Positions 1 to 64,000 of a stretch of 64,000 nt of DNA are shown here, one piece after another. The stretch lies in sequence record MW822008.1; one strand, given 5' to 3'. Position numbers and translations under genes: made by a program. The notes under the pieces were generated by a model, which was not told where the DNA came from, searched no databases, and saw only the letters and a program-made list of their open reading frames with translations. Each line of letters begins with the position of its first letter. Within the stretch, counting starts at the first letter, position 1. The DNA comes from Escherichia phage BF17.

Positions 1-364
1 AGTAGGCAGAGGAAGTCTGCCGTACTTTTTAGTTTCCAAGCTCCTTTTCCATTTTTCAAATTACATCAAATGTAATCAAAAGTAATCACGCAATGATTAG
101 TACTGAATTATTACTTTCACCTTAATTTCAATTACCCTTTTACCCGTCGGGGTAAAATTCAATTACCCCTTGAGGCTCCAGAAAAAAGTTGGTTAGTACT
201 CCATCCTAAATCTCGATCCTAAAAATTTTGGAGTACCTATGAAATAAAAGTTGGATCTTCGAAAGTTGAAATTTACGTTGGGACGTTTATGATTTGTGGG
301 ATATAATGATGTTTGTAGACGGGTAGTTCTCAAGAATATCAGTACTGAATAATGAAAGAAAGTT

Positions 365-393
365 ATTGACATTATGATTCAGTACTGTATAAT
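365..393 (+). promoter_or_regulatory. sigma70-like promoter in leader region (TTGACA-17-TATAAT)
   Basis: TTGACA 365-370, TATAAT 388-393, AGTACTG immediately upstream of -10. Confidence 0.5.
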
Positions 394-584
394 GTTCTAC
401 ATAGCTTCAAGGGTGATGAGTTGCTGCGAACAATTCATTTACTCTACCTCCTGTCGTGAGACAGTACAGAAAAGATAGTTCCTCCTGTGGTGGTACATCT
501 TTTTGAACCTCATATGAAAATCGTAATAACAGTACTGATATTAACAGAATGGTGTCAGTACTGATTTTAATCTAAAGCATTATG

Positions 585-604
585 CCACCAGCACAAGCTG
601 GTGG
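585..604. other. Inverted Chi pair CCACCAGC-acaa-GCTGGTGG
   Basis: CCACCAGC 585-592 and GCTGGTGG 597-604 read directly. Confidence 0.6.
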
Positions 605-729
605 ATTCCCTCTAACAGTATTCAGTACTACATGATAGTCTTCATCCTCCTAGGGTAACATAGTGAGGGCTATGATGGCAGTACTGAATACTCCCTTTCA
701 AAAGATAGATCTATGGTATAGTACTGACG

Positions 730-920
730 GATTTTGGGCGTAGTTACCCTGGATGGATTTTGGACGTAGATATGTCTAGCCCTCCAGAAGTCTGGAAGTA
801 AAGATGGCTATCCATCTAGACGGCTAAACGGCTAGATTTCTGGATGGCTAGATGGCTAGACGTTTGGACGGCTAAACGGCTAGATGGTTACACGTCTGGA
901 AGTATAGACGGCTAAATCAA
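730..920. repeat. Iteron-like short direct repeats (GGCTA[GA]A[TC]GG x8; GTCTGGAAGTA x2; GGATTTTGGRCGTAG x2)
   Basis: direct repeats visible at 731-770 and 790-915; candidate origin or packaging region. Confidence 0.65.
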
Positions 921-1085
921 AATTTTATTTTGTTTTTCCAATAGTTCCCCTACCGCGTGGGGATAGTTTCCCCGCAGTATCTGGAGTTAGATTTTTCTGA
1001 ATCTGGAATCATTATCTTATAAACTGGGGGCAATGTCAACGACCTGGACGGATATTTTTAAAAATTTTTTCAGTACTGAATTTTG

Positions 1086-1330
1086 GGCGTAACTATGCAC
1101 CCGGTGGGCTTGAGTCTTTCTCGACTTGATGGAACTATTATACAGTACTGAAAAAATAAAGCAATACCCTGGAAGCAAAAAAGTTTTAATTAATTTGCTT
1201 GCTATCCTGGGCCGGACTATGGTACTATATTTCAGTACTGAGAAAGTGCGTTTACCTGCTAGGGTGCGGGAGTGTATCCTTTTTTTATATCTTGAATTTT
1301 GGGCGTAATTTCGCACCCTCTGGGGTTTCC
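1086..1330. promoter_or_regulatory. Promoter-like sites with conserved downstream CCCACCGGGTGCATA-type elements in both orientations
   Basis: minus-strand TATAAT-like with element at about 1093-1108; plus-strand AGGGTGCGGGAGTGTATCC 1261-1280 then T-run; minus element about 1300-1320. Confidence 0.45.
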
Positions 1331-1673
1331 GCTTTCTCGCGTCTATGTAGTAATTATACGCTTTTTCAGGATCAAGTCAATACCTAAAAACAAAATAATT
1401 GAAAATAATTTAACGCGTTTAAACGGCCCGTAAAGCCCTGGAATGATTGGAATGGTGCAAATGTATAGCTTATGTGTATTAATGCGTTAGAATGCGTCTG
1501 AGGCCGTTTTACGGGGTATGGGGATGATTTGGTGGATTGATTCAGTACTGAATAATAGTACTACTATATAGAAAGATAGTTCCCCTGGATGGTTGCAGTA
1601 CTGAATGATAGTACTGAATAATAGTTCCCCTATATAGAAAGAAAACTATTTTAAAAGTATTTGTAGAAAGTAC

Positions 1674-1701
1674 TTGCAAACTAAGTTTAACGGCGTATAA
1701 T
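1674..1701 (+). promoter_or_regulatory. sigma70 promoter (TTGCAA-16-TATAAT) with 5' stem-loop
   Basis: TTGCAA 1674-1679, TATAAT 1696-1701; hairpin AGCGGGAAcactTTCCCGCT about 1714-1733. Confidence 0.7.
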
Positions 1702-1756
1702 GTTTTACATCGAGAGCGGGAACACTTCCCGCTACATATTACGAGAGATTAAAACG

Positions 1757-2119
1757 ATGGCGACTCAAATCACTAAAATTATTGCTAACCTGGTTAACTT
1801 TCGCGACGAGATGAAAGATCTTCCGGCAGAAACGGTAAAAATTCACATTTCAGCTTATCGGGAACTTATTGCAATGTTACCGCTTAAGCGTGAACAATAC
1901 GCCGCGACCGTGATGCTTGATGCGATGATCCATAAGATGATCGCCAGTGATTTAACGATGGTTTATCAGTATATGGGCGAAAATTTCGCGGTGTATAGTA
2001 AACCAGTACCAGGAATGGAAAGTACAGAAGTATTACACGGTTTAAATTTAAAACAAGATGCATGGGATAATATGCCTCGTTTCCTGGTATGGGCTGACAG
2101 TGGCAAAATTTACGAATAA
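1757..2119 (+). CDS. hypothetical protein (120 aa)
   Basis: internal ATG 1757 of ORF 1700; track start lies in promoter -10; promoter + stem-loop upstream. Confidence 0.7.
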   Translation: MATQITKIIANLVNFRDEMKDLPAETVKIHISAYRELIAMLPLKREQYAATVMLDAMIHKMIASDLTMVYQYMGENFAVYSKPVPGMESTEVLHGLNLKQDAWDNMPRFLVWADSGKIYE

Positions 2120-2133
2120 GTTTAATAAAGTAC

Positions 2134-2161
2134 TTGCAAACTAAGTTTAAAAGCGTATAAT
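2134..2161 (+). promoter_or_regulatory. sigma70 promoter with 5' stem-loop
   Basis: TTGCAA 2134-2139, TATAAT 2156-2161, hairpin GTGGGGAAtagtTCCCCAC 2173-2191. Confidence 0.7.
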
Positions 2162-2213
2162 ACTTTACATCAGGTGGGGAATAGTTCCCCACTATAATTA
2201 AGAGATTAATTTT

Positions 2214-2447
2214 ATGAGTACTATTTTAACTGTTTCTCAATCCGTTGCACTGACTGACCTATTAAACGCTTTAAGCCGTTGCACTGAGGTTGGCTTGTTT
2301 GATGTGGTTGACGTTGCACCGGACGTTATTAATCATTTTTGTGATGCGATGGAAGAATGTAAGGAAGATGATAGCCGTATGATGGCGGTCGCCTTTGAGG
2401 AAGTACAGCCGGGTGAGATCAAAGGTTTACCAGTACTGAAAAAATAG
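2214..2447 (+). CDS. hypothetical protein (77 aa)
   Basis: ORF track; promoter + stem-loop upstream; weak AAGAG RBS. Confidence 0.7.
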   Translation: MSTILTVSQSVALTDLLNALSRCTEVGLFDVVDVAPDVINHFCDAMEECKEDDSRMMAVAFEEVQPGEIKGLPVLKK

Positions 2448-2450
2448 TAC

Positions 2451-2478
2451 TTGCAAACTAAGTTTAAAAGCGTATAAT
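2451..2478 (+). promoter_or_regulatory. sigma70 promoter with 5' stem-loop
   Basis: TTGCAA 2451-2456, TATAAT 2473-2478. Confidence 0.7.
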
Positions 2479-2529
2479 ACTTTCTATCAGGTGGTGAATA
2501 GTTCCCCACTATATAAGAGGATTAAAAAA

Positions 2530-2769
2530 ATGGCTAAATCAAAAATGTTCTTAGGTCACAAAAACAAAACTCATTGGAATGTAAGCCTTTGGATTAATAA
2601 CGATGAGTCATTGTACCGGTTGGCCCAGGACTTTATTAATGATAGCACTAATCGCAATGATGCGGCCCGTCATATGATGCTATTTTTAGAACAGACTGGA
2701 CAAGATAAAACACCGGACGGATTCAAATATAGCACTACTGCGATCCGTGCGGCGATGGTTGGAATGTAA
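2530..2769 (+). CDS. hypothetical protein (79 aa); paralog of 4570..4809
   Basis: ATG 2530 with RBS AAGAGGA; shares HKNKT(H/Q)WNVSLWINN...TPDGFKYSTTAIRAAMVGM with 4570 gene. Confidence 0.75.
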   Translation: MAKSKMFLGHKNKTHWNVSLWINNDESLYRLAQDFINDSTNRNDAARHMMLFLEQTGQDKTPDGFKYSTTAIRAAMVGM

Positions 2770-2782
2770 TAGAATTTATTTA

Positions 2783-2819
2783 AAGTACTATCATTTTTTT
2801 GCGATAGTACTTTATAATA
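2783..2819 (+). promoter_or_regulatory. Promoter with palindromic operator-like site AAGTACTATC...GATAGTACTT
   Basis: inverted repeat 2783-2792 / 2803-2812 followed by TATAAT 2814-2819. Confidence 0.55.
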
Positions 2820-2855
2820 GTGTTTTATTCATACACCAACGATAAGGGTAACAGC

Positions 2856-3122
2856 ATGAATATTAAGTATTTTGCGACGCGTGAACAAGCTCGGATCGCC
2901 GCACGCCAGGACGGGGCAACGTTTAAAGATATGGGAGCGGGATCGGCAAGTGGTGAACGTTGGGCCATTGTAAAGCGTAGTACCGCCAGATCATTACAGT
3001 ACTGGTTAGCGGCGTTAAAAAGTCCCGATAGTGTATCGCGTCGAGTGGTAGAAATAAAGCTCGACCGAAAGGGCAACCGCGTGACCGTGTACCGTACTAA
3101 AAAGATTGCAGTACTTGAATAA
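2856..3122 (+). CDS. hypothetical protein (88 aa); paralog of 15228..15623
   Basis: ATG 2856; shares FATREQARIAAR...FKDMG...RKGNRVTVY with 15228 gene. Confidence 0.75.
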   Translation: MNIKYFATREQARIAARQDGATFKDMGAGSASGERWAIVKRSTARSLQYWLAALKSPDSVSRRVVEIKLDRKGNRVTVYRTKKIAVLE

Positions 3123-3129
3123 AAAGTAC

Positions 3130-3157
3130 TTGCAAACTATGTTTAATGGCGTATAAT
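3130..3157 (+). promoter_or_regulatory. sigma70 promoter with 5' stem-loop
   Basis: TTGCAA 3130-3135, TATAAT 3152-3157, hairpin AGCGGGAAcactTCCCGCC. Confidence 0.7.
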
Positions 3158-3209
3158 GTTTTACATCGAGAGCGGGAACACTTCCCGCCTATAACCTGGA
3201 GTAATAAAA

Positions 3210-3440
3210 ATGACTAATATGTATATGACTGAAGTTAAAACCGTAAAAGATACTACCACGAATAAAACTACTTACTTACAGCGGATCTGCGGTGTATGGC
3301 AACGTATCAGCAAATCAAAGTACTTTAAATTAACATCATATGCAAACCGTTCGGATTCATTCAGTACTGAAATAAAAGGTAATAAAGTACACCAATACGG
3401 CACTTATTATTATTATAGCCTGGACGCGATTGCAGTATAA
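3210..3440 (+). CDS. hypothetical protein (76 aa)
   Basis: ORF track; RBS GGAG 3198-3201. Confidence 0.7.
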   Translation: MTNMYMTEVKTVKDTTTNKTTYLQRICGVWQRISKSKYFKLTSYANRSDSFSTEIKGNKVHQYGTYYYYSLDAIAV

Positions 3441-3470
3441 GCAGTTTACAAATCTTTACAATTGCCGGTA

Positions 3471-3550
3471 TTGACTTATTTTGTCAGTACTGGCATAATG
3501 TATTCATTGGCAGATAAGCCGTAGCCCATAGGGTGCGGGAGTGTATCTAT
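3471..3550 (+). promoter_or_regulatory. Promoter (TTGACT-17-CATAAT) plus conserved transcribed element GCCCATAGGGTGCGGGAGTGTATC
   Basis: TTGACT 3471-3476, CATAAT 3494-3499, element about 3524-3550; no ORF downstream. Confidence 0.55.
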
Positions 3551-3563
3551 AGAAAAAGTAGTT

Positions 3564-3643
3564 TATTACAGTTACAATTGTGCACCCGGTGGGTTAGCTG
3601 TTGTCATGGGGTATATTATGCCAGTACTTGATAATGCTGTCAA
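3564..3643 (-). promoter_or_regulatory. Convergent minus-strand promoter (TTGACA-17-CATAAT) plus conserved element ACCCACCGGGTGCACAA
   Basis: minus-strand -35 at 3638-3643, -10 at 3615-3620, element about 3575-3595; faces the 3471 promoter. Confidence 0.55.
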
Positions 3644-3688
3644 TACTTTTTTTACTATTCAGTACTGAAAACTATTTTTAAAAAGTAC

Positions 3689-3716
3689 TTGCAAACTATG
3701 TTTAAAGGCGTATAAT
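3689..3716 (+). promoter_or_regulatory. sigma70 promoter P1 upstream of structured leader
   Basis: TTGCAA 3689-3694, TATAAT 3711-3716. Confidence 0.65.
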
Positions 3717-3721
3717 GTTTT

Positions 3722-3806
3722 ACATCAGGACGGGGAACGAAATAAGTAACTCCCCGTTAAGTAGCCCAGGAGTAAGGCACACGAAAAACTCCCCTGATAA
3801 AATAGT
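3722..3806 (+). ncRNA. Conserved structured leader / candidate small RNA between tandem promoters (copy 1)
   Basis: about 85% identical to 14031-14114; hairpin CGGGGA...TCCCCG with compensatory change in copy 2. Confidence 0.4.
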
Positions 3807-3834
3807 TTGACAAATGTTTTTAAAAGCGTATAAT
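3807..3834 (+). promoter_or_regulatory. sigma70 promoter P2 (TTGACA-16-TATAAT)
   Basis: TTGACA 3807-3812, TATAAT 3829-3834. Confidence 0.65.
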
Positions 3835-3866
3835 ACTTACATCAACTACTGAATGAGGGTTACAAA

Positions 3867-4478
3867 ATGAAAACTATCACTACTACTACTTTCGTTATGG
3901 ATTTTTCTGAATTGAACGCAGAACAAAAAACGTCAGCTATCGAACTGGTTCGGGAACGTGAAAAAAACTTAAACGATGATTATTTTTCTGAAAGTGAAAT
4001 TGAATACTATAAAGAAACAGTACTACCGGAATATGGCATTAATGACGCTGATTTACGTTTCAGTGGCTTTTGGTCCCAGGGTGACGGTGCATCAATCAGT
4101 ACTGACCACGTTGACGCAGTGAAGTTTTTACGCAAGGTAAGAGCATTAACTAAGTATCGCTCAATCCGTCACTTGCTGAATGAAGATGATTTGGCGATGA
4201 GTGTAAAGCGTTCTCACTCCCACTACTCGCATGAAAACACTGTAAGCGGGTACATTGAATCGGCTTACACTGATTTAACCGCAAAACAAGAAACGTTAGT
4301 TAATGAGCTTGAGGAACTACTCACTGAAACTATTCGTGAATTATCCCGCAAGTTGTACCGTGATTTAGAGAATGCATATGAGGATCAATTCACTACTGAA
4401 AACATTACGGCACTGATTGAGGGTAACGAATATCAATTCAATGTTATTGATGGCGTAGTAGAATCAATCGAATATTAA
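3867..4478 (+). CDS. hypothetical acidic protein (203 aa)
   Basis: ORF track; RBS GAGGG; largest module-1 ORF after the kinase-like gene. Confidence 0.75.
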   Translation: MKTITTTTFVMDFSELNAEQKTSAIELVREREKNLNDDYFSESEIEYYKETVLPEYGINDADLRFSGFWSQGDGASISTDHVDAVKFLRKVRALTKYRSIRHLLNEDDLAMSVKRSHSHYSHENTVSGYIESAYTDLTAKQETLVNELEELLTETIRELSRKLYRDLENAYEDQFTTENITALIEGNEYQFNVIDGVVESIEY

Positions 4479-4491
4479 TTTAAAAAAGTAC

Positions 4492-4519
4492 TTGCAAACT
4501 AAGTTTAAAAGCGTATAAT
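4492..4519 (+). promoter_or_regulatory. sigma70 promoter with 5' stem-loop
   Basis: TTGCAA 4492-4497, TATAAT 4514-4519, hairpin GCGGGGAgtggTTCCCCGC. Confidence 0.7.
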
Positions 4520-4569
4520 ACTTTATATCGAGGCGGGGAGTGGTTCCCCGCTCAAACGAGGATTTAAAA

Positions 4570-4809
4570 ATGGCTAGTTCTAAAACTTACAACGGGCACA
4601 AAAACAAAACTCAATGGAATGTAAGCCTTTGGATTAATAACGGTGAGTCATTGTATCGGCTTGCACAAAGTTGTATCGCACAAAGTAGAACTAAAGATAT
4701 TGCAGCGGAATGTATGTACCGCAGATTAAAAGCCAACGGTACTACTACAACGCCGGACGGTTTTAAGTATAGCACTACTGCGATCCGTGCTGCAATGGTT
4801 GGAATGTAA
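4570..4809 (+). CDS. hypothetical protein (79 aa); paralog of 2530..2769
   Basis: ATG 4570, RBS GAGGA. Confidence 0.75.
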   Translation: MASSKTYNGHKNKTQWNVSLWINNGESLYRLAQSCIAQSRTKDIAAECMYRRLKANGTTTTPDGFKYSTTAIRAAMVGM

Positions 4810-4866
4810 TATTCAGTACTGAGATAATGGCGGGTAATAGTTCCCGCCTTTACTGAGGGTTATCTA

Positions 4867-5127
4867 ATGAGTAAAGTAATAAAGTACAATGTGTTAAGCA
4901 AATCATTGTCTATCAGTGAATGCACCGATGGTTTTTGGATGTACGATGAAACGCGTGGCATGAATTTAGCTATGCGTGCAAAAACTGCTGAGGCGGCGTA
5001 TATTCAAGCACTGGAATACTACCAGGAACGTTTAAAGGAAGTAGAAGAAGATTATAAAAGCCTCAAAGCGAAAGTAGATCATTTCGTCGGTCAATTCATC
5101 GAGGAAGACGACGACAAACAATATTGA
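4867..5127 (+). CDS. hypothetical protein (86 aa)
   Basis: ORF track; RBS GAGGG; upstream stem-loop GGCGGGtaatagttCCCGCC. Confidence 0.7.
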   Translation: MSKVIKYNVLSKSLSISECTDGFWMYDETRGMNLAMRAKTAEAAYIQALEYYQERLKEVEEDYKSLKAKVDHFVGQFIEEDDDKQY

Positions 5128-5135
5128 AAAAGTAC

Positions 5136-5163
5136 TTGCAATTAGTTTTCAGTACTGTATAAT
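5136..5163 (+). promoter_or_regulatory. sigma70 promoter with 5' stem-loop
   Basis: TTGCAA 5136-5141, TATAAT 5158-5163, hairpin GGGAGAAatggTTCTCCC. Confidence 0.7.
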
Positions 5164-5213
5164 GGTTTACATCAAAGGGAGAAATGGTTCTCCCTGGTAA
5201 TGAGGAAAATAAA

Positions 5214-5435
5214 ATGGCTAATATCACTACTCTTTCCCAACTGGAAGCACTGGTTAAATCTATGCGGGAACATGCCGACAAAATCGGCGTACAAGATCCA
5301 GCCGTTTGCTTCTGCGACGAATTGAATGATGATACCCTGGTAATAGCAGAAGTCCAGGACGTTTCTAACTATTCATCGCGTTACACTGGCGGCGTAGCAA
5401 ATAAAGGTGACTTCTGTTTATACCTTACAAAATAA
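5214..5435 (+). CDS. hypothetical protein (73 aa)
   Basis: ATG 5214, RBS GAGG 5202-5205. Confidence 0.75.
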   Translation: MANITTLSQLEALVKSMREHADKIGVQDPAVCFCDELNDDTLVIAEVQDVSNYSSRYTGGVANKGDFCLYLTK

Positions 5436-5438
5436 CAA

Positions 5439-5471
5439 CGCGGGGAGATAATAACTCCCCGTTACTTTTTC
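5439..5471 (+). terminator. Rho-independent terminator
   Basis: hairpin CGGGGAGataataaCTCCCCG followed by T-run. Confidence 0.7.
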
Positions 5472-5502
5472 AGTACTGAATCATTTAATAGACGGATCTA
5501 TG

Positions 5503-5573
5503 CACCCGGTGGGTTAGTGACTGTTTCGTCTTGATGTAGTAATTATGCCAGTACTGGATGCACTTGTCAACAA
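5503..5573 (-). promoter_or_regulatory. Minus-strand promoter (TTGACA-17-CATAAT) plus conserved ACCCACCGGGTGCATAG element
   Basis: -35 at 5568-5573, -10 at 5545-5550, element about 5503-5518; no minus-strand ORF. Confidence 0.5.
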
Positions 5574-5603
5574 CTATTTTTCAAATACTTTTTATTAAAA
5601 TAC

Positions 5604-5631
5604 TTGCAATTAGTTTTTAAACGCGTATAAT
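5604..5631 (+). promoter_or_regulatory. sigma70 promoter with 5' stem-loop
   Basis: TTGCAA 5604-5609, TATAAT 5626-5631. Confidence 0.7.
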
Positions 5632-5678
5632 GTTTTGCATAGGGGGAGCGGTTCCCCTGGTAACTAAGGAATAATAAA

Positions 5679-5915
5679 ATGCTTGAACAAATCAAATCAA
5701 CGTCTTCGAATGTAACGGGAACGGTAGCACACTTTACTAGTGATGAATCGCGGGGCGTTCCCTATTGTGCTGTACATGTAAACACTGAGGGTAACTACTG
5801 GTTTACGGTTTACGGATCATATTCATTTGGACGGCCAGGGCATCAAAAAATTCTGGATAAAGTACAACCAACGGGTAAAAATATCACTGCTGAAATGTTT
5901 TATAAAAAATCATAA
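5679..5915 (+). CDS. hypothetical protein (78 aa)
   Basis: ORF track; RBS AAGGA. Confidence 0.75.
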   Translation: MLEQIKSTSSNVTGTVAHFTSDESRGVPYCAVHVNTEGNYWFTVYGSYSFGRPGHQKILDKVQPTGKNITAEMFYKKS

Positions 5916-5920
5916 AGTAC

Positions 5921-5948
5921 TTGATAATAGTTTTTAGTACTGTATAAT
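5921..5948 (+). promoter_or_regulatory. sigma70 promoter with 5' stem-loop
   Basis: TTGATA 5921-5926, TATAAT 5943-5948, hairpin GGGGGAGCGGTTCCCCC. Confidence 0.65.
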
Positions 5949-5999
5949 ATTTTACATCGCAAGGGGGAGCGGTTCCCCCTGGTAACTAAGGATAATCAA

Positions 6000-6299
6000 A
6001 TGAAAATTGCAATCATCGCCCTGGCTTTATCTGTTTCCTCTTTCGCTGTTAATGCGTCATTAGATGTAAGTAGTGAAAAATTCATTCAGTGCACTGTTGC
6101 AATGACCGATGAAAGTACTGGCGAGATTGTTTTAAAGGATTTAGAGATCCAGCCGGAAGCATTTAAAAACGGGCCGTTCCATGAAGAAGACGAAAAAGGT
6201 AGCACGACAATTTATTACGATGCAAGTACTAAACGCGGTTCGGTCACTGTTATGGATACTGAGAAAGTAACTCATACTGGCGTTATTAATTGCCGTTGA
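6000..6299 (+). CDS. secreted/periplasmic hypothetical protein (99 aa) with N-terminal signal peptide
   Basis: MKIAIIALALSVSSFAVNA-S: hydrophobic core plus AxA-like cleavage site. Confidence 0.75.
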   Translation: MKIAIIALALSVSSFAVNASLDVSSEKFIQCTVAMTDESTGEIVLKDLEIQPEAFKNGPFHEEDEKGSTTIYYDASTKRGSVTVMDTEKVTHTGVINCR

Positions 6300-6320
6300 T
6301 ATATACTACGGGGTAACATC

Positions 6321-6551
6321 ATGACTAAGCGAATTGTTTTACTTAACGAAAGCAGTACTACACAACTACTTAACGCCGTGCATTATGATATTGAAACGAG
6401 CGTTAATCTTATCAGTACTGTAGTACTGTTGGACACTGGAAAGGTCGCCAATGATAAAGCGATTGCAGGTATACTAACGGATCTTGAGCCTGGTAGCAGT
6501 GCATCAATAACGTTAAATGGTAAAGTGTTTAACATTTTACTTACTGATTAA
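6321..6551 (+). CDS. hypothetical protein (76 aa)
   Basis: ORF track; RBS GGGG; same operon as 6000 gene. Confidence 0.65.
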   Translation: MTKRIVLLNESSTTQLLNAVHYDIETSVNLISTVVLLDTGKVANDKAIAGILTDLEPGSSASITLNGKVFNILLTD

Positions 6552-6555
6552 GTAC

Positions 6556-6586
6556 ATAGCCCACCTGGTGGGCTTTTTTGTTTTTG
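6556..6586 (+). terminator. Rho-independent terminator
   Basis: hairpin AGCCCACCtGGTGGGCT then TTTTTTG. Confidence 0.7.
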
Positions 6587-6633
6587 TAGTATCGTAGTAC
6601 TGAGATACTTTGAAAATAGTTTTAAAAAAGTAG

Positions 6634-6661
6634 TTGACATTACCGCAGAAAAGCGTAGAAT
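6634..6661 (+). promoter_or_regulatory. sigma70-like promoter (TTGACA-16-TAGAAT) with long diverged leader
   Basis: TTGACA 6634-6639, TAGAAT 6656-6661; leader 6668-6770 related to the 3722/14031 leaders. Confidence 0.6.
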
Positions 6662-6784
6662 GTATTACATCAAGACGGGGAGCACTAAGTAGACCGCCAG
6701 TAAGTCGAACGAAAAACTGGACACGTCGAGAAAACTTTGATACACTAATAAACGTAAACTAAACTTTAATTGAGGATTTATAAA

Positions 6785-7267
6785 ATGGCTAATGTAAAAT
6801 CATTCATCAAAGCACTGGTAGCAAATGAAACTAACGTCGCGGCTGAGATCCTGGCTGAACTGGATAACGATACCATGAAAGCGGTACGCAATAATTTTAA
6901 CATCGCGTACAGTACTGCGAAAGAACTACAAGCAAATAAAGCGGCAGAAATTGAAGCGGCAAAGGCGGCCCGTGAAGCAGAACTACAAGCAACAATCGAA
7001 AGTATTCAGGCGGCAGTAGTTGGATTGGATCTGGAAGTAGTTACAGAGATGGCACAAAAAGCCCTGGCGGTTAAGTATGGGGAAGACAAGCCAGAAGTAA
7101 AAGCCAAAAAATGGATTCAGGAACGCGTAGCGGTAGTACTGGACAACGGGGAAGAATATCTGATTCCGGTGCGTGGTAACTGCATTGCGGTAGTACTGGA
7201 CGCGATTAACTCCAGTGGTATGACTCGCGAGGAATGGATCGAAGCTCATCGCAAAGTTGAAGCATAA
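6785..7267 (+). CDS. hypothetical protein (160 aa), Ala/Glu-rich helical N-terminal part
   Basis: ATG 6785 with RBS GAGG 6772-6775. Confidence 0.75.
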   Translation: MANVKSFIKALVANETNVAAEILAELDNDTMKAVRNNFNIAYSTAKELQANKAAEIEAAKAAREAELQATIESIQAAVVGLDLEVVTEMAQKALAVKYGEDKPEVKAKKWIQERVAVVLDNGEEYLIPVRGNCIAVVLDAINSSGMTREEWIEAHRKVEA

Positions 7268-7286
7268 CAATTAAAGTACTGAATCA

Positions 7287-7318
7287 CTAGCCCACTTATA
7301 CAGTGGGCTTTTTTGTGT
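7287..7318 (+). terminator. Rho-independent terminator
   Basis: hairpin AGCCCACTtatacAGTGGGCT then TTTTTTG. Confidence 0.75.
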
Positions 7319-7324
7319 TTATCG

Positions 7325-7440
7325 TTTACCAGGCCACCAGCACCGCCTAGAAACGATTCTAACGCATTAAACTGATTATCTGATGCATCACCCTAGCTGG
7401 TGGCGTTAAGGTCGTTAGAATGCGATTGAGTGCGTTTAAA
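7325..7440. repeat. Large imperfect palindrome with Chi octamers on both arms and TTAGAATGCG motifs
   Basis: CCACCAGC 7334-7341 and GCTGGTGG 7396-7403; ATTCTAACGCATT / CGTTAGAATGCG inside. Confidence 0.5.
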
Positions 7441-7468
7441 GTATTTTACAAAAAGTAATAAAAAGTAC

Positions 7469-7496
7469 TTGCACGATTAAGAGATTAGCGTATAAT
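7469..7496 (+). promoter_or_regulatory. sigma70 promoter with 5' stem-loop
   Basis: TTGCAC 7469-7474, TATAAT 7491-7496, hairpin GGGGGAAacggTTCTCC. Confidence 0.7.
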
Positions 7497-7551
7497 GTTT
7501 TACATCGAGAGGGGGAAACGGTTCTCCTTCCAAATCAAAGGAATCAAAACA

Positions 7552-7779
7552 ATGGCTATTATCATTACTCGCGTATCTGGTACTACTGGCAACGAACAAG
7601 TAGTTGCAGTCATTACCAACAAGGAAGGTGCGGAATTGCAAAATGCAATGAATACCTGGGCCGTTAATGAGTTCGGTCAGTGGGCAAGTGTAGCATACAT
7701 TGAAACCTATCAAGTGCCGTCGATTAGTTTAACTGATTTGGGCGTTGAGCGTATCCTTTGCCTTGATGAATTAAATTAA
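7552..7779 (+). CDS. hypothetical protein (75 aa)
   Basis: ATG 7552, RBS AGGA 7538-7541. Confidence 0.75.
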   Translation: MAIIITRVSGTTGNEQVVAVITNKEGAELQNAMNTWAVNEFGQWASVAYIETYQVPSISLTDLGVERILCLDELN

Positions 7780-7787
7780 AAAAGTAC

Positions 7788-7815
7788 TTGCAAAGTAAAT
7801 CGAATAAAGTATAAT
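7788..7815 (+). promoter_or_regulatory. sigma70 promoter with 5' stem-loop
   Basis: TTGCAA 7788-7793, TATAAT 7810-7815, hairpin GGGGAGAAaatgGTTCTCCCC. Confidence 0.7.
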
Positions 7816-7865
7816 ACATTACATCAAGGGGAGAAAATGGTTCTCCCCACTACAAGGAAACTAAA

Positions 7866-8009
7866 ATGAAAACTTGTCAATGTGGTCAGAAATCTATTAC
7901 GGGTTTAAAGCGGGGCGTTGCTCTTTGCCAGTACCATTATAATTTACAAGTATGGGGTAAAGAATGGGCCGACCAGGTGGAAGCAGCAAAGAAAGCAAAA
8001 AGTAAGTAA
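7866..8009 (+). CDS. small Cys-containing protein (47 aa; CQCG...CQYHY), below ORF-track cutoff
   Basis: translated by hand: MKTCQCGQKSITGLKRGVALCQYHYNLQVWGKEWADQVEAAKKAKSK; RBS AAGGAA; promoter upstream. Confidence 0.6.
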   Translation: MKTCQCGQKSITGLKRGVALCQYHYNLQVWGKEWADQVEAAKKAKSK

Positions 8010-8022
8010 AAATATTATCACA

Positions 8023-8057
8023 GTACTATTGACATAGTTTGATAGTACTGGCATAAT
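8023..8057 (+). promoter_or_regulatory. Palindromic promoter cassette AGTACTAT-TGACATAGTTTG-ATAGTACT (copy 1)
   Basis: TTGACA 8029-8034, CATAAT 8052-8057; about 60 nt (8007-8070) exactly repeated at 8299-8362. Confidence 0.7.
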
Positions 8058-8088
8058 AGATTTTATCAAGACGACTAAGGAAAACAAA

Positions 8089-8301
8089 ATGGCTATCATT
8101 ACAAAAATCAAAGTAAACAAATCACTGGTTAAACTTGAACAAGTGAAAGCAGGTTATAAAGTATCGTGGTGCGGTATGTATCGGATGTTCGCAGATATTG
8201 ATGAAGCGATCAATTATTACAGCGACACGGTTAAAAACTTTGTTCGTGCTGATGTGGTTATGGCAGTGGCAGCACATAAAGCAGCGAAAGAAAGTAAGTA
8301 A
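8089..8301 (+). CDS. hypothetical protein (70 aa); paralog of 11203..11382
   Basis: ORF track; RBS AAGGAA; MAII(T/A)K start shared with 11203 gene. Confidence 0.75.
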   Translation: MAIITKIKVNKSLVKLEQVKAGYKVSWCGMYRMFADIDEAINYYSDTVKNFVRADVVMAVAAHKAAKESK

Positions 8302-8314
8302 AAATATTATCACA

Positions 8315-8349
8315 GTACTATTGACATAGTTTGATAGTACTGGCATAAT
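8315..8349 (+). promoter_or_regulatory. Palindromic promoter cassette (copy 2, exact repeat of copy 1)
   Basis: TTGACA 8321-8326, CATAAT 8344-8349. Confidence 0.7.
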
Positions 8350-8390
8350 AGATTTTATCAAGACAACATATTAATTTAAGGAATACAAAA

Positions 8391-8714
8391 ATGGCTAAAA
8401 CTATCATTAACACCGTTTCCCTGGCTGCAATCCGTGCAATCAATGTTGACGGTAAACGTTGGACTGATTCATATGGCAATACTTATCATTCTTGTCATGT
8501 AAGCGTTGAACTGGATAACGGTTTGAATGATCTGGCGGTTGAATCATTTACTTATGGCTATGAAGATGCATATCAACAAACGGCGTTAGATCTCTTAAAG
8601 GAATCAGTAGACGGGCTTAATACTGATGAAACCTCCCTTACTCGTTTGTGCAATGATCTTAATATCCCGTTGCATTGTACTGTACAGAATGTTAAACGCA
8701 AAAAAGATCTTTAA
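8391..8714 (+). CDS. hypothetical protein (107 aa); paralog of 14809..15132
   Basis: shares RWTDS(Y/H)GNTYHSC(H/Y)VS and C-terminal RKKD(L/M) with 14809 gene. Confidence 0.75.
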   Translation: MAKTIINTVSLAAIRAINVDGKRWTDSYGNTYHSCHVSVELDNGLNDLAVESFTYGYEDAYQQTALDLLKESVDGLNTDETSLTRLCNDLNIPLHCTVQNVKRKKDL

Positions 8715-8794
8715 TTAGCTTTACTTTATGCAGATACTTTGATATAGTGTCTGCATAGGGGAAAGAAATTAAATTAACTTAAGAGGATCGTATA

Positions 8795-9064
8795 ATGAAA
8801 AATATCAGTACTTTAATCGATGCAGGTACACATGTTCGGCGGTCTATGGTTGCAACCAGTACTACAAAACAAGTAGCGAGCGGTTATCTTGTATTTGTGC
8901 ACGATGGTAAACTCCTGGAACGTTCAATCAATTTTGATGTTAAAAACAATTGCCGTTTTATTATCTTTAAGCGTGAACAATATAAAATTGATTTACCAGC
9001 GAAGCCCATAAGCGGGGCGTACAACGTGCAATCATTGTTTGAGCGTCAACCTTACACCTATTAA
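8795..9064 (+). CDS. hypothetical protein (89 aa)
   Basis: ORF track; strong RBS AAGAGGA; upstream inverted repeat ATGCAGATACT...AGTGTCTGCAT. Confidence 0.7.
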   Translation: MKNISTLIDAGTHVRRSMVATSTTKQVASGYLVFVHDGKLLERSINFDVKNNCRFIIFKREQYKIDLPAKPISGAYNVQSLFERQPYTY

Positions 9065-9115
9065 TCAAAACATCGTTAGCGGTCGTTTAAGGCCGCTTAT
9101 ATTGGGGATTATACC

Positions 9116-9388
9116 ATGAACGTTAATCAAGTACTGAATGAGATCGAAAGCATCATTAAACCGATGAAGCGTACTGATGCTATGTTAACACCGGAAGAAA
9201 GCCGCCTATATGAGCGTTACAGCGTCGAACAAGTCCAGGCAATGGCTATGGCTACGCCAGCCGTTAAACCGCCTGAGAATGCGTTACAGGACGTTACAGG
9301 GGATTATATCATTAATCCAGTACTAGGGAAGATGCCGCCAATCACCGAAGAACAAAAAGACTATTTGAGTCAGTACTTAAAAGGTTAA
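9116..9388 (+). CDS. hypothetical protein (90 aa)
   Basis: ORF track; RBS GGGG. Confidence 0.65.
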   Translation: MNVNQVLNEIESIIKPMKRTDAMLTPEESRLYERYSVEQVQAMAMATPAVKPPENALQDVTGDYIINPVLGKMPPITEEQKDYLSQYLKG

Positions 9389-9393
9389 TTAAT

Positions 9394-9603
9394 ATGCTTA
9401 CTGTACAGGATAAGATCGACATCTTAAAGGTTAATATGTATGTGATTGATGCCGTACCTGGTAAAGTATTTGCATACGATGATTCTAATCGCAGTCCTTT
9501 CTATTGTAGTCATGTAGTTGGATACGTGCCGTTGGCGTATGTTATCGAAAGAGTGGTTGATGCAGCATACAATCATTTTTTAGAAAATAATACTTGCAAT
9601 TAG
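9394..9603 (+). CDS. hypothetical protein (69 aa)
   Basis: ORF track; 5 nt after previous stop. Confidence 0.6.
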   Translation: MLTVQDKIDILKVNMYVIDAVPGKVFAYDDSNRSPFYCSHVVGYVPLAYVIERVVDAAYNHFLENNTCN

Positions 9604-9621
9604 TTTTTAAACGCGTATAAT
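9594..9621 (+). promoter_or_regulatory. sigma70 promoter with 5' stem-loop
   Basis: TTGCAA 9594-9599, TATAAT 9616-9621, hairpin GGGGAGAAatgaTTCTCCCC. Confidence 0.7.
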
Positions 9622-9672
9622 GTTTTACATGAAGGGGAGAAATGATTCTCCCCACTAATTAAGGAATATGAA

Positions 9673-9819
9673 ATGAAAGCATCAAAAAAGAGTAATACCA
9701 AGAAAGCATGTTCACCTTTCGCTGGGGTATTCCCTTTACGTTTCGTTGATGAAGTGGTTTCCTACCCGCTGGGCCTTACTCCTGAGATGGTAGAAAGTTT
9801 GCGTAAATCTAAAAAATAA
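9673..9819 (+). CDS. small basic protein (48 aa), below ORF-track cutoff
   Basis: hand-translated MKASKKSNTKKACSPFAGVFPLRFVDEVVSYPLGLTPEMVESLRKSKK; RBS AAGGAA. Confidence 0.55.
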   Translation: MKASKKSNTKKACSPFAGVFPLRFVDEVVSYPLGLTPEMVESLRKSKK

Positions 9820-9823
9820 TACT

Positions 9824-9850
9824 TGCAATTAGTTTTCAGTACTGTATAAT
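9824..9850 (+). promoter_or_regulatory. sigma70 promoter with 5' stem-loop
   Basis: TTGCAA 9824-9829, TATAAT 9845-9850. Confidence 0.7.
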
Positions 9851-9900
9851 AGTTTACATGAAGGGGAGAAATGATTCTCCCCAATAACAGGAGAAACAAA

Positions 9901-10053
9901 ATGAAACAATACAACGCTCGGTTTGATGTTACTATCGGCAACGGCAAAGGTCAATTCTCTTTCAGTACTCGCCGCAGTTATACAGAAAACTTCCTGCGAA
10001 ATTGTGCACTGACCGCCGCACAAATTAAACATTACTTCCAGGCTAAAAAATGA
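9901..10053 (+). CDS. hypothetical protein (50 aa)
   Basis: ATG 9901 with RBS CAGGAG; track start 9871 lies in leader. Confidence 0.6.
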   Translation: MKQYNARFDVTIGNGKGQFSFSTRRSYTENFLRNCALTAAQIKHYFQAKK

Positions 10054-10139
10054 AATCATTAGCTTATTACAGTTCGGCGGTGATCGGTGCATTGATCGCG
10101 GCATTGTTAGTAACCTATCTATTCTTTATGGTGATTTAA
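10050..10139 (+). CDS. tiny hydrophobic single-TM peptide (29 aa)
   Basis: ATGA overlap with upstream stop; MKSLAYYSSAVIGALIAALLVTYLFFMVI. Confidence 0.35.
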   Translation: MKSLAYYSSAVIGALIAALLVTYLFFMVI

Positions 10140-10259
10140 ATGAATCCTAACGGTTTAATTTACAGTACTACTAAAACGAAAGCAGATAAAGCGAAAGTAA
10201 AGGAGTACATTAAGCAAGGCATGACGCGAAAGGCGGCAGTACTGAAAGCTAAAAAATAA
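10140..10259 (+). CDS. small basic protein (39 aa)
   Basis: ATG adjacent to previous TAA; MNPNGLIYSTTKTKADKAKVKEYIKQGMTRKAAVLKAKK. Confidence 0.35.
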   Translation: MNPNGLIYSTTKTKADKAKVKEYIKQGMTRKAAVLKAKK

Positions 10260-10267
10260 ATGAAAAA

Positions 10268-10350
10268 AGTGGTTGACTTCGGTCAGCCATTTTGCTATTA
10301 TATATTCATTGAGAGATAGCTCACTAGCCCACCGGGTGCATAAGTGTATC
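10268..10350 (+). promoter_or_regulatory. Composite module: terminator-like hairpin overlapping promoter (TTGACT-17-TATTAT) plus conserved element GCCCACCGGGTGCATAAGTGTATC
   Basis: hairpin 10271-10288 with T-run; TTGACT 10273-10278; TATTAT 10296-10301; element 10327-10350. Confidence 0.55.
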
Positions 10351-10394
10351 TATTATATAAGTATTGAGTACTGAGAACTATTTTTAAAAAGTAC

Positions 10395-10422
10395 TTGCAA
10401 ACTATCTCAATTGGCGTATAAT
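10395..10422 (+). promoter_or_regulatory. sigma70 promoter with 5' stem-loop
   Basis: TTGCAA 10395-10400, TATAAT 10417-10422. Confidence 0.7.
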
Positions 10423-10473
10423 GTTTTACATCGAGAGGGGGAACGGTTTCCCCTGGTAATAAGGAAACGAATC

Positions 10474-10815
10474 ATGACTATCTCAATTGCTCAATCTAAC
10501 TTTGAAAATGAAATCATCGCCCAGGCACTGCGTTTAAATGATGGTCGGGCCGAAATTAATTACGGTTTCAATTCAGGCGGTTGTGAAAACTATCAGTACT
10601 TTGTAACTGCTGATGGCGGTGTCCTGGGCATCAATACCGTTATTGTAAACATTCAGAAAATTAATTTCAATGATCCAGACGATAGCCAGTTTTACATTGT
10701 AGGCGTAGACGTGAACTATGAGGATGACTCACTAACTGATGATCACACTGGCGAGAAGTTAGAAAGTGCATACGGTGAAGATGATTATCAGTCCGGTCCA
10801 GAAGATTTTGAATAA
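10474..10815 (+). CDS. hypothetical protein (113 aa), acidic C-terminus
   Basis: ATG 10474 with RBS AAGGAA. Confidence 0.75.
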   Translation: MTISIAQSNFENEIIAQALRLNDGRAEINYGFNSGGCENYQYFVTADGGVLGINTVIVNIQKINFNDPDDSQFYIVGVDVNYEDDSLTDDHTGEKLESAYGEDDYQSGPEDFE

Positions 10816-10828
10816 TATTAAAAAATAG

Positions 10829-10857
10829 TTTGACAATAGATTATAGTACTGTATAAT
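10829..10857 (+). promoter_or_regulatory. sigma70 promoter (TTGACA-17-TATAAT) with 5' stem-loop
   Basis: TTGACA 10829-10834, TATAAT 10852-10857. Confidence 0.7.
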
Positions 10858-10906
10858 AAGTTACATCAAGGGGAGAATAGTTCTCCCCACTAACAGAGAA
10901 AACAAA

Positions 10907-11119
10907 ATGGCTAATATCTGCACTGTACTGAAAAATGCAAAACAAGTTTTATTTTCTGACCACGATTATTTTAATAAAGATATTACAGGCGTTCGGAATA
11001 TCAAAGATGTAAAAAGTGTTATGGGTATCTATTGCAATATGAAACGTGTTGGAACGTTCGGCGACAAAGTACTATACCAGGCAGGGGATTACAATTTTAC
11101 ACTGACTATCATTAACTAA
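10907..11119 (+). CDS. hypothetical protein (70 aa)
   Basis: ORF track; RBS GAGAAAA. Confidence 0.7.
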   Translation: MANICTVLKNAKQVLFSDHDYFNKDITGVRNIKDVKSVMGIYCNMKRVGTFGDKVLYQAGDYNFTLTIIN

Positions 11120-11132
11120 AAATATTATCACA

Positions 11133-11167
11133 GTACTATTGACATAGTTTGATAGTACTGACATAAT
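11133..11167 (+). promoter_or_regulatory. Palindromic promoter cassette (copy 3)
   Basis: TTGACA 11139-11144, CATAAT 11162-11167, flanked by AGTACTAT / ATAGTACT. Confidence 0.7.
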
Positions 11168-11202
11168 AACTTTTATCAACTACACTACTAAGGAATTAAA
11201 AA

Positions 11203-11382
11203 ATGGCTATCATCGCAAAAACTGAAATCGTTGGTCTGGATTCTATCATCATGACGTTTGAAGATCAAAAAGGTATGTATGTAGTTTCATATGGTGATTA
11301 TGTTCGGGAGTATGAAACGGTAGACGAAGCCTTTGAAAGTTATATTCGCCAGGTGAATAAAGCATACGACGACTACCGCTAA
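11203..11382 (+). CDS. hypothetical protein (59 aa); paralog of 8089..8301
   Basis: hand-translated; RBS AAGGAA. Confidence 0.6.
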   Translation: MAIIAKTEIVGLDSIIMTFEDQKGMYVVSYGDYVREYETVDEAFESYIRQVNKAYDDYR

Positions 11383-11403
11383 AATATATTACCAGTACTA
11401 TTA

Positions 11404-11437
11404 AAGTTATTGACATAGTTTGATAGTACTGTATAAT
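11404..11437 (+). promoter_or_regulatory. Palindromic promoter cassette (copy 4)
   Basis: TTGACA 11410-11415, TATAAT 11432-11437. Confidence 0.7.
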
Positions 11438-11481
11438 AAGTTTTATAAACAGTAGTTAACTTAACCTAAGAGAGAAATAAA

Positions 11482-11625
11482 ATGATCGCACTGGATTCAT
11501 TCATCGACGCAGTACTGGCAAAAACTGGCGAGGATCTGACCGCAGAACAATACGCGATGATCGAGCAATGTCAGCAAAACGGTAAATCGGTGAAAGATAC
11601 TGTTAAGATTATCCGCAAGATGTAA
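11482..11625 (+). CDS. small protein (47 aa), below ORF-track cutoff
   Basis: hand-translated MIALDSFIDAVLAKTGEDLTAEQYAMIEQCQQNGKSVKDTVKIIRKM; RBS AGAGAAA. Confidence 0.55.
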   Translation: MIALDSFIDAVLAKTGEDLTAEQYAMIEQCQQNGKSVKDTVKIIRKM

Positions 11626-11631
11626 GATTAT

Positions 11632-11665
11632 AGCCCACTGGTTAACGCTGGTGGGCTTTAATCCT
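11632..11665 (+). terminator. Terminator-like hairpin containing a Chi octamer
   Basis: AGCCCAC...GTGGGCT stem; GCTGGTGG 11647-11654; weak T-run. Confidence 0.45.
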
Positions 11666-11730
11666 TTACCCTATACAATGTCAGTACTAAACCGTTTATC
11701 TCATTAGAATGCGTTACAGGACGTTTGACA

Positions 11731-11928
11731 ATGATTAGCATGAAATCAGTACAAAAACAAATAGAAACATTATCAAAAATTAAACGTAAACAGTACTCGT
11801 TAGAATATACAATCAATGGTAACTATCATCTAATGAAAGAGAATAATTTTATCGTCATTGATGAATCATTGCAAGTTATTAGTATAGTACTGAAAGCATT
11901 AATTAATGATAGAAAAAAATTAAAATAA
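11731..11928 (+). CDS. hypothetical protein (65 aa), AT-rich codon usage
   Basis: ATG 11731 (track start is TTG 11725); weak RBS; no promoter seen. Confidence 0.4.
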   Translation: MISMKSVQKQIETLSKIKRKQYSLEYTINGNYHLMKENNFIVIDESLQVISIVLKALINDRKKLK

Positions 11929-11932
11929 TCTA

Positions 11933-12013
11933 TTGACAATATCCTCCAGTACTGGCATAATACTTACATCAAGACGAGAACGTCACTAACCCATAGGGTG
12001 CACAAATGTAACT
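11933..12013 (+). promoter_or_regulatory. Promoter (TTGACA-17-CATAAT) plus conserved element ACCCATAGGGTGCACAAATGTAAC
   Basis: TTGACA 11933-11938, CATAAT 11956-11961, element 11988-12013. Confidence 0.55.
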
Positions 12014-12020
12014 GTATAAT

Positions 12021-12057
12021 ATTGATCAAAAAATGATCTGATCAATACTTGATCAAT
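12021..12057. promoter_or_regulatory. GATC cluster: 4 GATC sites in 31 bp, three as TGATCAA
   Basis: GATC at 12024, 12035, 12040, 12051 within the leader upstream of the TraR-like gene. Confidence 0.6.
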
Positions 12058-12259
12058 TTGCGTAAAGTAGTATAATTCTATGCAGTTGGTTAGACGAAAG
12101 GTTATGATTAGTAGTGCAAGTGTATAAAAATTTTCATGGTGTATCGTTCCGCACATATGGCAATGAATATGTGGTATCATGTGGATTGGAAAAAGTAAGA
12201 ACAAGTAATATTATTGTCGCATTACAGTACTATAGTATTTTTATAATGAGGTTAAAATA

Positions 12260-12517
12260 ATGGCTGTAGGATTCGCGAAAGATGGGGCCGAACAAGACGA
12301 GATTAACGCAGTGATTCAGGCCGCCGTTAACCACGCTAGAAAGCAAATTAACGCACAAATAGAATCACTGATACATTGCCTCGACTGCGGCGATATAATC
12401 CCTGAGAAACGACGCCAGGCCGTTAAGGGATGTAAGTACTGCATAACTTGCCAGGAGGATCATGATAGTACTTTTAAACGTCCCCCGCGTAATTGTTGGC
12501 ATAGATCTATGAGATAA
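12260..12517 (+). CDS. TraR/DksA-family C4 zinc-finger protein (85 aa)
   Basis: CLDCGDIIPEKRRQAVKGCKYCITCQ = C-x2-C-x13-C-x2-C-x2-C arrangement with IPE..RR typical of TraR; RBS GAGG. Confidence 0.75.
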   Translation: MAVGFAKDGAEQDEINAVIQAAVNHARKQINAQIESLIHCLDCGDIIPEKRRQAVKGCKYCITCQEDHDSTFKRPPRNCWHRSMR

Positions 12518-12523
12518 AAAGTA

Positions 12524-12552
12524 TTGACAGTACTATCCAGTAGTGTTATAGT
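12524..12552 (+). promoter_or_regulatory. sigma70 promoter (TTGACA-17-TATAGT) with 5' stem-loop
   Basis: TTGACA 12524-12529, TATAGT 12547-12552, hairpin AGGGGAAacatcTTCCCCT. Confidence 0.65.
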
Positions 12553-12598
12553 ACTTACATCAAGGGGAAACATCTTCCCCTACTAAGAGGAAATGAAA

Positions 12599-12787
12599 AT
12601 GGAAAACTTATCAAGTATTTTAGTACAAGATGATTTCGGTAATCCTGGAAGTGCTATCATTGTTCGGGGTAATAAAGCAACATTTGTTATTGCTGGTGGA
12701 CCTGTACAGCGTAGCATTAAAAACAATGCCGTTACTATTAATAATGTACGCTATCGCTTAGATAAAGAATTGATTCATAAACTGTAA
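12599..12787 (+). CDS. hypothetical protein (62 aa)
   Basis: ATG 12599 with RBS AGAGG (track start 12593 too close to RBS). Confidence 0.65.
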   Translation: MENLSSILVQDDFGNPGSAIIVRGNKATFVIAGGPVQRSIKNNAVTINNVRYRLDKELIHKL

Positions 12788-12814
12788 TATTAATTTAATA
12801 GAGGATAACAATAA

Positions 12815-13138
12815 ATGTACATTCATACTACTATCACAAAGGAAGTCCGTTGCCAGTTCGAAAGTATTCCGGGCGTATGTTTCATCACTGGTACGTTTTC
12901 CCCTGGTGATCGTGATAATCCAGTACTGTTACAATTACGCCATCCATCATGGGATAAAGCATTTGATCTACCGTTGAATGAATTCGCAACTACTGCTGAA
13001 AAGTACATTAAAAATATTCGCGAGAATGATCGACTATTCATTAATGCTTTCAGTGATTCCGCGTTAAGCGAGATCCACAGCGTATTGGTTGCAATCATGG
13101 AATCAATGGAGAAAACTAAATTCAAACAAGGTGAATAA
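12815..13138 (+). CDS. hypothetical protein (107 aa)
   Basis: ORF track; RBS AGAGGA. Confidence 0.7.
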   Translation: MYIHTTITKEVRCQFESIPGVCFITGTFSPGDRDNPVLLQLRHPSWDKAFDLPLNEFATTAEKYIKNIRENDRLFINAFSDSALSEIHSVLVAIMESMEKTKFKQGE

Positions 13139-13144
13139 AAACTA

Positions 13145-13172
13145 TTGACAAGATAATCTAGTACTGTATAAT
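13145..13172 (+). promoter_or_regulatory. sigma70 promoter (TTGACA-16-TATAAT) with 5' stem-loop
   Basis: TTGACA 13145-13150, TATAAT 13167-13172. Confidence 0.7.
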
Positions 13173-13221
13173 AAGTTACATGAAGGGGAGAAATGATTCT
13201 CCCCACTGAGAGGAAAGAAAA

Positions 13222-13434
13222 ATGCAAGGTCAACTAATCGTTCGTAAATGGTCTGATACTAACGCTAAACCGTGGGATGTACAATACATCGGACCGGATG
13301 GGGTATCACGTTATCAGCCTGGCGTAACGCATAGTACTGAGCAATATGCCGCCGCTCACCGCGAACGCCTGTTAGAATCCATGAAACAGGGATACGGTGA
13401 AAAATTCATTCAAGATCATTGGCTGAAAGATTAA
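13222..13434 (+). CDS. hypothetical protein (70 aa)
   Basis: ORF track; RBS GAGAGGAAA. Confidence 0.75.
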   Translation: MQGQLIVRKWSDTNAKPWDVQYIGPDGVSRYQPGVTHSTEQYAAAHRERLLESMKQGYGEKFIQDHWLKD

Positions 13435-13451
13435 TATAAGGAGTACAGCTT

Positions 13452-13544
13452 ATGCAAATGAATCCGATGATTATTGTGTTAGCTGTACTTATGATCATTC
13501 ATGCAATAGTAAAAGTATTAACGCAATCAGGAGTAATAAAATGA
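13452..13544 (+). CDS. tiny hydrophobic single-TM peptide (30 aa)
   Basis: RBS AAGGAG 13436-13441; MQMNPMIIVLAVLMIIHAIVKVLTQSGVIK. Confidence 0.4.
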   Translation: MQMNPMIIVLAVLMIIHAIVKVLTQSGVIK

Positions 13545-13714
13545 TTCAAGTAGAATTATCAGTACTGAAAGATCTGTTTTATCGGTTAGGTACTACTGGC
13601 GAGTATCCTAAAAGTGATACCGCAAAACTTTTTGTATCACTCGACTTATGGCAACGCGAACAATTAGTAATGTCCTGGCGTAAAGGTAAAGCAGATAGCG
13701 AGGTGAAAGCATGA
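13541..13714 (+). CDS. small protein (57 aa)
   Basis: ATGA overlap with upstream stop; RBS CAGGAG. Confidence 0.45.
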   Translation: MIQVELSVLKDLFYRLGTTGEYPKSDTAKLFVSLDLWQREQLVMSWRKGKADSEVKA

Positions 13715-13860
13715 AAGAATTCTTATTCGAAGTAGTGTTTCAAGGTGTCGGTAGTAACCAACTGATTCGCTCAAGTGGTTATAATGTTAACCAGGCATGG
13801 AATAACATTAAACAAATGTACCCGAACGCTATCACCTATCGCAACCCGAAAGAAGTTTAA
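13711..13860 (+). CDS. small protein (49 aa)
   Basis: ATGA overlap with upstream stop; RBS GAGG. Confidence 0.45.
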   Translation: MKEFLFEVVFQGVGSNQLIRSSGYNVNQAWNNIKQMYPNAITYRNPKEV

Positions 13861-13873
13861 AAATATTTGAAAA

Positions 13874-13952
13874 AGGGATTGACTCCGGTCAGTCCCTTTG
13901 CTATTATATACGCATAGAAACAAATCAGCCCACAGGGTGCATAAATGTATCT
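13874..13952 (+). promoter_or_regulatory. Composite module: bidirectional terminator-like hairpin overlapping promoter plus conserved element AGCCCACAGGGTGCATAAATGTATC
   Basis: hairpin GGGATTGACtccgGTCAGTCCC 13875-13896, TTGACT 13878-13883, element 13927-13952; Chi GCTGGTGG 13960-13967 just downstream. Confidence 0.55.
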
Positions 13953-13998
13953 ATTGTTTGCTGGTGGCTAGTACTGAAAACTATTTTTAAAAAAGTAC

Positions 13999-14026
13999 TT
14001 GCATTGTACTTAGAATCAAGTATAAT
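13999..14026 (+). promoter_or_regulatory. sigma70 promoter P1 (TTGCAT-16-TATAAT)
   Basis: TTGCAT 13999-14004, TATAAT 14021-14026. Confidence 0.65.
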
Positions 14027-14030
14027 GTTT

Positions 14031-14114
14031 TACATCAGGACGGGGAACGAAACAAGTAACCCCGTTAAGTAGTCCAGGAGTAAGACATAAGAAAACCTCC
14101 CCTGATAAAATAGT
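14031..14114 (+). ncRNA. Conserved structured leader / candidate small RNA (copy 2)
   Basis: about 85% identical to 3722-3806; stem CGGGG...CCCCG one base pair shorter on both arms. Confidence 0.4.
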
Positions 14115-14142
14115 TTGACAATAGAAAGTAAACGAGTATAAT
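14115..14142 (+). promoter_or_regulatory. sigma70 promoter P2 (TTGACA-16-TATAAT)
   Basis: TTGACA 14115-14120, TATAAT 14137-14142. Confidence 0.65.
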
Positions 14143-14175
14143 ACTTACATCAACCACTGATAAGGAAACATTAAA

Positions 14176-14451
14176 ATGCGGATTCTACTGACAGCTAACG
14201 AAATCGAACAAGTACTGACTACTAACCTGGAAGACTGGAAACGTGAAGCAGATATCCAGGCGGTTCAACTGCTTAACGATAAGTTAACGCCGGATGACTT
14301 AAGCAAGATTGTAGATCCTCAATTCTACGAAGATATCCACGACACCGCGTTAAGCGTCGAGGATGTACTAGATAAGCACTACATTGATATTGATTTGCAG
14401 GTTTACGGTCGTAAAAACTTTATCACTATTCACGACATTTATAATAATTAA
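14176..14451 (+). CDS. hypothetical acidic protein (91 aa)
   Basis: ORF track; RBS AAGGAAA. Confidence 0.75.
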   Translation: MRILLTANEIEQVLTTNLEDWKREADIQAVQLLNDKLTPDDLSKIVDPQFYEDIHDTALSVEDVLDKHYIDIDLQVYGRKNFITIHDIYNN

Positions 14452-14454
14452 GTA

Positions 14455-14482
14455 TTGACAAAGTATCTTAGTACTGTATAAT
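14455..14482 (+). promoter_or_regulatory. sigma70 promoter with 5' stem-loop
   Basis: TTGACA 14455-14460, TATAAT 14477-14482, hairpin GGGGGAAtggTTCCCCTCC. Confidence 0.7.
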
Positions 14483-14537
14483 AGTTTACATCGAGAGGGG
14501 GAATGGTTCCCCTCCTAACAAAGAGAGAGAAATAAAA

Positions 14538-14720
14538 ATGGCTAAATGCACTATCTGCAAGAAAGAAATAGTATTAGTTCCAAGTGCCCGTGAACGTGCC
14601 GCTCGGTTCGGTGGCAAAGCGTCAGACTATACAAAAATGTTTACTACCCATGCAGCTTGCCAGGTAGCAAAACGTTCACAAGAAAGCGTAGAATTAATGC
14701 GTAAACTTTCCAAAAAATAA
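14538..14720 (+). CDS. small Cys-containing basic protein (60 aa; CTIC...ACQ)
   Basis: ORF track; RBS AGAGAGAGAAA. Confidence 0.7.
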   Translation: MAKCTICKKEIVLVPSARERAARFGGKASDYTKMFTTHAACQVAKRSQESVELMRKLSKK

Positions 14721-14723
14721 GTA

Positions 14724-14751
14724 TTGACAAAGTATCTTAGTACTGTATAAT
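14724..14751 (+). promoter_or_regulatory. sigma70 promoter with 5' stem-loop
   Basis: TTGACA 14724-14729, TATAAT 14746-14751. Confidence 0.7.
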
Positions 14752-14808
14752 AGTTTACATCAAGTGAGGGGAAACGGTTCCCCTCCTAACAAAGAGAGAG
14801 AAATAAAA

Positions 14809-15132
14809 ATGGCTATGATCCTTGCCCAGAAAGTAGAACTGAAAATTGTAACCTCCTTTGACATTAAAGTTAATCGGTGGACTGATTCACACGGCAATAC
14901 TTACCACTCTTGCTACGTGTCCGCGTTAATTGGCGACCGCTGGGAAGACTTGGGACATGAAACCTTTACTTACGGTTACGGTACACAAGGAGAATACACG
15001 GGCTTGGAGATCATTAAAGAAACCGTTATAGGTTTCAACCCGAAAGAAAAAGTTATTCACCGCATCGAAAAAGAGATTAACAAAGAAATAACAGTTCGCT
15101 ACTACGATGTAAAACGTAAGAAAGACATGTAA
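14809..15132 (+). CDS. hypothetical protein (107 aa); paralog of 8391..8714
   Basis: ATG 14809; track start 14764 lies in leader. Confidence 0.75.
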   Translation: MAMILAQKVELKIVTSFDIKVNRWTDSHGNTYHSCYVSALIGDRWEDLGHETFTYGYGTQGEYTGLEIIKETVIGFNPKEKVIHRIEKEINKEITVRYYDVKRKKDM

Positions 15133-15146
15133 TAGAATCCATTTAA

Positions 15147-15183
15147 AGTACTATTTGACATTGCCCAGATAGTACTTTATAAT
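15147..15183 (+). promoter_or_regulatory. Promoter TTGACA-17-TATAAT enclosed by palindrome AAGTACTAT...ATAGTACTT
   Basis: TTGACA 15155-15160, TATAAT 15178-15183; same architecture as 2783-2819. Confidence 0.65.
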
Positions 15184-15227
15184 AGACTCTAACTTGTAGT
15201 ACTAACTCAACTAATAGGATGTATACC

Positions 15228-15623
15228 ATGATTACTAAATTCTACGCTACCCGTGAAGCTGCCCGTATTGTTGCACGCGAGGAAGGAGCAGCATTTAAAG
15301 ACATGGGCAAAGATGCACCGAAAGGTCAACGCTGGGCCGTACAGTTCAAAGAAATCTCTGATATTGTGAATTCACCTGAGCCAGTACTAACAGCAGCAGA
15401 ACTAAAACGAGCGGATTTACTGGCGGCAGTACTTAACGCACAAGATGAATTTATCGCTGATTCTGATATCAAAGTACAGACAAACCATACCGCTTGGACT
15501 CACGCGGATCACCTGGCAAACCTTAAGCGTCCAAGTGAACTGGTTCGCAACCAGAAAGAGATCCGACACGACCGTAAGGGTAATCGTGTAACAGTATACA
15601 GTAAACGCCGCCAGGTTATCTAA
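15228..15623 (+). CDS. hypothetical protein (131 aa); paralog of 2856..3122
   Basis: ATG 15228 with RBS AGGA 15215-15218. Confidence 0.75.
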   Translation: MITKFYATREAARIVAREEGAAFKDMGKDAPKGQRWAVQFKEISDIVNSPEPVLTAAELKRADLLAAVLNAQDEFIADSDIKVQTNHTAWTHADHLANLKRPSELVRNQKEIRHDRKGNRVTVYSKRRQVI

Positions 15624-15643
15624 TAACTTGCAGTACTAACAAC

Positions 15644-15671
15644 ACGGCGGGATCAGTTCCCGCCTTTTTTA
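15644..15671 (+). terminator. Rho-independent terminator
   Basis: hairpin GGCGGGatcagttCCCGCC then TTTTTT. Confidence 0.75.
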
Positions 15672-15685
15672 TAGGATAAACTAAA

Positions 15686-15940
15686 ATGATTAAGGTACAA
15701 CTATCTAAAGATAATATCTTGCGGGTACACTATAAAGCACCACAGAGAATCATCACAAAGGCCGTACAGCTTGCTAATGAGTTTATTAATGGTAACCTAT
15801 TACCAAGGAAGTTAAGCAACGGAAAACTGCGTGTAATCGATGTAGACACTAACAACAGAATAGTAATTGAGAACACAGGAAAGATAAACCTATATGAACA
15901 CCAACAATATAATAAGAAAATAAAACTAATATCACGTTGA
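15686..15940 (+). CDS. hypothetical basic protein (84 aa)
   Basis: ORF track; RBS AGGA. Confidence 0.65.
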   Translation: MIKVQLSKDNILRVHYKAPQRIITKAVQLANEFINGNLLPRKLSNGKLRVIDVDTNNRIVIENTGKINLYEHQQYNKKIKLISR

Positions 15941-15965
15941 CAGTACTCAATTGTTTTAGTATTAT
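15937..15965 (+). promoter_or_regulatory. sigma70 promoter (TTGACA-17-TATTAT); duplicated cassette with 16213-16241
   Basis: TTGACA 15937-15942, TATTAT 15960-15965; leader TACACATACCAACACGGG shared. Confidence 0.6.
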
Positions 15966-15993
15966 GTACACATACCAACACGGGAGAAACAAA

Positions 15994-16212
15994 ATGAAAT
16001 TATCTAAAATCGAAAAGAAAACTATTGATGAAGCAGTTAAGCACGGTTATACCTTTCGTAATGATTCACATTTTACCAATTTTCAACAAGGCCAAAGGAC
16101 TATTAAAAAACTAATTGACAAAGGTTTATTAGTTAAAGTAGATAACGGTAACGGCATTGAGTATCAGCCAACCCAAGACGCATTATCTTTAAAGAAATAT
16201 GCAATTATCTAA
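15994..16212 (+). CDS. hypothetical protein (72 aa)
   Basis: ATG 15994; track start 15937 is the TTG of the -35. Confidence 0.7.
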   Translation: MKLSKIEKKTIDEAVKHGYTFRNDSHFTNFQQGQRTIKKLIDKGLLVKVDNGNGIEYQPTQDALSLKKYAII

Positions 16213-16241
16213 TTGACAGTACTCAAATGTTTTAGTACTAT
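16213..16241 (+). promoter_or_regulatory. sigma70 promoter (TTGACA-17-TACTAT)
   Basis: TTGACA 16213-16218, TACTAT 16236-16241. Confidence 0.6.
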
Positions 16242-16269
16242 ATGTACATACCAACACGGGGAAAACAAA

Positions 16270-16512
16270 ATGATTACTTTAGAAAAACGTATCAAAGAAA
16301 CTACATCGCTGGTGGAACTGTTAACAGTACTGAAATGCCGTACTACTCGGTTTAGTACACCGGACTTTATTAATATGGTTGATGTTAACGGTCGTTATCG
16401 CATTGCAGTAGAACATGGAACAGCGAAAGTATTCAGTACTAAAAACACTAAGGAAGTGATTCACGCGGTTAGTGTGAAAAAAGTGGTTGCCATTGATAGT
16501 AAAGTACTGTAA
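16270..16512 (+). CDS. hypothetical protein (80 aa)
   Basis: ATG 16270, RBS GGGGAAAA. Confidence 0.7.
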   Translation: MITLEKRIKETTSLVELLTVLKCRTTRFSTPDFINMVDVNGRYRIAVEHGTAKVFSTKNTKEVIHAVSVKKVVAIDSKVL

Positions 16513-16543
16513 GATAGTTTCATTAACTCAAGGAGAACATGCA

Positions 16544-17128
16544 ATGCGTAATTATACTAAATTCATCCGTACCCTGTCAGAAATGGAAACCAACAAAGAG
16601 ATCCTTTCAGCTTGTCGGTTAGCTGGTCTGGAGATCATCGGTGCGGGTTCTTCCCGTATTGTATTCGCTTTAAATGATCGGTTAGTGATTAAGGTCGCCA
16701 ATTGTGATGCGGGTGTAGAACAAAATGAAACTGAATGTAAGGTATGGAATTTTTTAGACTATGACCGCCCTCAATTGAAACAGTACTTTGCAAAGGTGCA
16801 TATGCATTTATGCGATCCTGATAATATGTTTATCGTTATGGATCGGTTGAGTACTGCAAGCAAAGGCAGTGTAAAGCACGTTAACGCGTGCAACGAATTA
16901 AAGTACAATATTAAACGTAATGCCATTGAACGCCAGCACCGCTTTGCTGATGCACTACAACACGTCGATGATACATTATCAACACTAACGATAAGAGATA
17001 TCAGAAAACAGAATATCGGCCAGGATCGTAATGGACTTATTAAAGTACTTGATTACGGTTTAACCCGCAATATCTGGAATCAGTACTATAAAAAGCGTGA
17101 TGTGGCAGCAAGTAAAGTAACACGATAA
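16544..17128 (+). CDS. putative small atypical protein kinase (194 aa) with Hanks-like catalytic motifs
   Basis: IIGAGSSRIVF (Gly-rich loop), VIKV (Lys), IRDIRKQNIG (cf. HRDxKxxN), VLDYGL (cf. DFG); ATG 16544 with RBS AAGGAG. Confidence 0.55.
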   Translation: MRNYTKFIRTLSEMETNKEILSACRLAGLEIIGAGSSRIVFALNDRLVIKVANCDAGVEQNETECKVWNFLDYDRPQLKQYFAKVHMHLCDPDNMFIVMDRLSTASKGSVKHVNACNELKYNIKRNAIERQHRFADALQHVDDTLSTLTIRDIRKQNIGQDRNGLIKVLDYGLTRNIWNQYYKKRDVAASKVTR

Positions 17129-17141
17129 AAAAGATTAAAAA

Positions 17142-17225
17142 AGGGATTGATTTCGGTCAGTCCCTTTGCTATTATATATTCATTGAGAGATAGCTCACTG
17201 ACCCACAGGGTGCATAAATGTATCT
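17142..17225 (+). promoter_or_regulatory. Composite module: terminator-like hairpin overlapping promoter plus conserved element ACCCACAGGGTGCATAAATGTATC
   Basis: hairpin GGGATTGAtttcgGTCAGTCCC 17143-17165; element 17201-17225. Confidence 0.55.
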
Positions 17226-17268
17226 ATTATATAAGTATTCAGTACTGAAAACTATTTTTAAAAAGTAC

Positions 17269-17296
17269 TTGCATTGTACTTAGAATCAAGTATAAT
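17269..17296 (+). promoter_or_regulatory. sigma70 promoter with 5' stem-loop
   Basis: TTGCAT 17269-17274, TATAAT 17291-17296. Confidence 0.7.
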
Positions 17297-17351
17297 GTTT
17301 TATATCGAGAGGGGGGGAACGGTTCTCCCTCAAAGAATAAGGAATAAAATC

Positions 17352-17573
17352 ATGACTACAATGACTTGCATTTACGCTTCCAATCTTCTGAATGATGCGG
17401 CCTTTAATGTTGATTCAGAATATCAATGTTATCGGGATGAAAATAAAAAAGTTTTTGTAGTTGATAATAATGGTTTCCATATTGAAATACAATCCGGCTT
17501 CACTGGTGTTGATGGTAAATCAGTATGGGGCGTACAGGATGATAACGGTACATATCATTTTAAACGTAATTAA
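17352..17573 (+). CDS. hypothetical protein (73 aa)
   Basis: ATG 17352, RBS AAGGAA. Confidence 0.75.
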   Translation: MTTMTCIYASNLLNDAAFNVDSEYQCYRDENKKVFVVDNNGFHIEIQSGFTGVDGKSVWGVQDDNGTYHFKRN

Positions 17574-17576
17574 GTA

Positions 17577-17604
17577 TTGACAAAGTATCTTAGTACTGTA
17601 TAAT
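17577..17604 (+). promoter_or_regulatory. sigma70 promoter with 5' stem-loop
   Basis: TTGACA 17577-17582, TATAAT 17599-17604. Confidence 0.7.
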
Positions 17605-17657
17605 AGTTTACATCAAGGGGAGAATAGTTCTCCCCGATACTAAAAGGAAACAAAATT

Positions 17658-17930
17658 ATGTCCAGCTACTCCGCTACTATGATCATTAAAGATATGAACG
17701 GTAATCCTACTTCCGCTGGTGGATCATTTGGAAACATTAATTTAGATGGTCGGTTATCCATGCAATCAGCCATCGATGCAGCGAAAGAAGTTTTTAAGAA
17801 TGAATGCACTGTAAGCAAGCTGGATTATATGGGATTCGCTATCGAGAAAACTAATCGTTTTGTGAACTACAAAAATCCACTGATGATTGATACTAACCTG
17901 AAAGCTAACGAAGTGGAATACTTATTATGA
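17658..17930 (+). CDS. hypothetical protein (90 aa)
   Basis: ORF track; RBS AAGGAAA. Confidence 0.75.
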   Translation: MSSYSATMIIKDMNGNPTSAGGSFGNINLDGRLSMQSAIDAAKEVFKNECTVSKLDYMGFAIEKTNRFVNYKNPLMIDTNLKANEVEYLL

Positions 17931-18118
17931 CAGTTGAAGAAGTTAAAAAAGTACTGGCAGTACTACGCTATCATAATCATTGCAAGGTGAAGAATGATCC
18001 TGATTATGTTGATTCATCCCTGGAGGAAGACACATTAAACGCAATAAGCCATATGCAAACATTAGCAAAGCGTATGACCGAAAAGAATAGACCGGACTAT
18101 ATCGGAAATAAAATTTAA
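17927..18118 (+). CDS. hypothetical protein (63 aa)
   Basis: ATGA start/stop overlap with 17658 gene. Confidence 0.6.
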   Translation: MTVEEVKKVLAVLRYHNHCKVKNDPDYVDSSLEEDTLNAISHMQTLAKRMTEKNRPDYIGNKI

Positions 18119-18125
18119 AAAGTAC

Positions 18126-18153
18126 TTGCATTGTAGTTAGATTAACGTATAAT
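18126..18153 (+). promoter_or_regulatory. sigma70 promoter with 5' stem-loop
   Basis: TTGCAT 18126-18131, TATAAT 18148-18153, hairpin GCGGGGGAAtagtTCTCCCGCC. Confidence 0.7.
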
Positions 18154-18204
18154 GTTTTACATAGAGCGGGGGAATAGTTCTCCCGCCAGTCCAGGAGATA
18201 CACC

Positions 18205-18468
18205 ATGAACACTATCGAAATCACTATCAATGCACACGTATACGACAACGTAGTACTGCAAACTACTATGACCGCTAACGATACCAGTACTTTGCGGAAT
18301 ACTGTTATTAGTGCCGTATGTGCCGCTATCGGTGATGTCGCCCTGGAAAATGCAAAACACGTAAACGATGGTTTCACTATGTGCAAACGTGATAACGCAA
18401 AACATATCATCGTGGAAGGTTACGGCGGTGTAGAATTTAATGTTTATATGAAAAAAGTACTTGCATAA
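18205..18468 (+). CDS. hypothetical protein (87 aa)
   Basis: ORF track; RBS CAGGAG; 3' end overlaps next promoter -35. Confidence 0.7.
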   Translation: MNTIEITINAHVYDNVVLQTTMTANDTSTLRNTVISAVCAAIGDVALENAKHVNDGFTMCKRDNAKHIIVEGYGGVEFNVYMKKVLA

Positions 18469-18488
18469 TAACTAAAACAAAGTATAAT
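18461..18488 (+). promoter_or_regulatory. sigma70 promoter with 5' stem-loop
   Basis: TTGCAT 18461-18466, TATAAT 18483-18488. Confidence 0.7.
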
Positions 18489-18535
18489 GTTTTGCATAGG
18501 GGGAGATGTCCTCCCCCACTAAAAGGAGTAATAAA

Positions 18536-18760
18536 ATGGCTAACTTTGATGAACTGATGCGGGAAGTAGCTAACCTGGCAGAAGAGAAAAAATCATTCGA
18601 TTCTATCTATAACACCTCTTACCGTGATTCAGTACTGGCATGTAACCAGGATCAAAAAGATGAACTAATCGCCACCTATCATGAAGCATGGAAGTACTAC
18701 CGACAATGGGAGAAAGAAGAAAGAGAGTCTACCATTGACGGCCTCAATAATCTAATCTAA
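18536..18760 (+). CDS. hypothetical protein (75 aa)
   Basis: ATG 18536, RBS AAAGGAG. Confidence 0.75.
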   Translation: MANFDELMREVANLAEEKKSFDSIYNTSYRDSVLACNQDQKDELIATYHEAWKYYRQWEKEERESTIDGLNNLI

Positions 18761-18773
18761 AAGTTTTATTTCA

Positions 18774-18808
18774 GTACTATTGACATAGCTTGATAGTACT
18801 GATGTAAT
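18774..18808 (+). promoter_or_regulatory. Palindromic promoter cassette (copy 5, diverged -10)
   Basis: AGTACTAT-TGACATAGCTTG-ATAGTACT; TTGACA 18780-18785. Confidence 0.6.
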
Positions 18809-18836
18809 AACTTTACTAACTACAAGGGGAAACATC

Positions 18837-19094
18837 ATGGAACAATTCACACAATATCGGGTAAATCCTCAAGCTATGGCCTACGTAGAAGACCATAAAA
18901 CGTTACCAGTACTGCAACCAGTTAAAGGCCATATCTATCGTGCAATGTCGTGGAGTACGGCCCAGGATGGCTATAAAACCGTAGCCGTTGGTATGTACTG
19001 CGGTAATGGTGAATGGTTTGATCCAAATAATCCGGTAGCCATTGACAGTACTGAAAAAATGAAATGGGCCGACTACATCGAAGATATTTCATAA
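18837..19094 (+). CDS. hypothetical protein (85 aa)
   Basis: ORF track; RBS AAGGGGAAA. Confidence 0.7.
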   Translation: MEQFTQYRVNPQAMAYVEDHKTLPVLQPVKGHIYRAMSWSTAQDGYKTVAVGMYCGNGEWFDPNNPVAIDSTEKMKWADYIEDIS

Positions 19095-19107
19095 AAAGAA
19101 TAAAAAA

Positions 19108-19187
19108 AAGGAGTTGACTTCGGTCCGCTCCTTTAGTACTATATACGCATAGAAACAAATCAGCCCACAGGGTGCATAAGTGTATCC
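19108..19187 (+). promoter_or_regulatory. Composite module: terminator-like hairpin overlapping promoter plus conserved element AGCCCACAGGGTGCATAAGTGTATC
   Basis: hairpin about 19109-19133; element 19162-19187; Chi GCTGGTGG 19222-19229 downstream. Confidence 0.55.
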
Positions 19188-19254
19188 AAAATATATAGTT
19201 AATAACGGTGAGTAACTATCTGCTGGTGGAACTAAAACTATTAATAAAAAAGTA

Positions 19255-19283
19255 TTGACAAAGTATATCAGTACTGCAATAAT
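19255..19283 (+). promoter_or_regulatory. sigma70-like promoter (TTGACA-17-AATAAT)
   Basis: TTGACA 19255-19260; GC-rich leader hairpin. Confidence 0.55.
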
Positions 19284-19336
19284 GTATCTCGTAGGGCGGC
19301 AATGGTGCGACGGCCCACAAAGTTAGGAGATTCAAA

Positions 19337-19669
19337 ATGAGTACTTCAATCGCTATCGTTAAAGCTTTCATCCGTACCAATGTTTCATCTGTATTCATCG
19401 ACGGTCTGGATCGGGAAGTAGAATACTCAATCATTATCGCACAGACTGCAAACGGTGCTCGGTATATCCTTAATGATAGTGAAGCAAATCACTACTACTT
19501 CACTAAAGCTACTGGCTTTAAACGCATCGATGCTGATGTAGTATACGCTAAGATGAATAAGCTGGTAGACAAGATTAACGCTAAAGGTACTATAGATTTA
19601 CAGTACTGGACCGAAACCGATCCAGAATATGGATCTCACCGCTACCTGAATCCAGGTATTAAAATGTAA
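19337..19669 (+). CDS. hypothetical protein (110 aa)
   Basis: ORF track; RBS AGGAG. Confidence 0.75.
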   Translation: MSTSIAIVKAFIRTNVSSVFIDGLDREVEYSIIIAQTANGARYILNDSEANHYYFTKATGFKRIDADVVYAKMNKLVDKINAKGTIDLQYWTETDPEYGSHRYLNPGIKM

Positions 19670-19676
19670 AAAGTAC

Positions 19677-19704
19677 TTGCATAGTACTTAGAATCAAGTA
19701 TAAT
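19677..19704 (+). promoter_or_regulatory. sigma70 promoter with 5' stem-loop
   Basis: TTGCAT 19677-19682, TATAAT 19699-19704, hairpin GGGGGAAatggTTCTCCCTCC. Confidence 0.7.
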
Positions 19705-19758
19705 GTTTTACATAGAGAGGGGGAAATGGTTCTCCCTCCTAAATTAAGGAGTTTTATC

Positions 19759-20160
19759 ATGACCTTCTCAATCAATTCCTTCGCTGACGTTTTAGTACTG
19801 GCTCGGACTTTCGGTAAAGATGCACTGGAGTACGCTGTAAGTAATGGCACTATCCAACCGGAACAGTGCCGCATCATTGGAAACTGCAAACGTTGGGCGG
19901 TATCCAATACTATTGCACTGGAAAACTTCCACGATGGCAACAATGAATATTCTGTTGATGTAGTATTCGAAGCCGTTGATCTCGGCGGTATCTATAATAC
20001 TAACCTGAATGATGTGCGTATCGTTCGCACGGGGTTCGGTGCTTATGATGTATCTATCCGTGAAGCTATGGACAACGGATACATTAGCAAGGACTTACTT
20101 GCTCACATCATGCAGCTGTGTACGGAACGTAACGAAGCACGCACTATCTTAGGACTGTAA
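19759..20160 (+). CDS. hypothetical protein (133 aa)
   Basis: ATG 19759, RBS AAGGAG. Confidence 0.75.
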   Translation: MTFSINSFADVLVLARTFGKDALEYAVSNGTIQPEQCRIIGNCKRWAVSNTIALENFHDGNNEYSVDVVFEAVDLGGIYNTNLNDVRIVRTGFGAYDVSIREAMDNGYISKDLLAHIMQLCTERNEARTILGL

Positions 20161-20228
20161 GCGTTACACATCACCAAACATCATAGGCCGCCTTGTAGCG
20201 GCCTTAACTATATCAGGAGTACATACAT

Positions 20229-20438
20229 ATGTTCTATACAGTATACAGCGTTCTAGGTACTATTGCAGGCGTACATGATAACGTCAATGATGCTATGCGT
20301 ACAGTACTGCAACAGGTTCCACTAAAGCCTAAGACCATTAAGCAGATGACAGCACGACTAACCAGGGCGACCGATGGCGTGGAAGTATGGCAGGACTACG
20401 GGGATACACAGATAATCGTTAGCGTAACGAAGGATTAA
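20229..20438 (+). CDS. hypothetical protein (69 aa)
   Basis: ORF track; RBS CAGGAG; GC-rich hairpin upstream. Confidence 0.65.
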   Translation: MFYTVYSVLGTIAGVHDNVNDAMRTVLQQVPLKPKTIKQMTARLTRATDGVEVWQDYGDTQIIVSVTKD

Positions 20439-20439
20439 T

Positions 20440-20720
20440 GCGTAAAGGGATCTAGTACTGATTCAGAAAAAAGTCAAGGCGTTTTTAAAATTATGCGTTA
20501 AAAAAATGCATAGGTAATCCCTTGACTTTTTTGAAATAAAAGGGATTGGACTATGGCAAAATGCGTAGGGGGCTAAAGGGCGGGTAACCTTTAGCGACTT
20601 CGAAAAAAGGAGTGATAGGGGCTTGACTTTTTATATAATTCTGATAATATATAGTCTATATTATATTTCATTCATATTTTATATGTTAGTTACATTAACT
20701 CAACTTTAGAGGTCACCGAA
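20440..20720. other. Intergenic boundary between moderate-GC early module and AT-rich paralog-array module
   Basis: three YTTGACTTTTT copies in alternating orientation; GC-rich GGGGGCTAAAGGGCGGG; promoter/RBS style changes after this point. Confidence 0.5.
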
Positions 20721-20722
20721 CT

Positions 20723-21088
20723 ATGAATCCATCATCTAATAAATGTGGTACTTCCTTTAATGTAGAATGGTTGTTTTTTAAACCTACATCTACTATAAAA
20801 TCATTCATTGCTGATATCACTGAAGCACCTGACACCCTTGTATCAGTTGTTAGCAACAATAACGAAATGGTATTTTCTATTGATGAAAATCAATATGCAG
20901 ATATCTATTCATTGATTCGTATAAAAAACTTAGTTGTACTGTCCGAGAAAGCGTTCGCAAAAGAAGCGAAGAAATGGGATTTTAAACTTCCTATTGAATT
21001 GGTACGTGAAATACAAAAATTGGGATGTACTACTATTGAGAATTGTAAAGACTCACGTGCTACTGGGAATATTTCATTTGAAGTATAA
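20723..21088 (+). CDS. hypothetical protein (121 aa), first gene of AT-rich module
   Basis: ORF track; RBS AGAGG. Confidence 0.65.
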   Translation: MNPSSNKCGTSFNVEWLFFKPTSTIKSFIADITEAPDTLVSVVSNNNEMVFSIDENQYADIYSLIRIKNLVVLSEKAFAKEAKKWDFKLPIELVREIQKLGCTTIENCKDSRATGNISFEV

Positions 21089-21111
21089 TGCATTTATATG
21101 AACAAAACATC

Positions 21112-21140
21112 TTGACATCATGCCTCACATGGGGTATGAT
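21112..21140 (+). promoter_or_regulatory. sigma70-like promoter (TTGACA-17-TATGAT) at head of family A array
   Basis: TTGACA 21112-21117, TATGAT 21135-21140. Confidence 0.6.
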
Positions 21141-21174
21141 GTTTTTTCACATATGAACCTATGGATTTTATCCT

Positions 21175-21372
21175 ATGCGTATTTTAACTAAAGAACAGCA
21201 CCACGAAAGACTTATCAATAACATGGCTATGATAATGTATAAGTCCCATGACCGTGGTATTGCCTATAAGCGTGAATTAATTATGGCACTATTCATTGGA
21301 ACTAACTTTCAGGAAAGGTATGTCAACGATTGGATTTGGTATTTAATTGAAGATATAACGAGTAAACTATGA
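21175..21372 (+). CDS. family A paralog (motif FIGTNFQE)
   Basis: ORF track; about 65 aa; conserved LGTNYQE-type core. Confidence 0.65.
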   Translation: MRILTKEQHHERLINNMAMIMYKSHDRGIAYKRELIMALFIGTNFQERYVNDWIWYLIEDITSKL

Positions 21373-21569
21373 AAATGCGTATTTTAAATAAAGAAGAATA
21401 TCAATCACTGTTACGTAAAAACTTCACAAAGATTTATAATACAGACACACACGTAGAACGAATGGAGTTATACCTTTTGATTACTTTGGGAACTAACTAT
21501 CAGGAAAGATGGGTGATTCAATATATGGATACATTGAAAAATAAAATATTGTCCACGAGGAAACAATGA
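21369..21569 (+). CDS. family A paralog (TLGTNYQE)
   Basis: ATGA overlap with upstream gene. Confidence 0.65.
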   Translation: MKMRILNKEEYQSLLRKNFTKIYNTDTHVERMELYLLITLGTNYQERWVIQYMDTLKNKILSTRKQ

Positions 21570-21775
21570 AAACTATAACACGAACCCAATCATACGGTCT
21601 TATCTTGAAATACATGGACTTAATGGTGGATATCAGCAAAGACCTTCCTAAAACTGAAATTGAAGTTGCAAGAGCAGAGATCCGCATGTTGGCTGTACTG
21701 AACACAAACCATCAGGAAGATTATGTTGAAGAATGGATTCGATTTTTAATAGAAGATATAAAGAGTAAATTATGA
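21566..21775 (+). CDS. family A paralog (VLNTNHQE)
   Basis: ATGA overlap. Confidence 0.65.
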   Translation: MKTITRTQSYGLILKYMDLMVDISKDLPKTEIEVARAEIRMLAVLNTNHQEDYVEEWIRFLIEDIKSKL

Positions 21776-21987
21776 TTATTATAGAAAACTCATATCAATA
21801 TACTGAACGCATCGCTGCCAGACAACTTGAAATCCTCATAATATACGAAGAGACTTCTGATTTAAACTTAGCCGAGGTATTGGAAAATGATATACTATTG
21901 GGTGCATTCTTAGGAACAGACTATCAGAAGTATTATGAGGAAAAGTATTTGTCATCTCTTGAGAAATATATCAGGAGCAAATTATGA
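21772..21987 (+). CDS. family A paralog (FLGTDYQK)
   Basis: ATGA overlap. Confidence 0.65.
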   Translation: MIIIENSYQYTERIAARQLEILIIYEETSDLNLAEVLENDILLGAFLGTDYQKYYEEKYLSSLEKYIRSKL

Positions 21988-22196
21988 TTTTTTTAACACC
22001 AGAAGAATATAAGAAACGTTTCAATTCCGCACAGGGTGAAATCTTACTTATATACCTTTCAAATGCAGACCTTAACTTATCAAGGGTATTAGAAAAAGAT
22101 TTACTTATGGGTGCATTCCTTGATACAGACTTTCAGGTGTATTATGTAGGGGAATACTTAATTGCACTCCAGAAATACATTAAGAGCAAACTATGA
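21984..22196 (+). CDS. family A paralog (FLDTDFQV)
   Basis: ATGA overlap. Confidence 0.65.
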   Translation: MIFLTPEEYKKRFNSAQGEILLIYLSNADLNLSRVLEKDLLMGAFLDTDFQVYYVGEYLIALQKYIKSKL

Positions 22197-22411
22197 AACA
22201 TTTAAGTAATTACGAGAAGAATAAAATTATCGTTGCTGCAATAAACAAATATTTTACACTTCCTCACACAGAAGGTTTATGTGTAAGGGAACACAGGATA
22301 AACACCACCGATATACGCATGATGGCTGTACTGGGGACGAACTTTCAGGAAGAGTATGTTGTTGCACACATAGTTGCCCTCACTGATTTAATAAGGGACA
22401 AATGCAAATGA
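22193..22411 (+). CDS. family A paralog (VLGTNFQE)
   Basis: ATGA overlap. Confidence 0.65.
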   Translation: MKHLSNYEKNKIIVAAINKYFTLPHTEGLCVREHRINTTDIRMMAVLGTNFQEEYVVAHIVALTDLIRDKCK

Positions 22412-22716
22412 AACACTTAACTGATGATGAATTTGAAACTATAATTCGTAAACTAACCCCCATCACAAGGATAGTCTACGGTGACCCCAGCCTTACATGG
22501 AACCAAATGCGAGCTAAAGTTAATGAGCTATGGTTGCTGTACTTTATGGGGACTCAATATCAAGATAAGTTTTGCACAGAATATATCGAACAATTAACGA
22601 ATGTTATACAGGATAAACTAGATGATTATTTGCTCACAAAACATGAAGATTTTATCAGGAGTGGAGTATCAGACTGCCCTCTTCTCTCTTCTAAACACCC
22701 TCCGCACGAACAATAA
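22402..22716 (+). CDS. family A paralog (FMGTQYQD) with C-terminal extension
   Basis: 104 aa; 3' end overlaps next paralog by about 74 nt. Confidence 0.55.
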   Translation: MQMKHLTDDEFETIIRKLTPITRIVYGDPSLTWNQMRAKVNELWLLYFMGTQYQDKFCTEYIEQLTNVIQDKLDDYLLTKHEDFIRSGVSDCPLLSSKHPPHEQ

Positions 22717-22894
22717 ACTTTATAATTCCCGTGAAGCTGATATCGTCAACGCTGATGTATATCTTAATAAATTCATAGGGACTAACTATCAAGAACTGTT
22801 CACTCTACGATATATCGCTGCATTGAGAAACGAAATATCAGATAAAACCCGTCAAGCCAGAAGAGAATGGAATAAACAATGCGACACAGACTAA
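22643..22894 (+). CDS. family A paralog (FIGTNYQE)
   Basis: internal ATG 22643 of ORF 22622. Confidence 0.55.
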   Translation: MKILSGVEYQTALFSLLNTLRTNNKLYNSREADIVNADVYLNKFIGTNYQELFTLRYIAALRNEISDKTRQARREWNKQCDTD

Positions 22895-23130
22895 ATCACA
22901 AAATGTATTGTAAACTATTACAGACACTGGCACAGAAACACTATGACACTGTATCTGAAATATTACCCTATGATATCATGCGTTTAATTCATAGTGAGGC
23001 AGAGATGCTTGTACTGATGACAGGCACTGATAAAAAAGCAATTGCCAAATCAATAGATATGTTCATCGAAGCACAATGTCAACACATTAGAACCGAGATA
23101 TGGAGACGAGAGAATGATAACACTAAATGA
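22879..23130 (+). CDS. family A paralog, divergent (LMTGTDKK)
   Basis: ORF track; position in array. Confidence 0.55.
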   Translation: MRHRLNHKMYCKLLQTLAQKHYDTVSEILPYDIMRLIHSEAEMLVLMTGTDKKAIAKSIDMFIEAQCQHIRTEIWRRENDNTK

Positions 23131-23329
23131 GTTTCAGTATCATTGGAGGTTACAAACTATCAAATCAAAAGTGTATAGTATTGTGTTAAACAAATCTATT
23201 GCACAAGAGGACAAATGTGTTATAATAGCTGAAATGAAGTTGGGTGCTTTCGTAGGGACAAACTATCAAAACATCTACACTGACGTATTGTTAAGTGCCT
23301 TACGTAACAAGGTGGTATCCAAAATATGA
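23114..23329 (+). CDS. family A paralog (FVGTNYQN)
   Basis: ORF track. Confidence 0.65.
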   Translation: MITLNEFQYHWRLQTIKSKVYSIVLNKSIAQEDKCVIIAEMKLGAFVGTNYQNIYTDVLLSALRNKVVSKI

Positions 23330-23544
23330 GAAATTTACAAGGCTTTGAATACATCAGACTCCTGAAAACATGCACCAGCAGAAGGAAAATCTTATCAAGC
23401 GATAAGAGCATCCAAGCTAACCTTAAGCACGCACTAGTAACTGAACTCTATGTAGGTGCACTCTTAGGCACAAACTATCAACAAATGTATGTAGATCTAT
23501 GGATTGACGCTCTACAGAAAGAGGTTAAAAGTAAATGCAAATGA
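23326..23544 (+). CDS. family A paralog (LLGTNYQQ)
   Basis: ATGA overlap. Confidence 0.65.
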   Translation: MRNLQGFEYIRLLKTCTSRRKILSSDKSIQANLKHALVTELYVGALLGTNYQQMYVDLWIDALQKEVKSKCK

Positions 23545-23753
23545 TTAATTTAAGTAAAGACGAATTTTATGTTATACTGGCGAAAACTTATCCAGCACGT
23601 AAGGCCGTTTATGATAGTCACATTATTGAACCCTCAAAGAAGTTGATTTTAGTAAATGAGATAAAGATGCTTTCAGTCTTAGGAACAAACTATCAAGAGA
23701 ATGCTGTACTGATGTTAATTGATGCCCTCCAGCGAGAGGTTAAACGTAAATGA
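23535..23753 (+). CDS. family A paralog (VLGTNYQE)
   Basis: ORF track. Confidence 0.65.
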   Translation: MQMINLSKDEFYVILAKTYPARKAVYDSHIIEPSKKLILVNEIKMLSVLGTNYQENAVLMLIDALQREVKRK

Positions 23754-23980
23754 AAATGATTAATTTAACTTACCATGAATATCAAAAACGTTTAAATGCA
23801 TCCAGAGATATAAGGATTCAAATATTCAATAACAAAAGATTGAAGCCTGATATCAGGAAAATCAAAATCATAGAAGCCGTGTTGTGCAACTTCCTAGGGA
23901 CTAACTATCAGGAAGGTAAGGTAGAAAACTATCTTATAGAACTCATGAATAGTATTGAAAATAAATGTAAGGGTAATTAA
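23750..23980 (+). CDS. family A paralog (FLGTNYQE)
   Basis: ATGA overlap. Confidence 0.65.
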   Translation: MKMINLTYHEYQKRLNASRDIRIQIFNNKRLKPDIRKIKIIEAVLCNFLGTNYQEGKVENYLIELMNSIENKCKGN

Positions 23981-23981
23981 C

Positions 23982-24221
23982 ATGAAAATGATTAAATTAT
24001 CTCAAGCAAAATATAAAGAACGCCTGGTAAAAATTGCACCTGGACTTAATGAAATCCATCACGGAGAAGTCATTAAACACGGAAATAAGATGATTATGAA
24101 ACTTGAGTTAAAGGTGGGTGCATTCATAGGAACAAACTATCAGGAGTATTATGTAGATGAATACATAATCGCACTTAAGAGATACATTGGAAGAAAACTA
24201 TATCTACAAACTAAAGAATAG
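23982..24221 (+). CDS. family A paralog (FIGTNYQE)
   Basis: internal ATG of ORF 23955; junction AAATGTAAGGGTAATTAACATG repeated at next gene. Confidence 0.6.
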   Translation: MKMIKLSQAKYKERLVKIAPGLNEIHHGEVIKHGNKMIMKLELKVGAFIGTNYQEYYVDEYIIALKRYIGRKLYLQTKE

Positions 24222-24250
24222 TATTGAAAATAAATGTAAGGGTAATTAAC

Positions 24251-24514
24251 ATGCAAATGATCAATTTAAGTAAAGATGAATATACCGAGCGTATGACAAA
24301 AATTACGCACAAACGTAATACAATCTATCACAACCCAGAAATTCAACACAGTAAGAAAATGATTATGATGCGTGAGTTAAAGATGGGTGTATTCTTAGGA
24401 ACAAACTATCAAGATACAGAAGTAAATCGCTTAATCGCGGAGTTGCTACTGGAAATCAGAGGTAAGCTGTACTTTCATCAAATGACCCAACCACTGAGGT
24501 GTACTAAGAAATGA
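24251..24514 (+). CDS. family A paralog (FLGTNYQD)
   Basis: internal ATG of ORF 24224; duplicated junction. Confidence 0.6.
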   Translation: MQMINLSKDEYTERMTKITHKRNTIYHNPEIQHSKKMIMMRELKMGVFLGTNYQDTEVNRLIAELLLEIRGKLYFHQMTQPLRCTKK

Positions 24515-24726
24515 TCAACATCACATTGCAAGAAAGATTCATCCGAATCAACTATGCAATTACCAAATTAGATGCTACTATAGGATTCCAAAGTCTACCA
24601 TACAAAACCAGATTGTTATTAGAGTGTGAAGCTAAGTTGGGTGTACTATTAGGGACGCAACACCAACAACGATATGTGGAAATCTGGATTGATCTTTTAA
24701 CCCAGGATGTACATGAGAGAATGTAA
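24511..24726 (+). CDS. family A paralog (LLGTQHQQ)
   Basis: ATGA overlap. Confidence 0.65.
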   Translation: MINITLQERFIRINYAITKLDATIGFQSLPYKTRLLLECEAKLGVLLGTQHQQRYVEIWIDLLTQDVHERM

Positions 24727-24981
24727 ATGCAAAATGAAATGATATACTTAACCTATAATGAATACGTCGAGAGATTAGTTCGTGCCAAGAGATATACCAA
24801 TAAACGTCCAATTGACCTAAACCAAACCCCTGCCGAAAGGAGTGCAGAAGTTTTATTCCAATCACTACCATACCTTCTTGGAACTGATAGACAAGAGGAA
24901 TATGTTGCACGTATGATTAGATATCTTAAAATCACTATTAAGGAAAAAGTAAATGCAAATGAAATACTTAACAGACGATGA
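24727..24981 (+). CDS. family A paralog (LLGTDRQE)
   Basis: ORF track. Confidence 0.65.
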   Translation: MQNEMIYLTYNEYVERLVRAKRYTNKRPIDLNQTPAERSAEVLFQSLPYLLGTDRQEEYVARMIRYLKITIKEKVNANEILNRR

Positions 24982-25204
24982 GTTAAAAGAACGACTAATT
25001 AAATCCAGAAAACTTACAAATCAACTTCCAAACGACACAAACAAGTCACATGCCGAAAGGAGTGCAGAAGTTTTATACATTCAACTCATGTACTTTCTTG
25101 GCACTGACAGACAAGAGTATTACATTGAAAGTATGCTTCGATATCTTAAATTCTCTATAAAGGAAAAGATACATGCTCAAGAATTTAAAAATCCTAACAG
25201 TTAA
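24953..25204 (+). CDS. family A paralog (FLGTDRQE)
   Basis: ORF track; close paralog of 24727 gene (HAERSAEVL shared). Confidence 0.65.
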   Translation: MQMKYLTDDELKERLIKSRKLTNQLPNDTNKSHAERSAEVLYIQLMYFLGTDRQEYYIESMLRYLKFSIKEKIHAQEFKNPNS

Positions 25205-25415
25205 TGAATATCATACGATTGTAATGAAAACTAATAGTGCAATTTCTAAAAAATCAAACCCCAAGTACATACTGGAACACACATTCGAAGAACGTCAATT
25301 AGCTTTAGTTGAAGCAAAACTTCTTGCACTCCTAGGAACAAACTATCAGGAAGAATACATCAGAAAACTAATATACCTTTTAACTAAACATATAAGAAAA
25401 AGAAAAAATGCATGA
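25173..25415 (+). CDS. family A paralog (LLGTNYQE)
   Basis: ORF track. Confidence 0.65.
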   Translation: MLKNLKILTVNEYHTIVMKTNSAISKKSNPKYILEHTFEERQLALVEAKLLALLGTNYQEEYIRKLIYLLTKHIRKRKNA

Positions 25416-25642
25416 AACACTTGACAGATGATGAACATGGACTTATAGTAATGGATGTAATCAACATCGAATACAAAAAGTTGATACGCTACCGTTGTTA
25501 TGAAGATAAGCAACTCGTTCTAGCAGAACAGAAGTTGTTTCGACTCTTAAACACAAACTTCCAAGCACAATACGAAGAATCGTATATGTACCTTTTGGCG
25601 AGGAAAGCAAAAAGAGATTATGAAAATTTTAAGCAAAGGTGA
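25412..25642 (+). CDS. family A paralog (LLNTNFQA)
   Basis: ATGA overlap. Confidence 0.65.
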   Translation: MKHLTDDEHGLIVMDVINIEYKKLIRYRCYEDKQLVLAEQKLFRLLNTNFQAQYEESYMYLLARKAKRDYENFKQR

Positions 25643-25841
25643 TTCAGTAATATTACTTATAGAGAGTTCAAGTAAATTCTTAAACATAACACTGTCTGAT
25701 ATAGATGAAGATGACAAAGAAGTACTGAGAGCAGATTTAAGAGTACTGTTACATATCGGAACAAACCTACAAGAAGAATATGTAGAGTGCTACATTAATG
25801 AACTTAAAGAATCAGTACTGAGAAAATGCAAATGCAAATGA
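25620..25841 (+). CDS. family A paralog (HIGTNLQE)
   Basis: ORF track. Confidence 0.65.
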   Translation: MKILSKGDSVILLIESSSKFLNITLSDIDEDDKEVLRADLRVLLHIGTNLQEEYVECYINELKESVLRKCKCK

Positions 25842-26065
25842 AAATCATTTCACCCACAGAATACAACCAACTATTAAGTAGTTTAATTCTAAAGCTGTTT
25901 ATAACAAAAAGCATGAAATTACCAGATGATGAAATAAGTATTCTAGTAAGTGAAATCTATGTTCAAGCTACACTAGGGACTAACTATCAAGAATGCAATA
26001 TTAATGATTACATCAATGAACTAAAAAGGTTTATCCAATGCAAATGCGAATCATTACCGAAGTAG
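25826..26065 (+). CDS. family A paralog (TLGTNYQE)
   Basis: ORF track. Confidence 0.65.
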   Translation: MQMQMKIISPTEYNQLLSSLILKLFITKSMKLPDDEISILVSEIYVQATLGTNYQECNINDYINELKRFIQCKCESLPK

Positions 26066-26280
26066 AATACCTAACAATCATAAATGGACTGTTTTCGAAG
26101 TTATTTGCCATTAACACATCAAAACTTCCAGATTCTGATAAAATTATTAAGTTAAATGAAATCTACGTTCAAGCTACTCTAGGAACAAACTATCAAGAAG
26201 CCAATGTGTATAATTACATTAATACACTCAAAAGGGTAATACAATTAAAATGCACAGACAGCACACACACAAACCCCTAG
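26038..26280 (+). CDS. family A paralog (TLGTNYQE)
   Basis: close paralog of 25826 gene. Confidence 0.65.
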   Translation: MQMRIITEVEYLTIINGLFSKLFAINTSKLPDSDKIIKLNEIYVQATLGTNYQEANVYNYINTLKRVIQLKCTDSTHTNP

Positions 26281-26480
26281 GAACAGCAGAATACATTGAA
26301 CTAATGGCTGCAAACTTCTCATCCTTTAAGAAACTGATGCAAGAATCAAAGAATGATTTAGAATATCACATCAAAAGTTCAGATTTAAGATTGCTACTCA
26401 CTCTAGGAACAGATTCCCAAGAGCGATTTGTCAATGAGCATATTAGAGCACTTTTAAATGGCATCAGGAATAAACTATGA
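26250..26480 (+). CDS. family A paralog (TLGTDSQE)
   Basis: ORF track. Confidence 0.6.
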   Translation: MHRQHTHKPLGTAEYIELMAANFSSFKKLMQESKNDLEYHIKSSDLRLLLTLGTDSQERFVNEHIRALLNGIRNKL

Positions 26481-26693
26481 AGGAAATATCAAATCAAGAG
26501 TACTTGGCACTATTCAGGAAGAATAATCACAAATATATGGCACTTGATTCAAGAACTGATATAAGTGAACTTGAAAAAAAATCTTTTGCGTTCAGAGATG
26601 ATAGTACTGACACTCTTAGGAACACAGCATCAAGAGAGAACTGTTAATTCACACATAGGGATTCTTATGCAGATAGTTCAGGAAAAGATATGA
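26477..26693 (+). pseudogene. family A paralog disrupted by +1 frameshift at an A8 homopolymer
   Basis: N-terminal frame MKEISNQEYLALF... stops at 26645-26647; the C-terminal ...MIVLTLLGTQHQERTVNSHIGILMQIVQEKI is in the +1 frame; A-run 26574-26581. Confidence 0.6.
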
Positions 26694-26911
26694 GAATCAT
26701 AACACAACAAGATATTCTTAAGTTCACAAGGGTTCATGCATCTGAATTTGATGCTATATTATCAAAAAGTTACAACAACCCTTATACACAAGATGTACAT
26801 TACAGTGAATTATGGATGTATATACTTTTAGGTACAAATAAGCAAGAGCAAGCCGTACAGAAGTATTTGACAGCTTTACGTGATGCTACTGCTAATGGAG
26901 TATGTGTTTAA
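26690..26911 (+). CDS. family A paralog (LLGTNKQE)
   Basis: ORF track. Confidence 0.65.
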   Translation: MRIITQQDILKFTRVHASEFDAILSKSYNNPYTQDVHYSELWMYILLGTNKQEQAVQKYLTALRDATANGVCV

Positions 26912-26912
26912 T

Positions 26913-27155
26913 ATGAAAGTACTGACAGAAATAGAAATGTATCATAGATTTAATAAGTACTATCATTTACTTAAGCCTATACAGAGGATTAAATGTCCAT
27001 TTGAAGAGAAACAGGTTTTAATCTATGAGCACAAGTTCTTTGTATCATTAGGTACAGATCAACAAGAGTACTATTTGACGTTGTACTTGATTACATTAAT
27101 AGATTTAATTCACTATAAAACCAAACAAGCTAATAAAGAGAAATATGAAAACTAA
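26913..27155 (+). CDS. family A paralog (SLGTDQQE)
   Basis: internal ATG of ORF 26880. Confidence 0.6.
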   Translation: MKVLTEIEMYHRFNKYYHLLKPIQRIKCPFEEKQVLIYEHKFFVSLGTDQQEYYLTLYLITLIDLIHYKTKQANKEKYEN

Positions 27156-27489
27156 TATACAACTCAAGGTATATAAATCATTTGAACATACATATATCAA
27201 AAGTAGTCTATGTAGAGATGTAATGGATTACAAGGGTAAGCCATTCACAATTACCTATGATTCTTATGTTAGTGATTTATATATATCATTTGTTAATTAC
27301 GAAAATAAAATATACAAGCACGTTGATATTAAAGATTTAAGTACTTTATCACCAGAGGAATACTTTCAGGAATCATTAGTATGGGATTTAGAGTTTCCTA
27401 TGCCATTAGTACATAAGATGATAGTACTAATGAAAGAATCTAAACAGGAGCCTAATGGTGATTATGAAGAACACACAGTTGAGTACTGA
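27145..27489 (+). CDS. family B paralog (PEEYFQESLVWD)
   Basis: ORF track; conserved acidic-aromatic FQ motif in C-terminal third. Confidence 0.65.
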   Translation: MKTNIQLKVYKSFEHTYIKSSLCRDVMDYKGKPFTITYDSYVSDLYISFVNYENKIYKHVDIKDLSTLSPEEYFQESLVWDLEFPMPLVHKMIVLMKESKQEPNGDYEEHTVEY

Positions 27490-27850
27490 TAATATTAAGA
27501 GTTATACAAGCTCAAGTACTGTGACAATCGAAGTGAATTCTATTAATGCTGGTAATGCAGTAGATAAGTTCTTTATTGCTCAAGGGTACAGGAAAGATAT
27601 TCATCAATATTGTTCAGTATATGGGGAGTACAATAGTACTGAAGATATAATTTATTGGTCAACACATCAAGATTATCTAACTAAAATTGGCGTTCCAGAT
27701 GTTAGTACTTTATCTGAAGAAGAATACTTTCAGTACAGCTTAGTACATGATGTACCTATACCTTTAGGGTTAATCAAGGGTATACAGGAAGAGGTTCATA
27801 AGCTTAAATCCATGAGTAAAGGTACTTTCATTAGAACAGTGCAATACTAG
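27455..27850 (+). CDS. family B paralog (EEEYFQYSLVHD)
   Basis: ORF track; RBS AGGAG. Confidence 0.65.
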   Translation: MVIMKNTQLSTDNIKSYTSSSTVTIEVNSINAGNAVDKFFIAQGYRKDIHQYCSVYGEYNSTEDIIYWSTHQDYLTKIGVPDVSTLSEEEYFQYSLVHDVPIPLGLIKGIQEEVHKLKSMSKGTFIRTVQY

Positions 27851-27851
27851 C

Positions 27852-27880
27852 TTGACAGTACTTTTCATTACTGATATAGT
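27852..27880 (+). promoter_or_regulatory. sigma70-like promoter (TTGACA-17-TATAGT)
   Basis: TTGACA 27852-27857, TATAGT 27875-27880. Confidence 0.55.
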
Positions 27881-27911
27881 ACCTGTACGTTAATCATTAG
27901 GGTAGAAAATT

Positions 27912-28157
27912 ATGTTAAATTTTTTAAATTTCCTTATCGTCTTGTGTATTGTTCTTGGGATTGCACCATTTGTATTGTATTTCATGGATTCAGATGAAAT
28001 GCAGAAGATGAATTGCACAAGGACAGGACAGAGTAGAGTAGAGACGATTCTTATGCCTGTTACGGTTATTGTTAACAACATGCCCATTACGAACATGGTC
28101 CCTACCCTAACGACAACGTACCAGTACTCTTGTGCTGACGGAGAGAGGTGGAGATGA
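27912..28157 (+). CDS. small membrane protein (81 aa) with N-terminal TM helix
   Basis: MLNFLNFLIVLCIVLGIAPFVLYF hydrophobic segment. Confidence 0.6.
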   Translation: MLNFLNFLIVLCIVLGIAPFVLYFMDSDEMQKMNCTRTGQSRVETILMPVTVIVNNMPITNMVPTLTTTYQYSCADGERWR

Positions 28158-28465
28158 AATTTAATATAGCAAAAACATCTAATATATGTATATTTGGTTA
28201 TGCCGAAGAGTTGGGTGATATTGACATTCTTTTGTACAAAAAGGATGGTGTTATGCATTTCAAGTACCAGGATGAAGAGGCAGACAATTATCTTTTACCT
28301 AATTTAGTACAAATGCAGGAAGATGAATTATTCCAGTACAGCTTAGTATACGACATTGATATTTGCACGATGCCAGTACTAATTAGTATTCAAAAAGTGA
28401 TGCTCGATATGTATGATAAGCTAATACAAGGTATGTCAGGGAGGATCATTGAAATTGACATATAA
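28148..28465 (+). CDS. family B paralog (EDELFQYSLVYD)
   Basis: ORF track. Confidence 0.65.
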   Translation: MEMKFNIAKTSNICIFGYAEELGDIDILLYKKDGVMHFKYQDEEADNYLLPNLVQMQEDELFQYSLVYDIDICTMPVLISIQKVMLDMYDKLIQGMSGRIIEIDI

Positions 28466-28661
28466 GAATATACCTAATGCATATGAAATGAAGTACAGGG
28501 AGTTTATTAAAAATGTACACACCGATCCTTTTAATATCAAAATATCAGATTTTGATGTATTATTTTATCTAGGGACAATAGCACAGGATCAATGCGTTGA
28601 TAAGCTCATATGGTCCTTGAAAATGGAGATACAATGCAGACCCAAATATATAAAAAGGTAG
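28449..28661 (+). CDS. family A-like paralog (YLGTIAQD)
   Basis: ORF track. Confidence 0.55.
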   Translation: MKLTYKNIPNAYEMKYREFIKNVHTDPFNIKISDFDVLFYLGTIAQDQCVDKLIWSLKMEIQCRPKYIKR

Positions 28662-28897
28662 ATTCTTTATTGTACGCTTCAAAGTACAGGGATTTTTGTT
28701 TACGAGGGGGAGAGGAAGATTTCTCTCTGAGATTATCTGAATTTAATATGTTATTTTATCTTGGTACAAAAGATCAAGAAGATACAGTACAGAAATTTAT
28801 CAAGCACCTTGAACAAAAAATTCATATGCAAATTTTTATGCTTAAGGTACATAATGAGATAAACAAATATGAACCCAACAATAGTACAGGATCTTAA
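28634..28897 (+). CDS. family A-like paralog (YLGTKDQE)
   Basis: internal ATG of ORF 28610. Confidence 0.55.
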   Translation: MQTQIYKKVDSLLYASKYRDFCLRGGEEDFSLRLSEFNMLFYLGTKDQEDTVQKFIKHLEQKIHMQIFMLKVHNEINKYEPNNSTGS

Positions 28898-29255
28898 ACA
28901 AGTAATATTCCTTTTGAATACCAGAAGTGAATTGTATACAGAGTTAAAAGAGATTAATGCATTTTATCAGAATTTTGTAATCCAAGAGTTCAGTGATTTA
29001 ATTACAGATGCATTATTTGAATTCTCGGAGAAATACAAAGGAACAGAGTTCAGTGTTAAGAATGTTATTCGTCCAAGTACAAGGAAAATTATATTATCAC
29101 ATTTTACATTTGACAATAAAGATTTATTCAGTCATAATCCAAGTACAGCTTTATATTTTATTCCTGATTCAGATAAAAATCATCCTATTCATTACGGATG
29201 GATTTTGTCATATATAGTACAAGGAAAGGAGTATCCTATTAAATGGAAAGATTAG
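28869..29255 (+). CDS. hypothetical protein (128 aa)
   Basis: ORF track. Confidence 0.55.
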   Translation: MNPTIVQDLKQVIFLLNTRSELYTELKEINAFYQNFVIQEFSDLITDALFEFSEKYKGTEFSVKNVIRPSTRKIILSHFTFDNKDLFSHNPSTALYFIPDSDKNHPIHYGWILSYIVQGKEYPIKWKD

Positions 29256-29403
29256 GGCGATTAGATTATTACACAATTAATACAAATTATTTGTTGCGTA
29301 ATATAAAATCCGATTACAAAATATGGATAAAGAACAGAGATAGCATGTGTTATGAATTTTATTTAGATTATGCTATCAAACGATTTTTAAGAGAAGAACA
29401 TTA

Positions 29404-29607
29404 ATGCAAAAGATTAATACGATAACATTAAATGCATTACAGGATTCATTATTAGATAGTATTAAGATGTATTACAATATACATTTGAAGGGTGGTATTG
29501 ATGATTACGATTATTATTTGAGTTTAATTACATTTGAGCACCTTTCAGTACAGGACAGGATTTTACATCCTACAAATCCTAGGTATCCATCGATAGGTAA
29601 ATTATGA
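29404..29607 (+). CDS. hypothetical protein (67 aa)
   Basis: ORF track. Confidence 0.5.
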   Translation: MQKINTITLNALQDSLLDSIKMYYNIHLKGGIDDYDYYLSLITFEHLSVQDRILHPTNPRYPSIGKL

Positions 29608-30158
29608 ATGAGATAGAGTTATTAGCACACAAGATAAGTACAATAATGCTTATCCTCAATAACAACCATCCTATATCGCAGATAGATGGAATCCTGAGTC
29701 AGAGGACAGGTGGTAGTTTATATTTGTCCATAAACGCAGATATCGCAAGGAAATACATTGATATTGACATTGATGTTGAAATCGAATATGATACAACGGG
29801 GATTGTTGGTGTAGGTGCATTAATCAGTTCAAATCCAGTATCAGCATCCCCATTGACCAAAGATGTTAGTACAGGATTCGAAGGGTATTTGTGGTACAAT
29901 ACCAATGATGATTATTTTATATATCAGCATTCCAATACAAATTATGATGAAGACAAATTTCAGTTCATAGACCCTTATGATGAAGCTGAAGTATTTCAAA
30001 AATCATTAATCACAAAACCGCATGAGATGATGTATCTAATTTTATTCAGTACAATGCATTTGAATCCATTAATTAAAGGTTTAAAATTTTATATTCAATT
30101 AAATTTAGTCCATGTAGTTTATGATTTATTAATGCAAGGATATAGTTATGAAGTATAA
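29604..30158 (+). CDS. family B-like paralog (EAEVFQKSLIT; C-terminal LIKGLKFYIQ)
   Basis: ATGA overlap; copy 1 of a tandem segmental duplication. Confidence 0.65.
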   Translation: MNEIELLAHKISTIMLILNNNHPISQIDGILSQRTGGSLYLSINADIARKYIDIDIDVEIEYDTTGIVGVGALISSNPVSASPLTKDVSTGFEGYLWYNTNDDYFIYQHSNTNYDEDKFQFIDPYDEAEVFQKSLITKPHEMMYLILFSTMHLNPLIKGLKFYIQLNLVHVVYDLLMQGYSYEV

Positions 30159-30230
30159 AATGAAGTATAAAATGATGTATACCCCAAGATATGATTTATG
30201 TTGAATTAGAAGATGATGCATCCATCAATA
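30148..30230 (+). pseudogene. truncated remnant of the 5' end of gene 30738 created by segmental duplication
   Basis: GGATATAGTTATGAAGTATAAAATGA...CCCCAAGATATGATTTATGTTGAATTAGAAGATGATG nearly identical to 30728-30800 with 1-nt insertion. Confidence 0.6.
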
Positions 30231-30241
30231 GGTAATAATAT

Positions 30242-30748
30242 ATGAATGAGATAGAATTATTAGCACACAAGATTAGTACAGTAATGCTTATGCTCAAGAA
30301 TAATCATTCTATGCATAAGTACATTTATATAGGTGATTTACGCATAGAAGATAGATATGATAAATTATCGTTTTTGTTTAAAGATGAAAGTAATGCAAAA
30401 GTTTGTTTTGCAGCATTTGCCCAAGGCAATCCAGAACAAGCATCTCCTGTTATATACGAAAATAGTGAAGGGTATTTGTGGGTCAACACAAACGATTATT
30501 TCTTTTATGATTTGAAACAAAATGATGAAGTAGAAGCACGAATTGATTTAATTGATATTAGTTCAGATTGTAGTTCTGAATTATTTCAGAAATCGTTATT
30601 ATACAGTCCTCGTCAAATACATTATCTAAAGTTATTCAGTTCATTGTACGCGAATCCTTTAATTAAGGGTTTTAAATTTTATATCAAAATTCCGTACCTT
30701 TCAAACGTTTATGATATTTTGATGCAAGGATATAGTTATGAAGTATAA
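30242..30748 (+). CDS. family B-like paralog (SSELFQKSLLY); copy 2 of duplication
   Basis: N-terminus MNEIELLAHKIST shared with 29604 gene. Confidence 0.65.
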   Translation: MNEIELLAHKISTVMLMLKNNHSMHKYIYIGDLRIEDRYDKLSFLFKDESNAKVCFAAFAQGNPEQASPVIYENSEGYLWVNTNDYFFYDLKQNDEVEARIDLIDISSDCSSELFQKSLLYSPRQIHYLKLFSSLYANPLIKGFKFYIKIPYLSNVYDILMQGYSYEV

Positions 30749-31049
30749 AATGATGTATACCCCAGATATGATTTATGTTGAATTAGAAGATGATGACGAT
30801 GGGTGGAATTTGATTTATTCAAGAAGTTCAGGTTGGTACATGGCACATTTAAATGATTCGATAGTTACAGATTATTTTGTAGATTTCAATACATTATCCG
30901 ATGAAGAATTGTTCCAACAGCAATTAGTGATTGACACGGGTGGTTATGATGTCTTATTATTAAAAAAGATACAGAAAGCTGTTATTGATTTTAAGCCCAT
31001 GATATGGCAAAGGAAATATTATGACCTCGAAGTACCGTACCAGCAATGA
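30738..31049 (+). CDS. family B paralog (DEELFQQQLVID)
   Basis: ORF track. Confidence 0.65.
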   Translation: MKYKMMYTPDMIYVELEDDDDGWNLIYSRSSGWYMAHLNDSIVTDYFVDFNTLSDEELFQQQLVIDTGGYDVLLLKKIQKAVIDFKPMIWQRKYYDLEVPYQQ

Positions 31050-31587
31050 TATTCAGTACACCTACGCTAATGCAATCCTTATGGGACAAAAGTTAGCTTG
31101 TATTGTTGCAGCCTTATATAATGCACAGAAAGATTACAAGCGTCACATCCACAAATGTATTGGTATTATTCCATCGAAGTACAATACATATATTACGTGC
31201 ACGAGTCATTTTGATAAACGATTCAATACACCTGATAACCCAAATGCCCGTAGTGTTATTGGTCTTTTGGATTTTGCCCCTGGGGCTGTTATTGGAAAGA
31301 ATGATTTAGAGTACGCATGGTATAATAAAAATTCCCCATTAGTAATGGTAACATATAATAAAGAAACGAACAAAACAATAGAGTACAATACATATAAATC
31401 AGAGGAAGAATTTTTCCAAGGTTCAATGCTTGTACCAGTGCGTTTGTTATTTTATAATGTCATAATGAGTACAGTACACAATAGTCCATTACACAAGAAT
31501 CACAAAATTAATTTCAATTTTTGTGCTTATGCGATTGATGGTGTTTATGAGTGCTTAATGGAGATATTGAGTTATGAAGCTGAATAA
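31021..31587 (+). CDS. family B paralog (EEEFFQGSMLV)
   Basis: ORF track. Confidence 0.6.
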   Translation: MTSKYRTSNDIQYTYANAILMGQKLACIVAALYNAQKDYKRHIHKCIGIIPSKYNTYITCTSHFDKRFNTPDNPNARSVIGLLDFAPGAVIGKNDLEYAWYNKNSPLVMVTYNKETNKTIEYNTYKSEEEFFQGSMLVPVRLLFYNVIMSTVHNSPLHKNHKINFNFCAYAIDGVYECLMEILSYEAE

Positions 31588-31915
31588 TACATTTGATATT
31601 AATAAGTTAAGAGAATGGTTTTATAGTATTGAAATTGAAGCCATCCCGTATCATAGATATGAACAATATAATTTAACCAGTATTGATATCAGTGAGTTGT
31701 ACGCGTATTATCAAAGTGCATTAGAGATGCATAAGTTATTTTTGAGTACAGATTTTGTTCTAAATTACAATTTTGAGGAATTTAAAAATTATAATTTAGT
31801 ACAGAAATATGTAGTAGCAAAGTACATGTACAATCAAGGAATCAAAGGTTGCATCGAATTCAATACCGTTCTTGTTTTAGTTGAGGTAATTTTATGCACC
31901 GCATGTCTGATTTAG
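31574..31915 (+). CDS. hypothetical protein (113 aa)
   Basis: ORF track. Confidence 0.5.
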   Translation: MKLNNTFDINKLREWFYSIEIEAIPYHRYEQYNLTSIDISELYAYYQSALEMHKLFLSTDFVLNYNFEEFKNYNLVQKYVVAKYMYNQGIKGCIEFNTVLVLVEVILCTACLI

Positions 31916-32400
31916 AGTTCAGTTTAGATGCAGCATTTAAATTTGTTCACAAAATAGAAACAATATACAGTACATTATGTGCAATAACATCAGTATCAAA
32001 AGAGCTTGATGTTGGTGAAAGGTATCAGGTGTGGAATAATTCATTTTTTAATAAAGAACATTCTTCGACGGCATTTTATATTTTAGCATTTAATCCCACC
32101 AATTGTTACCCAGAGAAGCATGAACGTTATCCGAATGACGACATGTGGTTTGAGTACAAAGAAGATTCTTATATGTCGTCAATTGTAGTTCCTGATGATT
32201 TTAATGCACAAGATTTAACAGAAGAGTGGTGGTTCCAGCAGAATTTAGTACATGATGATATTGATTTATTTTTCTATATTGCATTTAAAATGCTTTATCA
32301 CAACAATATAGTTAAAGAAAGTGTATCGTTTTCATGTCTATATATTGATGATTTGTACAATGAAATTCAAATAAACATGCCCAGAACGCCTGTATCGTAA
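31894..32400 (+). CDS. family B paralog (EEWWFQQNLVHD)
   Basis: ORF track. Confidence 0.65.
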   Translation: MHRMSDLEFSLDAAFKFVHKIETIYSTLCAITSVSKELDVGERYQVWNNSFFNKEHSSTAFYILAFNPTNCYPEKHERYPNDDMWFEYKEDSYMSSIVVPDDFNAQDLTEEWWFQQNLVHDDIDLFFYIAFKMLYHNNIVKESVSFSCLYIDDLYNEIQINMPRTPVS

Positions 32401-32425
32401 GATATGGGCTTTTTTCGTTTTGGTA

Positions 32426-32454
32426 TTGACATAGAAGACCAAAGCTGTTATCAT
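32426..32454 (+). promoter_or_regulatory. sigma70-like promoter (TTGACA-17-TATCAT)
   Basis: TTGACA 32426-32431, TATCAT 32449-32454. Confidence 0.55.
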
Positions 32455-32482
32455 GTGTAATCATTTTAAAGGAGAACATATA

Positions 32483-32995
32483 GTGAGTTTCATAATCCCA
32501 AGTACATACGAAGATGCATCAAGTGCAGTTCATAAGATTCATTATATTTTTAATTTAATTATTAGATCTGCAAAAATTAAAATGTATGCACCTCTTGTGA
32601 CAAATAATCGAAATGAAGAAATTTTTATTAGCACAGACAAAATTATTTTTCCATCTTTCCATGAAGATAGATTGTGGTTCATGCATTTAGCTGCATTACA
32701 AAAATATAAAATGTCAATTCGTAATAATTTGGATATACCGTTATATCATCCTGATATTGGAGAGGATGAATATTTTCAGTACAGTACAGTACACCGCCAT
32801 GAAGATATCTTTGTTGCTATGCTTATTGCTAAATTGAATACCGTTGATTTGGAGCAGCACAAATATAATAATACATCATGTAAGATCATAATCCCTGCAT
32901 TCATAGCTCTTTATGATTATGTGGTGCATAACATAAAAGATGATACATATGCTTTCAATGAAGAGTATTTGGATTTTTTTAAGGAGAACATATGA
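32483..32995 (+). CDS. family B paralog (EDEYFQYSTVH)
   Basis: GTG 32483 with RBS AAAGGAG; track start 32453 lies in promoter. Confidence 0.6.
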   Translation: MSFIIPSTYEDASSAVHKIHYIFNLIIRSAKIKMYAPLVTNNRNEEIFISTDKIIFPSFHEDRLWFMHLAALQKYKMSIRNNLDIPLYHPDIGEDEYFQYSTVHRHEDIFVAMLIAKLNTVDLEQHKYNNTSCKIIIPAFIALYDYVVHNIKDDTYAFNEEYLDFFKENI

Positions 32996-33522
32996 GCAGT
33001 ACAACAGTACAGAAAGCAATGTCATTCAATGAAATTGGTACATTTAAAGATAAGATCATTGATTGCCTTGAATACATGATTTGTAGTAATATCGAAAGTA
33101 TCGAGATATTTAACAAGACAAATCGCTCTTACCATATGATGTACATTGCAAACAATAATGGTATCATTCCATTTATTTCGGATAGTACAATATGGTACGC
33201 ATGTGATACGAAAAAAACCACAATAGGTTTACATTTATTTGAGACACATTATGATCTAATTATTCCTGAACATTGTATGCAAGAAGAAGAATATTTTCAA
33301 ATGCAATGTATACATTCACCATTAGTGTTGTTTAGTTTATATATTATACCTTATATCACCAAATGTGTTCATGAGAATAAAGCTCCGTGGAATCATGAAT
33401 TTGTATCGTTGAAGTTATTGTATAATGTATTAGTAGAATATTATGATTACAGGCACAATGGTACAATCAGTGATGTATGGGATTTTGAATCGCTAAGGGT
33501 GAAAACATACACAGGTGAATGA
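32992..33522 (+). CDS. family B paralog (EEEYFQMQCIH)
   Basis: RBS AAGGAG; ATGA overlap. Confidence 0.65.
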   Translation: MSSTTVQKAMSFNEIGTFKDKIIDCLEYMICSNIESIEIFNKTNRSYHMMYIANNNGIIPFISDSTIWYACDTKKTTIGLHLFETHYDLIIPEHCMQEEEYFQMQCIHSPLVLFSLYIIPYITKCVHENKAPWNHEFVSLKLLYNVLVEYYDYRHNGTISDVWDFESLRVKTYTGE

Positions 33523-34138
33523 TATGACCAGAATTAAAATGTATGATTTGATGCAGTACAGTAAAATTGCCATTCCAGTGCTTAATAAAGTGCTGGATGC
33601 ATTCATTGCCAAATACCCTGAGAATTCAGTGTTATGTATTCCATTTAGCGTTCCAGATAAAGATGATATATTCCAAGTGAATGTCAGTACACGTGGTATT
33701 ACATTACAGCAGAAATACATGGATACGGAATATTATGGAATAAAGTTGGATTCAGTACAGGGTTCAAAATCAGCCTATGATTTTTTTGTTCCTAATAATA
33801 TAGAGTCATGGGAAACAAACATTTCAAAGAAAGATGAAAATGATGTTCCTATTAGTGGTGTGTTCAACAATAAAGTTTTTTATTATTACGAAACCGACAA
33901 ATTCCCTGAAGAGTTATATTACAATTCAGAAATGAATGAAGATGTAGATGCATTCATGTTTCAATTATCTTTAGTACATGATATCATTGATGTTCAAGAG
34001 TTAAGAGCAGAAATCAATTTAGCTAAAGAGTTATCGGACATGCTGCCACCGTTTAGTATGCTTTTTTGTGAAGGTGGTTATTTTTCAAAAGAAGTGTTTG
34101 AACATTTCGTAGATGTTGTAAAAGGGTTGGATATATAG
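33515..34138 (+). CDS. family B paralog (DAFMFQLSLVHD)
   Basis: ORF track. Confidence 0.65.
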   Translation: MNDMTRIKMYDLMQYSKIAIPVLNKVLDAFIAKYPENSVLCIPFSVPDKDDIFQVNVSTRGITLQQKYMDTEYYGIKLDSVQGSKSAYDFFVPNNIESWETNISKKDENDVPISGVFNNKVFYYYETDKFPEELYYNSEMNEDVDAFMFQLSLVHDIIDVQELRAEINLAKELSDMLPPFSMLFCEGGYFSKEVFEHFVDVVKGLDI

Positions 34139-34139
34139 T

Positions 34140-34334
34140 ATGCTTACAGTTGATGTTAAACAAAAATACCGTAAGTTTGATTGGTTCACCGATAGTTTCC
34201 AGCTTGAATTATTACATATGAATATCAGTGAAACATTATGTGCAGAAACACAAGATGAATTTGATGATAGAGTGATGAACATAGTAATGCTTTCTTGCTT
34301 TAAACATTTTGGTTATTTTTTCGGACAGAATTGA
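34140..34334 (+). CDS. hypothetical protein (64 aa)
   Basis: ORF track. Confidence 0.45.
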   Translation: MLTVDVKQKYRKFDWFTDSFQLELLHMNISETLCAETQDEFDDRVMNIVMLSCFKHFGYFFGQN

Positions 34335-34342
34335 GGTAAAAA

Positions 34343-34858
34343 ATGCATCAACACAAGCATCATTCATATGATTTTGCAATTAACATTATGAAGTTCATTC
34401 GAGCGTTGGAGGATGGGAAGCTTAGTCATAAGTACAGGAAAGAGGGTAACAATTGGTTCAGAAATGATTCCGAGTTCAGTTGTCATAAAATCGTGTATAG
34501 TAATCAGTACAGTGCCAATTACCTACAAGATGTAGTGATGTGTTTTGAATACGTGTTGCAGTTCAGGGGTTCAATCCAAGATGAGTTGATGGAGAACATG
34601 TACATCCGATACCTTCCAATGCTCAAAGATGAAAATGTATTATTAAATTCAATATACCAACGAGTTCGTGAAATTGAGTGCAGGGATATATTAGATACAG
34701 AAGAATCGTATTTCCAGCAATCCCTGATTTATTCACCTGATTTATTACAGGTACATAATTTGTTTAATACATTACGTCAGAACATCAGTACAGACATATT
34801 TTTGTCATTATCGGATTATGATACATTTGTCAAAGATTTAGAGGAAATAGGATTATGA
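34343..34858 (+). CDS. family B paralog (EESYFQQSLIY)
   Basis: ORF track; RBS GAGG. Confidence 0.65.
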   Translation: MHQHKHHSYDFAINIMKFIRALEDGKLSHKYRKEGNNWFRNDSEFSCHKIVYSNQYSANYLQDVVMCFEYVLQFRGSIQDELMENMYIRYLPMLKDENVLLNSIYQRVREIECRDILDTEESYFQQSLIYSPDLLQVHNLFNTLRQNISTDIFLSLSDYDTFVKDLEEIGL

Positions 34859-35196
34859 GTAGATTTTCGGTTTGTGTGGTAAACATAAAAAGTGATGGTA
34901 GTTTAATTGAATTAGATGTATATGATGATGATAATGCATATGGTATTAAAGTACAGGACAATGATGTGCAGTTCAGTTCAAGAACAAATTTTGAAAATCC
35001 AGTCCAAGTTCCTAATTTCATAGAAGATGAAGCAGCACGTTTCCAATACGAAACGGCATATGACAATGTACATATGCATATTATTATGCAACAAAGTTTA
35101 GTTCAATTAGTTCCTTTGTTCAGACAAAATATATATGTACATGAATTGTCGATCAATGACGTTCGCAGTTCCGTATTGTTCGATACAAATATGTAA
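34855..35196 (+). CDS. family B-like paralog (EAARFQYETAYD)
   Basis: ATGA overlap. Confidence 0.6.
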   Translation: MSRFSVCVVNIKSDGSLIELDVYDDDNAYGIKVQDNDVQFSSRTNFENPVQVPNFIEDEAARFQYETAYDNVHMHIIMQQSLVQLVPLFRQNIYVHELSINDVRSSVLFDTNM

Positions 35197-35206
35197 GGAA
35201 AGTACA

Positions 35207-35749
35207 ATGAGTTTATTAGATACATTAGAAAAAGACAGAAGTGCAATTAAGCGTTTAAAAGAGCAAGTACAAAAGATTGTATACAACGTTGATAAGTTTG
35301 AGGTTCCCGGAAGATTTGGTGATATTTCCCATACGGAGATCAAATCCCTTAAGTCAGATTTGTTGATTAAAAATAAAAATGGGTTGATTTTAGTTTTGAG
35401 TTCAGATATGATGGGGGCAACACATAGTTATAATGCAGTATCGGTGCGTTCAGAGTGTGAAGGTATATATCTATCACAGGGTTTCAATAGCGAGACACAG
35501 GTTTGTTTTTGTGATGCAGTACATGACCCTATGAAGTTCACGAGAAGTGAAGCCCAAGCGTTATTAGAGCTATCAGACGAGAGTTTGTTTCAGTACAGTA
35601 CAATGTATGACAATGATAAGCTTCGTTGTATGTACGCTGTAAAGCATTATACACAGGAGTTCTCTGGATTTGCATACCTTTTAGTTAGAACCAATACCAG
35701 ATATATTGATATGTTAGAAGATTACATCGATAAAGTTGTTAATGTATGA
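35207..35749 (+). CDS. family B paralog (DESLFQYSTMYD)
   Basis: ATG 35207 with RBS AAGGAAA; track start 35135 overlaps upstream gene. Confidence 0.6.
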   Translation: MSLLDTLEKDRSAIKRLKEQVQKIVYNVDKFEVPGRFGDISHTEIKSLKSDLLIKNKNGLILVLSSDMMGATHSYNAVSVRSECEGIYLSQGFNSETQVCFCDAVHDPMKFTRSEAQALLELSDESLFQYSTMYDNDKLRCMYAVKHYTQEFSGFAYLLVRTNTRYIDMLEDYIDKVVNV

Positions 35750-35770
35750 TTTTGTGATGGGATGATGCTA

Positions 35771-35941
35771 ATGAAAGAGTTATTTGAAGATCAGTTCAAT
35801 ACATATGTGGATAATATTCTTTATTCCAGTCGTGCCAGTCAACGAGGAAATCGTGCTTACAATATTGATTACCTATTGGTGGTGCTGAGTTCACAGTACA
35901 CCAATGCGGTACAAAGGGTTTATTATGAAAAGTGCAAGTAA
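35771..35941 (+). CDS. small hypothetical protein (56 aa), below ORF-track cutoff
   Basis: hand-translated MKELFEDQFNTYVDNILYSS...; fills gap in array. Confidence 0.35.
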   Translation: MKELFEDQFNTYVDNILYSSRASQRGNRAYNIDYLLVVLSSQYTNAVQRVYYEKCK

Positions 35942-36134
35942 TAGTGATATTGCAAAGGAGAAGTTTAAGTGCAGTTTAGATTACGGTTTAAATGATTTTC
36001 TTACATGCACAATGTACAGGGATGATGATTATGAACAATCCGTAATTTCGTTGCACAGATATTTAGAAATAATTTACGCAAGATATCTTAGAAGGTTAGA
36101 GGGAATAGGGGATTGGTATAATGATTACGTTTGA
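35925..36134 (+). CDS. hypothetical protein (about 69 aa)
   Basis: internal ATG of ORF 35904. Confidence 0.4.
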   Translation: MKSASNSDIAKEKFKCSLDYGLNDFLTCTMYRDDDYEQSVISLHRYLEIIYARYLRRLEGIGDWYNDYV

Positions 36135-36357
36135 AGAACCAGAAACAATGAGTCCATATACGATGAAAGGTTTTGAATTCATGATGGATTCGATTTTGAA
36201 GAGTTCGTGTTTAGTACACAATCCTGAGCGTGCAACAGTGAGGGAATATCAGGACAATGCATTACAGCGTGTAATGAATATGTACAGGAATACGAGTCGC
36301 AAGCTTTGTGCGTTGAAAAGGATTGAAGAAATCAAGGTTTCTAGGCTGAATAAATAG
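36121..36357 (+). CDS. hypothetical protein (78 aa)
   Basis: ORF track. Confidence 0.5.
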   Translation: MITFEEPETMSPYTMKGFEFMMDSILKSSCLVHNPERATVREYQDNALQRVMNMYRNTSRKLCALKRIEEIKVSRLNK

Positions 36358-36369
36358 AGACGTTTCATT

Positions 36370-36400
36370 TTGACAGGCCGCTGGAGGGGGTCAAAAAAAT
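36370..36400. repeat. GC-rich palindromic island TTGACAGGCCGCTGGAGGGGGTCAA in AT-rich array
   Basis: TTGAC / GTCAA arms flanking a 15-nt GC-rich core, followed by A-run. Confidence 0.45.
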
Positions 36401-36556
36401 TTCCGCTGAAAAACATGCTAAGGTATATGTTTAATATAAAGTTTTATATTGTGTTTTTTCAGAGTACAGTTCATGTTTCTTGAAACAAAAAATACCCCGC
36501 CGCCGAACGTTCTCCTTATATTGGAGTTTACCTTATTAATTATAGTAGAGATTAAG

Positions 36557-36934
36557 ATGGAAATAAAATATAATGAATTTTGTGCAAGGACATGGATGTA
36601 CACTGGTGAGTTAGTTACGCACTCTAACTTATACAAGGGTGATTTAAACTACGCTAGGGACAAGATTTTAAAGTACTGGAATGCTGACTTTTATTTGATG
36701 GATTTTAGTACTGGGTTTAGGGGTAAAGCAACCGAGATGTTGGACTATACAGTACTTGATGATTCTGCACTGTTTCAGGCGGCATTAGTATTTGATAAGA
36801 AGTACATCTGTACATTAGAAGAGATGATTGAATTACAGCGTAGAATTAAATGTATTCACAGGGAATGTATAGATATCTGGTGCAGTACTGGTGAAGATGA
36901 TTTTTGTAATCATTTCAATCTAGGGGAAGTGTGA
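36557..36934 (+). CDS. family B paralog (DSALFQAALVFD)
   Basis: internal ATG 36557 of ORF 36449; start uncertain. Confidence 0.55.
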   Translation: MEIKYNEFCARTWMYTGELVTHSNLYKGDLNYARDKILKYWNADFYLMDFSTGFRGKATEMLDYTVLDDSALFQAALVFDKKYICTLEEMIELQRRIKCIHRECIDIWCSTGEDDFCNHFNLGEV

Positions 36935-36936
36935 TG

Positions 36937-37095
36937 GAATTTGATTTTTTAATATCAGTACATTCTTTTAAGCACAGTTATCAGTACTTTTGTAATTTAA
37001 ACAAAGGTGATTTGATTATGGATACAGATACAGAGGCTGTATACAGTTCTAATATTCTGTACAAATTCAGTACTAATCTGAAGGAGATTTTATGA
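36937..37095 (+). pseudogene. duplicated 5' fragment of gene 37463 (truncated copy, 52 aa ORF)
   Basis: 36937-37030 nearly identical to 37463-37550 (ATGGAATTTGATTTTTTAATATCAGTACAT...). Confidence 0.55.
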
Positions 37096-37463
37096 AAAAA
37101 GAAATTAGAATTCAATTCGGTATGAGGAAAAGAGAGGTCATCTGTACACTGAATCATGCGGTCGTGGAAAGCCTTGGTGGTGCATTACAAAAATTCTCCC
37201 ATTTTGTTCTTGTACTATATGAAAATGGGTCTTTTAAAATCTTCACATATGATGATTCAAAAAATTACCGTAATGATTTTGTAAATCTGACAGTACTGTC
37301 AGAAGAGGAATTCTTTCAGGAAAGTACTGTCTGGAATTTACCAGGAGCACCAATTGAATACGTCCGTGCTACACAGGCAGAAATGATCAAAGTAATGCAG
37401 AACTATCCAGAAGATTATATGACTAAGTTTCCTGAATCTATTTATGTAGAGGTTGAGTACTGA
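37092..37463 (+). CDS. family B paralog (EEEFFQESTVWN)
   Basis: RBS AAGGAG. Confidence 0.65.
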   Translation: MKKEIRIQFGMRKREVICTLNHAVVESLGGALQKFSHFVLVLYENGSFKIFTYDDSKNYRNDFVNLTVLSEEEFFQESTVWNLPGAPIEYVRATQAEMIKVMQNYPEDYMTKFPESIYVEVEY

Positions 37464-37819
37464 TGGAATTTGATTTTTTAATATCAGTACATACTTTCAA
37501 GCACAGTTATCAGTACTTTTGTAATTTAAACAAAGGTGATTTAATGCACAGTGCAAATGAGTATATTCATTACACTCAGGGTAAATTTACATTCATTGAT
37601 TACAGTTCATTACAGTATCCACACCAAGATATGCCGGACTATACATTAATGGATACCGCAGAACTATTCCAAGAATCATTAGTATTTGATAAGAAGTACT
37701 TGTGTACATTTGAAGAAGTTATTGCAATACAAAATGAAATGAAAGAGTATGCTGCTTTGCATAAACCCAATGCAAGTATTAATCAAGAATACAAATTCAA
37801 TTTAGGAATTCAAGAATGA
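37463..37819 (+). CDS. family B paralog (TAELFQESLVFD)
   Basis: ORF track. Confidence 0.65.
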   Translation: MEFDFLISVHTFKHSYQYFCNLNKGDLMHSANEYIHYTQGKFTFIDYSSLQYPHQDMPDYTLMDTAELFQESLVFDKKYLCTFEEVIAIQNEMKEYAALHKPNASINQEYKFNLGIQE

Positions 37820-38175
37820 CATATGATTATTCTATGTACTATTATAAGTTACCTAAAGGATGGGACTTGTGCTGTAATCTTATTAAGGGCGACTCGGAAC
37901 ATGAGTTGAGTTTATATATGCATTACAAAGATTCTTGTTTTAAATTTATTCATGTATCACATGACGACTATGACTATGAATCTGAGAGTCTTATAGATTA
38001 TACAGTACTGGACGATGGTGAACTATTTCAGGCTGCATTAGTGTTTGATAAGAATAAGTACTCCTGTACATTTGAAGAAATGGTTTCTTTGCAAAATGAA
38101 ATGAAGAGATTTGAAAAAGAAAACGTATTTAATCCATCCCCATCAAGAACGAATAATTATTATTTCAATATATGA
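37816..38175 (+). CDS. family B paralog (DGELFQAALVFD)
   Basis: ATGA overlap. Confidence 0.65.
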   Translation: MTYDYSMYYYKLPKGWDLCCNLIKGDSEHELSLYMHYKDSCFKFIHVSHDDYDYESESLIDYTVLDDGELFQAALVFDKNKYSCTFEEMVSLQNEMKRFEKENVFNPSPSRTNNYYFNI

Positions 38176-38184
38176 GATTATAAA

Positions 38185-38676
38185 ATGACATTACAGAGTT
38201 CATTGGAAAAAGCAAAGAAGATTCATGAGTACATGAATATGGCAAAAGAAGGTTCAGTTTACGGTGTTTTCAAAGACACAAGTACTCAATATTATGTACC
38301 GGATAACCTCCTTTATAATGACTGCTCAGATACAGAAACGTGCGTACTGGATACAGAAACGTGCATACTAGATACCGACCCTAATGATTATGAATGCTTC
38401 ATTAATATGCATAATGAGTACATGGTCTATATTAATGATACAGATACCATCAACAGTACTGACAGCGATTCCAATGACATTATAATTCCGAGTGAAGTAC
38501 TGGAAGGTCCGTGGGATAGTGAAGAGTATTACTTCCAACAAAGTACTGTATATGATAATGAAGTACTTGATGTTATTATAATTATGTGGTACTTTAAAAG
38601 TATTGGTTCTGGGAACTTCTATTTCGATTACAAATACGTAAAGAAAACTGTAGATAACGGTATTAACAGGGGTTGA
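38185..38676 (+). CDS. family B2 paralog (SEEYYFQQSTVYD); contains 21-bp internal tandem repeat
   Basis: GATACAGAAACGTGC(G/A)TACT(G/A) x2 at about 38322-38363. Confidence 0.65.
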   Translation: MTLQSSLEKAKKIHEYMNMAKEGSVYGVFKDTSTQYYVPDNLLYNDCSDTETCVLDTETCILDTDPNDYECFINMHNEYMVYINDTDTINSTDSDSNDIIIPSEVLEGPWDSEEYYFQQSTVYDNEVLDVIIIMWYFKSIGSGNFYFDYKYVKKTVDNGINRG

Positions 38677-38677
38677 A

Positions 38678-39148
38678 ATGAGTTTAGAAAGAGCATTAGA
38701 GATTGCGAAGTTAATTGATTTATGCAGCAAAGAAATTGTAGCAAATTGTCTTAATGGATATCTATTCAAGGAAGGTAAATCATATTGTCGAATGAGATAC
38801 GATGACAGTAGTGAGTACATTCACATGTATGAAGAAAACTTAGATTCTTCTGAAACAACACTCAATGGGTGTGATGTTAATTTGGAAGATAATTACATGT
38901 ACTTCTGTCGTGATGCTGATATTTTAATACAAGATTCTGACATTATATCTGGTGCAGCAGAGAAACATCTTCCGTATTCAGTACTGGATAATGACTGGGG
39001 AAGTGAAGAGTACTACTTCCAGCAGAATACTATCTACGAGGAAGATGTACTTGACAAGCTTGTCATTCTGTGGTACTTTAATAATACAGATTGTCCTAGC
39101 TTCTATTTGGACTTGGATCTACTACGAGTTATTAAAGAGGATATATGA
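38678..39148 (+). CDS. family B2 paralog (SEEYYFQQNTIYE)
   Basis: N-terminus MSLERALEIAK. Confidence 0.65.
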   Translation: MSLERALEIAKLIDLCSKEIVANCLNGYLFKEGKSYCRMRYDDSSEYIHMYEENLDSSETTLNGCDVNLEDNYMYFCRDADILIQDSDIISGAAEKHLPYSVLDNDWGSEEYYFQQNTIYEEDVLDKLVILWYFNNTDCPSFYLDLDLLRVIKEDI

Positions 39149-39588
39149 GTTTAGCAAGTGCACTTGAACTAGCACACAGAATACATCACTTCCACGATAA
39201 CATAAAAAGTGGGTTCTATGGTGATAAAGTAAGTGCATTTGGTGATGAGTATTATCTATCAGGTATAAAGACATACTCTGATGATATTTTACTTATGGGA
39301 CAGGATAAAGACAATACTATACAGTACTCTTCATGTAGTCAATATACTAATTTTTTTGTATATATTCCAGGTACTAAGATTACTTTTGACACAACAAATA
39401 CACCTGTTGACTTCGGGGTACTTGATGGCCAGTGGGGTACTGAAGAGTATTACTTCCAACAGAGTCTCATTTTTAACCAAGAAATTCTTGATTCCTTGGT
39501 TGTGTTGTGGTACTTTAAGGAATTGAATTTTGAACCATTCTTTCTTGACTGGGGAGCATGTGAATATTTAAGTACAGGGGATTTGTAA
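39145..39588 (+). CDS. family B2 paralog (TEEYYFQQSLIFN)
   Basis: ATGA overlap. Confidence 0.65.
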   Translation: MSLASALELAHRIHHFHDNIKSGFYGDKVSAFGDEYYLSGIKTYSDDILLMGQDKDNTIQYSSCSQYTNFFVYIPGTKITFDTTNTPVDFGVLDGQWGTEEYYFQQSLIFNQEILDSLVVLWYFKELNFEPFFLDWGACEYLSTGDL

Positions 39589-40076
39589 TGTCATTACAAA
39601 GTGCATTGAAAGAAGCAAAGAAGATTCATGAGTACATGATTATGGTACAGGAAGGTTCAGTACCAGGTGTATATAAAACATCTGATACTGAATTTTTTGT
39701 AAAAGACCGTGACGATTATGACGAGTCCGAGATATGTGCAGAAACATTAGTACTGCACACTGATACTGGTGACAGTGATAACTGTGAATATCATATGTAC
39801 AATCAGTACATTAGTTATTGTCGTAATGAAGATATTACCATCTACAACACAGATAGTGATGCTGATGACACTATCATTCCTTATTCAGTACTGGAAGGAC
39901 CGTGGGATAGTGAAGAATATTACTTCCAGAATAGTACGTTGTACAATGAAGAAGAATTAGATGTTATTGTAATTATGTGGTATTTCAAAAGTATTGACTC
40001 CAGTAGTTTCTATTTTGATTATGAATATGTAGAGAATACTGTAGGAGAAGGTAATGTCATTACAAAGTGCTCTTGA
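39588..40076 (+). CDS. family B2 paralog (SEEYYFQNSTLYN)
   Basis: close paralog of 38185 gene. Confidence 0.65.
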   Translation: MSLQSALKEAKKIHEYMIMVQEGSVPGVYKTSDTEFFVKDRDDYDESEICAETLVLHTDTGDSDNCEYHMYNQYISYCRNEDITIYNTDSDADDTIIPYSVLEGPWDSEEYYFQNSTLYNEEELDVIVIMWYFKSIDSSSFYFDYEYVENTVGEGNVITKCS

Positions 40077-40506
40077 AAAAGCAAAAGAACTACATGGATA
40101 CTTTGACGATATAAAGGCAGGAAAGTTCAAAGAAGTGTACAAAGCCGAGAACGGCAACTACTACAAGGATGAAATGTATAATAACTCCGTTGGTGTAAGG
40201 GTTATTCTTGGGTTGAATTCCAATAGTCCTATATCGTTTTCTGAATACAATAGAGATGCAGAATTTATTAGTTATGTTGAAAATGGTAGCATTCGTTTTA
40301 TTAATCGCAAAAAACCATTAATTTTGAATTATGAAGTACTGGAAGGTCCGTGGGATAGTGAAGAGTATTACTTCCAAAACAGTACTGTTTACGATGATGA
40401 AGTACTTGAAGCATTAGTTATTATGTGGTACTTAAAGAGTGTTAACTGTCCTCGATTTTATTTGGATTTCGAAGAACTTCGTAAAGATCCAGAAGGTATA
40501 GAATGA
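40054..40506 (+). CDS. family B2 paralog (SEEYYFQNSTVYD)
   Basis: ORF track. Confidence 0.65.
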   Translation: MSLQSALEKAKELHGYFDDIKAGKFKEVYKAENGNYYKDEMYNNSVGVRVILGLNSNSPISFSEYNRDAEFISYVENGSIRFINRKKPLILNYEVLEGPWDSEEYYFQNSTVYDDEVLEALVIMWYLKSVNCPRFYLDFEELRKDPEGIE

Positions 40507-40817
40507 AAAACTTATTCAGTGTTCAGTACGTCCCTGGTGAAATTAGTTTATTGTATCTGTTTGATCATGATAATTCATTATTACTAGTAGTAAAGAAATG
40601 CCAAGCTAGTTCATTTGTTGAATACATTCACGATAGTGAATATATACCTGATTTTTTAGAGTGTGATTATTACGATGAACATGAATCATTTATTTTCCAG
40701 GAATCGCTCGTGTGGGATAAATCGATCAACTTCTTTACGTTAATTGAATTACAAAAGCAGGTGAAGTATCATTGGAATTACTTAATCACACAGGATTACA
40801 TTGAGATAGAAATATAA
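40503..40817 (+). CDS. family B paralog (ESFIFQESLVWD)
   Basis: ATGA overlap. Confidence 0.65.
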   Translation: MKNLFSVQYVPGEISLLYLFDHDNSLLLVVKKCQASSFVEYIHDSEYIPDFLECDYYDEHESFIFQESLVWDKSINFFTLIELQKQVKYHWNYLITQDYIEIEI

Positions 40818-41125
40818 TGACTAAAAATGAATTTGATTCACTTTGTACGGTTTATAATTCATTAACAGAAATACCTGACTTTATTAATTACATTTCAGCT
40901 TTAAATCAAATTATGCATAGTTTTGAACAATCGTTTGAAGAGAAATATGCTGGTAGAAAAGTTCTATGTCATATGTCAATGTACTTAGGAGATGGTGAGC
41001 CTTACACTACAAGTACTACATGTGAAATAAAAAAATATAATATATTATTGGGGACAATAGAATTCACAGTATCCAATGGTGGTAGTTATATGTACTTTAG
41101 AGATGGAGTGGTTGAATTATTATGA
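40817..41125 (+). CDS. hypothetical protein (102 aa)
   Basis: ORF track. Confidence 0.5.
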   Translation: MTKNEFDSLCTVYNSLTEIPDFINYISALNQIMHSFEQSFEEKYAGRKVLCHMSMYLGDGEPYTTSTTCEIKKYNILLGTIEFTVSNGGSYMYFRDGVVELL

Positions 41126-41571
41126 GTTACGAAAGTGCAATCAAGAAAGCAAATGATATTCTACGCGTCGTTAAATTCTTCAAAGAAAATCCTGAATACT
41201 TAGCTGATGAAAACCATGATCACGATGAGAGATTGAGACGAAAAATTGTCGCTTTATTTGACACTAATGCGGATAATTATAGTCTAATTGAGTTAGCATA
41301 CGATTATATTTCATTGAACCGAAACGGCAATATAGTTAATATAGAAAGACATGCAACTGAAGAATCTTTTAAAATTTCAGATATTTTATCCCTGAGTACT
41401 GAAGAAGGGTACTTCCAGGGTAGTACTGTTTATGAACAAGGGACACTTGACAATCTATGCACATTCAGTGTAATATATCAGAAATCTGTACTAGATGTAT
41501 TTTATCTTGACACTGCTGAACTGGATACACTAACCAATTTTGTTACTACTGAAGAGGCTACATTCGAGTGA
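41122..41571 (+). CDS. family B2-like paralog (TEEGYFQGSTVYE)
   Basis: ATGA overlap. Confidence 0.65.
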   Translation: MSYESAIKKANDILRVVKFFKENPEYLADENHDHDERLRRKIVALFDTNADNYSLIELAYDYISLNRNGNIVNIERHATEESFKISDILSLSTEEGYFQGSTVYEQGTLDNLCTFSVIYQKSVLDVFYLDTAELDTLTNFVTTEEATFE

Positions 41572-42104
41572 TGAAAGTTAACATCAATGACTTTGATGCA
41601 TTACAAGATTTATCAAAAAAGATTCGCACCATTGTACCAGTACTCAAAAAATGCAGTACTGGTTTAATCGATCCTAGTACTGTTGTTAATGAGAAGTACA
41701 ATTTTCATTATGTATTACAGGGTACTGGGGCATTCCAGAAGTGTGAGGTGCGTGAGACACACGTAATTGATACATCATTGTTTTCTATTGGTGCACCTGT
41801 GTCGAATAATACTATTTTCCTAGACAACGCTGGAAATATTCAACAATTAACATTTAAGAAAAGGAAAAAGAACAATAACATTGGTGTGTATGCGATGAAG
41901 TGGGGGCAACCTGATTTGAAGCGTGAAATTCACATCCCTAAGTACAATTACAATGCATTTGACGAACAGTGTTTTCAACTATCGTGTACTGACCCTGACT
42001 ATGCTATCATTCAGTTCTATATGGAATTGCAGATTGCATTTAACAGTAATTTGTATATTAACTTATTGGCGATGAACATCGATGAAGTATTCAAAAACAT
42101 TTAA
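41568..42104 (+). CDS. family B-like paralog (DEQCFQLSCTD)
   Basis: ATGA overlap. Confidence 0.55.
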   Translation: MMKVNINDFDALQDLSKKIRTIVPVLKKCSTGLIDPSTVVNEKYNFHYVLQGTGAFQKCEVRETHVIDTSLFSIGAPVSNNTIFLDNAGNIQQLTFKKRKKNNNIGVYAMKWGQPDLKREIHIPKYNYNAFDEQCFQLSCTDPDYAIIQFYMELQIAFNSNLYINLLAMNIDEVFKNI

Positions 42105-42300
42105 TCGAATTGAATACATGAGAACTGTGAGTGCAGTGTGGGACATATGGTTCACTACTAAACCAAAAATGGATTACCATGACTTTAAGCTCTTGTTCTT
42201 CGTTGGCTCTAACAAACAGGATGTTGCAATGAAGGGTTATATTCAGCACTTACAGGAACTAATCCAGAAGAGAATATATGAAAATAATAGACCAAAATGA
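42082..42300 (+). CDS. family A-like paralog (FVGSNKQD)
   Basis: ORF track. Confidence 0.55.
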   Translation: MKYSKTFNRIEYMRTVSAVWDIWFTTKPKMDYHDFKLLFFVGSNKQDVAMKGYIQHLQELIQKRIYENNRPK

Positions 42301-42469
42301 CATTGCTAAACTATTCAATATATATTCTACTAGAATGATGCAAACAGACTCATATAGTACTGAATTCAAAGAGTTGAAAGTACTGATGTACTTAGGAACC
42401 CAATACCAAGAACAAGTTATTTTAGAATATATTAATTCGTTGAAGAAGGATATCCGTTATGTACGATGA
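42278..42469 (+). CDS. family A-like paralog (YLGTQYQE)
   Basis: ORF track. Confidence 0.6.
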   Translation: MKIIDQNDIAKLFNIYSTRMMQTDSYSTEFKELKVLMYLGTQYQEQVILEYINSLKKDIRYVR

Positions 42470-43019
42470 TTTAGATCTTGCGTTTGAACGTATGGTAATT
42501 TTAATGCAATGTGCAGAAATGCATGAAACAATCCGTCGCACCAAAGGGATTGAATATACAAGTAAACTATTCTCATACGAAAGTCGTCGAGGGATGGATC
42601 ATTTTTACTGCACTGATTGTTCAAAGTTTTCAGTACTGAAATATTATCATCCTACTGTTTCCAATAATAGTTTAATATCCACATATGACGGTGTTCTGTT
42701 TAGTGTAATGTATGACACATTACATCCATCAATTTCAATCTATAAAGATTGCGATAGTAGTTTATCGTATATAATTGAAGATTACTTATCTCCTAATACT
42801 GAAGAGAATATTTTTCAGAACAGTGTGTTGCATGATGAATTAAGCATAAAATGCATCTATATGTTCAATAAGTTAAAAGAGTACGCCGATAATAATTACT
42901 TAATTGATAAGTTAGCAGTATTGTCTGTTTCCGTTTTTAATACAAATGACATTGATATGAAATACTATAATGAGATTTGTAAAGTACATCATATGTATAA
43001 GGAACTATTATGTCAATAA
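42459..43019 (+). CDS. family B paralog (EENIFQNSVLHD)
   Basis: ORF track. Confidence 0.6.
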   Translation: MYDDLDLAFERMVILMQCAEMHETIRRTKGIEYTSKLFSYESRRGMDHFYCTDCSKFSVLKYYHPTVSNNSLISTYDGVLFSVMYDTLHPSISIYKDCDSSLSYIIEDYLSPNTEENIFQNSVLHDELSIKCIYMFNKLKEYADNNYLIDKLAVLSVSVFNTNDIDMKYYNEICKVHHMYKELLCQ

Positions 43020-43612
43020 ATGCAAATAAATGTTGTAGTGCAGATGTGCATTTGTTTTTTAAGAAATTAGCAAATGATATTATATATATGCAGGAAATGA
43101 TTTATCACAAACGAGCGGATTTAGAAAAAGCATTAGTACAGTTCTCATTTATGCTTGATGGTGATATATTTCTAGAGAGTGATGCATTGCGAATAGTATT
43201 AGACAAAAATGCTAAAAGATTTTTATTTCATATAGATAATAAATTATGTTCCTCCGTATGTCGTACTTTTTATAATCGTGATTCGGACTTATATCAATTC
43301 CTTTATTCTAAAGGTGCAGTAGAAGCATCATATGGTGATGGTTATGCCCTAGGAAAGAGTATTCCATTTATGAAATCATTTAAAATAGAACACATCAGTA
43401 CTGATGAAGATGCAATGTTCACAAATGATATAACTATGGGACGTGAAGATGCAATGCGATATATTACAAATTCTATGCATACATTCTTTCAACGAACAGA
43501 ATTTGATAATGTATATATATCAAATGTAAATATTTTCAATGACCTGTGTCAGTACTTGAGAAGTGTTTGTGATTTTGATGAAAGCTATTGTAAGCTTTAT
43601 ACTGAGGTATAA
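43010..43612 (+). CDS. hypothetical protein (200 aa), weak family B resemblance
   Basis: ORF track. Confidence 0.55.
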   Translation: MSINANKCCSADVHLFFKKLANDIIYMQEMIYHKRADLEKALVQFSFMLDGDIFLESDALRIVLDKNAKRFLFHIDNKLCSSVCRTFYNRDSDLYQFLYSKGAVEASYGDGYALGKSIPFMKSFKIEHISTDEDAMFTNDITMGREDAMRYITNSMHTFFQRTEFDNVYISNVNIFNDLCQYLRSVCDFDESYCKLYTEV

Positions 43613-43617
43613 AACAA

Positions 43618-43980
43618 ATGAACACATTAAGTATTACATACTATACAACTAAAAAATTAGTTACTTGTTTAATATCATTGAAGACAAATCATGATGATAT
43701 GTTTGATATGGCTGCATATGAATTAGAATTATCAGAAGATGGCTTCAAGAGCTATGAAGTATATAGCTATGTTCGTGAAGATGTAATTGACACTACACTA
43801 ATGCAAGAGGATGAGTTATTCCAAGAAAGTTTAGTATGGGATAATAAGTACGATTGTAACTTTGATTTCTTATGTTTAATCCAGAAAGAAATGAAAAGAA
43901 TCTTTGATAATTATCCAGTGAAGAGATTGAGTACTGGACCGGAGCAGTACAGGAGAATTTTATTCCGTTATGAAGACTGA
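43618..43980 (+). CDS. family B paralog (EDELFQESLVWD)
   Basis: ORF track. Confidence 0.65.
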   Translation: MNTLSITYYTTKKLVTCLISLKTNHDDMFDMAAYELELSEDGFKSYEVYSYVREDVIDTTLMQEDELFQESLVWDNKYDCNFDFLCLIQKEMKRIFDNYPVKRLSTGPEQYRRILFRYED

Positions 43981-44305
43981 ATTAGTGAAAGTAATGTACG
44001 CTACTCATATTAAACTACTACTTGTGAAATTTGATTATAATAAAAAACATAATGATTTCTATACTTTAATTCGTGATGAAAATACATTCTCCTTGCGATG
44101 CAACAATATACCGTTGAAGATAAATGATTTTACTTCACTTGACGAGGGTGAATTATTTCAAGAATCATTAGTTTTTAATAGTAATATAAAAATTGATATA
44201 GAAGTTATTAAAAAATACCAGATTTTATTGAACAAAATTATGAATTGTTATCCATGTGAAATAGGTGGTCATATGCAGTTCAAATCAAAAATGTATGAAT
44301 TATGA
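43970..44305 (+). CDS. family B paralog (EGELFQESLVFN)
   Basis: ORF track. Confidence 0.65.
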   Translation: MKTELVKVMYATHIKLLLVKFDYNKKHNDFYTLIRDENTFSLRCNNIPLKINDFTSLDEGELFQESLVFNSNIKIDIEVIKKYQILLNKIMNCYPCEIGGHMQFKSKMYEL

Positions 44306-44312
44306 GGTTTAT

Positions 44313-44849
44313 ATGTTAGATGAAAAAATGAACAATGGAACACAATATAATCATCTTAAGTTAGATACATTCGAATCAGCTATCAGTACTGCACAAGATA
44401 TAATTGATATTATCAAGTTCATTAAAGAAAATAAGTTCAAATGTTTGAAAATACTAAATCGTTCAATGTACCGTGATAACAATATTCATGTATCAGTACG
44501 TAGACCGAAAGATAAAGAAAGTGGGAGAGATTTCTATAACAACAGTGAGCAGTTCGAATGTGAATATGATCCAGAATTCAGAGGCGGTTTCATGTGTTAC
44601 TGTATAAAGGATACCTCACACATTGAGATACGTTCATCGAAAGGTGGCATACGTACATTAGAGTTCATTGATATAGTTTTAAATCAGGAATACTACTTTC
44701 AACTATCATTGTTGTTTCCTGCATACGATTTAGGAGTTCTATTCATGTATAAGTACTTTTATGAGCACTGGAATGAAGACTTCTATCTGGACTTAGAAGA
44801 TTACCAATTAGTTTGGAAAGAAATGGTAGAACTTCGCAACCCATCTTGA
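44313..44849 (+). CDS. family B2-like paralog (NQEYYFQLSLLF)
   Basis: ATG 44313 with RBS GAGG 44304-44307; track start 44265 overlaps upstream gene. Confidence 0.6.
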   Translation: MLDEKMNNGTQYNHLKLDTFESAISTAQDIIDIIKFIKENKFKCLKILNRSMYRDNNIHVSVRRPKDKESGRDFYNNSEQFECEYDPEFRGGFMCYCIKDTSHIEIRSSKGGIRTLEFIDIVLNQEYYFQLSLLFPAYDLGVLFMYKYFYEHWNEDFYLDLEDYQLVWKEMVELRNPS

Positions 44850-44855
44850 CACCCT

Positions 44856-44909
44856 CCGATTCTTTGTGATATAATCTCTTTATATTAATTGTAAAGGGTT
44901 ATATCACAA
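44856..44909 (+). promoter_or_regulatory. Promoter with extended -10 (TGaTATAAT) inside inverted repeat TTGTGATATAA...TTATATCACAA
   Basis: TTGACA 44856-44861, TATAAT 44880-44885; 11-bp arms; GATTCTT(T)GTGATATAAT motif recurs at 57905. Confidence 0.55.
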
Positions 44910-45385
44910 TGTCCAAAGACCTATCATTTAGCAATGCACAAAAAATAGCAAAAGACATTATCAGGGTTTATAAATTCCTTGCGAATGTTACTGAAGATTT
45001 TTTCGTGGGGGAACATAAAGTTATTAAACGAAATGGATACCTTTCCTTTATGGATGGGTTACTCTATAGTTCAGATGAATCAACTTGTAGCATTAGAGTA
45101 CTTGATGAAGTACCAAGTGGTGATTTTATTTCATACCATTTTCCAAGTTCAGATAATTTCAAATACTACAATCATCTTCTTATAAATGAAGCATTTGATA
45201 CGATTGTAATTAACACTGAAGAAGAGTTCTTCCAGTACAGTACTGTGTATCCAGAGAGGATTGTTTTCAGTTCAGTGATTTACACTGCCCTTAAAAATGA
45301 ACTAAATTCCGATAGTGATCATTACTACTTGGACCTGAACAATGTCGATTGTATTATTGAGTACATGGAGAAAAATGGTTTATGA
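44909..45385 (+). CDS. family B2-like paralog (EEEFFQYSTVYP)
   Basis: ORF track. Confidence 0.65.
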   Translation: MSKDLSFSNAQKIAKDIIRVYKFLANVTEDFFVGEHKVIKRNGYLSFMDGLLYSSDESTCSIRVLDEVPSGDFISYHFPSSDNFKYYNHLLINEAFDTIVINTEEEFFQYSTVYPERIVFSSVIYTALKNELNSDSDHYYLDLNNVDCIIEYMEKNGL

Positions 45386-45876
45386 TTACTACAGAATATG
45401 ATTACTATGGTGTTTTAGAATTTACAGAAAATATCTATCGCATTGCAAAGGAGTTCAGAAGTCCTAAGCCTTTTGGTGGTATGTTTCAATACGATGAGTT
45501 CAGTTCATCTAAAGGAAGACTAGCATTTACTAATGTTAGAGGTAATCAAATCTACGCGGAGTACTTTGATGATAATGACTTTCATTACAAAGCCGAATAC
45601 ATTTCATATTGCCCTGGGTCTGATTTGAAGATTAATATTGATACCTTTAGAGATTCAGTGCTTGTCCCTTATAGTGAGTTAGTTTTCATGACAGAAGAAA
45701 TGTACTTTCAAGAGTCTTGTATTCATGATGTAAAAGTACTTAATGCTATGTTATTTTATGGTGCACTACTTCATCATTACAAATACAAACAACGATTCTT
45801 TTTAGATTTAGTAGTATACTATAAATGCGTGGATTATTTGAATGCAAAATACGACAACAATTCAGTACATGACTGA
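45382..45876 (+). CDS. family B paralog (EEMYFQESCIHD)
   Basis: ATGA overlap. Confidence 0.65.
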   Translation: MITTEYDYYGVLEFTENIYRIAKEFRSPKPFGGMFQYDEFSSSKGRLAFTNVRGNQIYAEYFDDNDFHYKAEYISYCPGSDLKINIDTFRDSVLVPYSELVFMTEEMYFQESCIHDVKVLNAMLFYGALLHHYKYKQRFFLDLVVYYKCVDYLNAKYDNNSVHD

Positions 45877-46204
45877 TGGTACTGAATACTTTGTTTCAAG
45901 ATATGTAATCAACCACAACCATTATGTAACCTATATTCCAGAGTACAATCAATTTTATATCCAGATTTATCAAAATAATGGAAAGATAAATGATATATAT
46001 TCAGAAATAAAAATCCCTGATTATAGTACTTTATCAGAAGAGGAATTATTTCAGGAGAGCACTATCAGTACTGAAGATGTGTACGAAATAATGGAATACC
46101 AGAAGGTACTTAAACATTTTCATGAAGCAAATGATATACAAATCGATATTGTTAAACCGTGGTGTTACAATACATATGAGGTAAATTATGTTAGAAATGA
46201 TTAA
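45842..46204 (+). CDS. family B paralog (EEELFQESTIS)
   Basis: ORF track; true start may be ATG 45869. Confidence 0.6.
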   Translation: MQNTTTIQYMTDGTEYFVSRYVINHNHYVTYIPEYNQFYIQIYQNNGKINDIYSEIKIPDYSTLSEEELFQESTISTEDVYEIMEYQKVLKHFHEANDIQIDIVKPWCYNTYEVNYVRND

Positions 46205-46601
46205 AATTATGCAACGCTGTCTTGTTGATCAACACGGGGTATATGGATATCGTTTAAGTGCTCCTATTGACAAAAATAAAACAACCTATGTAAGCTATAA
46301 TGCTGTACAAGGATTTGATATATTCATTAGTACTAATTATCAAATCAAACAAGCGAAAGATGTGTCTATAATGACCCCTGATGAGTTATTTCAGTACAGC
46401 TTAGTCTTTCCTACATGTATCGATTTACAACGTCTAGGAGCGATACAGAAGGTTTTACGCGAACATAAAGTACAACCCAATAAAGTCACACACATTCCAG
46501 AAACAATCTTCAAAACCATAGAAGTAGAAACTCCTGATTATATGTTAAGTGATGATGAGTACTACGAGAAACACTTCCCTGGTAAAGTTTGGAGAGACTA
46601 A
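46188..46601 (+). CDS. family B paralog (PDELFQYSLVFP)
   Basis: ORF track. Confidence 0.65.
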   Translation: MLEMIKIMQRCLVDQHGVYGYRLSAPIDKNKTTYVSYNAVQGFDIFISTNYQIKQAKDVSIMTPDELFQYSLVFPTCIDLQRLGAIQKVLREHKVQPNKVTHIPETIFKTIEVETPDYMLSDDEYYEKHFPGKVWRD

Positions 46602-47083
46602 TGAACCGAAAGTACAGAGAAACTATGAAGTTCGCTAAGGAGTGTTTAGAGACAGTTGATTTCATTTTCGATAACAAAGACTCACTGGGTCATCACTTCG
46701 TAATTACAAAGAAAGAAGATAAGAGATACAAGTGTGAAAGATTAGGATACAGTATTGAGTTCTCCTTAATGATTGATGGAATGATAAACTCCTTATATGA
46801 ATGTGGTAAGACTGATTACCTTTCATTTAGATCATGGAGTGAAGGTATCATGTTCTTGAGAACAAATGGAGTTTTATATCCGTTTCTTGATGATTTATCA
46901 GAAGAAAGTTACTTTCAAAATAGTTTAATTTACACAGAAAAAGAACTCAAAATGCTATTCATTATGTCGTACTTTAAAAAGTACTGCAAATTTAATACAT
47001 TATCTTTTGAGATTTCTGCAATGAAAGTATTCATTAAAAATGTAAAAGAATTAAAGAGGGCTTTTAATGTACATAGAAAATGA
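46589..47083 (+). CDS. family B2 paralog (EESYFQNSLIYT)
   Basis: ORF track. Confidence 0.65.
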   Translation: MERLMNRKYRETMKFAKECLETVDFIFDNKDSLGHHFVITKKEDKRYKCERLGYSIEFSLMIDGMINSLYECGKTDYLSFRSWSEGIMFLRTNGVLYPFLDDLSEESYFQNSLIYTEKELKMLFIMSYFKKYCKFNTLSFEISAMKVFIKNVKELKRAFNVHRK

Positions 47084-47609
47084 GAATGTAAAATGCATTA
47101 CTGACATTTGTATAAAATTAATGAAAATTTTCATTAACCCAAAATACAAGACTCGTTCTTTACGTCATAATATTGATGAGCATTGTACCATTAATATACT
47201 AGGTAGTATTCTTGATGTAAAATATGATGGTAAAATGTTATTCGGTATAAGAGAAGAGAAGATAGATGATGCATTCTTTTCTTCTAAAGATAAATTTGAA
47301 CCTTCTGATTATAAAGTGATTATTCGTGATGATAGCATCTATATTAGTAGTGATTATTCAAATTACTTCGATAAAATATACACTGAAAACGTTGACTACC
47401 ATTATGAAATGATAGATTTACCAGTAACAGACATTGATATGGAGAGAATCAAATTTTCATTATCAGATAATGAGTACTTAGGTATACAAACATATTATTC
47501 ACTACAAGGAAAGATTCCACCTGCTATGTATATAAGGATTGAGATTGGTAATGTATTCAATGATAAGGTTATATCAATTGCTGATAAAATATTGGGGGTT
47601 GAATTATGA
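47067..47609 (+). CDS. hypothetical protein (180 aa)
   Basis: ORF track. Confidence 0.55.
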   Translation: MYIENENVKCITDICIKLMKIFINPKYKTRSLRHNIDEHCTINILGSILDVKYDGKMLFGIREEKIDDAFFSSKDKFEPSDYKVIIRDDSIYISSDYSNYFDKIYTENVDYHYEMIDLPVTDIDMERIKFSLSDNEYLGIQTYYSLQGKIPPAMYIRIEIGNVFNDKVISIADKILGVEL

Positions 47610-48169
47610 ATATCAATGATTACCAATTTCATAGGCTTGAATTTCGTCATTGTGTTGCATTTGCAAAAACATTGATGTGCATCATTGACACTCTTTCATC
47701 CAAACAATTTCGTAAGGATAATGATTTATTTCTGAAAAAAGGTCGTGTAACATCAACCGATATCGGTATTGAACTATTTGTTGATATCAGTGTTGATACC
47801 GGAGACAGTACAAGGGTTGGTTGTATAGGTCATATTGGTACACATTGCTTCACATGGAATCCAAATACAAGTCAAGTACGAATTGATTATAGAAATTCAC
47901 GTTGGGTTGATCTTAGTACTGAATCAGATTTAGAATCAGCTATGTTCCAGCTAAGTTTAATTCACAATCCTAATGAACTTCTTTACATTATTACTTTCAG
48001 TTATCTGTTACAAAACTACAATAAACCATCAGGTTTTTTTATAGAATCAGATATAGATGAAATTATGGAAGAGATTCCCAGTTTAAAGGATATTCTGGAA
48101 GAAAAAGATTTCTATGAAGACTTAAGAGATTTATACGACATGCACTTGGAGTTATTTAAGAATGGATAA
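47606..48169 (+). CDS. family B paralog (ESAMFQLSLIHN)
   Basis: ATGA overlap. Confidence 0.65.
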   Translation: MNINDYQFHRLEFRHCVAFAKTLMCIIDTLSSKQFRKDNDLFLKKGRVTSTDIGIELFVDISVDTGDSTRVGCIGHIGTHCFTWNPNTSQVRIDYRNSRWVDLSTESDLESAMFQLSLIHNPNELLYIITFSYLLQNYNKPSGFFIESDIDEIMEEIPSLKDILEEKDFYEDLRDLYDMHLELFKNG

Positions 48170-48680
48170 AGATGATATTCTAATTAGACTAATTAATAGT
48201 TTAATAAAGTTCTCAAATAATGATGTCGATACATACAAAGTAGGGGATATTGAATACAAATCATTTGGTATGTACGGTGAGGATAAAACATATTATGCGT
48301 CAATGAAATTTCAAGATTTTCACGAGATGTTAATATCGTTATCATATGAAGATGTTGATCCAAGATGGAGTTCCAGTATTTCACTATCGAGAATGGTAAT
48401 TCGTAGTAAGCATCGTTATATTTCGTCAAAGAATACTCCTAACTTGATTAATATTGTGTTGAATGAAAATACAAATCCCCTATCTAAACATGATATCGTA
48501 CCGTTAACCGATGAAGTTCTTTTTCAATTGAGTACCATTTGTGATGAAGATGTGATATCATGTATGAAAATTTATGAGAAGGTTGGGAGTGATATTCCTA
48601 TGAACTATTACCTAACTATAGATGGAACGTACCTTCGAGATGATGTTTTAGCGTACATTGACAGTGTTTTACCAAAATAA
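48162..48680 (+). CDS. family B paralog (DEVLFQLSTICD)
   Basis: ORF track. Confidence 0.65.
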   Translation: MDKDDILIRLINSLIKFSNNDVDTYKVGDIEYKSFGMYGEDKTYYASMKFQDFHEMLISLSYEDVDPRWSSSISLSRMVIRSKHRYISSKNTPNLINIVLNENTNPLSKHDIVPLTDEVLFQLSTICDEDVISCMKIYEKVGSDIPMNYYLTIDGTYLRDDVLAYIDSVLPK

Positions 48681-48703
48681 AGACCCGTATGGGTCTTTTT
48701 GTG
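48680..48703 (+). terminator. Rho-independent terminator
   Basis: hairpin AGACCCgtatGGGTCT then TTTTTG. Confidence 0.7.
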
Positions 48704-48755
48704 TTTATGGCTTTACAAGAGCATTCAGGTGTGTTATACTTGATTTTAACTAGAG

Positions 48756-49334
48756 TTGGAGGAATCTATGAGTACTGAATTAATTAAAGAAGTCACATTA
48801 CTTCTGAAGCATTGTTTTAAGTTCATTCCTGATACTGGCTCACGCCAGTACATTAAAGTTAATGAGAAATATAACATCAATATCCTTGTATCTGAAACTG
48901 CGAGCAGTTATGCAAACATTGAGTTGGATTCTGAAGAAAAATATACAGTATTACAAATCATAGCAGATGTACAACGTAAACAAGATTATCGTTCTTCATT
49001 TTACAACGATCATCTGTGTGTTTGCTCAAACTTCAGTGAGAATAAAATTGTGTATAAGAATTTATACACACATGAAGTGATTGATACATATAATTATAAA
49101 ATTTCATCTGATGAATACAATGTTCTAATGTTCAACGCAAACCTTTTGTATGATGCCAGTACTGTACGCTGTTTAGAGTTAGCATATAAAATTCCAAAGA
49201 TCATGGAAAGAAAAGATTTGATTCACTTTAAAACTATTTTAAAATACAGTACAAAAGAATTAGAGGATTTAGTACAGGCTCTTAAGAATTTCATTAATGA
49301 ACATGTACCTGTTAAATTCGAGGATGCACAATGA
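48756..49334 (+). CDS. hypothetical protein (192 aa), family B-like
   Basis: RBS GGAGG. Confidence 0.65.
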   Translation: MEESMSTELIKEVTLLLKHCFKFIPDTGSRQYIKVNEKYNINILVSETASSYANIELDSEEKYTVLQIIADVQRKQDYRSSFYNDHLCVCSNFSENKIVYKNLYTHEVIDTYNYKISSDEYNVLMFNANLLYDASTVRCLELAYKIPKIMERKDLIHFKTILKYSTKELEDLVQALKNFINEHVPVKFEDAQ

Positions 49335-49915
49335 ACCATATCAGAACTAAAATTTTGAGACTCATGCATGACATTGCAGAACTTTCAGAGATTCATGACA
49401 TTACAGAAATTGTTGAATTTGATAATTATCGACTGAAAATTGAAAACAAATCCAAACATCGTTTTGGTTCAGTTCAGTTGGATGTATATAAAACTTATGA
49501 ATTTTCTAAAAAAATTAAAAGTTCATGGGATACGATTACTATGTACATTCGCACATCCAGAAATCGTGAACGTATTGGTTCTATTTCTTCTAATATGGTA
49601 TTTGCGAATGCATTACATGAAAAAATGAATAAAATTGTAGAATCTGATTTCAGTGAAGATGATGGTTTTATTGGGTTGGATGTTCCACCAGAATTAGACC
49701 AAAGTGAAGATATTCGAGATGCATTCATTTTCCAGAAATCATTGTTGGACAATTACAAAGAATTCGAGTACTTAATGCTTTGTTACGATACTGCAAAAGT
49801 TCTTGATTGTGGTGAACTAGTTATGTACAATGATTTTATCAATTACAAGACTGATGTTCTGAATACACTACTTCAAAATATAGAATCGGTTAAGGAAAAA
49901 TATGAACGCTTATAG
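49331..49915 (+). CDS. family B paralog (DAFIFQKSLLDN)
   Basis: ATGA overlap. Confidence 0.65.
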   Translation: MNHIRTKILRLMHDIAELSEIHDITEIVEFDNYRLKIENKSKHRFGSVQLDVYKTYEFSKKIKSSWDTITMYIRTSRNRERIGSISSNMVFANALHEKMNKIVESDFSEDDGFIGLDVPPELDQSEDIRDAFIFQKSLLDNYKEFEYLMLCYDTAKVLDCGELVMYNDFINYKTDVLNTLLQNIESVKEKYERL

Positions 49916-50483
49916 TTATATGACAGAACGCCATCAGTTATTATATGATATCAGTAAAAAAATGCTATCAATTGTTGGTAGTGCGAAAGAAATTGAAAAA
50001 CAATATCTCATCCGTGATGTATCAATTTCATCCAAATGTTGGTCAAATGAATATTACGACCACGGTATTCTTACTATTTCTGGGGCCAGAAATATTTGTA
50101 TTGTAAAAAATAAAAGTAAAAGTAATGAAGAGTGTGAGATTAGAACCGATATACAAATTAAGGATGATGGAAGTTTTTCACATCACCCATTCCATATTAG
50201 TACTATTGGTGTTTTATATAATATTAAAGTACTATTCGGTGATGAAGAGTATGTGTTAAAAGCTATCAATCCAGATTCAAGTACAGTTGAAGAAGAACTG
50301 TTCCAGATGAGCACTGTTATACCTGAAGAGGTTCTTAGTACTGTTGTTTTTTGTAGTTTAATTTATCATACATACAAAAAGAACCAATTCGATTTCCACA
50401 TTTTAGGAACGTACATCTTCAATACTTTGAATGTTGATCGTTTAAAAGCATTAAATGCAGCAATGGATAAGGTGCTACAATGA
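49902..50483 (+). CDS. family B paralog (EEELFQMSTVIP)
   Basis: ORF track. Confidence 0.65.
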   Translation: MNAYSYMTERHQLLYDISKKMLSIVGSAKEIEKQYLIRDVSISSKCWSNEYYDHGILTISGARNICIVKNKSKSNEECEIRTDIQIKDDGSFSHHPFHISTIGVLYNIKVLFGDEEYVLKAINPDSSTVEEELFQMSTVIPEEVLSTVVFCSLIYHTYKKNQFDFHILGTYIFNTLNVDRLKALNAAMDKVLQ

Positions 50484-50908
50484 CAAGAGATGATTGTTTG
50501 TACATATGGGATATAATTGAAACTACACTTTCAAATCCAGAAAATTATAAAACAAAAAAAAGACAACGACACAAAATATGGATAGATTTGTTCGTTGAGG
50601 GCATACACGCAGTGACTATTTGGGATTCACCGAGGGCATCAGCATCTACTCTATTGGACAATGAATGCATTGATTGCATTAATTCCACTTTTCATCTCTA
50701 CGGTACTACATTTTTCGGTACATTTCTGGATATTGAAAGTAAAGATGATATTGATTCACTTGCGTTACAATACCAAGTACTGTATAATACTAAATTAATT
50801 TACGATTTAGTACTAGCTTCTTATGTGTATAAATTAATGATGAAATATAATCATATTTCTGTTTCAGTTTATACTAAGGATATTCTTTCATTAAGAGACA
50901 AAACATGA
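50480..50908 (+). CDS. family B-like paralog (SLALQYQVLYN)
   Basis: ATGA overlap. Confidence 0.55.
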   Translation: MTRDDCLYIWDIIETTLSNPENYKTKKRQRHKIWIDLFVEGIHAVTIWDSPRASASTLLDNECIDCINSTFHLYGTTFFGTFLDIESKDDIDSLALQYQVLYNTKLIYDLVLASYVYKLMMKYNHISVSVYTKDILSLRDKT

Positions 50909-51414
50909 GTTTATTAAATGCACGCGAATTAGTTGAGATGTATGAGATTTTGTCTTCATATAAAAATTCTCATGGAGATGTGATTCTCGACAAAAAGTTC
51001 CATGTCAGTGTTGAACATATATCAAATATAGATATGATTTCTTTGGTGGAAAGTGATAAGTCAGGTCTTGAACGCGATATCATGCGTTTGATTTATATTC
51101 CCAAACCATCATATACTAATGATAGTTCAATTAGTAATGAGACATTCATGTATAGTCCTGGTACGGATTCTACTATAGTATCGCTGTCCAATAAATCAAT
51201 GGGTACTTTCCAATTCATCTATACCAGTACTGATAACATTGAAGAAATTGAATTTCAAAACAATACATTAAGTCCATGTAGTAGTGTTATAACCTTTATG
51301 TCATATCTATGGTCAACTAAAACAAGTGCTGTTGTATATAGTTCAAATTATACACAAGATAGTATTGTTGAATCATATAAAGTTCTAAAGGAATACTATG
51401 AAAATAACAAATGA
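50905..51414 (+). CDS. family B-like paralog (EEIEFQNNTLSP)
   Basis: ATGA overlap. Confidence 0.55.
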   Translation: MSLLNARELVEMYEILSSYKNSHGDVILDKKFHVSVEHISNIDMISLVESDKSGLERDIMRLIYIPKPSYTNDSSISNETFMYSPGTDSTIVSLSNKSMGTFQFIYTSTDNIEEIEFQNNTLSPCSSVITFMSYLWSTKTSAVVYSSNYTQDSIVESYKVLKEYYENNK

Positions 51415-51979
51415 TTTTATTAAAAGTGTAGTACACCCTATGCTTAGTATTATGAAAAAAATACAGAATCTACCGGAAGATAACGATTACAAGTTTAATC
51501 GTTTTGATTCAGATGTGTTTTGTATTGAAATTGAAATTAATAACAATCGCAATTTACATTTAAAATTCAAAGAATCGTCAAGTCCGTACTACAACTTTGA
51601 TATGAATTTTAAAATAGATACTGACATTGAAGAAAACGTAATATCAAATCATACTAGCAAAAATGGTTTTATGCATAGAACTACTATGTACAATAATAAA
51701 AATAGTATTATATCTAAATGGAATCATCAATTCACTAAAATTTGTGAAATTGAATATAGTGATTTTGGTGAAGAGAATTACTTTCAGTTAAGTACAATTC
51801 ATGAACTTCCACCGTATGATTATGTTAAAACATGGTTTGATATTCATAATATAATTGATGATGCAATCAAACTTCCATTTGGTGTGTCAATATCATATAC
51901 TGCTCCTAAAACATTTGTTTTTACTGAAGATATGATTATGAAAAAGATATGGGCAATTATCCCACTTATGATGGATTAA
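51398..51979 (+). CDS. family B paralog (EENYFQLSTIHE)
   Basis: ORF track. Confidence 0.65.
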   Translation: MKITNDFIKSVVHPMLSIMKKIQNLPEDNDYKFNRFDSDVFCIEIEINNNRNLHLKFKESSSPYYNFDMNFKIDTDIEENVISNHTSKNGFMHRTTMYNNKNSIISKWNHQFTKICEIEYSDFGEENYFQLSTIHELPPYDYVKTWFDIHNIIDDAIKLPFGVSISYTAPKTFVFTEDMIMKKIWAIIPLMMD

Positions 51980-51983
51980 ATTC

Positions 51984-52011
51984 GTACCAGGGGTTGACTC
52001 TGGTATTTTTG
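51984..52011 (+). terminator. Terminator hairpin overlapping a TTGACT -35 box
   Basis: ACCAGgggttgactCTGGT then T-run; RBS AAAGGAG downstream. Confidence 0.55.
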
Positions 52012-52040
52012 TATGATACATTGTCCTAAAGGAGAATTTT

Positions 52041-52592
52041 ATGAACTACAATCATGATCTTTTTACATTATGTGCATCCAAATGTGTTGATGGATGGACA
52101 GATAAAATCAATACCATAATTCATCGATATCTGGTCTTTAGTTCTCGTGCACGAAGTGAGGGGGCTATGGATTTCAAATATACACTATCTATTGATGGTG
52201 TAACTATCCATGCAGACGAAGAACGTCTGAGCATTAATTTGTATGATTCCTGTGTATTTGCTATTCACCAAAAGATGGGGAAAGGATGGGGTTGTAATAA
52301 CATTAACTCAAAAGCTATCTTTTGGGTTGGTCACCACCAGACAGTACTTGATCCTTCAATCAAATCTAATCTTTTATCCGATAATATGGTTTATGATTTA
52401 TTGTACTCCGAAGAACAACATTTTCAGTTAAGTACATTACATGATCTGGCACAGTACGAGGATTGTTACAAAACATTAGAACTATGCCATTCCCTTGAAC
52501 TTAAAGATAAATTGATACAAGTTTACCCTTCATTCTTTCATGAAGAAGTACAAAGTACACTAGATCATATTTTATATGGATACGATAAATGA
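52041..52592 (+). CDS. family B paralog (EEQHFQLSTLHD)
   Basis: RBS AAAGGAG. Confidence 0.65.
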   Translation: MNYNHDLFTLCASKCVDGWTDKINTIIHRYLVFSSRARSEGAMDFKYTLSIDGVTIHADEERLSINLYDSCVFAIHQKMGKGWGCNNINSKAIFWVGHHQTVLDPSIKSNLLSDNMVYDLLYSEEQHFQLSTLHDLAQYEDCYKTLELCHSLELKDKLIQVYPSFFHEEVQSTLDHILYGYDK

Positions 52593-53191
52593 GAAAAAGT
52601 TATCAAGAAGCTATTGACTTAATTCGTGAAGTTATCAAGGTGGCTCCTGCTGCTATTGAGTTCAAGAAGTCCATATACAAGAAGTATGGTTCAATGTCGA
52701 GTATGTGCTTTCAAAAGAAACGTAGAGCATTCACTACCCAGTACTGGAATGATTCTATCATCCTGAGCAATGAGACTCAGCGTATTTTAACACTAGAATC
52801 TGAACCTAATGAGTACGGGGAAGGGAACATTTGTGTACCTGATTATGATGAAATTAACTTCAACTGCGGTGATTTTGAAACAACATTATTACTTCATGAG
52901 GGTTATCCAGAAGGTGATGTATTAGCTGAGTACAATCCAAAAACTAAAATTCTCAAAAGAGGAATCCAGTTCACTATTAATAACAAAGATGATGTTCAAG
53001 CAGCACTGATGCAACTGAGTACAAGTGAACCTATCACTATTAGTGTAGAAGAGTTATGGGGAATTATTTCAGTACTCAATGAGTGCTACAAAGTAAAATC
53101 ATTGCGTAAACACAGCATTATATTACATACCAATATGGCAAATATAAAATGTAAGCACATTCAAGAAATGGTGGTTCCAGATGGACTTTAA
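52589..53191 (+). CDS. family B-like paralog (QAALMQLSTSEP)
   Basis: ATGA overlap. Confidence 0.55.
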   Translation: MRKSYQEAIDLIREVIKVAPAAIEFKKSIYKKYGSMSSMCFQKKRRAFTTQYWNDSIILSNETQRILTLESEPNEYGEGNICVPDYDEINFNCGDFETTLLLHEGYPEGDVLAEYNPKTKILKRGIQFTINNKDDVQAALMQLSTSEPITISVEELWGIISVLNECYKVKSLRKHSIILHTNMANIKCKHIQEMVVPDGL

Positions 53192-53765
53192 AGAAATTGA
53201 AAGTAAATTAAAGTACTTCAAAGATATCAAACTTCTTTGGAAAAAGTATAAAGTTGATTACAATTTCAGTGATGATGAGACAATAAAATACATTGAGATT
53301 AATATCAAAATCAAGTTCAAGAATAATAATTATGGTGAAGTAACCTTAAATCATACTGGTATATCACTCAAGGACTATGATGGTACAACACTCGCATATT
53401 TTGACTTCACACCAGAACCAGGTGAAACACTACTTAGTGAGATAAATTCCTATGACATGGAAGTGTTCGGCGGGAATCCGTTACTGTTCCGACTTTCTGA
53501 AGAGTGGAGTGAAGAGTACTACACTTACAAAGATGGTGTAGTACTTGATATTCATGGAGAAGTTGTGAATGACTTGGAAGAACGTTTGTTCCAAGAATTG
53601 TGTGTTTCAAATACTTCATATGCATACAATCATATCCTTGACATGTTTGATTTATATAGTAAAATAGATGCTGAAATGAAGGCACATGGTATTCATTACC
53701 TTACAATTAACGACTATGCTCAACTCGAAACCGCTGTGAAAGCATTGACTAAAGTACTGAAATAG
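53181..53765 (+). CDS. family B-like paralog (EERLFQELCVSN)
   Basis: ORF track. Confidence 0.55.
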   Translation: MDFKEIESKLKYFKDIKLLWKKYKVDYNFSDDETIKYIEINIKIKFKNNNYGEVTLNHTGISLKDYDGTTLAYFDFTPEPGETLLSEINSYDMEVFGGNPLLFRLSEEWSEEYYTYKDGVVLDIHGEVVNDLEERLFQELCVSNTSYAYNHILDMFDLYSKIDAEMKAHGIHYLTINDYAQLETAVKALTKVLK

Positions 53766-53774
53766 GAATGAAAT

Positions 53775-54188
53775 ATGAAACTGTATCATGCGAGTACTGT
53801 AAAAATTGATAACTTTTATATCCCGTATGGTGGTCTTCATATGGGAGGTAAACACAGTGCTTTGGAAGCTGCATTACGCAAGCTGAGAAGCCCACTGAAC
53901 GTAGTAGACGCATGTACAGTATACTTGCATACCTTAGAAGTTGATGTTGATAACGTGCTTCTGTGTGAAGATTTAGGCAGTGATGATGAGTGGCGTTCAC
54001 TTATTGAGAATTGCACTGCTCAAGGTTATGATGCTGTTCAGTACAAAAATGATTACGAGCCAGACAATGTTCCTAGCTTTATGATTTGGGATGCATCTAA
54101 AGTTCGCATCATTGAAGTTGATGCTATGCATATGGATGAAGCTGAAATGATTATCGAAGATTTTCTTGATGAATATGAAGGTGTATAA
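53775..54188 (+). CDS. hypothetical protein (137 aa), not a family A/B member
   Basis: ORF track; RBS AGGAA. Confidence 0.6.
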   Translation: MKLYHASTVKIDNFYIPYGGLHMGGKHSALEAALRKLRSPLNVVDACTVYLHTLEVDVDNVLLCEDLGSDDEWRSLIENCTAQGYDAVQYKNDYEPDNVPSFMIWDASKVRIIEVDAMHMDEAEMIIEDFLDEYEGV

Positions 54189-54724
54189 TGTCTGAACCGA
54201 TGGTAGCACTGGCACGTACAAAATTACTATTAAAGATTGGTGAGATTTTTACGGTTCTTCTGTCCAATAATATTGATATCACTGAGCTAGATATTAAGCA
54301 ACCGTGGGAAGTGACTATGTTCTCGGCGTTCCACCGATTGTCATATAAAGGTGAAAGTGTTCTTGATTTTAACCCTAAAGCAAAATTCATAGATTATGCT
54401 GCGTTGTACAGAGAGTTGCACAGAAATATTTATTCCGGTTGTATAACCAATAACTTCAAAGAAATTAAAGTTCAAACTGCATCACATGAGTTCAATGATT
54501 TACTTTATCCAGAATTTAATCTAACGGAAGAATTACTCTTTCAGTACTCGTTAATTCTCACAAATCTCGAAACACTAGAGTTCTACAAAGAGTTAGTAGA
54601 TATTTTTATGAATACACGACTTTCAAAAGATATTGTGATATTCTGGTATACAGAGCATGTTACGGAGGAATTGCTTACTGAATTTCTTCTAAATATGACA
54701 GCTATAAAGGAGAAGTTATGTTAG
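54188..54724 (+). CDS. family B paralog (EELLFQYSLILT)
   Basis: ORF track. Confidence 0.65.
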   Translation: MSEPMVALARTKLLLKIGEIFTVLLSNNIDITELDIKQPWEVTMFSAFHRLSYKGESVLDFNPKAKFIDYAALYRELHRNIYSGCITNNFKEIKVQTASHEFNDLLYPEFNLTEELLFQYSLILTNLETLEFYKELVDIFMNTRLSKDIVIFWYTEHVTEELLTEFLLNMTAIKEKLC

Positions 54725-55191
54725 ATATTTTAGGAAACATCGATACTGCAAATTATTTTATCCAGGACGCACTGTTCAATACAGTTCAACAAGGATTAGA
54801 AGTTCGTCATAACGTTTACCAAGGTGATGGTTATTTCGTTGATATTGTTGAGGCACGAAAGAATACGTTTAATGTTAACATTACAACACTGGGTAGACAG
54901 AACATTGCACGAATTTTAGTAAGTAAAGATGAAATTGTATTGAGATACAGTGCTAAGTTTATGTTGACTTATAAGAAAAAAACTGATATGTTCAGTACTA
55001 ATTTATTTGATGAGCCATTTGACCTTGAAGATATTGAAGCTACTTTCTTTACTCAAAGTACTATGGTAAAATACACTGATGTTCAATTTTCTGCTGATGT
55101 AATGTCAGAAACATTACAAATGATCAAGGTATTATTTTATGCATTTGAGCAATTTAGAGAAGAAAGAAACAAGGTTAACAACCACAGATGA
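54718..55191 (+). CDS. family B-like paralog (EATFFTQSTMV)
   Basis: ORF track. Confidence 0.55.
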   Translation: MLDILGNIDTANYFIQDALFNTVQQGLEVRHNVYQGDGYFVDIVEARKNTFNVNITTLGRQNIARILVSKDEIVLRYSAKFMLTYKKKTDMFSTNLFDEPFDLEDIEATFFTQSTMVKYTDVQFSADVMSETLQMIKVLFYAFEQFREERNKVNNHR

Positions 55192-55552
55192 ACTAATAGA
55201 GGCGATGACTAAGGAGTCAAAATACCACAAAGGGATTCGTCTATATTTTATAGATATTGGTTCAATGGAAGGCATATACATTTATGGTTCACAATCTTTA
55301 TCTTATGATGTAATGCCAAAAAAACATGTAAAAATCTTTTTAGGTTCAAATAAAAAAACTTTCTTGACAATTAATGATAAAAACGTTATTATGAATTCGT
55401 TGGGTCATGATAAGGTGGAAATTGATCTAAACACACTGGAGGATATTGATTTTTTTCAATACGAGTGTTTAGGTGTTGACTTACATGGCATTAGTAGCGA
55501 TATGATAAAATCATTAATCAAATATTTCGAAGGTGTTCATAAATGTATCTAA
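55139..55552 (+). CDS. family B-like paralog (IDFFQYECLGVD)
   Basis: ORF track; true start may be ATG 55205. Confidence 0.5.
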   Translation: MHLSNLEKKETRLTTTDELIEAMTKESKYHKGIRLYFIDIGSMEGIYIYGSQSLSYDVMPKKHVKIFLGSNKKTFLTINDKNVIMNSLGHDKVEIDLNTLEDIDFFQYECLGVDLHGISSDMIKSLIKYFEGVHKCI

Positions 55553-56040
55553 CTAAATCAATGAAAAATTCATTTGATAAAATCAAGAGTTGTCTTGATG
55601 GGGAAAATATTACAAGTGTTACACAAACTGCTGACCAAATTCAAAGCAGTTCAAGTGATTGTACTGTTATTTTAGGTTTACATAGTCTACGTTTATCAAT
55701 AGTAAATAATATTGACAACACTGCTATTGTAATCACACCATGCCATATTCAAAATGAGAATGGTGTATATCTTCATCACATGGGAACAGTATTTCATATT
55801 TTCAATACAAACGAAAACATTGTTAAGGAATACAATACTCTTAATATTGATTCAGGTGAATTATTTCAAATGAGTACTTTGTACTCATGTAATTTTACAG
55901 ATACTTCATGTATTTTGCCATTTTTCTTGGAAATTATTAAGAAAATGGAAAATTTAAAACGTGAATACAATAAAGAAATGGTTCCTGAAGCTATATTAAA
56001 TATTACTAATGCTATAGAGAAGTATAATGCAGTGACTTAA
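55543..56040 (+). CDS. family B paralog (SGELFQMSTLYS)
   Basis: ORF track. Confidence 0.65.
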   Translation: MYLTKSMKNSFDKIKSCLDGENITSVTQTADQIQSSSSDCTVILGLHSLRLSIVNNIDNTAIVITPCHIQNENGVYLHHMGTVFHIFNTNENIVKEYNTLNIDSGELFQMSTLYSCNFTDTSCILPFFLEIIKKMENLKREYNKEMVPEAILNITNAIEKYNAVT

Positions 56041-56082
56041 TAAAAACGCACATGGAGTGCATTAGAAGATCAAGGATAGATC

Positions 56083-56556
56083 ATGGAGATTAAAACTGTT
56101 GAAAATGGGAAAATTGATGACATTTTAGAGTTGGACGCATTCAAAGTTCATGATATAATGTTTAATGTGAAGGACATTATTCAATGTCTATTTTTGTGTA
56201 GCAAGACAATGCATGATTTTTTTCACAACCCAAATACTAACGTTTTTATACTAACAATCAGTACTGAAAACTCGTTTATCATGGGTATGCCTATGAGTAC
56301 AAATGAACAATATATTGATTGTGTTATTCGTAATAACGATAGTATTACGCCACAATCTGAAGTACGTAAAAAGAAAAACACCTACACAATCAAAGATGAT
56401 AAAATTATGATGTGCTGTAGTAAAGGGTTTATATTAGATAATTTTATCGTAAAAGACAGTTATCACGACTTTAAAGTATCTGAAAATCAATCCAATGTAG
56501 TTCTTTATGCGAGTGACATAGAAAGTCTAACAGTTAAAGATCCTAGTTTGGAGTAA
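56083..56556 (+). CDS. hypothetical protein (157 aa)
   Basis: ORF track. Confidence 0.6.
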   Translation: MEIKTVENGKIDDILELDAFKVHDIMFNVKDIIQCLFLCSKTMHDFFHNPNTNVFILTISTENSFIMGMPMSTNEQYIDCVIRNNDSITPQSEVRKKKNTYTIKDDKIMMCCSKGFILDNFIVKDSYHDFKVSENQSNVVLYASDIESLTVKDPSLE

Positions 56557-56558
56557 TT

Positions 56559-56690
56559 ATGTCGAAGAAAGTTAACAATTTCGTACAGAAACACATGAAT
56601 GAGTTTAATAAACCTCAGACACATGTGGATCGTAAAAAAGAAATGAAAAATGGTAAAGTAAAACACAAGTCGAGATTTATTCTCGACTAA
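56559..56690 (+). CDS. small basic protein (43 aa), below ORF-track cutoff
   Basis: hand-translated MSKKVNNFVQKHMNEFNKPQTHVDRKKEMKNGKVKHKSRFILD; RBS GGAG; terminator overlaps 3' end. Confidence 0.4.
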   Translation: MSKKVNNFVQKHMNEFNKPQTHVDRKKEMKNGKVKHKSRFILD

Positions 56691-56697
56691 TTTTTTG
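56668..56697 (+). terminator. Rho-independent terminator
   Basis: hairpin GTCGAGAtttatTCTCGAC then TTTTTTG. Confidence 0.7.
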
Positions 56698-56719
56698 TCT
56701 AAATTTATGAGGATTGTAT

Positions 56720-57568
56720 ATGTTAGACATTTCAGATTTTCTTAATTTTAAAAAGTATTCAGTACTTGAACATATCAACGAATTTCTGAATTCTACTACA
56801 CCATTTGGTATCAGTACATCAGATGCATACGATGGATATACAATCTTCCCATACAATGACTTTCAAATTTCCGTCAAAAAAGGTATTACAAAAGAAGTTG
56901 CAATTCGTGATGTAGTAATGTATAGCGATTCTTCTATTTCTTACTGTCATGATGTGAACAAGTTTGAATCTCTTGCAACACCTAATTGTTCATACTACAA
57001 ATCCCATGACACGATGATGTATAAAGAACAACATATCAATGGTGTTTCGTTCTATAAAACTAGCAGTGATAAATCATATACATCTAGAGATGATTTTGGA
57101 AAATACACATGTACTATGCACACGGATAATGAAAAAACAAATTACACTCATTCATTCGAGTCCAAATTCCAAGAGAGTGAAGTTTCAAATATCACTATAC
57201 AAGAACAGGTTTCAGAAGGCATTGTATATCGTAGCACTGCATTCTTTCGCATGAAAGATATTGCCACAGGCAGACCAATGATGTACAATATTGATATATA
57301 CATGAAAGGTGATATATCCGAAGTAGTGATTAGTACTGGTTATCGTGAAAAATATACAGTTACAATGGAATCACCAGATGCATCATTAGTTCACCTCTTT
57401 AACAATTTATATACATTCCAATTCGAACTTAGTTTCGATCCAAATGAATATCAAATATTTGATATATTAAAAAGTAATATTATTAATAAGTTAGAATATT
57501 ACTACAAGTTAGGTGGTAAGATGTGCATAGTTAATACTATGTTACATAACATAAAAGAAACATTATAA
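56720..57568 (+). CDS. hypothetical protein (282 aa)
   Basis: ATG 56720 with RBS GAGGA; track start 56714 is TTG. Confidence 0.7.
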   Translation: MLDISDFLNFKKYSVLEHINEFLNSTTPFGISTSDAYDGYTIFPYNDFQISVKKGITKEVAIRDVVMYSDSSISYCHDVNKFESLATPNCSYYKSHDTMMYKEQHINGVSFYKTSSDKSYTSRDDFGKYTCTMHTDNEKTNYTHSFESKFQESEVSNITIQEQVSEGIVYRSTAFFRMKDIATGRPMMYNIDIYMKGDISEVVISTGYREKYTVTMESPDASLVHLFNNLYTFQFELSFDPNEYQIFDILKSNIINKLEYYYKLGGKMCIVNTMLHNIKETL

Positions 57569-57584
57569 ATCTGGAGGATTTGGT

Positions 57585-57878
57585 ATGGATACTAAATTCA
57601 AAATTATTTTTAAAACTAAGCCGTATATTCCACATACAGCAGAACGTTTTATACCACATGGTGCTGAGGAAATTATTCACCAAGATGGTACTAAGTTATA
57701 CCTTGTTCCTTGTTCTTATGAACGTGCAGTAGAAATGTTACTAATGAATGCTAGACTATGCAAAAACAAGTACATTAGTTACCTATACAATGAACATATT
57801 TTAGATTTCAATGATGAAAATATGTTCATTCTAGCAATCGAGGATTTTGATAACTGGTACAATATTATTAAAATCTAA
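57585..57878 (+). CDS. hypothetical protein (97 aa)
   Basis: RBS GGAGGA. Confidence 0.7.
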   Translation: MDTKFKIIFKTKPYIPHTAERFIPHGAEEIIHQDGTKLYLVPCSYERAVEMLLMNARLCKNKYISYLYNEHILDFNDENMFILAIEDFDNWYNIIKI

Positions 57879-57888
57879 TGAAAATAAT

Positions 57889-57935
57889 GTGAACATATTA
57901 GATTCTTGTGATATAATGTTCACATCTTTTTTTGA
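57889..57935 (+). promoter_or_regulatory. Inverted repeat GTGAACAT...ATGTTCAC with T-run, enclosing extended -10 promoter motif GATTCTTGTGATATAAT
   Basis: TATAAT 57913-57918; same motif as 44868-44885. Confidence 0.55.
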
Positions 57936-57949
57936 TAACGGAGATATAG

Positions 57950-58336
57950 ATGAATACAAGTTCAATCCTAAAAGCAATTGGTGGTGTTTTACTCATTGAA
58001 GTAAAAGGTGAGCCAAAGCTATGCTGTTTAGAAGATATGAAGAATACAAAACACTTCAGTACTGGTCAGATTTTCAATGCCATTCGTATTCTAAATGACA
58101 AATCCATTGCTGATTATGGAAAAGTTTGGCCTGTATATCAAAATGCTGATGGTGATATCAGTACTGATTGGAAAACAATTGAGGCGGTACGACAAAGTTG
58201 TGAGAGTGATTGGGACTTCATTGTTGAAGTTTGTGATCAACTACAAGAAGATGTTCCAGAAATTGTCGAACGAAAAGAAGTCCTAGCACGACTTGAAAAA
58301 TTCCGTCACGGAACACTACAGTATAACACAATCTAA
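57950..58336 (+). CDS. hypothetical protein (128 aa)
   Basis: ORF track; RBS GGAG. Confidence 0.7.
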   Translation: MNTSSILKAIGGVLLIEVKGEPKLCCLEDMKNTKHFSTGQIFNAIRILNDKSIADYGKVWPVYQNADGDISTDWKTIEAVRQSCESDWDFIVEVCDQLQEDVPEIVERKEVLARLEKFRHGTLQYNTI

Positions 58337-58385
58337 TCTGCTTATTAAAAATATCTAATTAACATTATATAAAAGGAATTTAAAA

Positions 58386-58691
58386 ATGGAAGACAATGGA
58401 ATGAAATTTGATATGTTTGAAGGTGTACCAGAGTTCGATTTCAACAAACTTGAAGAAGGTGAGGAATCAGAACTAGTCAGTGTTACACTTAAAGCAGATT
58501 CTAAGAAGAAATATTCATCAGCAGTACGTTCACGTTCACAAGAAGAATACGAAACATTTATTGAAAGTATTCATTATGAAACATTCCATCATGCAGATGG
58601 AACTCCATATGAAGTACGTGTAACAGTACTGAAGCCTGAAGTAAATCCAATGGAAAATCTACGTCCTGTTTACTGCTGGGCAAGTCACTAA
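58386..58691 (+). CDS. hypothetical acidic protein (101 aa)
   Basis: RBS AAAGGAA. Confidence 0.7.
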   Translation: MEDNGMKFDMFEGVPEFDFNKLEEGEESELVSVTLKADSKKKYSSAVRSRSQEEYETFIESIHYETFHHADGTPYEVRVTVLKPEVNPMENLRPVYCWASH

Positions 58692-58696
58692 TAAAC

Positions 58697-58733
58697 CAAA
58701 GGACGGGATTTGTTATCTCGTCCTTTTTTTGTC
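58697..58733 (+). terminator. Rho-independent terminator
   Basis: hairpin AAAGGACGggatttgttatctCGTCCTTT then TTTTTT. Confidence 0.7.
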
Positions 58734-58742
58734 TGGAGATGT

Positions 58743-59597
58743 ATGAAACTTTATCTAATCGTTGACTACAATAAGGATTATGCTGGTAACTTCACCGAAG
58801 ATTCGGATGGATATTGCACATCGACTAATGTCAATGTACGTAGCAGTAGTGCTCATGAACATGAATCTTGTAAAAATCTAAAAGATTTTATCGCATACCG
58901 AGCATTTGAAAAGAACTTCTGCCGCAGTAGATATTCGAAGTTTGAGTACCCGTTAATTGATGTTCCTGATGATTTAATGTTCCAGTTAATGCTAACTGGA
59001 GTTCAAGATTATGATTACATAGCATATAATCATATTACTAAGAAAATTTATATTGGTACATCATCACATGACACTTCTATGTATGCATCATGCCCAGATG
59101 ATCGAATGAATGATAGAAAATCATACTATAGTGGATCAGTTGGTTTAAATGATTCATTAAATGAAAATTTATTCTTTGAGTATGTTTATGATTACCATCA
59201 TGAGAAAAAAGAACGTGAAGATTACTGTATAGCAATTGATAGTACTAATGGGTATGAAGACGTGAAAGAAGCACTTATGCCGTACATTATTGAAAAGTAC
59301 TACAAAGATTTTCAGTACTGTAGTAATTTTCTAATCAGAAATTCTATTATAATCGGTCGCCAATCTAGTGCATACTCTCAGTACTATAATGATTCACCAG
59401 TAGCATCGGCAAATGAAATGTGTGATATTTTACAAATTCCACGTGAAGATATGGCATTCATTTTTACATCTTTTATTGAAGATGATGAGTTGTATATTAA
59501 AAATAAACACCGTTTCATGCCAAGCAAGATTGAGGTTATTCGAAGTTTTAGTGTTGATATACTAACAAATTTCACAGAAAAAACCGAATATAACTGA
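58743..59597 (+). CDS. hypothetical protein (284 aa)
   Basis: ATG 58743 with RBS GGAG; track start 58710 lies in terminator. Confidence 0.7.
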   Translation: MKLYLIVDYNKDYAGNFTEDSDGYCTSTNVNVRSSSAHEHESCKNLKDFIAYRAFEKNFCRSRYSKFEYPLIDVPDDLMFQLMLTGVQDYDYIAYNHITKKIYIGTSSHDTSMYASCPDDRMNDRKSYYSGSVGLNDSLNENLFFEYVYDYHHEKKEREDYCIAIDSTNGYEDVKEALMPYIIEKYYKDFQYCSNFLIRNSIIIGRQSSAYSQYYNDSPVASANEMCDILQIPREDMAFIFTSFIEDDELYIKNKHRFMPSKIEVIRSFSVDILTNFTEKTEYN

Positions 59598-59625
59598 GAC
59601 AAATGATAAGTTAATGATATAATAT

Positions 59626-59661
59626 AAGGTGACAACATAATATGTTAGTCACCTTTTTTTA
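59626..59661 (+). terminator. Rho-independent terminator
   Basis: hairpin AGGTGACaacataatatgttAGTCACCT then TTTTTTT. Confidence 0.75.
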
Positions 59662-60200
59662 ATCCTGAAAGGTTCCCATAAGGAAATGATTAAAAGCCTA
59701 ATCCACTCGAAAATGTAGAGGGTAGATGAGTAGTCCTTTCAGTACGAACAGCAGATGAAACCCGTTAGATGATGGCATAGTTTGAACCACTCACGGCAAT
59801 GCGGCTGTATAAAGAACTCCAATAGGATAAAGAGAGTTCCTCGATAGACATATAAGGATCGCACCTTACCAATTATCTAAGGGAGATTTCATAAGAAATA
59901 TGCGGTCGGAATTATACAATATAGTTGCGTCCAAATTTTGTGAAATCAAATACAAGTACTGGTCATATGGTATTTGTATTATGTGTCGGGATGTTTAAGA
60001 CCGACGACCGTTGCTACAAGAACCGCGATAGAGAGAAACAGAGCAACCCGCTTTCGTCTCGTAAGAGAATTCGTGATATGAACTATGTGAAGGCCACCAG
60101 CGTCAAACTTTTTTGTTCTTTCCCCTGCGGGGGGGATGAAATATGCTCAAGCAAACCCCGTCAATATTAATTAAAAGAAAATAGTACTTGTAGAATTAGA
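59662..60200. other. ORF-poor, relatively GC-rich intergenic region; candidate structured RNA or replication/recombination site
   Basis: no ORF with RBS; long-range complementary segments (GACGACCGTTGC / GCAACCCGCTTTCGTC); CCACCAGC 60094-60101; CCCCTGCGGGGGGG hairpin. Confidence 0.35.
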
Positions 60201-60279
60201 CATGCGTAGCATGGTAATTCTACTGATGTTGATGAAATCAACGTCACGTATATTCATTGATGTTTCCATAGGAATAATG

Positions 60280-60822
60280 ATGGCATTTATTAGAAAAGAA
60301 AAAACTGTTACTTATAAAACTTTGAATTTTGATGATTGCATTAATCAATCACAAGACGAAGATATCTTTACTGGATATGTGGTTATTAAAGAAAAAGGAT
60401 GCATTTCTTATATAAAGGAATTGCAAAATGGAATTGAAGTGACTTCAGTTAAATTACTTCCTACTCAAAAACCAACAATATCAAAAGCCCAGTATGGTAA
60501 TTATTTTGAAGAAAGATATAGTAATAATTCAATAAGTGTTAAGGCTCATATTATTAAAGGAGAACTAGAAGGAGAATATAGAAAATACAACCCACAAGGA
60601 AAATGTGTTTGGGTTAAATACTTCAATTCAGGATATGATGTAACATCTGAAATTATAGAGTTCTTAGGTTTAAAATGTACCCCTGAGACTATTCACGATT
60701 ATAAGTTCAATACTGAAGAAGAGTTTAATCTGATGATGCGTTACGGTTCACATTTTAAATTTTTATATGAATATAACATTGACAGTAGTACTTTTGATAA
60801 GATAGTACACAACTGTCTCTAA
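60280..60822 (+). CDS. hypothetical protein (about 180 aa)
   Basis: ATG 60280 (or 60277) with RBS AGGA; track start 60202 lacks RBS. Confidence 0.6.
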   Translation: MAFIRKEKTVTYKTLNFDDCINQSQDEDIFTGYVVIKEKGCISYIKELQNGIEVTSVKLLPTQKPTISKAQYGNYFEERYSNNSISVKAHIIKGELEGEYRKYNPQGKCVWVKYFNSGYDVTSEIIEFLGLKCTPETIHDYKFNTEEEFNLMMRYGSHFKFLYEYNIDSSTFDKIVHNCL

Positions 60823-60838
60823 CAAAAGGAATTATATA

Positions 60839-61360
60839 ATGTCGAAGAAGGATGCTTCGAAAAAACATTCAGTACATTTTAGTACTGGAAAAGATAACTG
60901 GACAACTCCAAAGGATTTCTTTGAAGATTTGGATGAACTCTGGGAATTTACACTAGATGCAGCATGTGTCAAAGAAACTGCATTGTGTGATAATTTTTTC
61001 ACTCCAGAAGATGATTCACTGTCACAGGATTGGGGAAATAATATAGTTTGGTTGAATCCACCATATAGTGACTTGAAAACTTGGTTATCTAAAGCAGTAG
61101 ATGCATATAATAACGGGGCAACTGTAGTTATTCTTGTACCCTCAAGAACCGATACAATTGCTTTTCAGGATTATGCTGCTAAAATATGTGATTGTATTTG
61201 TTTTATTAAGGGAAGATTGAGATTTGGTATACCAGAAGAACCCGATAAGAAAACAGATTCAGCACCATTTCCTTCGTGTCTGATAGTACTGGATAAGTAC
61301 TTAACCACTGCTAAAATCAATTATCTTAAATCTCTTGGGTTGGTGATGAAGAATTTATGA
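60839..61360 (+). CDS. phage Dam-family DNA N6-adenine methyltransferase (173 aa)
   Basis: WTTPKDFF...LDAAC...WLNPPYS: NPPY catalytic motif plus overall pattern of the small phage Dam family; RBS AAAGGAA. Confidence 0.75.
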   Translation: MSKKDASKKHSVHFSTGKDNWTTPKDFFEDLDELWEFTLDAACVKETALCDNFFTPEDDSLSQDWGNNIVWLNPPYSDLKTWLSKAVDAYNNGATVVILVPSRTDTIAFQDYAAKICDCICFIKGRLRFGIPEEPDKKTDSAPFPSCLIVLDKYLTTAKINYLKSLGLVMKNL

Positions 61361-61890
61361 AAGAAACATGCGTATTAACTTTTGGACGTGTTAATCCCGT
61401 ACATCGTGGACATGGTTTAGTTTTTGAAAAGGCCAAAACATTACAAGAACAGTACAATGCTGATTTAAAAATATATCTAAGCACCAGTACTGACAATATA
61501 AAAAACCCACTCCCACCTGAACTAAAAATGTATTATACAGAGGGATTCTATCCTTCAGTGCAAGAGAACATCTACACAGAAGACAATCTATTTGATATAA
61601 TGAGAGAACTGGATGGAAAGTACTTAGATGTTCTTTTCATATGTGGTTCTGACCGTATTGATTCTTTTCAAAAAACTCTTGACATGTACAATGGTAAGTT
61701 GTATAATTTTTGTAGTATAAAAGCAATTCAAGCAGGTATTGACCGTAATGTAAGTCAATATAGCTCAACACAAATGCGTAACTTCGCAAAAAATGAAGAT
61801 TTTGATAGTTTTCGTGAGTTTTTACCTGGAAATGACGAGGACTTAAAAATACAATTATTTGAAGACGTTATAAAATACATGAGGAAATAA
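61357..61890 (+). CDS. nucleotidyltransferase with HxGH motif, NMN adenylyltransferase-like (177 aa)
   Basis: N-terminal TFGRVNPVHRGH matches the G(R/K)FxPxHxGH signature of NadM/NadR-type adenylyltransferases; ATGA overlap with methyltransferase gene. Confidence 0.55.
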   Translation: MKETCVLTFGRVNPVHRGHGLVFEKAKTLQEQYNADLKIYLSTSTDNIKNPLPPELKMYYTEGFYPSVQENIYTEDNLFDIMRELDGKYLDVLFICGSDRIDSFQKTLDMYNGKLYNFCSIKAIQAGIDRNVSQYSSTQMRNFAKNEDFDSFREFLPGNDEDLKIQLFEDVIKYMRK

Positions 61891-61892
61891 TT

Positions 61893-62186
61893 ATGTCAGT
61901 ACTGTTCAAAACCAATCCAGTACTTTGGGATCAAAATGAGCAATCAGGATTTCGTTCCATCCATGTTGAATACAAAGGTAATACTGTAGTTGCAATTATT
62001 GCTAACAAAACTCTAGGAAACTGGACTGCACAGGTTGTTCCTATGGGATATTCTTACACATCTGATGAGGTTCAATTCCTGGCTGAACTATATCGTCAAG
62101 TGCCGTTTATCATTAATGTACTAGAAGGTAATGATACATTATCACATGCAGATGTGATTAATTTTCTTGGAAACTTGCATGTGTGA
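61893..62186 (+). CDS. hypothetical protein (97 aa)
   Basis: RBS GAGGAAA. Confidence 0.7.
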   Translation: MSVLFKTNPVLWDQNEQSGFRSIHVEYKGNTVVAIIANKTLGNWTAQVVPMGYSYTSDEVQFLAELYRQVPFIINVLEGNDTLSHADVINFLGNLHV

Positions 62187-62466
62187 TGAAATAAATCTTA
62201 CAGGATATTTTTTACAAGAATCAATGATTAAATTTAGTGATAAATTTTCAGTACTGGATGGTATCGAAATGTGGCATGTCAAACCACTGTTCCACACTTT
62301 CAGTAAAGAGCACAAAATGTTATTGACTGAAGCCAGTAAATCAAATAACATATGTGAAATCAAAATTGGTGTAAATGTCTATAAAGGGATGGTTATCTTT
62401 TTTGACAATAACAGCAACTACTTTTATATTGTTAAGGAGCATTACGTTGACAAATACAAATACTAA
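62179..62466 (+). CDS. hypothetical protein (95 aa)
   Basis: ATG 62179; track start 62167 is TTG. Confidence 0.6.
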   Translation: MCDEINLTGYFLQESMIKFSDKFSVLDGIEMWHVKPLFHTFSKEHKMLLTEASKSNNICEIKIGVNVYKGMVIFFDNNSNYFYIVKEHYVDKYKY

Positions 62467-63067
62467 TACATATTTCCGTTATCTTCGATTAGGTCTTTCC
62501 CTACGTCCGATCCGTGGAAAGTGCGATTCACTCGCTGACCTTGACTATGCATATGCATTACATCATGAAGGTGTACAGTATGTATTGGGTGATTATGGTG
62601 AATTTGAAGAAACAAATGACAGTACTGGAATTAATGCTGGTGTAGAAAATCTTAACAACATTGCTAACAGTTCTCGCCATGACATTGTGTTACAGATTCA
62701 AAACTTTATTGAGCAACACACAGGCAAACGTGTTTGGTGCTATGTCGGTACTGATGCACAAATGTCAATTTCATTCGGTAACGATGAAGGATATGTTGCA
62801 CAGCTTATTATGGATTTTGAATCTGAAGAGAAGTTTTTAGAATTCAAAGAAAAGATTATTCAGTCACTTGTTGATATGGGTATCCCCGAAGATAAAATGC
62901 CAGAAGTTCAAAACATTGATGAATTTGTTTTGATTCCATCTGATGAGAAATATGATGCAATGTTTACTGCTCTTAATATTCCAGGAGTTATTGTGGAGTA
63001 CTTTGATGATGGTGATGATAGTATCTATATCGATCTAGATGACGATGACGATGACGACGATGAATAA
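62447..63067 (+). CDS. hypothetical acidic protein with poly-Asp C-terminal tail
   Basis: TTG 62447 preceded by RBS AAGGAG 62434-62439 (start uncertain; track gives 62375); C-terminus DLDDDDDDDDE. Confidence 0.5.
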   Translation: MTNTNTNTYFRYLRLGLSLRPIRGKCDSLADLDYAYALHHEGVQYVLGDYGEFEETNDSTGINAGVENLNNIANSSRHDIVLQIQNFIEQHTGKRVWCYVGTDAQMSISFGNDEGYVAQLIMDFESEEKFLEFKEKIIQSLVDMGIPEDKMPEVQNIDEFVLIPSDEKYDAMFTALNIPGVIVEYFDDGDDSIYIDLDDDDDDDDE

Positions 63068-63073
63068 TGTACA

Positions 63074-63102
63074 TAGCCCGACATAAGTTCGGGCTATTTT
63101 TG
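63074..63102 (+). terminator. Rho-independent terminator
   Basis: hairpin AGCCCGAcataagtTCGGGCT then ATTTTTG. Confidence 0.75.
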
Positions 63103-63113
63103 TAAGGGGATAT

Positions 63114-63389
63114 ATGAATTATAAAGTTCTACAATATACATACAGTGTTTTGTTTGATTTACATCACAATGGAAGATATCTCAATACAATACGAGAAAAC
63201 ACATTCACTCATACTATCTGGATTAATCACTTAATAATGATACGTGAATATTTTGTTAATAGTGAGATAATCATTCGTGGTAAAAAACAGAAGATAGAAC
63301 AAGTTAATAGTTTTGGTGGTAAATTAGTACTATCATTTATAGATAGTAATACTAATGAAAGATATAGTATAGATTTGGTGGACATATGA
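63114..63389 (+). CDS. family C paralog (MNYKVLQYTYSVLFDL...)
   Basis: RBS AAGGGGA; N-terminal motif shared with following genes. Confidence 0.65.
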   Translation: MNYKVLQYTYSVLFDLHHNGRYLNTIRENTFTHTIWINHLIMIREYFVNSEIIIRGKKQKIEQVNSFGGKLVLSFIDSNTNERYSIDLVDI

Positions 63390-63652
63390 ATTATAAAGAT
63401 TTCCTACTAACATACAAGATTATTCGAGATTTAGCACACGACAATGATAGCCCTAGTCTAGAAGACACATGCACTGAAATGATTCATACGATTCGTGGTA
63501 AGATTAAAAAAAAATTCAGTACTGTTATTATTGGTGATGACCATGCAGAATTTTCTGATATAATCATTAGACGTGATGGTAAAGTTGAGGTTCAGTACTA
63601 CACTGATTTTGGATTTACCAGTATTCCGTTGGAGATATTCCCTTGGGATTAA
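63386..63652 (+). CDS. family C paralog (MNYKDFLLTYKIIRDL...)
   Basis: ATGA overlap. Confidence 0.65.
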   Translation: MNYKDFLLTYKIIRDLAHDNDSPSLEDTCTEMIHTIRGKIKKKFSTVIIGDDHAEFSDIIIRRDGKVEVQYYTDFGFTSIPLEIFPWD

Positions 63653-63954
63653 ATTTAAATGATATACAATTCACTTATAAGATCCTATATGATTTGTATG
63701 ATGTATACCTTGTTAGTAACAACATAGGTTCACATAACCGATCCAAAGAACAACCATTTATTGATTTATATATTGAGTACTTAGATTCAGTAGGTGAATA
63801 TATAAAAAAGAATTACAGTACTTTTATCGATGGAAATGATAAATTCGATTTCTATGGTGTACAATCATATAATGGTATAATCCATGTTCAATTTCAGGAA
63901 ATAACCGATAGGGGATTTATCGAGATTAAAGTTGTGAAGTTGGTGAATTTATAA
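63643..63954 (+). CDS. family C paralog (LNDIQFTYKILYDL...)
   Basis: ORF track. Confidence 0.6.
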   Translation: MGLNLNDIQFTYKILYDLYDVYLVSNNIGSHNRSKEQPFIDLYIEYLDSVGEYIKKNYSTFIDGNDKFDFYGVQSYNGIIHVQFQEITDRGFIEIKVVKLVNL

Positions 63955-63964
63955 GAGGTTACAT

Positions 63965-64000
63965 ATGTTATTAAATGATATACAATTCACATACAAATTT
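63965..64000 (+). CDS. family C paralog, 5' partial (MLLNDIQFTYKF...), runs off window
   Basis: ATG 63965 with RBS AGAGG; same N-terminal motif. Confidence 0.5.
   Translation, partial: MLLNDIQFTYKF

Follow-up and report, generated by a model that had tools for sequence, protein, structure and literature searches.

The question raised by this locus is why the same palindromic promoter segment should recur in front of small genes which are mutually unrelated. The locus belongs to a stretch of 64,000 nucleotides of Escherichia phage BF17 (MW822008.1), the whole of which is referred to here as the window; the genes in the window are all carried by the + strand, as are the cassette copies and related elements described below. 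In our opinion, the segment is quite probably one of a subfamily of early promoters which also serves as the homology on which genes are shuffled, in the manner of the promoter-early stem-loop (PeSL) cassettes of T4-type phages, its palindrome acting as an attenuator, as a pair of AGTACT sites, or as both. The initial annotation had described an identical pair of these segments with several close variants, and all the positions which it gave hold. The exact duplication is slightly longer than first reported: it covers 74 nt (7999-8072 and 8291-8364, with 74/74 identity), has a repeat period of 292 nt, and begins within the last codons of both upstream genes.

Copy 1 (7999-8072) includes the stop codon (8007-8009) of gene 7866-8009, which is followed by an A/T-rich tract (TAAGTAAAAATATTATCAC) on the 5' side of the left arm; both the stop codon and the A/T-rich tract are parts of the PeSL layout. 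After the first strand of an outer stem (TATTAT, 8013-8018) come the left arm CAGTACTAT (8021-8029, with AGTACT box 1 at 8022-8027) and the right arm ATAGTACTG (8042-8050, with AGTACT box 2 at 8044-8049). The predicted promoter is interwoven with these arms and consists of a -35 element TTGACA (8029-8034), a 17-nt spacer, an extended -10 TG (8049-8050) and a -10 element CATAAT (8052-8057), so that the arms bracket the -35 and abut the -10, as the palindrome of an operator lying over a core promoter would do. The start of transcription is predicted near 8064-8065, leaving a leader of about 25 nt with a Shine-Dalgarno sequence AAGGAA (8077-8082) ahead of the ATG at 8089. This ATG opens gene 8089-8301 (70 aa, phrog_35559), which is located between the two identical cassettes. 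Copy 2 (8291-8364) precedes the unrelated gene 8391-8714, of which it is the predicted driver.

The three remaining copies diverge from this reference to various extents. Copy 3 (11109-11185) shows 86% identity with it, an unchanged 28-mer core and the -10 CATAAT, and is the predicted driver of gene 11203-11382. Variant copy 4 (11385-11446) has the arms CAGTACTAT and ATAGTACTG, the left one being shifted 9 nt further upstream, and a promoter consisting of the -35 TTGACA, a 16-nt spacer and the -10 TATAAT, which is the predicted driver of gene 11482-11625. Copy 5 (18750-18826), which shows 70% identity with the reference copy, has the arms TCAGTACTAT and ATAGTACTGA and a weak -10 (ATGTAAT); it is located upstream of gene 18837-19094. 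Copies 3 and 5 were assigned to one sequence family (D11) and copy 4 to another (D7). The 28-nt core AGTACTATTGACATAGTTTGATAGTACT was found with no mismatches at 8022, 8314 and 11132 and with one mismatch at 18773, and none of 100 dinucleotide-preserving shuffles yielded a match. An IMG/VR scan with this core returned 121Q itself as the sole match, and the GenBank phage collection was searched in place of IMG/VR for cassette copies.

The same architecture had also been attributed to the promoters of two paralogous genes, and this was borne out: arms of 11-12 bp are present ahead of both genes 2820-3122 and 15219-15623, the products of which are related (35% identity, E = 1.6e-18). The palindromic promoter at 15135-15190 has 11-bp arms (TAAAGTACTAT/ATAGTACTTTA) around the -35 TTGACA and a -10 TATAAT, and is predicted to drive gene 15219-15623, while the element at 2775-2825, upstream of gene 2820-3122, has 12-bp arms (TAAAGTACTATC/GATAGTACTTTA) and a -10 TATAAT with no recognizable -35. 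A further promoter located within an AGTACT inverted repeat occurs at 335-395, with 11-bp arms (CAGTACTGAAT/ATTCAGTACTG), the -35 TTGACA at 366 and the -10 TATAAT. The box spacing in these palindromes is variable (20-24 bp).

The window, which shows about 94% identity with the genomes of Asteriusvirus phages such as Ecwhy_1, fEgEco12, 121Q, PBECO4 and G17, is the left end of a 121Q/PBECO4-like jumbo coliphage of this genus. Since it is colinear with fEgEco12 from the first base, we infer from this homology that bases 1 to about 20.6 kb correspond to the direct terminal repeat of that phage (20,993 bp). About 46 sigma70-type promoter-like sites are arrayed over positions 1600-20600 along with about 50 small genes, so that promoter-like sites occur in many copies upstream of orphan genes. 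Ten matches with the sigma70 consensus at 12/12 positions, along with many at 10-11/12, were found on the + strand upstream of gene starts; the cassette promoter itself scores 11/12 and the other copies 11-12/12, as expected of early promoters. The promoter-like sites of the terminal repeat can be divided into several sequence subfamilies, most of which show a G+C-rich hairpin (GGGGAGAAnnGGTTCTCCCC) just 3' of the predicted start, in the 5' leader; in the cassette studied here this hairpin is absent, and the -35 is surrounded by the AGTACT palindrome instead. The genes downstream of the five copies are mutually unrelated and belong to separate PHROG families of no known function, with no Pfam match. 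The description of these segments as promoter cassettes is upheld by the near-consensus sigma70 elements lying directly before the Shine-Dalgarno sequence and ATG of small genes, and the cassette is predicted to be one subfamily of the strong host-type early promoters which precede nearly every small gene in the terminal repeat.

Data published on related jumbo phages support reading these sites as early promoters recognized by the host polymerase. The early region of the RaK2-like phage CBB holds a cluster of RpoD-like promoters with UP-like elements, and three more are located on its terminal repeat (PMC5259590); phage PA5oct is sensitive to rifampicin, has no phage RNA polymerase, and shows TTGAC/TATAATA motifs at mapped transcription start sites (PMC7318152). 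The promoters described in these two phages resemble those of the window in being host-type, in preceding short hypothetical early genes and in their dependence on the host RNA polymerase. However, the two reports list 18-32 promoters, and mention neither AGTACT boxes, nor palindromic subfamilies, nor any link with gene shuffling (PMC5259590; PMC7318152).

The initial annotation had proposed that the cassettes might be mobile regulatory units which shuffle small genes, and had suggested comparing genomes to see whether they mark recombination breakpoints; the comparison supported both ideas. Gene 8089-8301 is present in the window, 121Q, Turkey5, Ecwhy_1 and the PBECO4 group. In a five-genome alignment, 121Q and the window both have the arrangement cassette, gene 8089-8301, cassette, whereas G17 has a single cassette and no gene, 292 nt being missing. 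The matches with G17, Sharanji, fEgEco12, JNE01 and other genomes are about 293 nt shorter at this point, as against the repeat period of 292 nt, which is consistent with the same deletion having occurred in all of them. Since Ecwhy_1, in which the gene is present, and fEgEco12, which is about 293 nt shorter and from which it is apparently absent, share 97% ANI, the gain or loss of this gene is recent. PBECO4 lacks the upstream gene 7866-8009 along with cassette 1, the junction in this case being located at the AAAATG start regions, outside the cassette. In phAPEC6, gene 8391-8714 is represented by a strongly divergent allele, and the divergence extends from directly after the cassette to the last codons of the gene. 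Two other indels involve promoter subfamilies other than that of the studied cassette: an additional module of 492 nt is present in fEgEco12 and G17 between duplicates of the promoter at 17572-17670, and 121Q lacks gene 18205-18468, the 335 nt deleted there matching the distance between two TTGCAT-type cassettes. Three cassette-flanked indels were therefore found in all, in addition to the allele replacement, and indels and replacements are both features of PeSLs.

When the distinct homology endpoints were counted across three relatives, 27 of the 34 breakpoints were found to lie between -50 and +75 of a promoter -10 (a zone accounting for 29% of the region; p = 2e-9), a clustering which cannot be fully separated from selection for intergenic breakpoints, since promoters fill much of the intergenic space and intergenic-junction selection alone would also enrich breakpoints there. 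The junctions are scattered from -42 to +71 relative to the -10, some of them falling at the start codon, and several homology islands of 60-110 nt consist of the promoter alone. In the Vequintavirinae phage A7_1 (145 kb), a 5-kb stretch carries the same promoter families along with homologues of seven modules in a permuted order (2554, 4746, 7490, 10895, 8026, 4570, 10555, in window positions), the junctions again being located at promoters. Taken as a sequence comparison, these data support the idea that the repeated cassettes mark sites at which related phages have gained, lost and swapped genes.

PeSLs have been described in the T4-type phages RB49/phi1, nt-1/KVP40 and PST/T4 as motifs of approximately 60-100 nt comprising the upstream stop codon, an A/T-rich tract, a strong sigma70-like promoter, a stem-loop, and the Shine-Dalgarno sequence and ATG of a small orphan gene (PMC2839356; PMC4122927). 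The stem-loop can occupy any of five positions, including between or over the -35 and -10 boxes; there are about 50 PeSLs per genome, mostly before orphan genes in plastic regions; and an orphan gene located between two PeSLs in RB49 is replaced by a single PeSL in phi1 (PMC2839356; PMC4122927). The parts of the cassette, the dozens of copies in a plastic early region and the gene flanked by two cassettes in some genomes and replaced by one in others were all found here. The differences are that the carrier is a 350-kb RaK2-like jumbo phage, the array being located in a direct terminal repeat of about 21 kb; that the stem is A/T-rich and made up of AGTACT boxes, whereas that of PeSLs has the form Gn-loop-Cn; and that the present cassettes are known from their sequence, whereas promoter activity, terminator activity and mini-circles were shown experimentally in RB49/phi1 (PMC2839356; PMC4122927). 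RaK2-like phages are not covered in either of the PeSL papers (PMC2839356; PMC4122927). The present cassettes reside in an Asteriusvirus genome and not in a T4-type (Tevenvirinae-like) one, and the only kinship with T4-like phages lies in the portal and capsid homologues on which the CBB phylogenies were based (PMC5259590), but residence in a T4-type phage is a taxonomic limit of the original description of PeSLs and not a mechanistic one. The comparison supports the view that the phenomenon is probably one already known, that of the PeSLs of T4-type phages, in a phage group which is new to it. PeSL-type modular shuffling would thus extend to the terminal-repeat early region of 350-kb jumbo phages, and promoter-gene modules would be exchanged between unrelated coliphage groups, Asteriusvirus and Vequintavirinae, which may help to account for the variable, orphan-rich early regions of these phages and would provide a rule for annotating such regions, with one promoter cassette per module.

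The process can be pictured as follows. After injection of the DNA, the host sigma70 RNA polymerase would initiate transcription at the roughly 46 near-consensus promoter-like sites in the terminal repeat, most of which directly precede a small gene; in the subfamily studied here (TTGACA, 17-nt spacer, TGgCATAAT), transcription is predicted to start about 25 nt ahead of the start codon. Since the same 60-100 nt recur in direct orientation between unrelated genes, the cassette may act as portable homology: recombination between two copies would delete or insert a promoter-plus-gene module, and recombination between phages would swap the downstream gene while its expression was retained. The stable hairpin formed by the palindrome is located upstream of the cassette's own predicted start and would act on the read-through transcripts of the upstream gene, as an attenuator. 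Alternatively or additionally, the palindrome might constitute a pair of sites for a protein reading AGTACT, the two roles being compatible.

RNA folding of 8010-8062 gave an inner stem of 12 bp and an outer stem of 6 bp (TATTAT/ATAATA) with a stability of -16.8 kcal/mol, as against -5.8 +/- 2.1 kcal/mol in shuffled versions of the same segment (z = -5.2; 0/200 as stable), and the hairpins of the variant copies have values between -13.9 and -17.7 kcal/mol. The palindrome extends further than the initial annotation had noted, and a stable stem-loop lies within the promoter, as is possible in PeSLs. Six different spacer sequences from three phage groups (Asteriusvirus, Alcyoneusvirus and Vequintavirinae) are all enclosed by identical arms; because the arms never vary in any of the copies found, their covariation is uninformative and cannot support the hairpin. 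One variant, in A7_1, alters both sides of one pair (AGCGCTAT/ATAGTGCT), and as a single case is only suggestive of a structure. The complementarity continues outside AGTACT, with AT on the inward side, C/G on the outward side and the outer stem. Together with the arms at 2775-2825, which are present without a -35, and the A7_1 pair variant, this wider complementarity suggests that the potential to form a hairpin or a cruciform also matters. Whether the hairpin might act as a terminator is uncertain, since it is A/U-rich and the T-run which follows it (ATTTTAT) also forms part of the general start-site consensus GTTTTACAT. Rfam returned nothing at the cassettes, its sole match being a sub-threshold Trp_leader at the terminator 7252-7316.

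The less ordinary part of the picture is the AGTACT signature, which goes well beyond the cassettes. The arms of the cassette consist of two AGTACT hexamers with their flanking bases, and since AGTACT is itself palindromic, any two copies of it make an inverted repeat. AGTACT is the most over-represented hexamer in the window, with 252 sites observed and 17 expected under a first-order model (z = 55), which amounts to an enrichment of about 15-fold; its flanks show reverse-complement symmetry, and the preferred form CAGTACTG occurs 63 times as against 0.7 expected. It likewise ranks first among the hexamers of the terminal repeats of fEgEco12 and 121Q, of a 50-kb late/structural region of 121Q (99 vs 13.7 expected) and of the terminal repeat of Klebsiella phage Muenster, which belongs to a different genus (161 vs 5.5 expected); at the Vequintavirinae locus it is not enriched. 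It occurs about 2 times per kb in this late region of 121Q, and its density in the terminal repeat is 4-7 per kb. A sample of 50 kb from E. coli K-12 has three copies (0.06 per kb), and the motif is about 65 times denser in the phage than in this sample.

Coding sequences account for 165 of the 252 sites, and these are found in all three frames and in varied peptide contexts; within genes, there is roughly one site per 270 nt. Shuffling synonymous codons while keeping the proteins unchanged gave 24.6 +/- 3.7 sites at 36.6-64 kb, where 89 were observed, and 15.5 in the terminal repeat, where 56 were observed. We rejected the idea that the coding sites might simply reflect a peptide motif conserved within a family of paralogues, since about 7 of the 40 frame-0 sites encode (E)EYFQxSTV and the rest are diverse. 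When the window is compared with 121Q, a larger share of the AGTACT sites than of background hexamers is intact (87% vs 61% overall, 81% vs 58% inside genes and 91% vs 67% outside genes); the corresponding values at 36.6-64 kb were 94% and 88% (p = 0.06), 121Q being too similar there for the test to have much power. AGTAC abuts the -35 in 20 of the 46 promoter-like sites of the window and in 19 of 45 in Muenster, and GTACT occurs in the distal spacer in 18/46 and 29/45 of them, respectively, the spacer between the boxes being variable. The early-promoter consensus in Muenster reads AAGTAC-TTGACA-N9-AGTACTG-TATAAT with a variable spacer, and the cassette architecture CAGTACTATTGACA-N7-ATAGTACTG recurs in this phage with other spacers. 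These motif statistics indicate that AGTACT is in all likelihood under selection; it is present in all the Asteriusvirus and Alcyoneusvirus stretches sampled and is also built into the early promoters, where it has been selectively maintained along with the many sites located elsewhere. No description of this motif was found in the searchable literature, and searches for AGTACT in connection with jumbo phages and for the strings AGTACTTGACA, AGTACTTGCAA and AGTACTGTATAAT yielded nothing relevant.

The strongest rival to the PeSL-like reading is that the arms are operators: a dimeric phage or host protein would read AGTACT, preferably as CAGTACTG, and turn all the early promoters off or on in concert, for instance at the transition from early to middle expression. 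This is a real possibility, to which we would give somewhat less than an even chance. The positions of the boxes in the promoters of both phages, the Muenster consensus, the over-representation of the hexamer and even more so of its preferred form, the symmetry of its flanks, its conservation above background both overall and within genes, and the 12-bp arms retained at 2775-2825 despite the loss of the -35 all speak for a reader of this kind, but the sites inside genes and in the late/structural region of 121Q are unlike those of a promoter-specific operator, which would be confined to the promoters it regulates; the box spacing also varies, and the complementarity extending beyond AGTACT is more than the reader of a symmetric hexamer would need. 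Classical operators such as those of LexA or of phage repressors likewise form inverted repeats over the -35 to -10 of several promoters, whereas the half-site here is a 6-bp self-palindrome present in hundreds of copies, also in genes, and no cognate repressor was found. The Pfam scan of about 40 terminal-repeat proteins detected no DNA-binding domain, such phages having about 600 genes which are mostly located outside the 64-kb window, and neither a DNA-binding nor a recombinase candidate emerged from Pfam and PHROGs searches on these proteins and on the genes which follow the cassettes. The arms had initially been called operator-like: the inverted repeat was confirmed, whereas a specific operator for the five promoters was not established, AGTACT being the most over-represented hexamer of the window and of all the Asteriusvirus and Alcyoneusvirus stretches sampled, and occurring in genes and, at the same two positions, in many other early promoters. 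As regards the common repressor or activator also suggested at that stage, a common trans-acting factor is possible, in the form of a global reader of AGTACT and not of a repressor specific to the cassettes, although no candidate for it was found among the proteins scanned.

It is plausible that the boxes bind a putative global reader of this kind, which would be compatible with a role of the hairpin. A broader proposal, which we make tentatively and hold to be rather doubtful, is that RaK2-like jumbo phages may possess an undescribed system which reads DNA globally and recognizes AGTACT, preferably as CAGTACTG. If this were so, a phage or host protein reading AGTACT could mark the phage DNA as self and switch the whole array of early promoters at once, and the palindromic cassettes would be the strongest double sites of this reader.

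It seems improbable that AGTACT is instead the target of a DNA modification, such as adenine methylation by a phage methyltransferase, which would couple the early promoters to the modification state. A Dam-family N6-adenine methyltransferase (PF05869, E = 2e-31) is encoded at 60839-61360, RaK2 has genes for two methyltransferases and DNA which withstands methylation-sensitive enzymes, and the density of the motif relative to that in E. coli K-12 could also be invoked. However, nothing ties the PF05869 enzyme to AGTACT, the RaK2 data indicate methylation of the Dam, Dcm and CpG types, the DNA of fEgEco12 is cut as predicted by ten restriction enzymes, and there is no obvious reason why a modification target should be enriched 15-fold. 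It is less probable still, and very unlikely, that tandem gene duplication simply left the copies behind as passive by-products and that the palindrome is without function: the exact copies are merely 292 nt apart and the spacer sequence is common within the promoter subfamilies, which is a sign of common descent, but the genes downstream of the copies are unrelated, the arms remain invariant in Asteriusvirus, Alcyoneusvirus and Vequintavirinae while the spacer diverges, and AGTACT is conserved above background. Lastly, that a site-specific recombinase should act on the cassettes, as happens at the attC sites of gene cassettes in integrons, is scarcely credible, since although imperfect palindromes flank single-gene modules and the gain and loss of single genes was observed, no integrase-like protein was present among the terminal-repeat proteins scanned, the junctions are spread over more than a hundred nucleotides around the -10 and reach the start codon, and several unrelated promoter subfamilies behave alike.

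Among host sequences, the SlmA-binding sites of E. coli (GTGAGTACTCAC) and the trp operator (GTACTAGTTAACTAGTAC) contain AGTACT or GTACT/AGTAC, and ACTAGT showed no enrichment among the top hexamers of the phage. SlmA sites were rejected on the basis of their flanks, the phage preferring C at -1 and G at +1 (CAGTACTG). The G at -1 needed by the SlmA site is the rarest base at this position in the terminal repeat, where it was found at 4 of 135 sites; at 36.6-64 kb it was found at 15 of 100.

AGTACT, the self-palindromic hexamer of which two copies form the arms of the early-promoter cassette, is the most over-represented hexamer in the whole window (252 observed vs 17 expected), where it often occurs as CAGTACTG. 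It is present within genes in all frames, its count is 3.6-fold above the synonymous-shuffle expectation, and its density is about 65 times that of the E. coli K-12 sample. Comparison of the window with 121Q showed that the conservation of AGTACT exceeds the background, and it is likewise the top hexamer in a late region of this relative and in the Klebsiella phage Muenster, which belongs to another genus. At its left end, the genome has a 1.7-kb stretch without genes, which carries several long inverted repeats containing AGTACT (e.g., 13-bp arms at 617-629 and 680-692), along with a run of 8-nt periodic repeats at 754-913 (GGCTAGAT / GGCTAAAC / GTCTGGAA...).

Within the window, AGTACT sites are absent from 20454-25721 and 28375-36672. 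An array of many paralogous genes, each encoding roughly 70 aa with a spacing of about 212 nt and having a conserved LGTNYQE-like motif in common, occupies positions 20700-29000: it starts directly behind the point where the terminal repeat is inferred to end, and AGTACT is nearly absent from the array as far as 25.7 kb. The word AGTACA is enriched on the + strand in the block 25264-36463 (54 vs 7.8 expected), including the tandem run cAGTACAGTACAGTACAc, for example at 32778-32793 (+). Since TGTACT, the complement of this word, shows no enrichment in the same block, the AGTACA signal looks strand-specific there.

In most of the early-promoter subfamilies, the predicted start is followed at a distance of approximately 10 nt by a G+C-rich hairpin with the sequence GGGGAGAAnnGGTTCTCCCC and a folding energy of about -14 kcal/mol, as at 1715-1735, 7828-7848, and 10436-10455. 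Given this position and the fact that no T-run follows the hairpin in these early promoters, a 5' leader stabiliser is a better fit than a terminator. In Muenster, AGTACT lies at the centre of some of these leader hairpins.

An element about 100 nt long recurs in the window at 3469-3560, 10253-10360, 11931-12025, 13859-13960, 17127-17235, and 19094-19195, and in Muenster at 8895-9020, 14005-14130, 17160-17285, and 18720-18845; it is conserved in both genera. In most copies, the hairpin AAAGGGATTGACTCCGGTCAGTCCCTTT, which shows compensatory changes from copy to copy, encloses the promoter -35 (TTGACT); it is followed on the 3' side by about 30 variable nt and then by the near-invariant CCCACAGGGTGC....TGTATCTAT, immediately downstream of which no ORF was found. 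This element could be a small RNA gene.

The early-promoter families are also common to the window and Escherichia phage A7_1, a 145-kb phage of the Vequintavirinae. Comparison of positions 600-3300 of the latter (OP795442.1) with window 2554-11221 showed at least seven shared promoter-gene modules, with 72-88% identity and in a different order, which indicates that such modules have been exchanged between unrelated coliphage groups.

Other early-region genes encode a DksA/TraR C4 zinc finger (12260-12517, E = 1.6e-10), a ParE-like toxin domain (15686-15940, E = 6e-11), and a protein with a weak protein-kinase match (16487-17128), for which the annotations of Muenster and fEgEco12 give a kinase. 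The window contains fewer GATC sites than expected (131 vs 204), and a Dam-family DNA N6-adenine methyltransferase of 173 aa (PF05869, E = 2e-31) is encoded at 60839-61360.

Follow-up and report, generated by a model that had tools for sequence, protein, structure and literature searches.

A conserved GATC cluster seated on promoter elements of a jumbo coliphage, and its possible role as a methylation-read operator

Four GATC sites (starting at 12024, 12035, 12040 and 12051) fall within 31 bp of a 64,000-bp stretch of Escherichia phage BF17 (hereafter, the window), raising the question of whether they are a chance accumulation, a switch read through DNA methylation, or part of a protein-binding site in which GATC itself is incidental. 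The clustering is unusual, as a sequence-only reading of the same DNA had claimed: the window contains 131 GATC sites versus 203 +/- 15 in dinucleotide shuffles, and no other place in its 64 kb has three or more GATC per 40 bp. Uniform placement of the 131 sites yields at least four GATC in 31 bp with P = 0.003, rising to P = 0.007 when the calculation is limited to the first 21.4 kb, where GATC is denser. The three TGATCAA palindromes described in that reading need a correction. Three copies of TGATCAA are present on the plus strand (12023, 12039 and 12050), but TGATCAA is not itself a palindrome, and only two copies extend to the full 8-bp palindrome TTGATCAA (12022-12029 and 12049-12056), the third being CTGATCAA.

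The genome-wide distribution of GATC, which had been named as a check on the observation, was scanned in the complete genome of phage TH47 (352,450 bp, assembled from an unannotated record), and the outcome agrees with the claim. TH47 has 581 GATC sites, 0.47 of the Markov expectation, making GATC its second most avoided 4-bp palindrome, and the orthologous cluster (5 GATC in 70 bp) is the only place in that genome with at least three GATC per 40 bp or at least four per 80 bp.

To place the cluster in its genome, we aligned a 3-kb query around it, which matched PBECO4, SP27, JP4, 121Q, G17 and other phages of ~350 kb at 90-98% identity; by these matches, the window comes from an Asteriusvirus, a PBECO4/121Q-like jumbo coliphage. 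In vB_Ec-M-J, the cluster region lies within an annotated direct terminal repeat (1-21525), and terminal repeats of ~20-21 kb are described for Sharanji (PMC11895373) and G17 (PMC6563267). Compared with these relatives, the first ~21.4 kb of the window is the counterpart of the terminal repeat, with the cluster ~12 kb inside. This part of the window has dozens of small genes with a strong sigma-70-type promoter ahead of each. In these early promoters throughout window 1-21400 (for example 8029, 11139, 11410, 13145 and 14455), AGTACTG lies in the spacer directly before the -10 and is the source of the extended -10 TG; in TH47, GTAC is over-represented (observed/expected 1.37). GC content falls from 38% to 32% at ~21.4 kb of the window, and the observed/expected ratio of GATC is 0.85 in positions 1-21400 (GC 38%) versus 0.37 in 21401-64000 (GC 32%). 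Depletion of GATC is limited to DNA outside the terminal repeat, and TH47 has an equivalent peak of GATC density at 90-110 kb. The near-absence of depletion in the first 21.4 kb weakens any inference of selection drawn from finding a cluster in a genome poor in GATC. Literature on methylation or promoters of Asteriusvirus was not found beyond gene lists.

The cluster is part of an accessory cassette of 331 bp (11929-12259, plus strand) comprising a promoter (P1), a repeated box, the GATC dyads, a promoter-like element (P2) and a small gene (ORF48), flanked by 10-bp direct repeats of TTAAAATAAT (11919-11928 and 12250-12259). The promoter proposed earlier at 11933-11961 (plus strand) was confirmed as TTGACA-17-CATAAT by a promoter scan (score 11/12), with TG before the -10; this P1 belongs to a family of early promoters repeated in the terminal repeat. 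Downstream of it is the box CCCATAGGGTGC (11990-12001, plus strand), one of 10 window copies of CCCAYMGGGTGC (1097, 1313, 3525, 3582, 5502, 10328, 11990, 13929, 17202 and 19164) versus 0.14 expected; none lies beyond 21.4 kb, and both strands have copies. Some copies are ~25 nt behind CATAAT-type promoters and others directly after terminator hairpins, and two promoter-plus-box units are found in facing orientation at 3480-3640. A terminator closes the unit at 5570 (minus strand) after ~110 nt, a hint of small or antisense RNAs.

Farther along the cassette, a TATAAT box (12015-12020, plus strand) lies 3 bp before the first dyad and is conserved between alleles, reading TATAAC in CMSTMSU and Turkey5. 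No credible -35 was found ahead of this box, which is also the end of a repeated box module seen at 3582 (minus strand). The cluster had been placed in the leader of P1; it is indeed downstream of P1, but it also abuts and overlaps the -35 of an internal promoter-like element, P2 (12049-12076, plus strand; TTGATC-16-TATAAT, sigma-70-like, scan score 10/12), located upstream of ORF48 and the DksA/TraR-like gene. Neither P2 nor the 48-aa ORF48 had been noticed in the sequence-only reading. The -35 hexamer of P2, TTGATC (12049-12054), is the right arm of the second dyad and holds the fourth GATC, and its -10 block GTATAATTCT is invariant between alleles. A common order of box, spacer and promoter recurs in the units at 10328, 13929, 17202 and 19164, with TTGCAW-16-TATAAT promoters at the position and geometry of P2 in the units at 10328, 13929 and 17202, and in these paralogous units AGTACT palindromes occupy the position of the GATC dyads. 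Given this shared position and geometry, P2 is predicted to belong to a family of promoters in which the GATC dyads would be an innovation of this one unit. The invariant -10 and the paralogy make P2 credible as a promoter. An AAAGG at 12097-12101 (plus strand), 12 nt before a GTG or TTG start, is the likely ribosome-binding site of ORF48.

The four GATC sites constitute two adjacent 15-bp dyads of the form GATCAA-N3-(T/A)TGATC. Dyad O1 (GATCAAAAAATGATC, 12024-12038) contains the first two sites and has one mismatch to GATCAANNNTTGATC; dyad O2 (GATCAATACTTGATC, 12040-12054) contains the third and fourth, and is both a perfect 6-bp inverted repeat and a perfect match to the pattern. Within each pair (12024/12035 and 12040/12051), the sites are 11 bp apart from centre to centre, with 7 bp between them. 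Relative to the inferred start of P2, O1 is centred at ~-52 and O2 at ~-36.

Alignment of the cassette among relatives revealed alleles of two types, A and B, that are 79% identical, type B being found in 121Q, TH47, EcMJ, Turkey3/5, CMSTMSU and EC.P1. Both GATC sites of O1 are invariant in all eight aligned sequences. Type B has five GATC sites: O1 in the form GATCAATAAATGATC, an orphan GATCAA at the -35, and a dyad O3 (GATCAATTCTTGATC) directly downstream of the -10, spanning ~-3 to +12. Its -35 is TGGATC only (3/6). O2 of type A and O3 of type B are embedded in an almost identical 23-bp block, TCTGATCAAT(A/T)CTTGATCAA, placed differently relative to the -10. In the most diverged stretch of the alignment, where the surroundings are ~65% identical, islands of invariant sequence remain at the GATC sites, at each of the two TATAAT boxes and at AAAGG; on this alignment, the islands are a phylogenetic footprint. 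All dyads begin with GATCA and end with TGATC while their central bases vary. An A follows the left GATC and a T precedes the right GATC in 7/7 dyads, which are not fully independent, since O2 and O3, being nearly one block, may have a common origin. Of the nine GATC sites in the two alleles, all have T, C or G on their 5' side and eight have AA on their 3' side. The retention of flanking bases, together with the 15-bp pairing, suggests that whatever reads these sites may need more than GATC.

TH47 has two perfect copies of GATCAANNNTTGATC, both intergenic, where 0.04-0.055 per genome would be expected. The second (26415-26429; ~71,300 in PBECO4) lies outside the range of the window, upstream of a homologue of PBECO4 gp102 and 9-10 bp ahead of a TAAATACCCAAGG that is conserved and similar to a -10 of the T4 late type. 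The variants at this locus in TH47, PBECO4 and 121Q (GATCAAAAATTGATC, GATCATATTTTGATC and GATCAAAAAATGATC) keep GATC-N7-GATC with differing inner bases; in Turkey5, GATC-N7-GATC is lost. Pairs of GATC 11 bp apart occur six times in TH47 versus 0.96 expected at the observed GATC density. Under a Markov-1 model, the excess loses significance (mean 3.4, with 11.5% of simulations reaching six), although this model misses the depletion of GATC. The cluster is non-random, conserved and seated on promoter elements, and it is probably a switch read by a protein or through methylation.

At a coverage of at least 80%, the cassette is found in 26 phage records. In the alignment, G17 is without it, such that the upstream ORF runs directly into the DksA-like gene; this deletion looks like the product of recombination between the 3' ends of ORF67 and ORF48 at the TTAAAATAAT repeats. 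Sharanji and other relatives match the cassette query at its promoter/leader end only, and at a different place in the genome. Judging from these records, the cassette is accessory and dispensable in related phages.

ORF48 (12114-12260, plus strand; 48 aa, phrog_38664) lies between the cluster and the DksA-like gene, its stop overlapping the start of the latter (TAATG). It is open in both alleles while the other frames are closed, and between alleles, third codon positions differ 20 times, first positions 11 times and second positions 7 times. By this pattern, ORF48 looks like a real gene, and 121Q carries it as the annotated gp293. It matches no Pfam family; modelling from the single sequence with AlphaFold2 gave four strands and a helix (pLDDT 83), a fold unmatched in the PDB at E < 0.4. 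ORF48 was considered as the protein that binds the dyads and rejected, having no recognisable DNA-binding fold or family. ORF67 (11725-11928) and ORF48 are weak paralogues (27% identity) with a common ...(K/R)LK* end.

The gene at 12260-12517 (plus strand) does encode a DksA/TraR-like C4 zinc-finger protein, as had been read from its translation (85 aa; PF01258, E = 1.6e-10; phrog_54). Homologues 64-73% identical to it occur outside the jumbo group, in phage genomes of ~170 kb (IMG/VR contigs of ~145-178 kb). Examination of 26 IMG/VR loci with DksA-like homologues, including other jumbo and T4-like phages, revealed the upstream cluster in 121Q alone, and likewise ORF48 in 121Q alone. We therefore rejected the cluster as a conserved regulator of the DksA-like gene, more distant homologues being without it.

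The sequence-only reading had paired the cluster with a Dam-family methyltransferase bearing an NPPY motif, and this gene stands as described: 60839-61360 (plus strand) encodes a small N6-adenine DNA methyltransferase of 173 aa (PF05869, E = 2.3e-31, 109.2 bits versus a Pfam gathering cut-off of 28.1; phrog_111, E = 6.7e-56). Its NPPY (residues 73-76, nucleotides 61055-61066) aligns with that of M.Phi93DAM, the closest experimentally characterised relative found (43% identical over the full length, E = 5e-40). M.Phi93DAM, from Lactococcus phage phi93, makes G6mATC, as demonstrated by SMRT sequencing and DpnI/DpnII digestion (PMC4190342), and at 43% identity to it, GATC specificity is likely for the phage enzyme as well. 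Identity to the enzymes of 933W and T1-like phages (Tls) is 31-37%, and a sequence search for related solved structures found none. Non-specific adenine methylases of the Hia5/EcoGII type, which have DPPY and are related to the classical Dam, DpnM and T4 Dam (PMC3299994), were considered as relatives and dropped, not being PF05869 members. The stop of the methyltransferase gene is overlapped by a cytidylyltransferase-like gene (61357-61890; weak PF01467 and PF06574 matches, and annotated 'cytidyltransferase' in relatives), so the two are probably co-translated.

No support was found for the proposed link between the enzyme and the cluster. The methyltransferase gene is present in 33 Asteriusvirus records, and eight of these are without the cassette, matching it at the promoter/leader end only: G17, Sharanji, phAPEC6, UE-S1, ECO103 4-12-1, EC22.5-2, ph0011 and A4. 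As a core gene product, the enzyme cannot owe its existence to a cluster that is accessory. The E. coli host is Dam-positive, and host Dam would methylate the cluster sites anyway, so the cluster is not tied to the phage enzyme. Anti-restriction, which had also been suggested, is a reasonable role for the enzyme and has no bearing on the cluster.

What, then, would the dyads do? Their most likely role, which we put forward tentatively, is that of an operator pair gating P2 through GATC methylation in the manner of SeqA/Dam control. While the sequence shows the anatomy of the locus, its conservation and the family of the enzyme, P2 firing, protein binding and an effect of methylation are inferred, in the following way. 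Occupancy of the operators would be set by the adenine-methylation state of the GATC sites in O1 and O2. On incoming, fully methylated phage DNA, P2 would be free; after replication, O1 and O2 would be hemimethylated, and a GATC reader, most plausibly host SeqA, would occupy them and shut down P2 on replicated genomes. Alternatively to SeqA, hemimethylation might alter recognition of the TTGATC -35 by sigma-70. Host Dam and the phage's own probable GATC methyltransferase would then reset the sites. SeqA binds pairs of hemimethylated GATC sites that are on about the same face of the helix and restricted in spacing (PMC2691817). The two GATC sites of each dyad, being 11 bp apart, would lie on roughly one helical face, and 12024/12035 and 12040/12051 both have this geometry of at least two sites on about the same face at short spacing. 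GATC also lies in or touches the core promoter in either allele, within the P2 -35 in type A and in the dyad at ~-3 to +12 in type B. An operator over the core promoter in both alleles, with O2 on the -35 and O3 on the start, is the placement expected for repression, and with a second dyad at ~-52 in both, the layout is, on this comparison of alleles, that of a repressible promoter. Finally, GATCA in every half-site of three independent dyads, beyond the GnTYA of Fis, suggests that GATC itself has been selected. Against control by methylation, Dam and SeqA are not known to need conserved flanking A/T, making a more specific reader possible, viable relatives that have the methyltransferase do without the cassette, and the -35 of type B is only 3/6.

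Almost as likely, though a little more doubtful, is that O1 and O2 are operators independent of methylation, in which a dimeric protein, the host nucleoid protein Fis or another phage or host regulator, reads GATCAA-N3-TTGATC as a whole and GATC is incidental. Such a protein would repress or activate P2, or block read-through from P1. The 15-bp dyad symmetry and the conservation of bases beyond GATC favour a protein that contacts the whole dyad, as does the position of an operator over the core promoter in both alleles, and the AGTACT palindromes at the equivalent position in paralogous units look like an exchange of operator type. O1 is the sole match in the 64-kb window to the strict Fis consensus GNTYAWWWWWTRANC, a pattern otherwise met only as a search term in one review; however, this match is not significant, 0.71 being expected and 55% of shuffles containing at least one, and a looser Fis pattern is not enriched (10 versus 14.7). 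High-affinity Fis sites have a 15-bp core bounded by G/C, pyrimidine-purine steps at +/-3-4 and an A/T-rich centre, with T/A at +/-8 (PMC4784862); O1 and O2 share these features, O1 having all of the core features and O2, which carries the T/A at +/-8, all except for one C in its centre, a point against Fis. The Fis consensus also leaves +/-6 free and accepts C or T at +/-4, yet all half-sites are GATCA, and no candidate phage regulator emerged, ORF48 being no exception. Control by methylation and control by a dyad-binding protein are not exclusive, since classical Dam switches join a binding protein with GATC sites inside its site.

The remaining explanations do without an operator. That the palindromes have no function, having arisen by local duplication or slippage of a TGATCAA block in a fast-evolving accessory intergenic region and been kept by descent, is unlikely. 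The near identity of O2 and O3 as one 23-bp block at different positions would fit such an origin, as would the dispensability of the cassette and its location in a mosaic, repeat-rich terminal repeat that is hardly depleted of GATC. It is opposed by the conservation of the GATC sites as islands amid ~65% identity, by the persistence of GATC-N7-GATC at an unrelated locus in three variants with differing inner bases, and by the improbability of the cluster in the window (P = 0.003-0.007) and its uniqueness in TH47. Highly unlikely is a site for DNA transactions, either a transcription-primed origin, in which P1 precedes a SeqA-sequestered unwinding element rich in A/T and GATC, or a packaging or recombination signal like the pac site of phage P1. 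The A/T-rich group of palindromes does have a strong promoter 60 bp ahead of it; oriC typically contains GATC clusters, and P1 pac clusters of TGATCA(A/G) hexamers. The cumulative GC skew of TH47 tracks gene orientation only and has no inflection at the cluster, such as the strand-compositional switch of an oriC-like origin would give; on this basis we rejected a replication origin. Such an origin would also have DnaA boxes and an unwinding element, and inspection by eye revealed no DnaA boxes conserved between alleles (the pair of 9-mers in ORF48 that resemble such boxes is altered in type B). Nor does the cluster mark a packaging start or genome end of the P1 pac type: the direct repeats of relatives are ~20-21 kb with the cluster ~12 kb inside, hence not at the terminus, and the element is missing from Sharanji and from the viable G17. 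Very improbable, and the least probable of all, is an element acting in RNA, in which self-complementary UUGAUCAA repeats in the 5' leader of P1 transcripts form hairpins that control translation or stability of the ORF48/DksA-like mRNA. The palindrome copies could pair with one another, and UGAUCAAUUCUUGAUCA of type B is predicted to form a 7-bp hairpin directly before the ribosome-binding site. Leader folds, however, are no more stable than those of shuffles (z = -1.8 and -0.95) and differ between alleles, Rfam has nothing at gathering thresholds across the window and only a chance-level match locally, and the dyad at the second locus adjoins a promoter-like TAAATA box rather than an obvious leader. 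With no Rfam family and with folds neither significant nor conserved, the RNA element was rejected.

If methylation is indeed what is read, a lytic jumbo phage would be using host-type adenine methylation as a clock that distinguishes incoming from replicated genomes, and the small, widespread phage Dam enzyme would have a regulatory role beside anti-restriction. An extension of this proposal, distinctly unlikely in its full form, is that the dyads sense the state of replication, turning a pre-replicative early promoter off once the repeat has been copied; SeqA or a factor of the phage would be the reader, the phage Dam would restore the sites, and TGATCA and AGTACT palindromes would be interchangeable operators. 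As part of the same proposal, modular early units consisting of a terminator or promoter, then the box CCCAYMGGGTGC, then a promoter would organise transcription of the terminal repeat. If the reader is instead Fis or another protein, the dyads would be where a DksA-like modulator of RNA polymerase comes under growth-phase or phage-specific control. The general importance of the element is limited in any case, as it is dispensable and restricted to a subset of one genus.

A separate observation concerns GCGC, which has no site in the 64-kb window and none in the 352-kb TH47 genome, where 172 (Markov) or 329 (base composition) are expected, and is the sole missing 4-mer. It is likewise absent from JP4 1-150 kb, from the EcMJ and G17 stretches, from every other Asteriusvirus stretch examined and from three more distant jumbo-phage loci; no mention of GCGC avoidance in these phages was found in the literature. 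Avoidance of restriction could account for the absence, as could cleavage of host DNA at GCGC by a nuclease of the phage. Together with the depletion of GATC outside the terminal repeat, it is a by-product of this analysis that may matter more than the cluster.

Among known systems, Dam/SeqA-sensitive promoters include the dnaA promoter with its sequestration, pIN of IS10, the cre promoters of phage P1, and lambda pR, where SeqA acts. Like these, the locus has a GATC in the -35 of P2 and more GATC sites about one helical turn apart upstream, in a phage with a Dam-positive host; unlike them, it has two 15-bp dyads (two plus a half in type B) with conserved flanks, in an accessory cassette of a virulent jumbo phage. 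The presence of several GATC sites within putative protein sites beside a promoter is also reminiscent of switches in which Dam competes with a binding protein (pap with Lrp; agn43, opvAB and P22 gtr with OxyR; Mu mom with OxyR). OxyR binds ATAG-N7-CTAT pairs 22 bp apart, whereas the dyads of the cluster are 16 bp apart, so this geometry does not fit. Unlike pap, the cluster has no Lrp-like array, and phase variation is not expected in a lytic phage.

The resemblance to Fis sites lies in the G/C at +/-7, the pyrimidine-purine steps at +/-3-4, the A/T-rich centre and, in O2, the T/A at +/-8 (PMC4784862). Unlike in Fis sites, the full GATCA half-sites are conserved beyond what Fis requires, leaving a candidate site only. 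In the pac site of phage P1, Dam methylation of the TGATCA(A/G) hexamer clusters is needed for cleavage. The cluster shares with it dense hexamers of the TGATCA type in a phage with its own Dam-type methylase; it differs in having four sites only, no bipartite arrangement around a cut site, direct terminal repeats, and viable relatives from which it is absent. Small phage Dam methyltransferases of PF05869 are also found in T1, HP1 and VT2/933W. The phage enzyme is like them in its Pfam match, its NPPY, its size of ~170 aa, its having no obvious separate target-recognition domain and its 43% identity to M.Phi93DAM; it is unlike the coliphage members (933W, Tls) in being only ~31-37% identical to them, and its specificity is a predicted one. 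GATC-containing promoter operators are a known kind of element, to which this cluster adds a candidate example.

What the first reader, a model, noticed from the sequence alone, without database searches (positions are those of the whole stretch)
12260..12517. TraR/DksA-type zinc-finger protein in the early module
CLDCGDIIPEKRRQAVKGCKYCITCQ matches the C4 zinc-finger and IPE..RR pattern of TraR-like RNA polymerase secondary-channel binders. A phage-encoded TraR homolog could redirect host RNA polymerase (stringent-response mimicry). The unusual GATC-rich leader upstream adds interest.
Basis: established knowledge. Interest (0 to 1): 0.4.

Follow-up and report, generated by a model that had tools for sequence, protein, structure and literature searches.

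The report
Phage YbiI-type TraR/DksA zinc-finger gene
The small gene is a real member of the DksA/TraR zinc-finger family carried by a giant E. coli phage, and public records already annotate it that way. It belongs to the uncharacterised YbiI branch, which lacks the TraR signature tip, so calling it a stringent-response mimic is plausible but unproven.

Summary
The 85-aa ORF at 12260..12517(+) is real and under purifying selection (dN/dS 0.11-0.25). It passes the Pfam DksA/TraR zinc-finger threshold (41.2 bits against a cut-off of 24.9). The window is an Asteriusvirus jumbo coliphage (PBECO4/121Q group). Identical or near-identical genes are already annotated "DksA-like zinc-finger protein", and 974 phage records hold a relative.

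The protein is not a canonical TraR. Its best matches are E. coli YbiI (2KGO) and the NCBIfam YbiI model. Homology to TraR covers residues 18-74, including the rim-helix and Si3 contact residues (P48, E49, R51, R52) and the start of the C-terminal helix. The DxxDxA tip that TraR function requires is absent, replaced by a conserved MAVGFAKDGAEQ cap. The C-terminal tail (PRNCWHRSMR) is a phage-specific variant.

The gene lies about 12 kb inside the roughly 21-kb direct terminal repeat, among consensus sigma-70 promoters, which supports calling it early.

The GATC cluster is real (4 sites in 31 bp, P about 0.004) and conserved across Asteriusvirus clades. It precedes a conserved 48-aa ORF that is translationally coupled (TAATG) to the zinc-finger gene.

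Verdict: ordinary, already-annotated family member; mechanism inferred, not shown.

The parts
11933..11961 (+). P1: sigma-70-type promoter TTGACA-17-CATAAT with an upstream TG. It is the outermost promoter of the two-gene unit.
   Evidence: Promoter scan, 11 of 12 matches. Member of repeat family D5. Conserved in the 121Q, Turkey5 and WPEC3 clades.
11990..12010 (+). One copy of a 21-nt box, CCCAYMGGGTGCAYAARTGTA, at about +20..+45 of the P1 transcript. Function unknown.
   Evidence: 7 copies in the first 20 kb against 0.01 expected. All sit at the same distance downstream of a sigma-70-like promoter.
12024..12054 (.). GATC cluster: 4 GATC, 3 of them as GATCAA, with two TTGATCAA palindromes. 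The sites form two pairs spaced 11 bp apart.
   Evidence: P=0.003-0.005. The other Asteriusvirus clades checked keep 4-5 GATC in 57-68 bp around the same -10, including 11-bp-spaced pairs. Absent from the T4-like homologue locus.
12049..12076 (+). P2: promoter-like site TTGATC-16-TATAAT. Its -35 hexamer contains one of the GATC sites.
   Evidence: Promoter scan, 10 of 12 matches. The -10 TATAAT is invariant across clades. Activity not tested.
12114..12260 (+). 48-aa ORF (GTG start; phrog_38664; 121Q gp293). Its stop codon overlaps the ATG of the zinc-finger gene (TAATG), so the two are probably translationally coupled.
   Evidence: Open in all five clades despite about 70% nucleotide identity. 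Substitutions are biased to the third codon position (11/7/20). PHROG hit E=4e-35. No Pfam family.
12260..12517 (+). 85-aa DksA/TraR-family C4 zinc-finger protein of the YbiI branch.
12260..12295 (+). Codons 1-12, MAVGFAKDGAEQ: a conserved N-terminal cap that occupies the place of the TraR DxxDxA tip.
   Evidence: M1, A2 and G4 are invariant; K7, D8, G9, A10 and Q12 are at least 90% conserved in 57 homologues. The segment does not align to the TraR N-terminus in hhalign. MAFFT places 3 extra residues relative to TraR, lambda-type Orf73 and VP882 TraR.
12377..12451 (+). Codons 40-64: the CxxC-N17-CxxC zinc knuckles with I47, P48, E49, R51 and R52.
   Evidence: C40, C43, C61, C64, I47, R51 and R52 are invariant. 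They align to TraR I44, P45, E46, R48 and R49.
12473..12514 (+). Codons 72-85, FKRPPRNCWHRSMR: a phage-clade-specific C-terminal tail.
   Evidence: Invariant as PRNCWHRSMR in Asteriusvirus and some Tevenvirinae. It replaces the YNRRGSKDSQLR tail found in bacterial YbiI and in other large virulent phages. Predicted non-helical with low pLDDT. A 55-aa remnant ORF in a Mosigvirus keeps only this end.

Best explanation
The gene encodes a small zinc-ribbon protein of the YbiI branch of the DksA/TraR family.

Proposed mechanism. Host sigma-70 RNA polymerase makes it early in infection, from promoters in the phage's 21-kb direct terminal repeat, together with a translationally coupled 48-aa protein. 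It most likely binds host RNA polymerase the way TraR does. [quoted passage not shown] There it would alter transcription initiation, probably disfavouring promoters with short-lived open complexes (rRNA and ribosomal-protein promoters) relative to the phage's own consensus, AT-rich-discriminator promoters.

Because it lacks the DxxDxA tip and carries a different conserved cap and tail, its potency or exact effect probably differs from TraR.

What is shown: family membership, fold topology, conservation of the TraR RNAP-contact residues in the globular domain, purifying selection, and location in the terminal repeat among sigma-70 promoters.

What is inferred: RNAP binding, the direction of the effect on transcription, and early timing.

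The GATC/GATCAA cluster is best read as a DNA-level regulatory site overlapping a secondary promoter, either a Dam/SeqA-sensitive site or an operator. Confidence in that reading is low (about 0.3).
For: Family and fold:
- Pfam PF01258 above threshold.
- hhalign against a TraR-family alignment gives probability 99%, E=3.7e-18, over residues 18-74 = TraR 15-71.
- phmmer against the PDB finds YbiI 2KGO (E=2e-12) and TraR in RNAP complexes 6N57/5W1S (E=1e-5).
- The AF2 model (pLDDT 73) has helix 6-31, zinc knuckles and helix 62-71. Its top Foldseek hits are 2KGO, TraR bound to RNAP (6n57_M, TM 0.64 on the target) and DksA.

Contact residues:
- TraR P45, E46, R48 and R49 correspond to P48, E49, R51 and R52, which are invariant or nearly so.
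- These residues matter for rim-helix and Si3 contacts (PMC9239242, PMC6970531).
- An acidic residue at position 8 or 9 is near-universal in the YbiI-like family. Position 9 is in register with TraR D6.

Precedent from experiments:
- X. bovienii Gp34 lacks D3 yet still binds RNAP and inhibits rrnB P1, with IC50 415 nM (PMC9239242).
- Overexpressed YbiI was reported to rescue dksA auxotrophy, data not shown (PMC2613031).

Selection and host range:
- dN/dS is 0.11-0.25.

Context:
- 12 perfect TTGACA-N16-18-TATAAT sites on the + strand against 0.19 expected, 10 of them in the first 18 kb.
- The gene lies inside the annotated DTR of vB_Ec-M-J (1..21525).
- The fEgEco12 DTR was confirmed by restriction digests. 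That phage's annotation lists a phage-encoded sigma factor; no phage RNA polymerase core is mentioned in the passages I read (PMC13070987).
Against: - The DxxDxA motif, required for function of TraR, lambda Orf73 and DksA, is not present in register (D3~A6, D6~G9, A8~E11).
- The N-terminus is 3 residues longer than TraR's. [quoted passage not shown]
- Scores are below the curated cut-offs of every specific NCBIfam model: TraR, C4_traR_proteo and YbiI.
- The predicted C-terminal helix has about 10 residues against 16 in TraR and is followed by Pro-Pro.
- No experiment on any YbiI-type protein is published in the searchable library, other than one 'data not shown' sentence.
- Some DksA/TraR-family zinc-finger proteins lacking DxxDxA are known not to act like DksA, for example RSP0166 and SMc00049 (PMC9239242).
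Confidence: 0.5

Rival explanations
1. Secondary-channel occupant acting as an antagonist rather than a mimic. The protein binds RNAP like TraR but, lacking the catalytic-site DxxDxA tip, does not trigger TraR-type allostery. Instead it excludes host DksA (and so ppGpp site 2), GreA and GreB. That would blunt, rather than imitate, the host stringent response during infection.
For: The binding determinants (P48, E49, R51, R52, zinc domain) are conserved while the functional tip is not. In DksA the tip aspartates are essential for function but not for binding (PMC9239242). Rnk is a known precedent for a channel binder that only competes (PMC9239242).
Against: The N-terminal cap is the most conserved part of the protein, which is hard to explain if it were functionally inert. 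YbiI was reported to rescue, not worsen, dksA auxotrophy (PMC2613031). An acidic residue at position 8/9 is retained.
Confidence: 0.2
2. YbiI-type proteins have a target other than RNA polymerase, for example a metal-related role like that suggested for E. coli ybiI in the Fur-regulated fiu-ybiX-ybiI operon, or another nucleic-acid or protein partner bound through the conserved basic tail. The phage copy would exploit that function.
For: [quoted passage not shown] The conserved N-cap and C-tail have no counterpart in TraR. Other family members without DxxDxA do not act like DksA (PMC9239242).
Against: The TraR residues that contact the rim helices and Si3 are exactly conserved, and the fold topology matches RNAP-bound TraR. 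A virulent phage has no obvious use for an iron-metabolism factor. Relatives are spread across many large virulent myoviruses that depend on host RNAP.
Confidence: 0.2
3. The GATC cluster is a chance or mutationally generated low-complexity repeat with no function, and the 48-aa ORF is a spurious call.
For: The region is AT-rich and repetitive. Predicted RNA structure of the leader is not significant (z = -1.8 and -1.1). No Pfam family matches the 48-aa ORF.
Against: The window-wide probability of the cluster is 0.003-0.005 against a GATC-depleted background. The other Asteriusvirus clades checked (leader only about 79% identical) keep 4-5 GATC around the same invariant -10, again with 11-bp-spaced pairs. 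The ORF stays open with third-position-biased substitutions, whereas the opposite-strand ORF is broken by stops.
Confidence: 0.07

Closest known systems
E. coli YbiI (PDB 2KGO; NCBIfam NF008243 'DksA/TraR family C4-type zinc finger protein')
   Same: Best sequence and structure match: phmmer E=2e-12 over residues 1-74, 37-39% identity. Shares the MAxG[FW]xxD N-terminal cap, one N-terminal helix, the same zinc-knuckle spacing, the IP[EQ]xRR motif, and a basic C-terminal extension absent from TraR.
   Different: The score of 81.4 is below the equivalog cut-off of 96. The tail is PRNCWHRSMR instead of the widely conserved YNRRGSKDSQLR. Position 11 is Glu in the phage clade and Val in bacteria. 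The gene is phage-borne and early-expressed rather than in a Fur-regulated chromosomal operon. YbiI's own function is unknown.
F-plasmid TraR and phage TraR homologues (lambda Orf73, P2 Orf82, VP882 Orf61, VHML Orf8)
   Same: Same Pfam family. hhalign probability 99% over residues 18-74. Identical Cys spacing. The P45, E46, R48 and R49 equivalents are conserved. The topology is the same: N-helix, zinc domain, C-helix. All are carried by mobile elements of Gammaproteobacteria, and the phage copies sit in early or regulatory regions.
   Different: No DxxDxA. Three extra N-terminal residues. The C-terminal helix is shorter and followed by a 14-residue tail. Only 26-28% identity. Below the TIGR02419 and NF010268 cut-offs. 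Carried by large virulent myoviruses rather than temperate phages or plasmids.
DksA (E. coli, 151 aa)
   Same: Shares the C4 zinc-finger globular domain. Foldseek hit 7khi_M, probability 0.89.
   Different: No two-helix coiled coil, no ppGpp-contacting residues, and about half the length. NF033459 scores 13.9 bits against a cut-off of 105.
VP882 QisA-TraR pair (Beggs & Bassler, bioRxiv 10.64898/2026.07.27.740977)
   Same: A TraR-family gene whose start overlaps the stop of the upstream gene. In VP882 the upstream product forms a complex with TraR and potentiates growth arrest. That makes the coupled 48-aa ORF here a candidate partner.
   Different: QisA is 199 aa and CII-like. The 48-aa ORF has no detectable similarity to it. 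No interaction has been tested here.

Membership tests
Pfam PF01258 zf-dskA_traR | Score at or above the curated gathering threshold | tested here: met
   41.2 bits against 24.9, E=1.6e-10, residues 39-68.
Pfam PF01258 zf-dskA_traR | Four-cysteine CxxC-N17-CxxC zinc motif | tested here: met
   C40, C43, C61 and C64, invariant in 57 homologues, with the same spacing as TraR C37/C40/C58/C61.
TraR-type regulators (as defined functionally in PMC9239242) | N-terminal DxxDxA motif (TraR D3, D6, A8) | tested here: not met
   The N-terminus is MAVGFAKDGAEQ. hhalign does not align residues 1-17. At the offset of 3, D3~A6, D6~G9 and A8~E11. The nearest resemblance is D8-G-A10, one residue out of register.
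TraR-type regulators | Globular-domain residues contacting the beta' rim helices and Si3 (P45, E46, R48, R49) | tested here: met
   P48, E49, R51 and R52 align to them; R51 and R52 are invariant. K50 is Q53 and P43 is I46, so those two are not conserved.
TraR-type regulators | C-terminal helix that contacts the beta lobe-Si1 (TraR 58-73) | tested here: inconclusive
   The AF2 model has helix 62-71 only, then Pro75-Pro76 and a low-confidence tail. The hhalign alignment extends to TraR residue 71.
TraR-type regulators | Curated NCBIfam thresholds (TIGR02419 C4_traR_proteo; NF010268 TraR) | tested here: not met
   52.5 against 59.7, and 30.1 against 108.
TraR-type regulators | Binds the RNAP secondary channel and regulates initiation without ppGpp | not testable with these tools
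   Needs biochemistry or a modelled or experimental complex.
YbiI equivalog (NCBIfam NF008243) | Score at or above the curated cut-off | tested here: not met
   81.4 against 96. It is nevertheless the best and only near-full-length match (residues 1-72).
YbiI-like branch (my working definition from the alignments) | N-terminal MA-x-G-[FW] cap followed by an acidic residue at position 8 or 9 | tested here: met
   MAVGF..D8. The pattern is shared by bacterial YbiI-like proteins and by homologues in Slopekvirus, Yoloswagvirus, Twarogvirinae and Ceceduovirus phages.
YbiI-like branch (my working definition from the alignments) | Conserved C-terminal tail YNRRGSKDSQLR | tested here: not met
   Replaced by PRNCWHRSMR. 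Only the R..S.R-COOH pattern is shared.
DksA proper | Long two-helix coiled coil, ppGpp site-2 residues, about 150 aa, curated model NF033459 | tested here: not met
   85 aa with a single N-terminal helix. 13.9 bits against 105.

The most novel reading that the evidence does not exclude
YbiI-type proteins, including this phage copy, form a mechanistically distinct class of RNA-polymerase secondary-channel ligands. An N-terminally extended, Gly/aromatic-capped tip (MAxG[FW]) would reach the active site differently from the DxxDxA tip. A conserved basic C-terminal tail would contact a second RNAP or nucleic-acid site.

Asteriusviruses and some T-even-like phages have swapped that tail for PRNCWHRSMR. 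They express the protein with a coupled 48-aa partner from a Dam/SeqA-sensitive promoter in the terminal repeat, so its synthesis would be tied to the methylation and replication state of the incoming DNA.
Probability: 0.15. Interest if true: 0.55.

Novelty: already known. Interest (0 to 1): 0.2.

Why it matters
As a gene call it adds nothing new. The same protein is already annotated in many Asteriusvirus and T4-like genomes, and phage TraR homologues have been shown to reprogramme host RNA polymerase.

The modest value is a refinement. The form carried by large virulent enterobacterial phages is the YbiI type, whose tip and tail differ from every tested TraR homologue and whose function has never been published.

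Testing one such phage protein would show whether the many "DksA-like zinc-finger protein" annotations in virulent phages (974 records hold a relative) really denote stringent-response mimics. It would also shed light on the orphan E. coli gene ybiI.

The conserved GATC cluster, on a GATC-depleted genome, is a cheap test case for methylation-dependent timing of an early phage operon.

Tried and rejected
- RNA-level explanation of the leader. No Rfam family matched anywhere in the window at gathering threshold. MFE folds of the P1 leader are not significantly stable (z -1.8 in the window, -1.1 in 121Q) and differ between clades. Rejected in favour of a DNA-level site.
- Minus-strand ORF 11986..12204 (72 aa), annotated as a CDS in phage JP4. 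It is interrupted by several stop codons in the 121Q, Turkey5, EC.P1 and WPEC3 clades. Rejected as spurious.
- Homology of the 48-aa ORF to VP882 QisA: no BLASTP alignment.
- A small peptide encoded by the repeated 21-nt box (HRVHKC in one frame). There is no consistent start codon downstream of the predicted transcription starts. Not pursued.
- A second zinc site involving C58, C79 and H81. C58 is Val in many clade members and H68 is variable. Not supported.
- Literature. The first 'YbiI' search was swamped by ytterbium chemistry. A refined search found only Fur-regulon lists. The JP4 paper does not mention DksA, methyltransferases or terminal repeats. No experimental study of an Asteriusvirus or T4-like DksA-like protein was found.
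- Searching with TraR returned only close F-type TraR proteins. That limits the diversity of the TraR profile used for hhalign.
- Neighbouring small genes have only phage-specific PHROGs of unknown function and no informative Pfam hit.

Full report
**Observation.** The window contains an ATG-initiated ORF at 12260..12517 on the + strand, encoding 85 aa: MAVGFAKDGAEQDEINAVIQAAVNHARKQINAQIESLIHCLDCGDIIPEKRRQAVKGCKYCITCQEDHDSTFKRPPRNCWHRSMR. A GAGG Shine-Dalgarno sits 8 nt upstream. The ORF is a real gene. Against four other Asteriusvirus clades dN/dS is 0.11-0.25. A search of 5.8 billion proteins returns 58 relatives, all carrying PF01258, of which 45 are full-length at 62-99% identity.

**Identity of the genome.** Megablast of 11000-14000 matches Asteriusvirus jumbo coliphages (PBECO4, slurp01, UB, SD-6_S16, JP4, 121Q; about 350-385 kb) at 92-98% identity. 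Several of these records already annotate the gene. It is 'DksA-like zinc-finger protein' in JP4, ELP-22, E9.1, vB_Ec-M-J and the RefSeq copy of 121Q gp294; 'C-4 type zinc finger protein' in the GenBank copy of 121Q; and 'TraR/DksA C4-type zinc finger protein' in WPEC3 and Turkey5. A 100%-identical translation exists in Salmonella phage SD-1_S14. In all, 974 of 50,697 phage records hold a tblastn match, 440 of them over at least 80% of the length.

**Family assignment.** Pfam PF01258 (zf-dskA_traR) scores 41.2 bits against a gathering threshold of 24.9. PHROG 54 'DksA-like zinc-finger protein' gives E=1e-18. Among NCBIfam models the best is NF008243, the YbiI-type equivalog. It scores 81.4 bits over residues 1-72, below its cut-off of 96. 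The TraR-specific models score lower and also fall below their cut-offs: TIGR02419 52.5<59.7, NF010268 30.1<108. DksA proper scores 13.9<105.

Against PDB sequences the best hit is E. coli YbiI (2KGO, E=2e-12, residues 1-74). TraR as seen in RNAP complexes (6N57, 5W1S) follows at E=1e-5 over residues 18-71. An AlphaFold2 model built on 57 homologues (mean pLDDT 73) shows a helix at 6-31, the zinc knuckles, a short helix at 62-71 and an unstructured tail. Foldseek against the PDB returns YbiI, RNAP-bound TraR (TM 0.64 normalised to TraR) and DksA as the top hits. A profile-profile comparison with an alignment of F-type TraR proteins gives 99% probability, E=3.7e-18, aligning residues 18-74 to TraR 15-71. 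Family membership and homology to TraR are therefore secure.

**What is and is not TraR-like.** Gopalkrishnan et al. 2022 (PMC9239242) and Chen et al. 2019 (PMC6970531) define three functional elements of TraR.
- An N-terminal helix carries DxxDxA (D3, D6, A8) and reaches the active site. TraR residue S2 lies 4.3 A from the Mg2+.
- A zinc globular domain contacts RNAP: R48 binds the beta' rim helices, and E46, R49 and K50 contact beta'Si3. P43A and P45A are binding-defective.
[quoted passage not shown] I47, P48, E49, R51 and R52 align with TraR I44, P45, E46, R48 and R49. I47, R51 and R52 are invariant across 57 homologues.

The C-terminal helix is only partly there: about 10 predicted helical residues, then Pro75-Pro76.

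The DxxDxA motif is absent. hhalign leaves residues 1-17 unaligned. At the offset of 3 set by the rest of the alignment, TraR D3, D6 and A8 fall on A6, G9 and E11. MAFFT with lambda-type Orf73, VP882 TraR and F TraR likewise inserts three extra residues after the first two (MA---D against MAVGFA).

In place of the motif there is a cap, MA-x-G-[FW]. Together with the zinc ligands it is the most conserved part of the family: M1, A2 and G4 are invariant, and K7, D8, G9, A10 and Q12 are at least 90% conserved. An acidic residue at position 8 or 9 is near-universal in YbiI-like proteins, and position 9 is in register with TraR D6. In this phage the Asp is at position 8.

This matters for function. 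The tip aspartates are needed for function, not for binding. X. bovienii Gp34, which lacks D3, still binds RNAP and inhibits rrnB P1, though more weakly (IC50 415 against 50 nM). Other family members lacking the motif do not act like DksA at all (PMC9239242).

**The YbiI branch and the unusual tail.** A profile search of 1.84 billion representatives finds 325 proteins at E<=1e-10. Those inspected are mostly 85-90-aa proteins with the same cap. Bacterial members and the homologues in Slopekvirus, Cronobacter phage S13, Yoloswagvirus, Acinetobacter phage Ac42 and Ceceduovirus phages end in a strikingly conserved YNRRGSKDSQLR. Asteriusviruses and a subset of T4-like phages (Moon, vB_EcoM_RZ, MHG19, fHe-Yen9-01) instead end in an equally invariant PRNCWHRSMR. 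Neither tail has a counterpart in TraR.

A Mosigvirus carries a 55-aa ORF retaining only the last 27 residues, which corresponds to phrog_25948. YbiI itself is functionally uncharacterised. [quoted passage not shown]

**Context: is it 'early'?** The + strand of the window carries 12 perfect TTGACA-N16-18-TATAAT sites against 0.19 expected, 10 of them within the first 18 kb. Most are followed by a conserved hairpin leader and a short ORF of unknown function.

In vB_Ec-M-J the homologous gene (12349-12606) lies inside the annotated direct terminal repeat 1..21525. In fEgEco12 a 20,993-bp terminal repeat was confirmed by restriction mapping. That phage's annotation lists a phage-encoded sigma factor; no phage RNA polymerase core is mentioned in the passages I read (PMC13070987).

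The gene therefore sits about 12 kb from a physical genome end. It is present twice per virion DNA and lies in a region built for host sigma-70 transcription. This supports 'early' by inference, but no transcript data were found. It also makes a modulator of host RNAP biologically sensible. The phage promoters have AT-rich discriminators (for example TATAAT-AAGTTAC), the opposite of the GC-rich discriminators of TraR/DksA-sensitive rRNA promoters. That point rests on established knowledge and is an inference here.

**The leader and the GATC cluster.** Upstream of the gene, in order, are:
- P1 (11933-11961, TTGACA-17-CATAAT);
- a 21-nt box (11990-12010);
- a conserved TATAAT at 12014-12019;
- four GATC sites at 12024, 12035, 12040 and 12051, three of them as GATCAA, with two TTGATCAA palindromes;
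- a promoter-like TTGATC-16-TATAAT (12049-12076);
- a 48-aa ORF (12114..12260, GTG start) whose TAA overlaps the zinc-finger ATG.

GATC is depleted in the window (131 observed, 203+-15 expected). This is the only spot with 3 or more GATC in 60 bp. The window-wide probability of 4 in 31 bp is 0.003-0.005 under uniform and third-order Markov nulls.

The 121Q-type clades have a leader only about 79% identical, yet they keep 4-5 GATC within 57-68 bp around the same invariant -10. They again include pairs spaced 11 bp apart (121Q 700/711 and 756/767; window 12024/12035 and 12040/12051). The T4-like homologue locus has no GATC at all in 5.2 kb.

RNA folding of the leader is not significant, so I read the cluster as a DNA-level site. 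One-helical-turn spacing of GATC pairs and a GATC inside a -35 hexamer recall Dam/SeqA-sensitive promoters; this rests on established knowledge and was not tested. The conserved AA after GATC equally suggests a sequence-specific operator. I cannot distinguish these.

The 48-aa ORF is real by comparative criteria. It is open in five clades, with substitutions 11/7/20 by codon position, and matches phrog_38664. The opposite-strand 72-aa ORF annotated in JP4 is broken by stops in the other clades.

A recent preprint shows that VP882 TraR works as a complex with the product of the overlapping upstream gene, QisA (bioRxiv 10.64898/2026.07.27.740977). The 48-aa protein is unrelated to QisA. The precedent nevertheless makes a partner role worth testing.

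**Mechanism and rivals.** My best estimate (0.5) is that the protein binds the host RNAP secondary channel through its TraR-like zinc domain and modulates initiation in a broadly TraR-like direction, with altered potency or specificity because of the different tip and tail. The rivals are:
- a channel occupant that antagonises DksA/ppGpp and the Gre factors instead of mimicking them (0.2);
- a non-RNAP function of the YbiI branch (0.2);
- for the accessory features only, chance or spurious calls (0.07).

None can be settled without biochemistry. The decisive assays are listed separately.

**Verdict.** It is an ordinary member of a very common phage gene family. The only mildly interesting refinements are that it is YbiI-type rather than TraR-type, that it carries a variant conserved tail, that it sits in the terminal repeat, and that its operon is preceded by a conserved GATC cluster.

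Noticed in passing
window 3525-3545(+), 3573-3593(-), 10328-10348, 11990-12010, 13929-13949, 17202-17222, 19164-19184: A 21-nt box, CCCAYMGGGTGCAYAARTGTA, occurs 7 times (up to 3 mismatches) against 0.01 expected, all in the first 20 kb. Each copy lies about 27-30 nt downstream of the -10 of a sigma-70-like promoter, at about +20..+45 of the transcript. No Rfam match and no consistent ORF. It could be an operator, a 5'-leader RNA motif or part of small RNAs.
   Followed up: partly
window 10253-10312 and 13859-13918 (also about 17140 and 19100): Compact terminator/promoter modules. A GC-rich hairpin followed by a T-run (terminator-like) contains the -35 hexamer TTGACT of the next promoter (AAAAAGGGATTGACTYCGGTCAGYCCCTTTGCTATTATAT) (family D6, 77).
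   Followed up: partly
window 366-17604, + strand: A dense array of perfect sigma-70 consensus promoters (TTGACA-16-TATAAT). Most are followed by the leader ACATCAAGGGGAGAA..TTCTCCCC hairpin and a short ORF of unknown function. 12 perfect sites against 0.19 expected. The region corresponds to the ~21-kb direct terminal repeat of Asteriusviruses.
   Followed up: partly
window 12518-12592, compared with L001 4574-4930, L002 1255-, L003 1234-, L008 1034-: A 357-nt GNAT acetyltransferase gene lies directly downstream of the DksA-like gene in 121Q, JP4, Turkey5 and vB_Ec-M-J. It is absent from the window, where only a promoter separates the DksA-like gene from the next ORF. This is an indel polymorphism within the genus.
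   Followed up: no
window-wide: GATC is under-represented: 131 sites against 203+-15 expected from dinucleotide shuffles. The T4-like locus L007 has none in 5.2 kb.
   Followed up: no
L006 1459-1626 (Escherichia phage 308Ecol101PP, Mosigvirus): A 55-aa ORF keeps only the C-terminal 27 residues (IYCVGCQSMHDEIFKREPRNCWHRSMR) of the DksA-like protein, fused to an unrelated N-terminus. It is a deletion remnant corresponding to phrog_25948.
   Followed up: partly
window 29604-63067, + strand: A run of about 40 co-oriented ORFs of 150-207 aa (plus two of 284 and 295 aa). None of ten sampled has a Pfam hit. Paralogy is limited: one family of 6 (38185-47083) and one of 3 (29604-31587) at E<1e-5.
   Followed up: partly
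window 11986-12204, - strand: A 72-aa ORF annotated as a hypothetical protein in phage JP4 is interrupted by several stops in four other Asteriusvirus clades. It is probably a spurious gene call in public records.
   Followed up: yes
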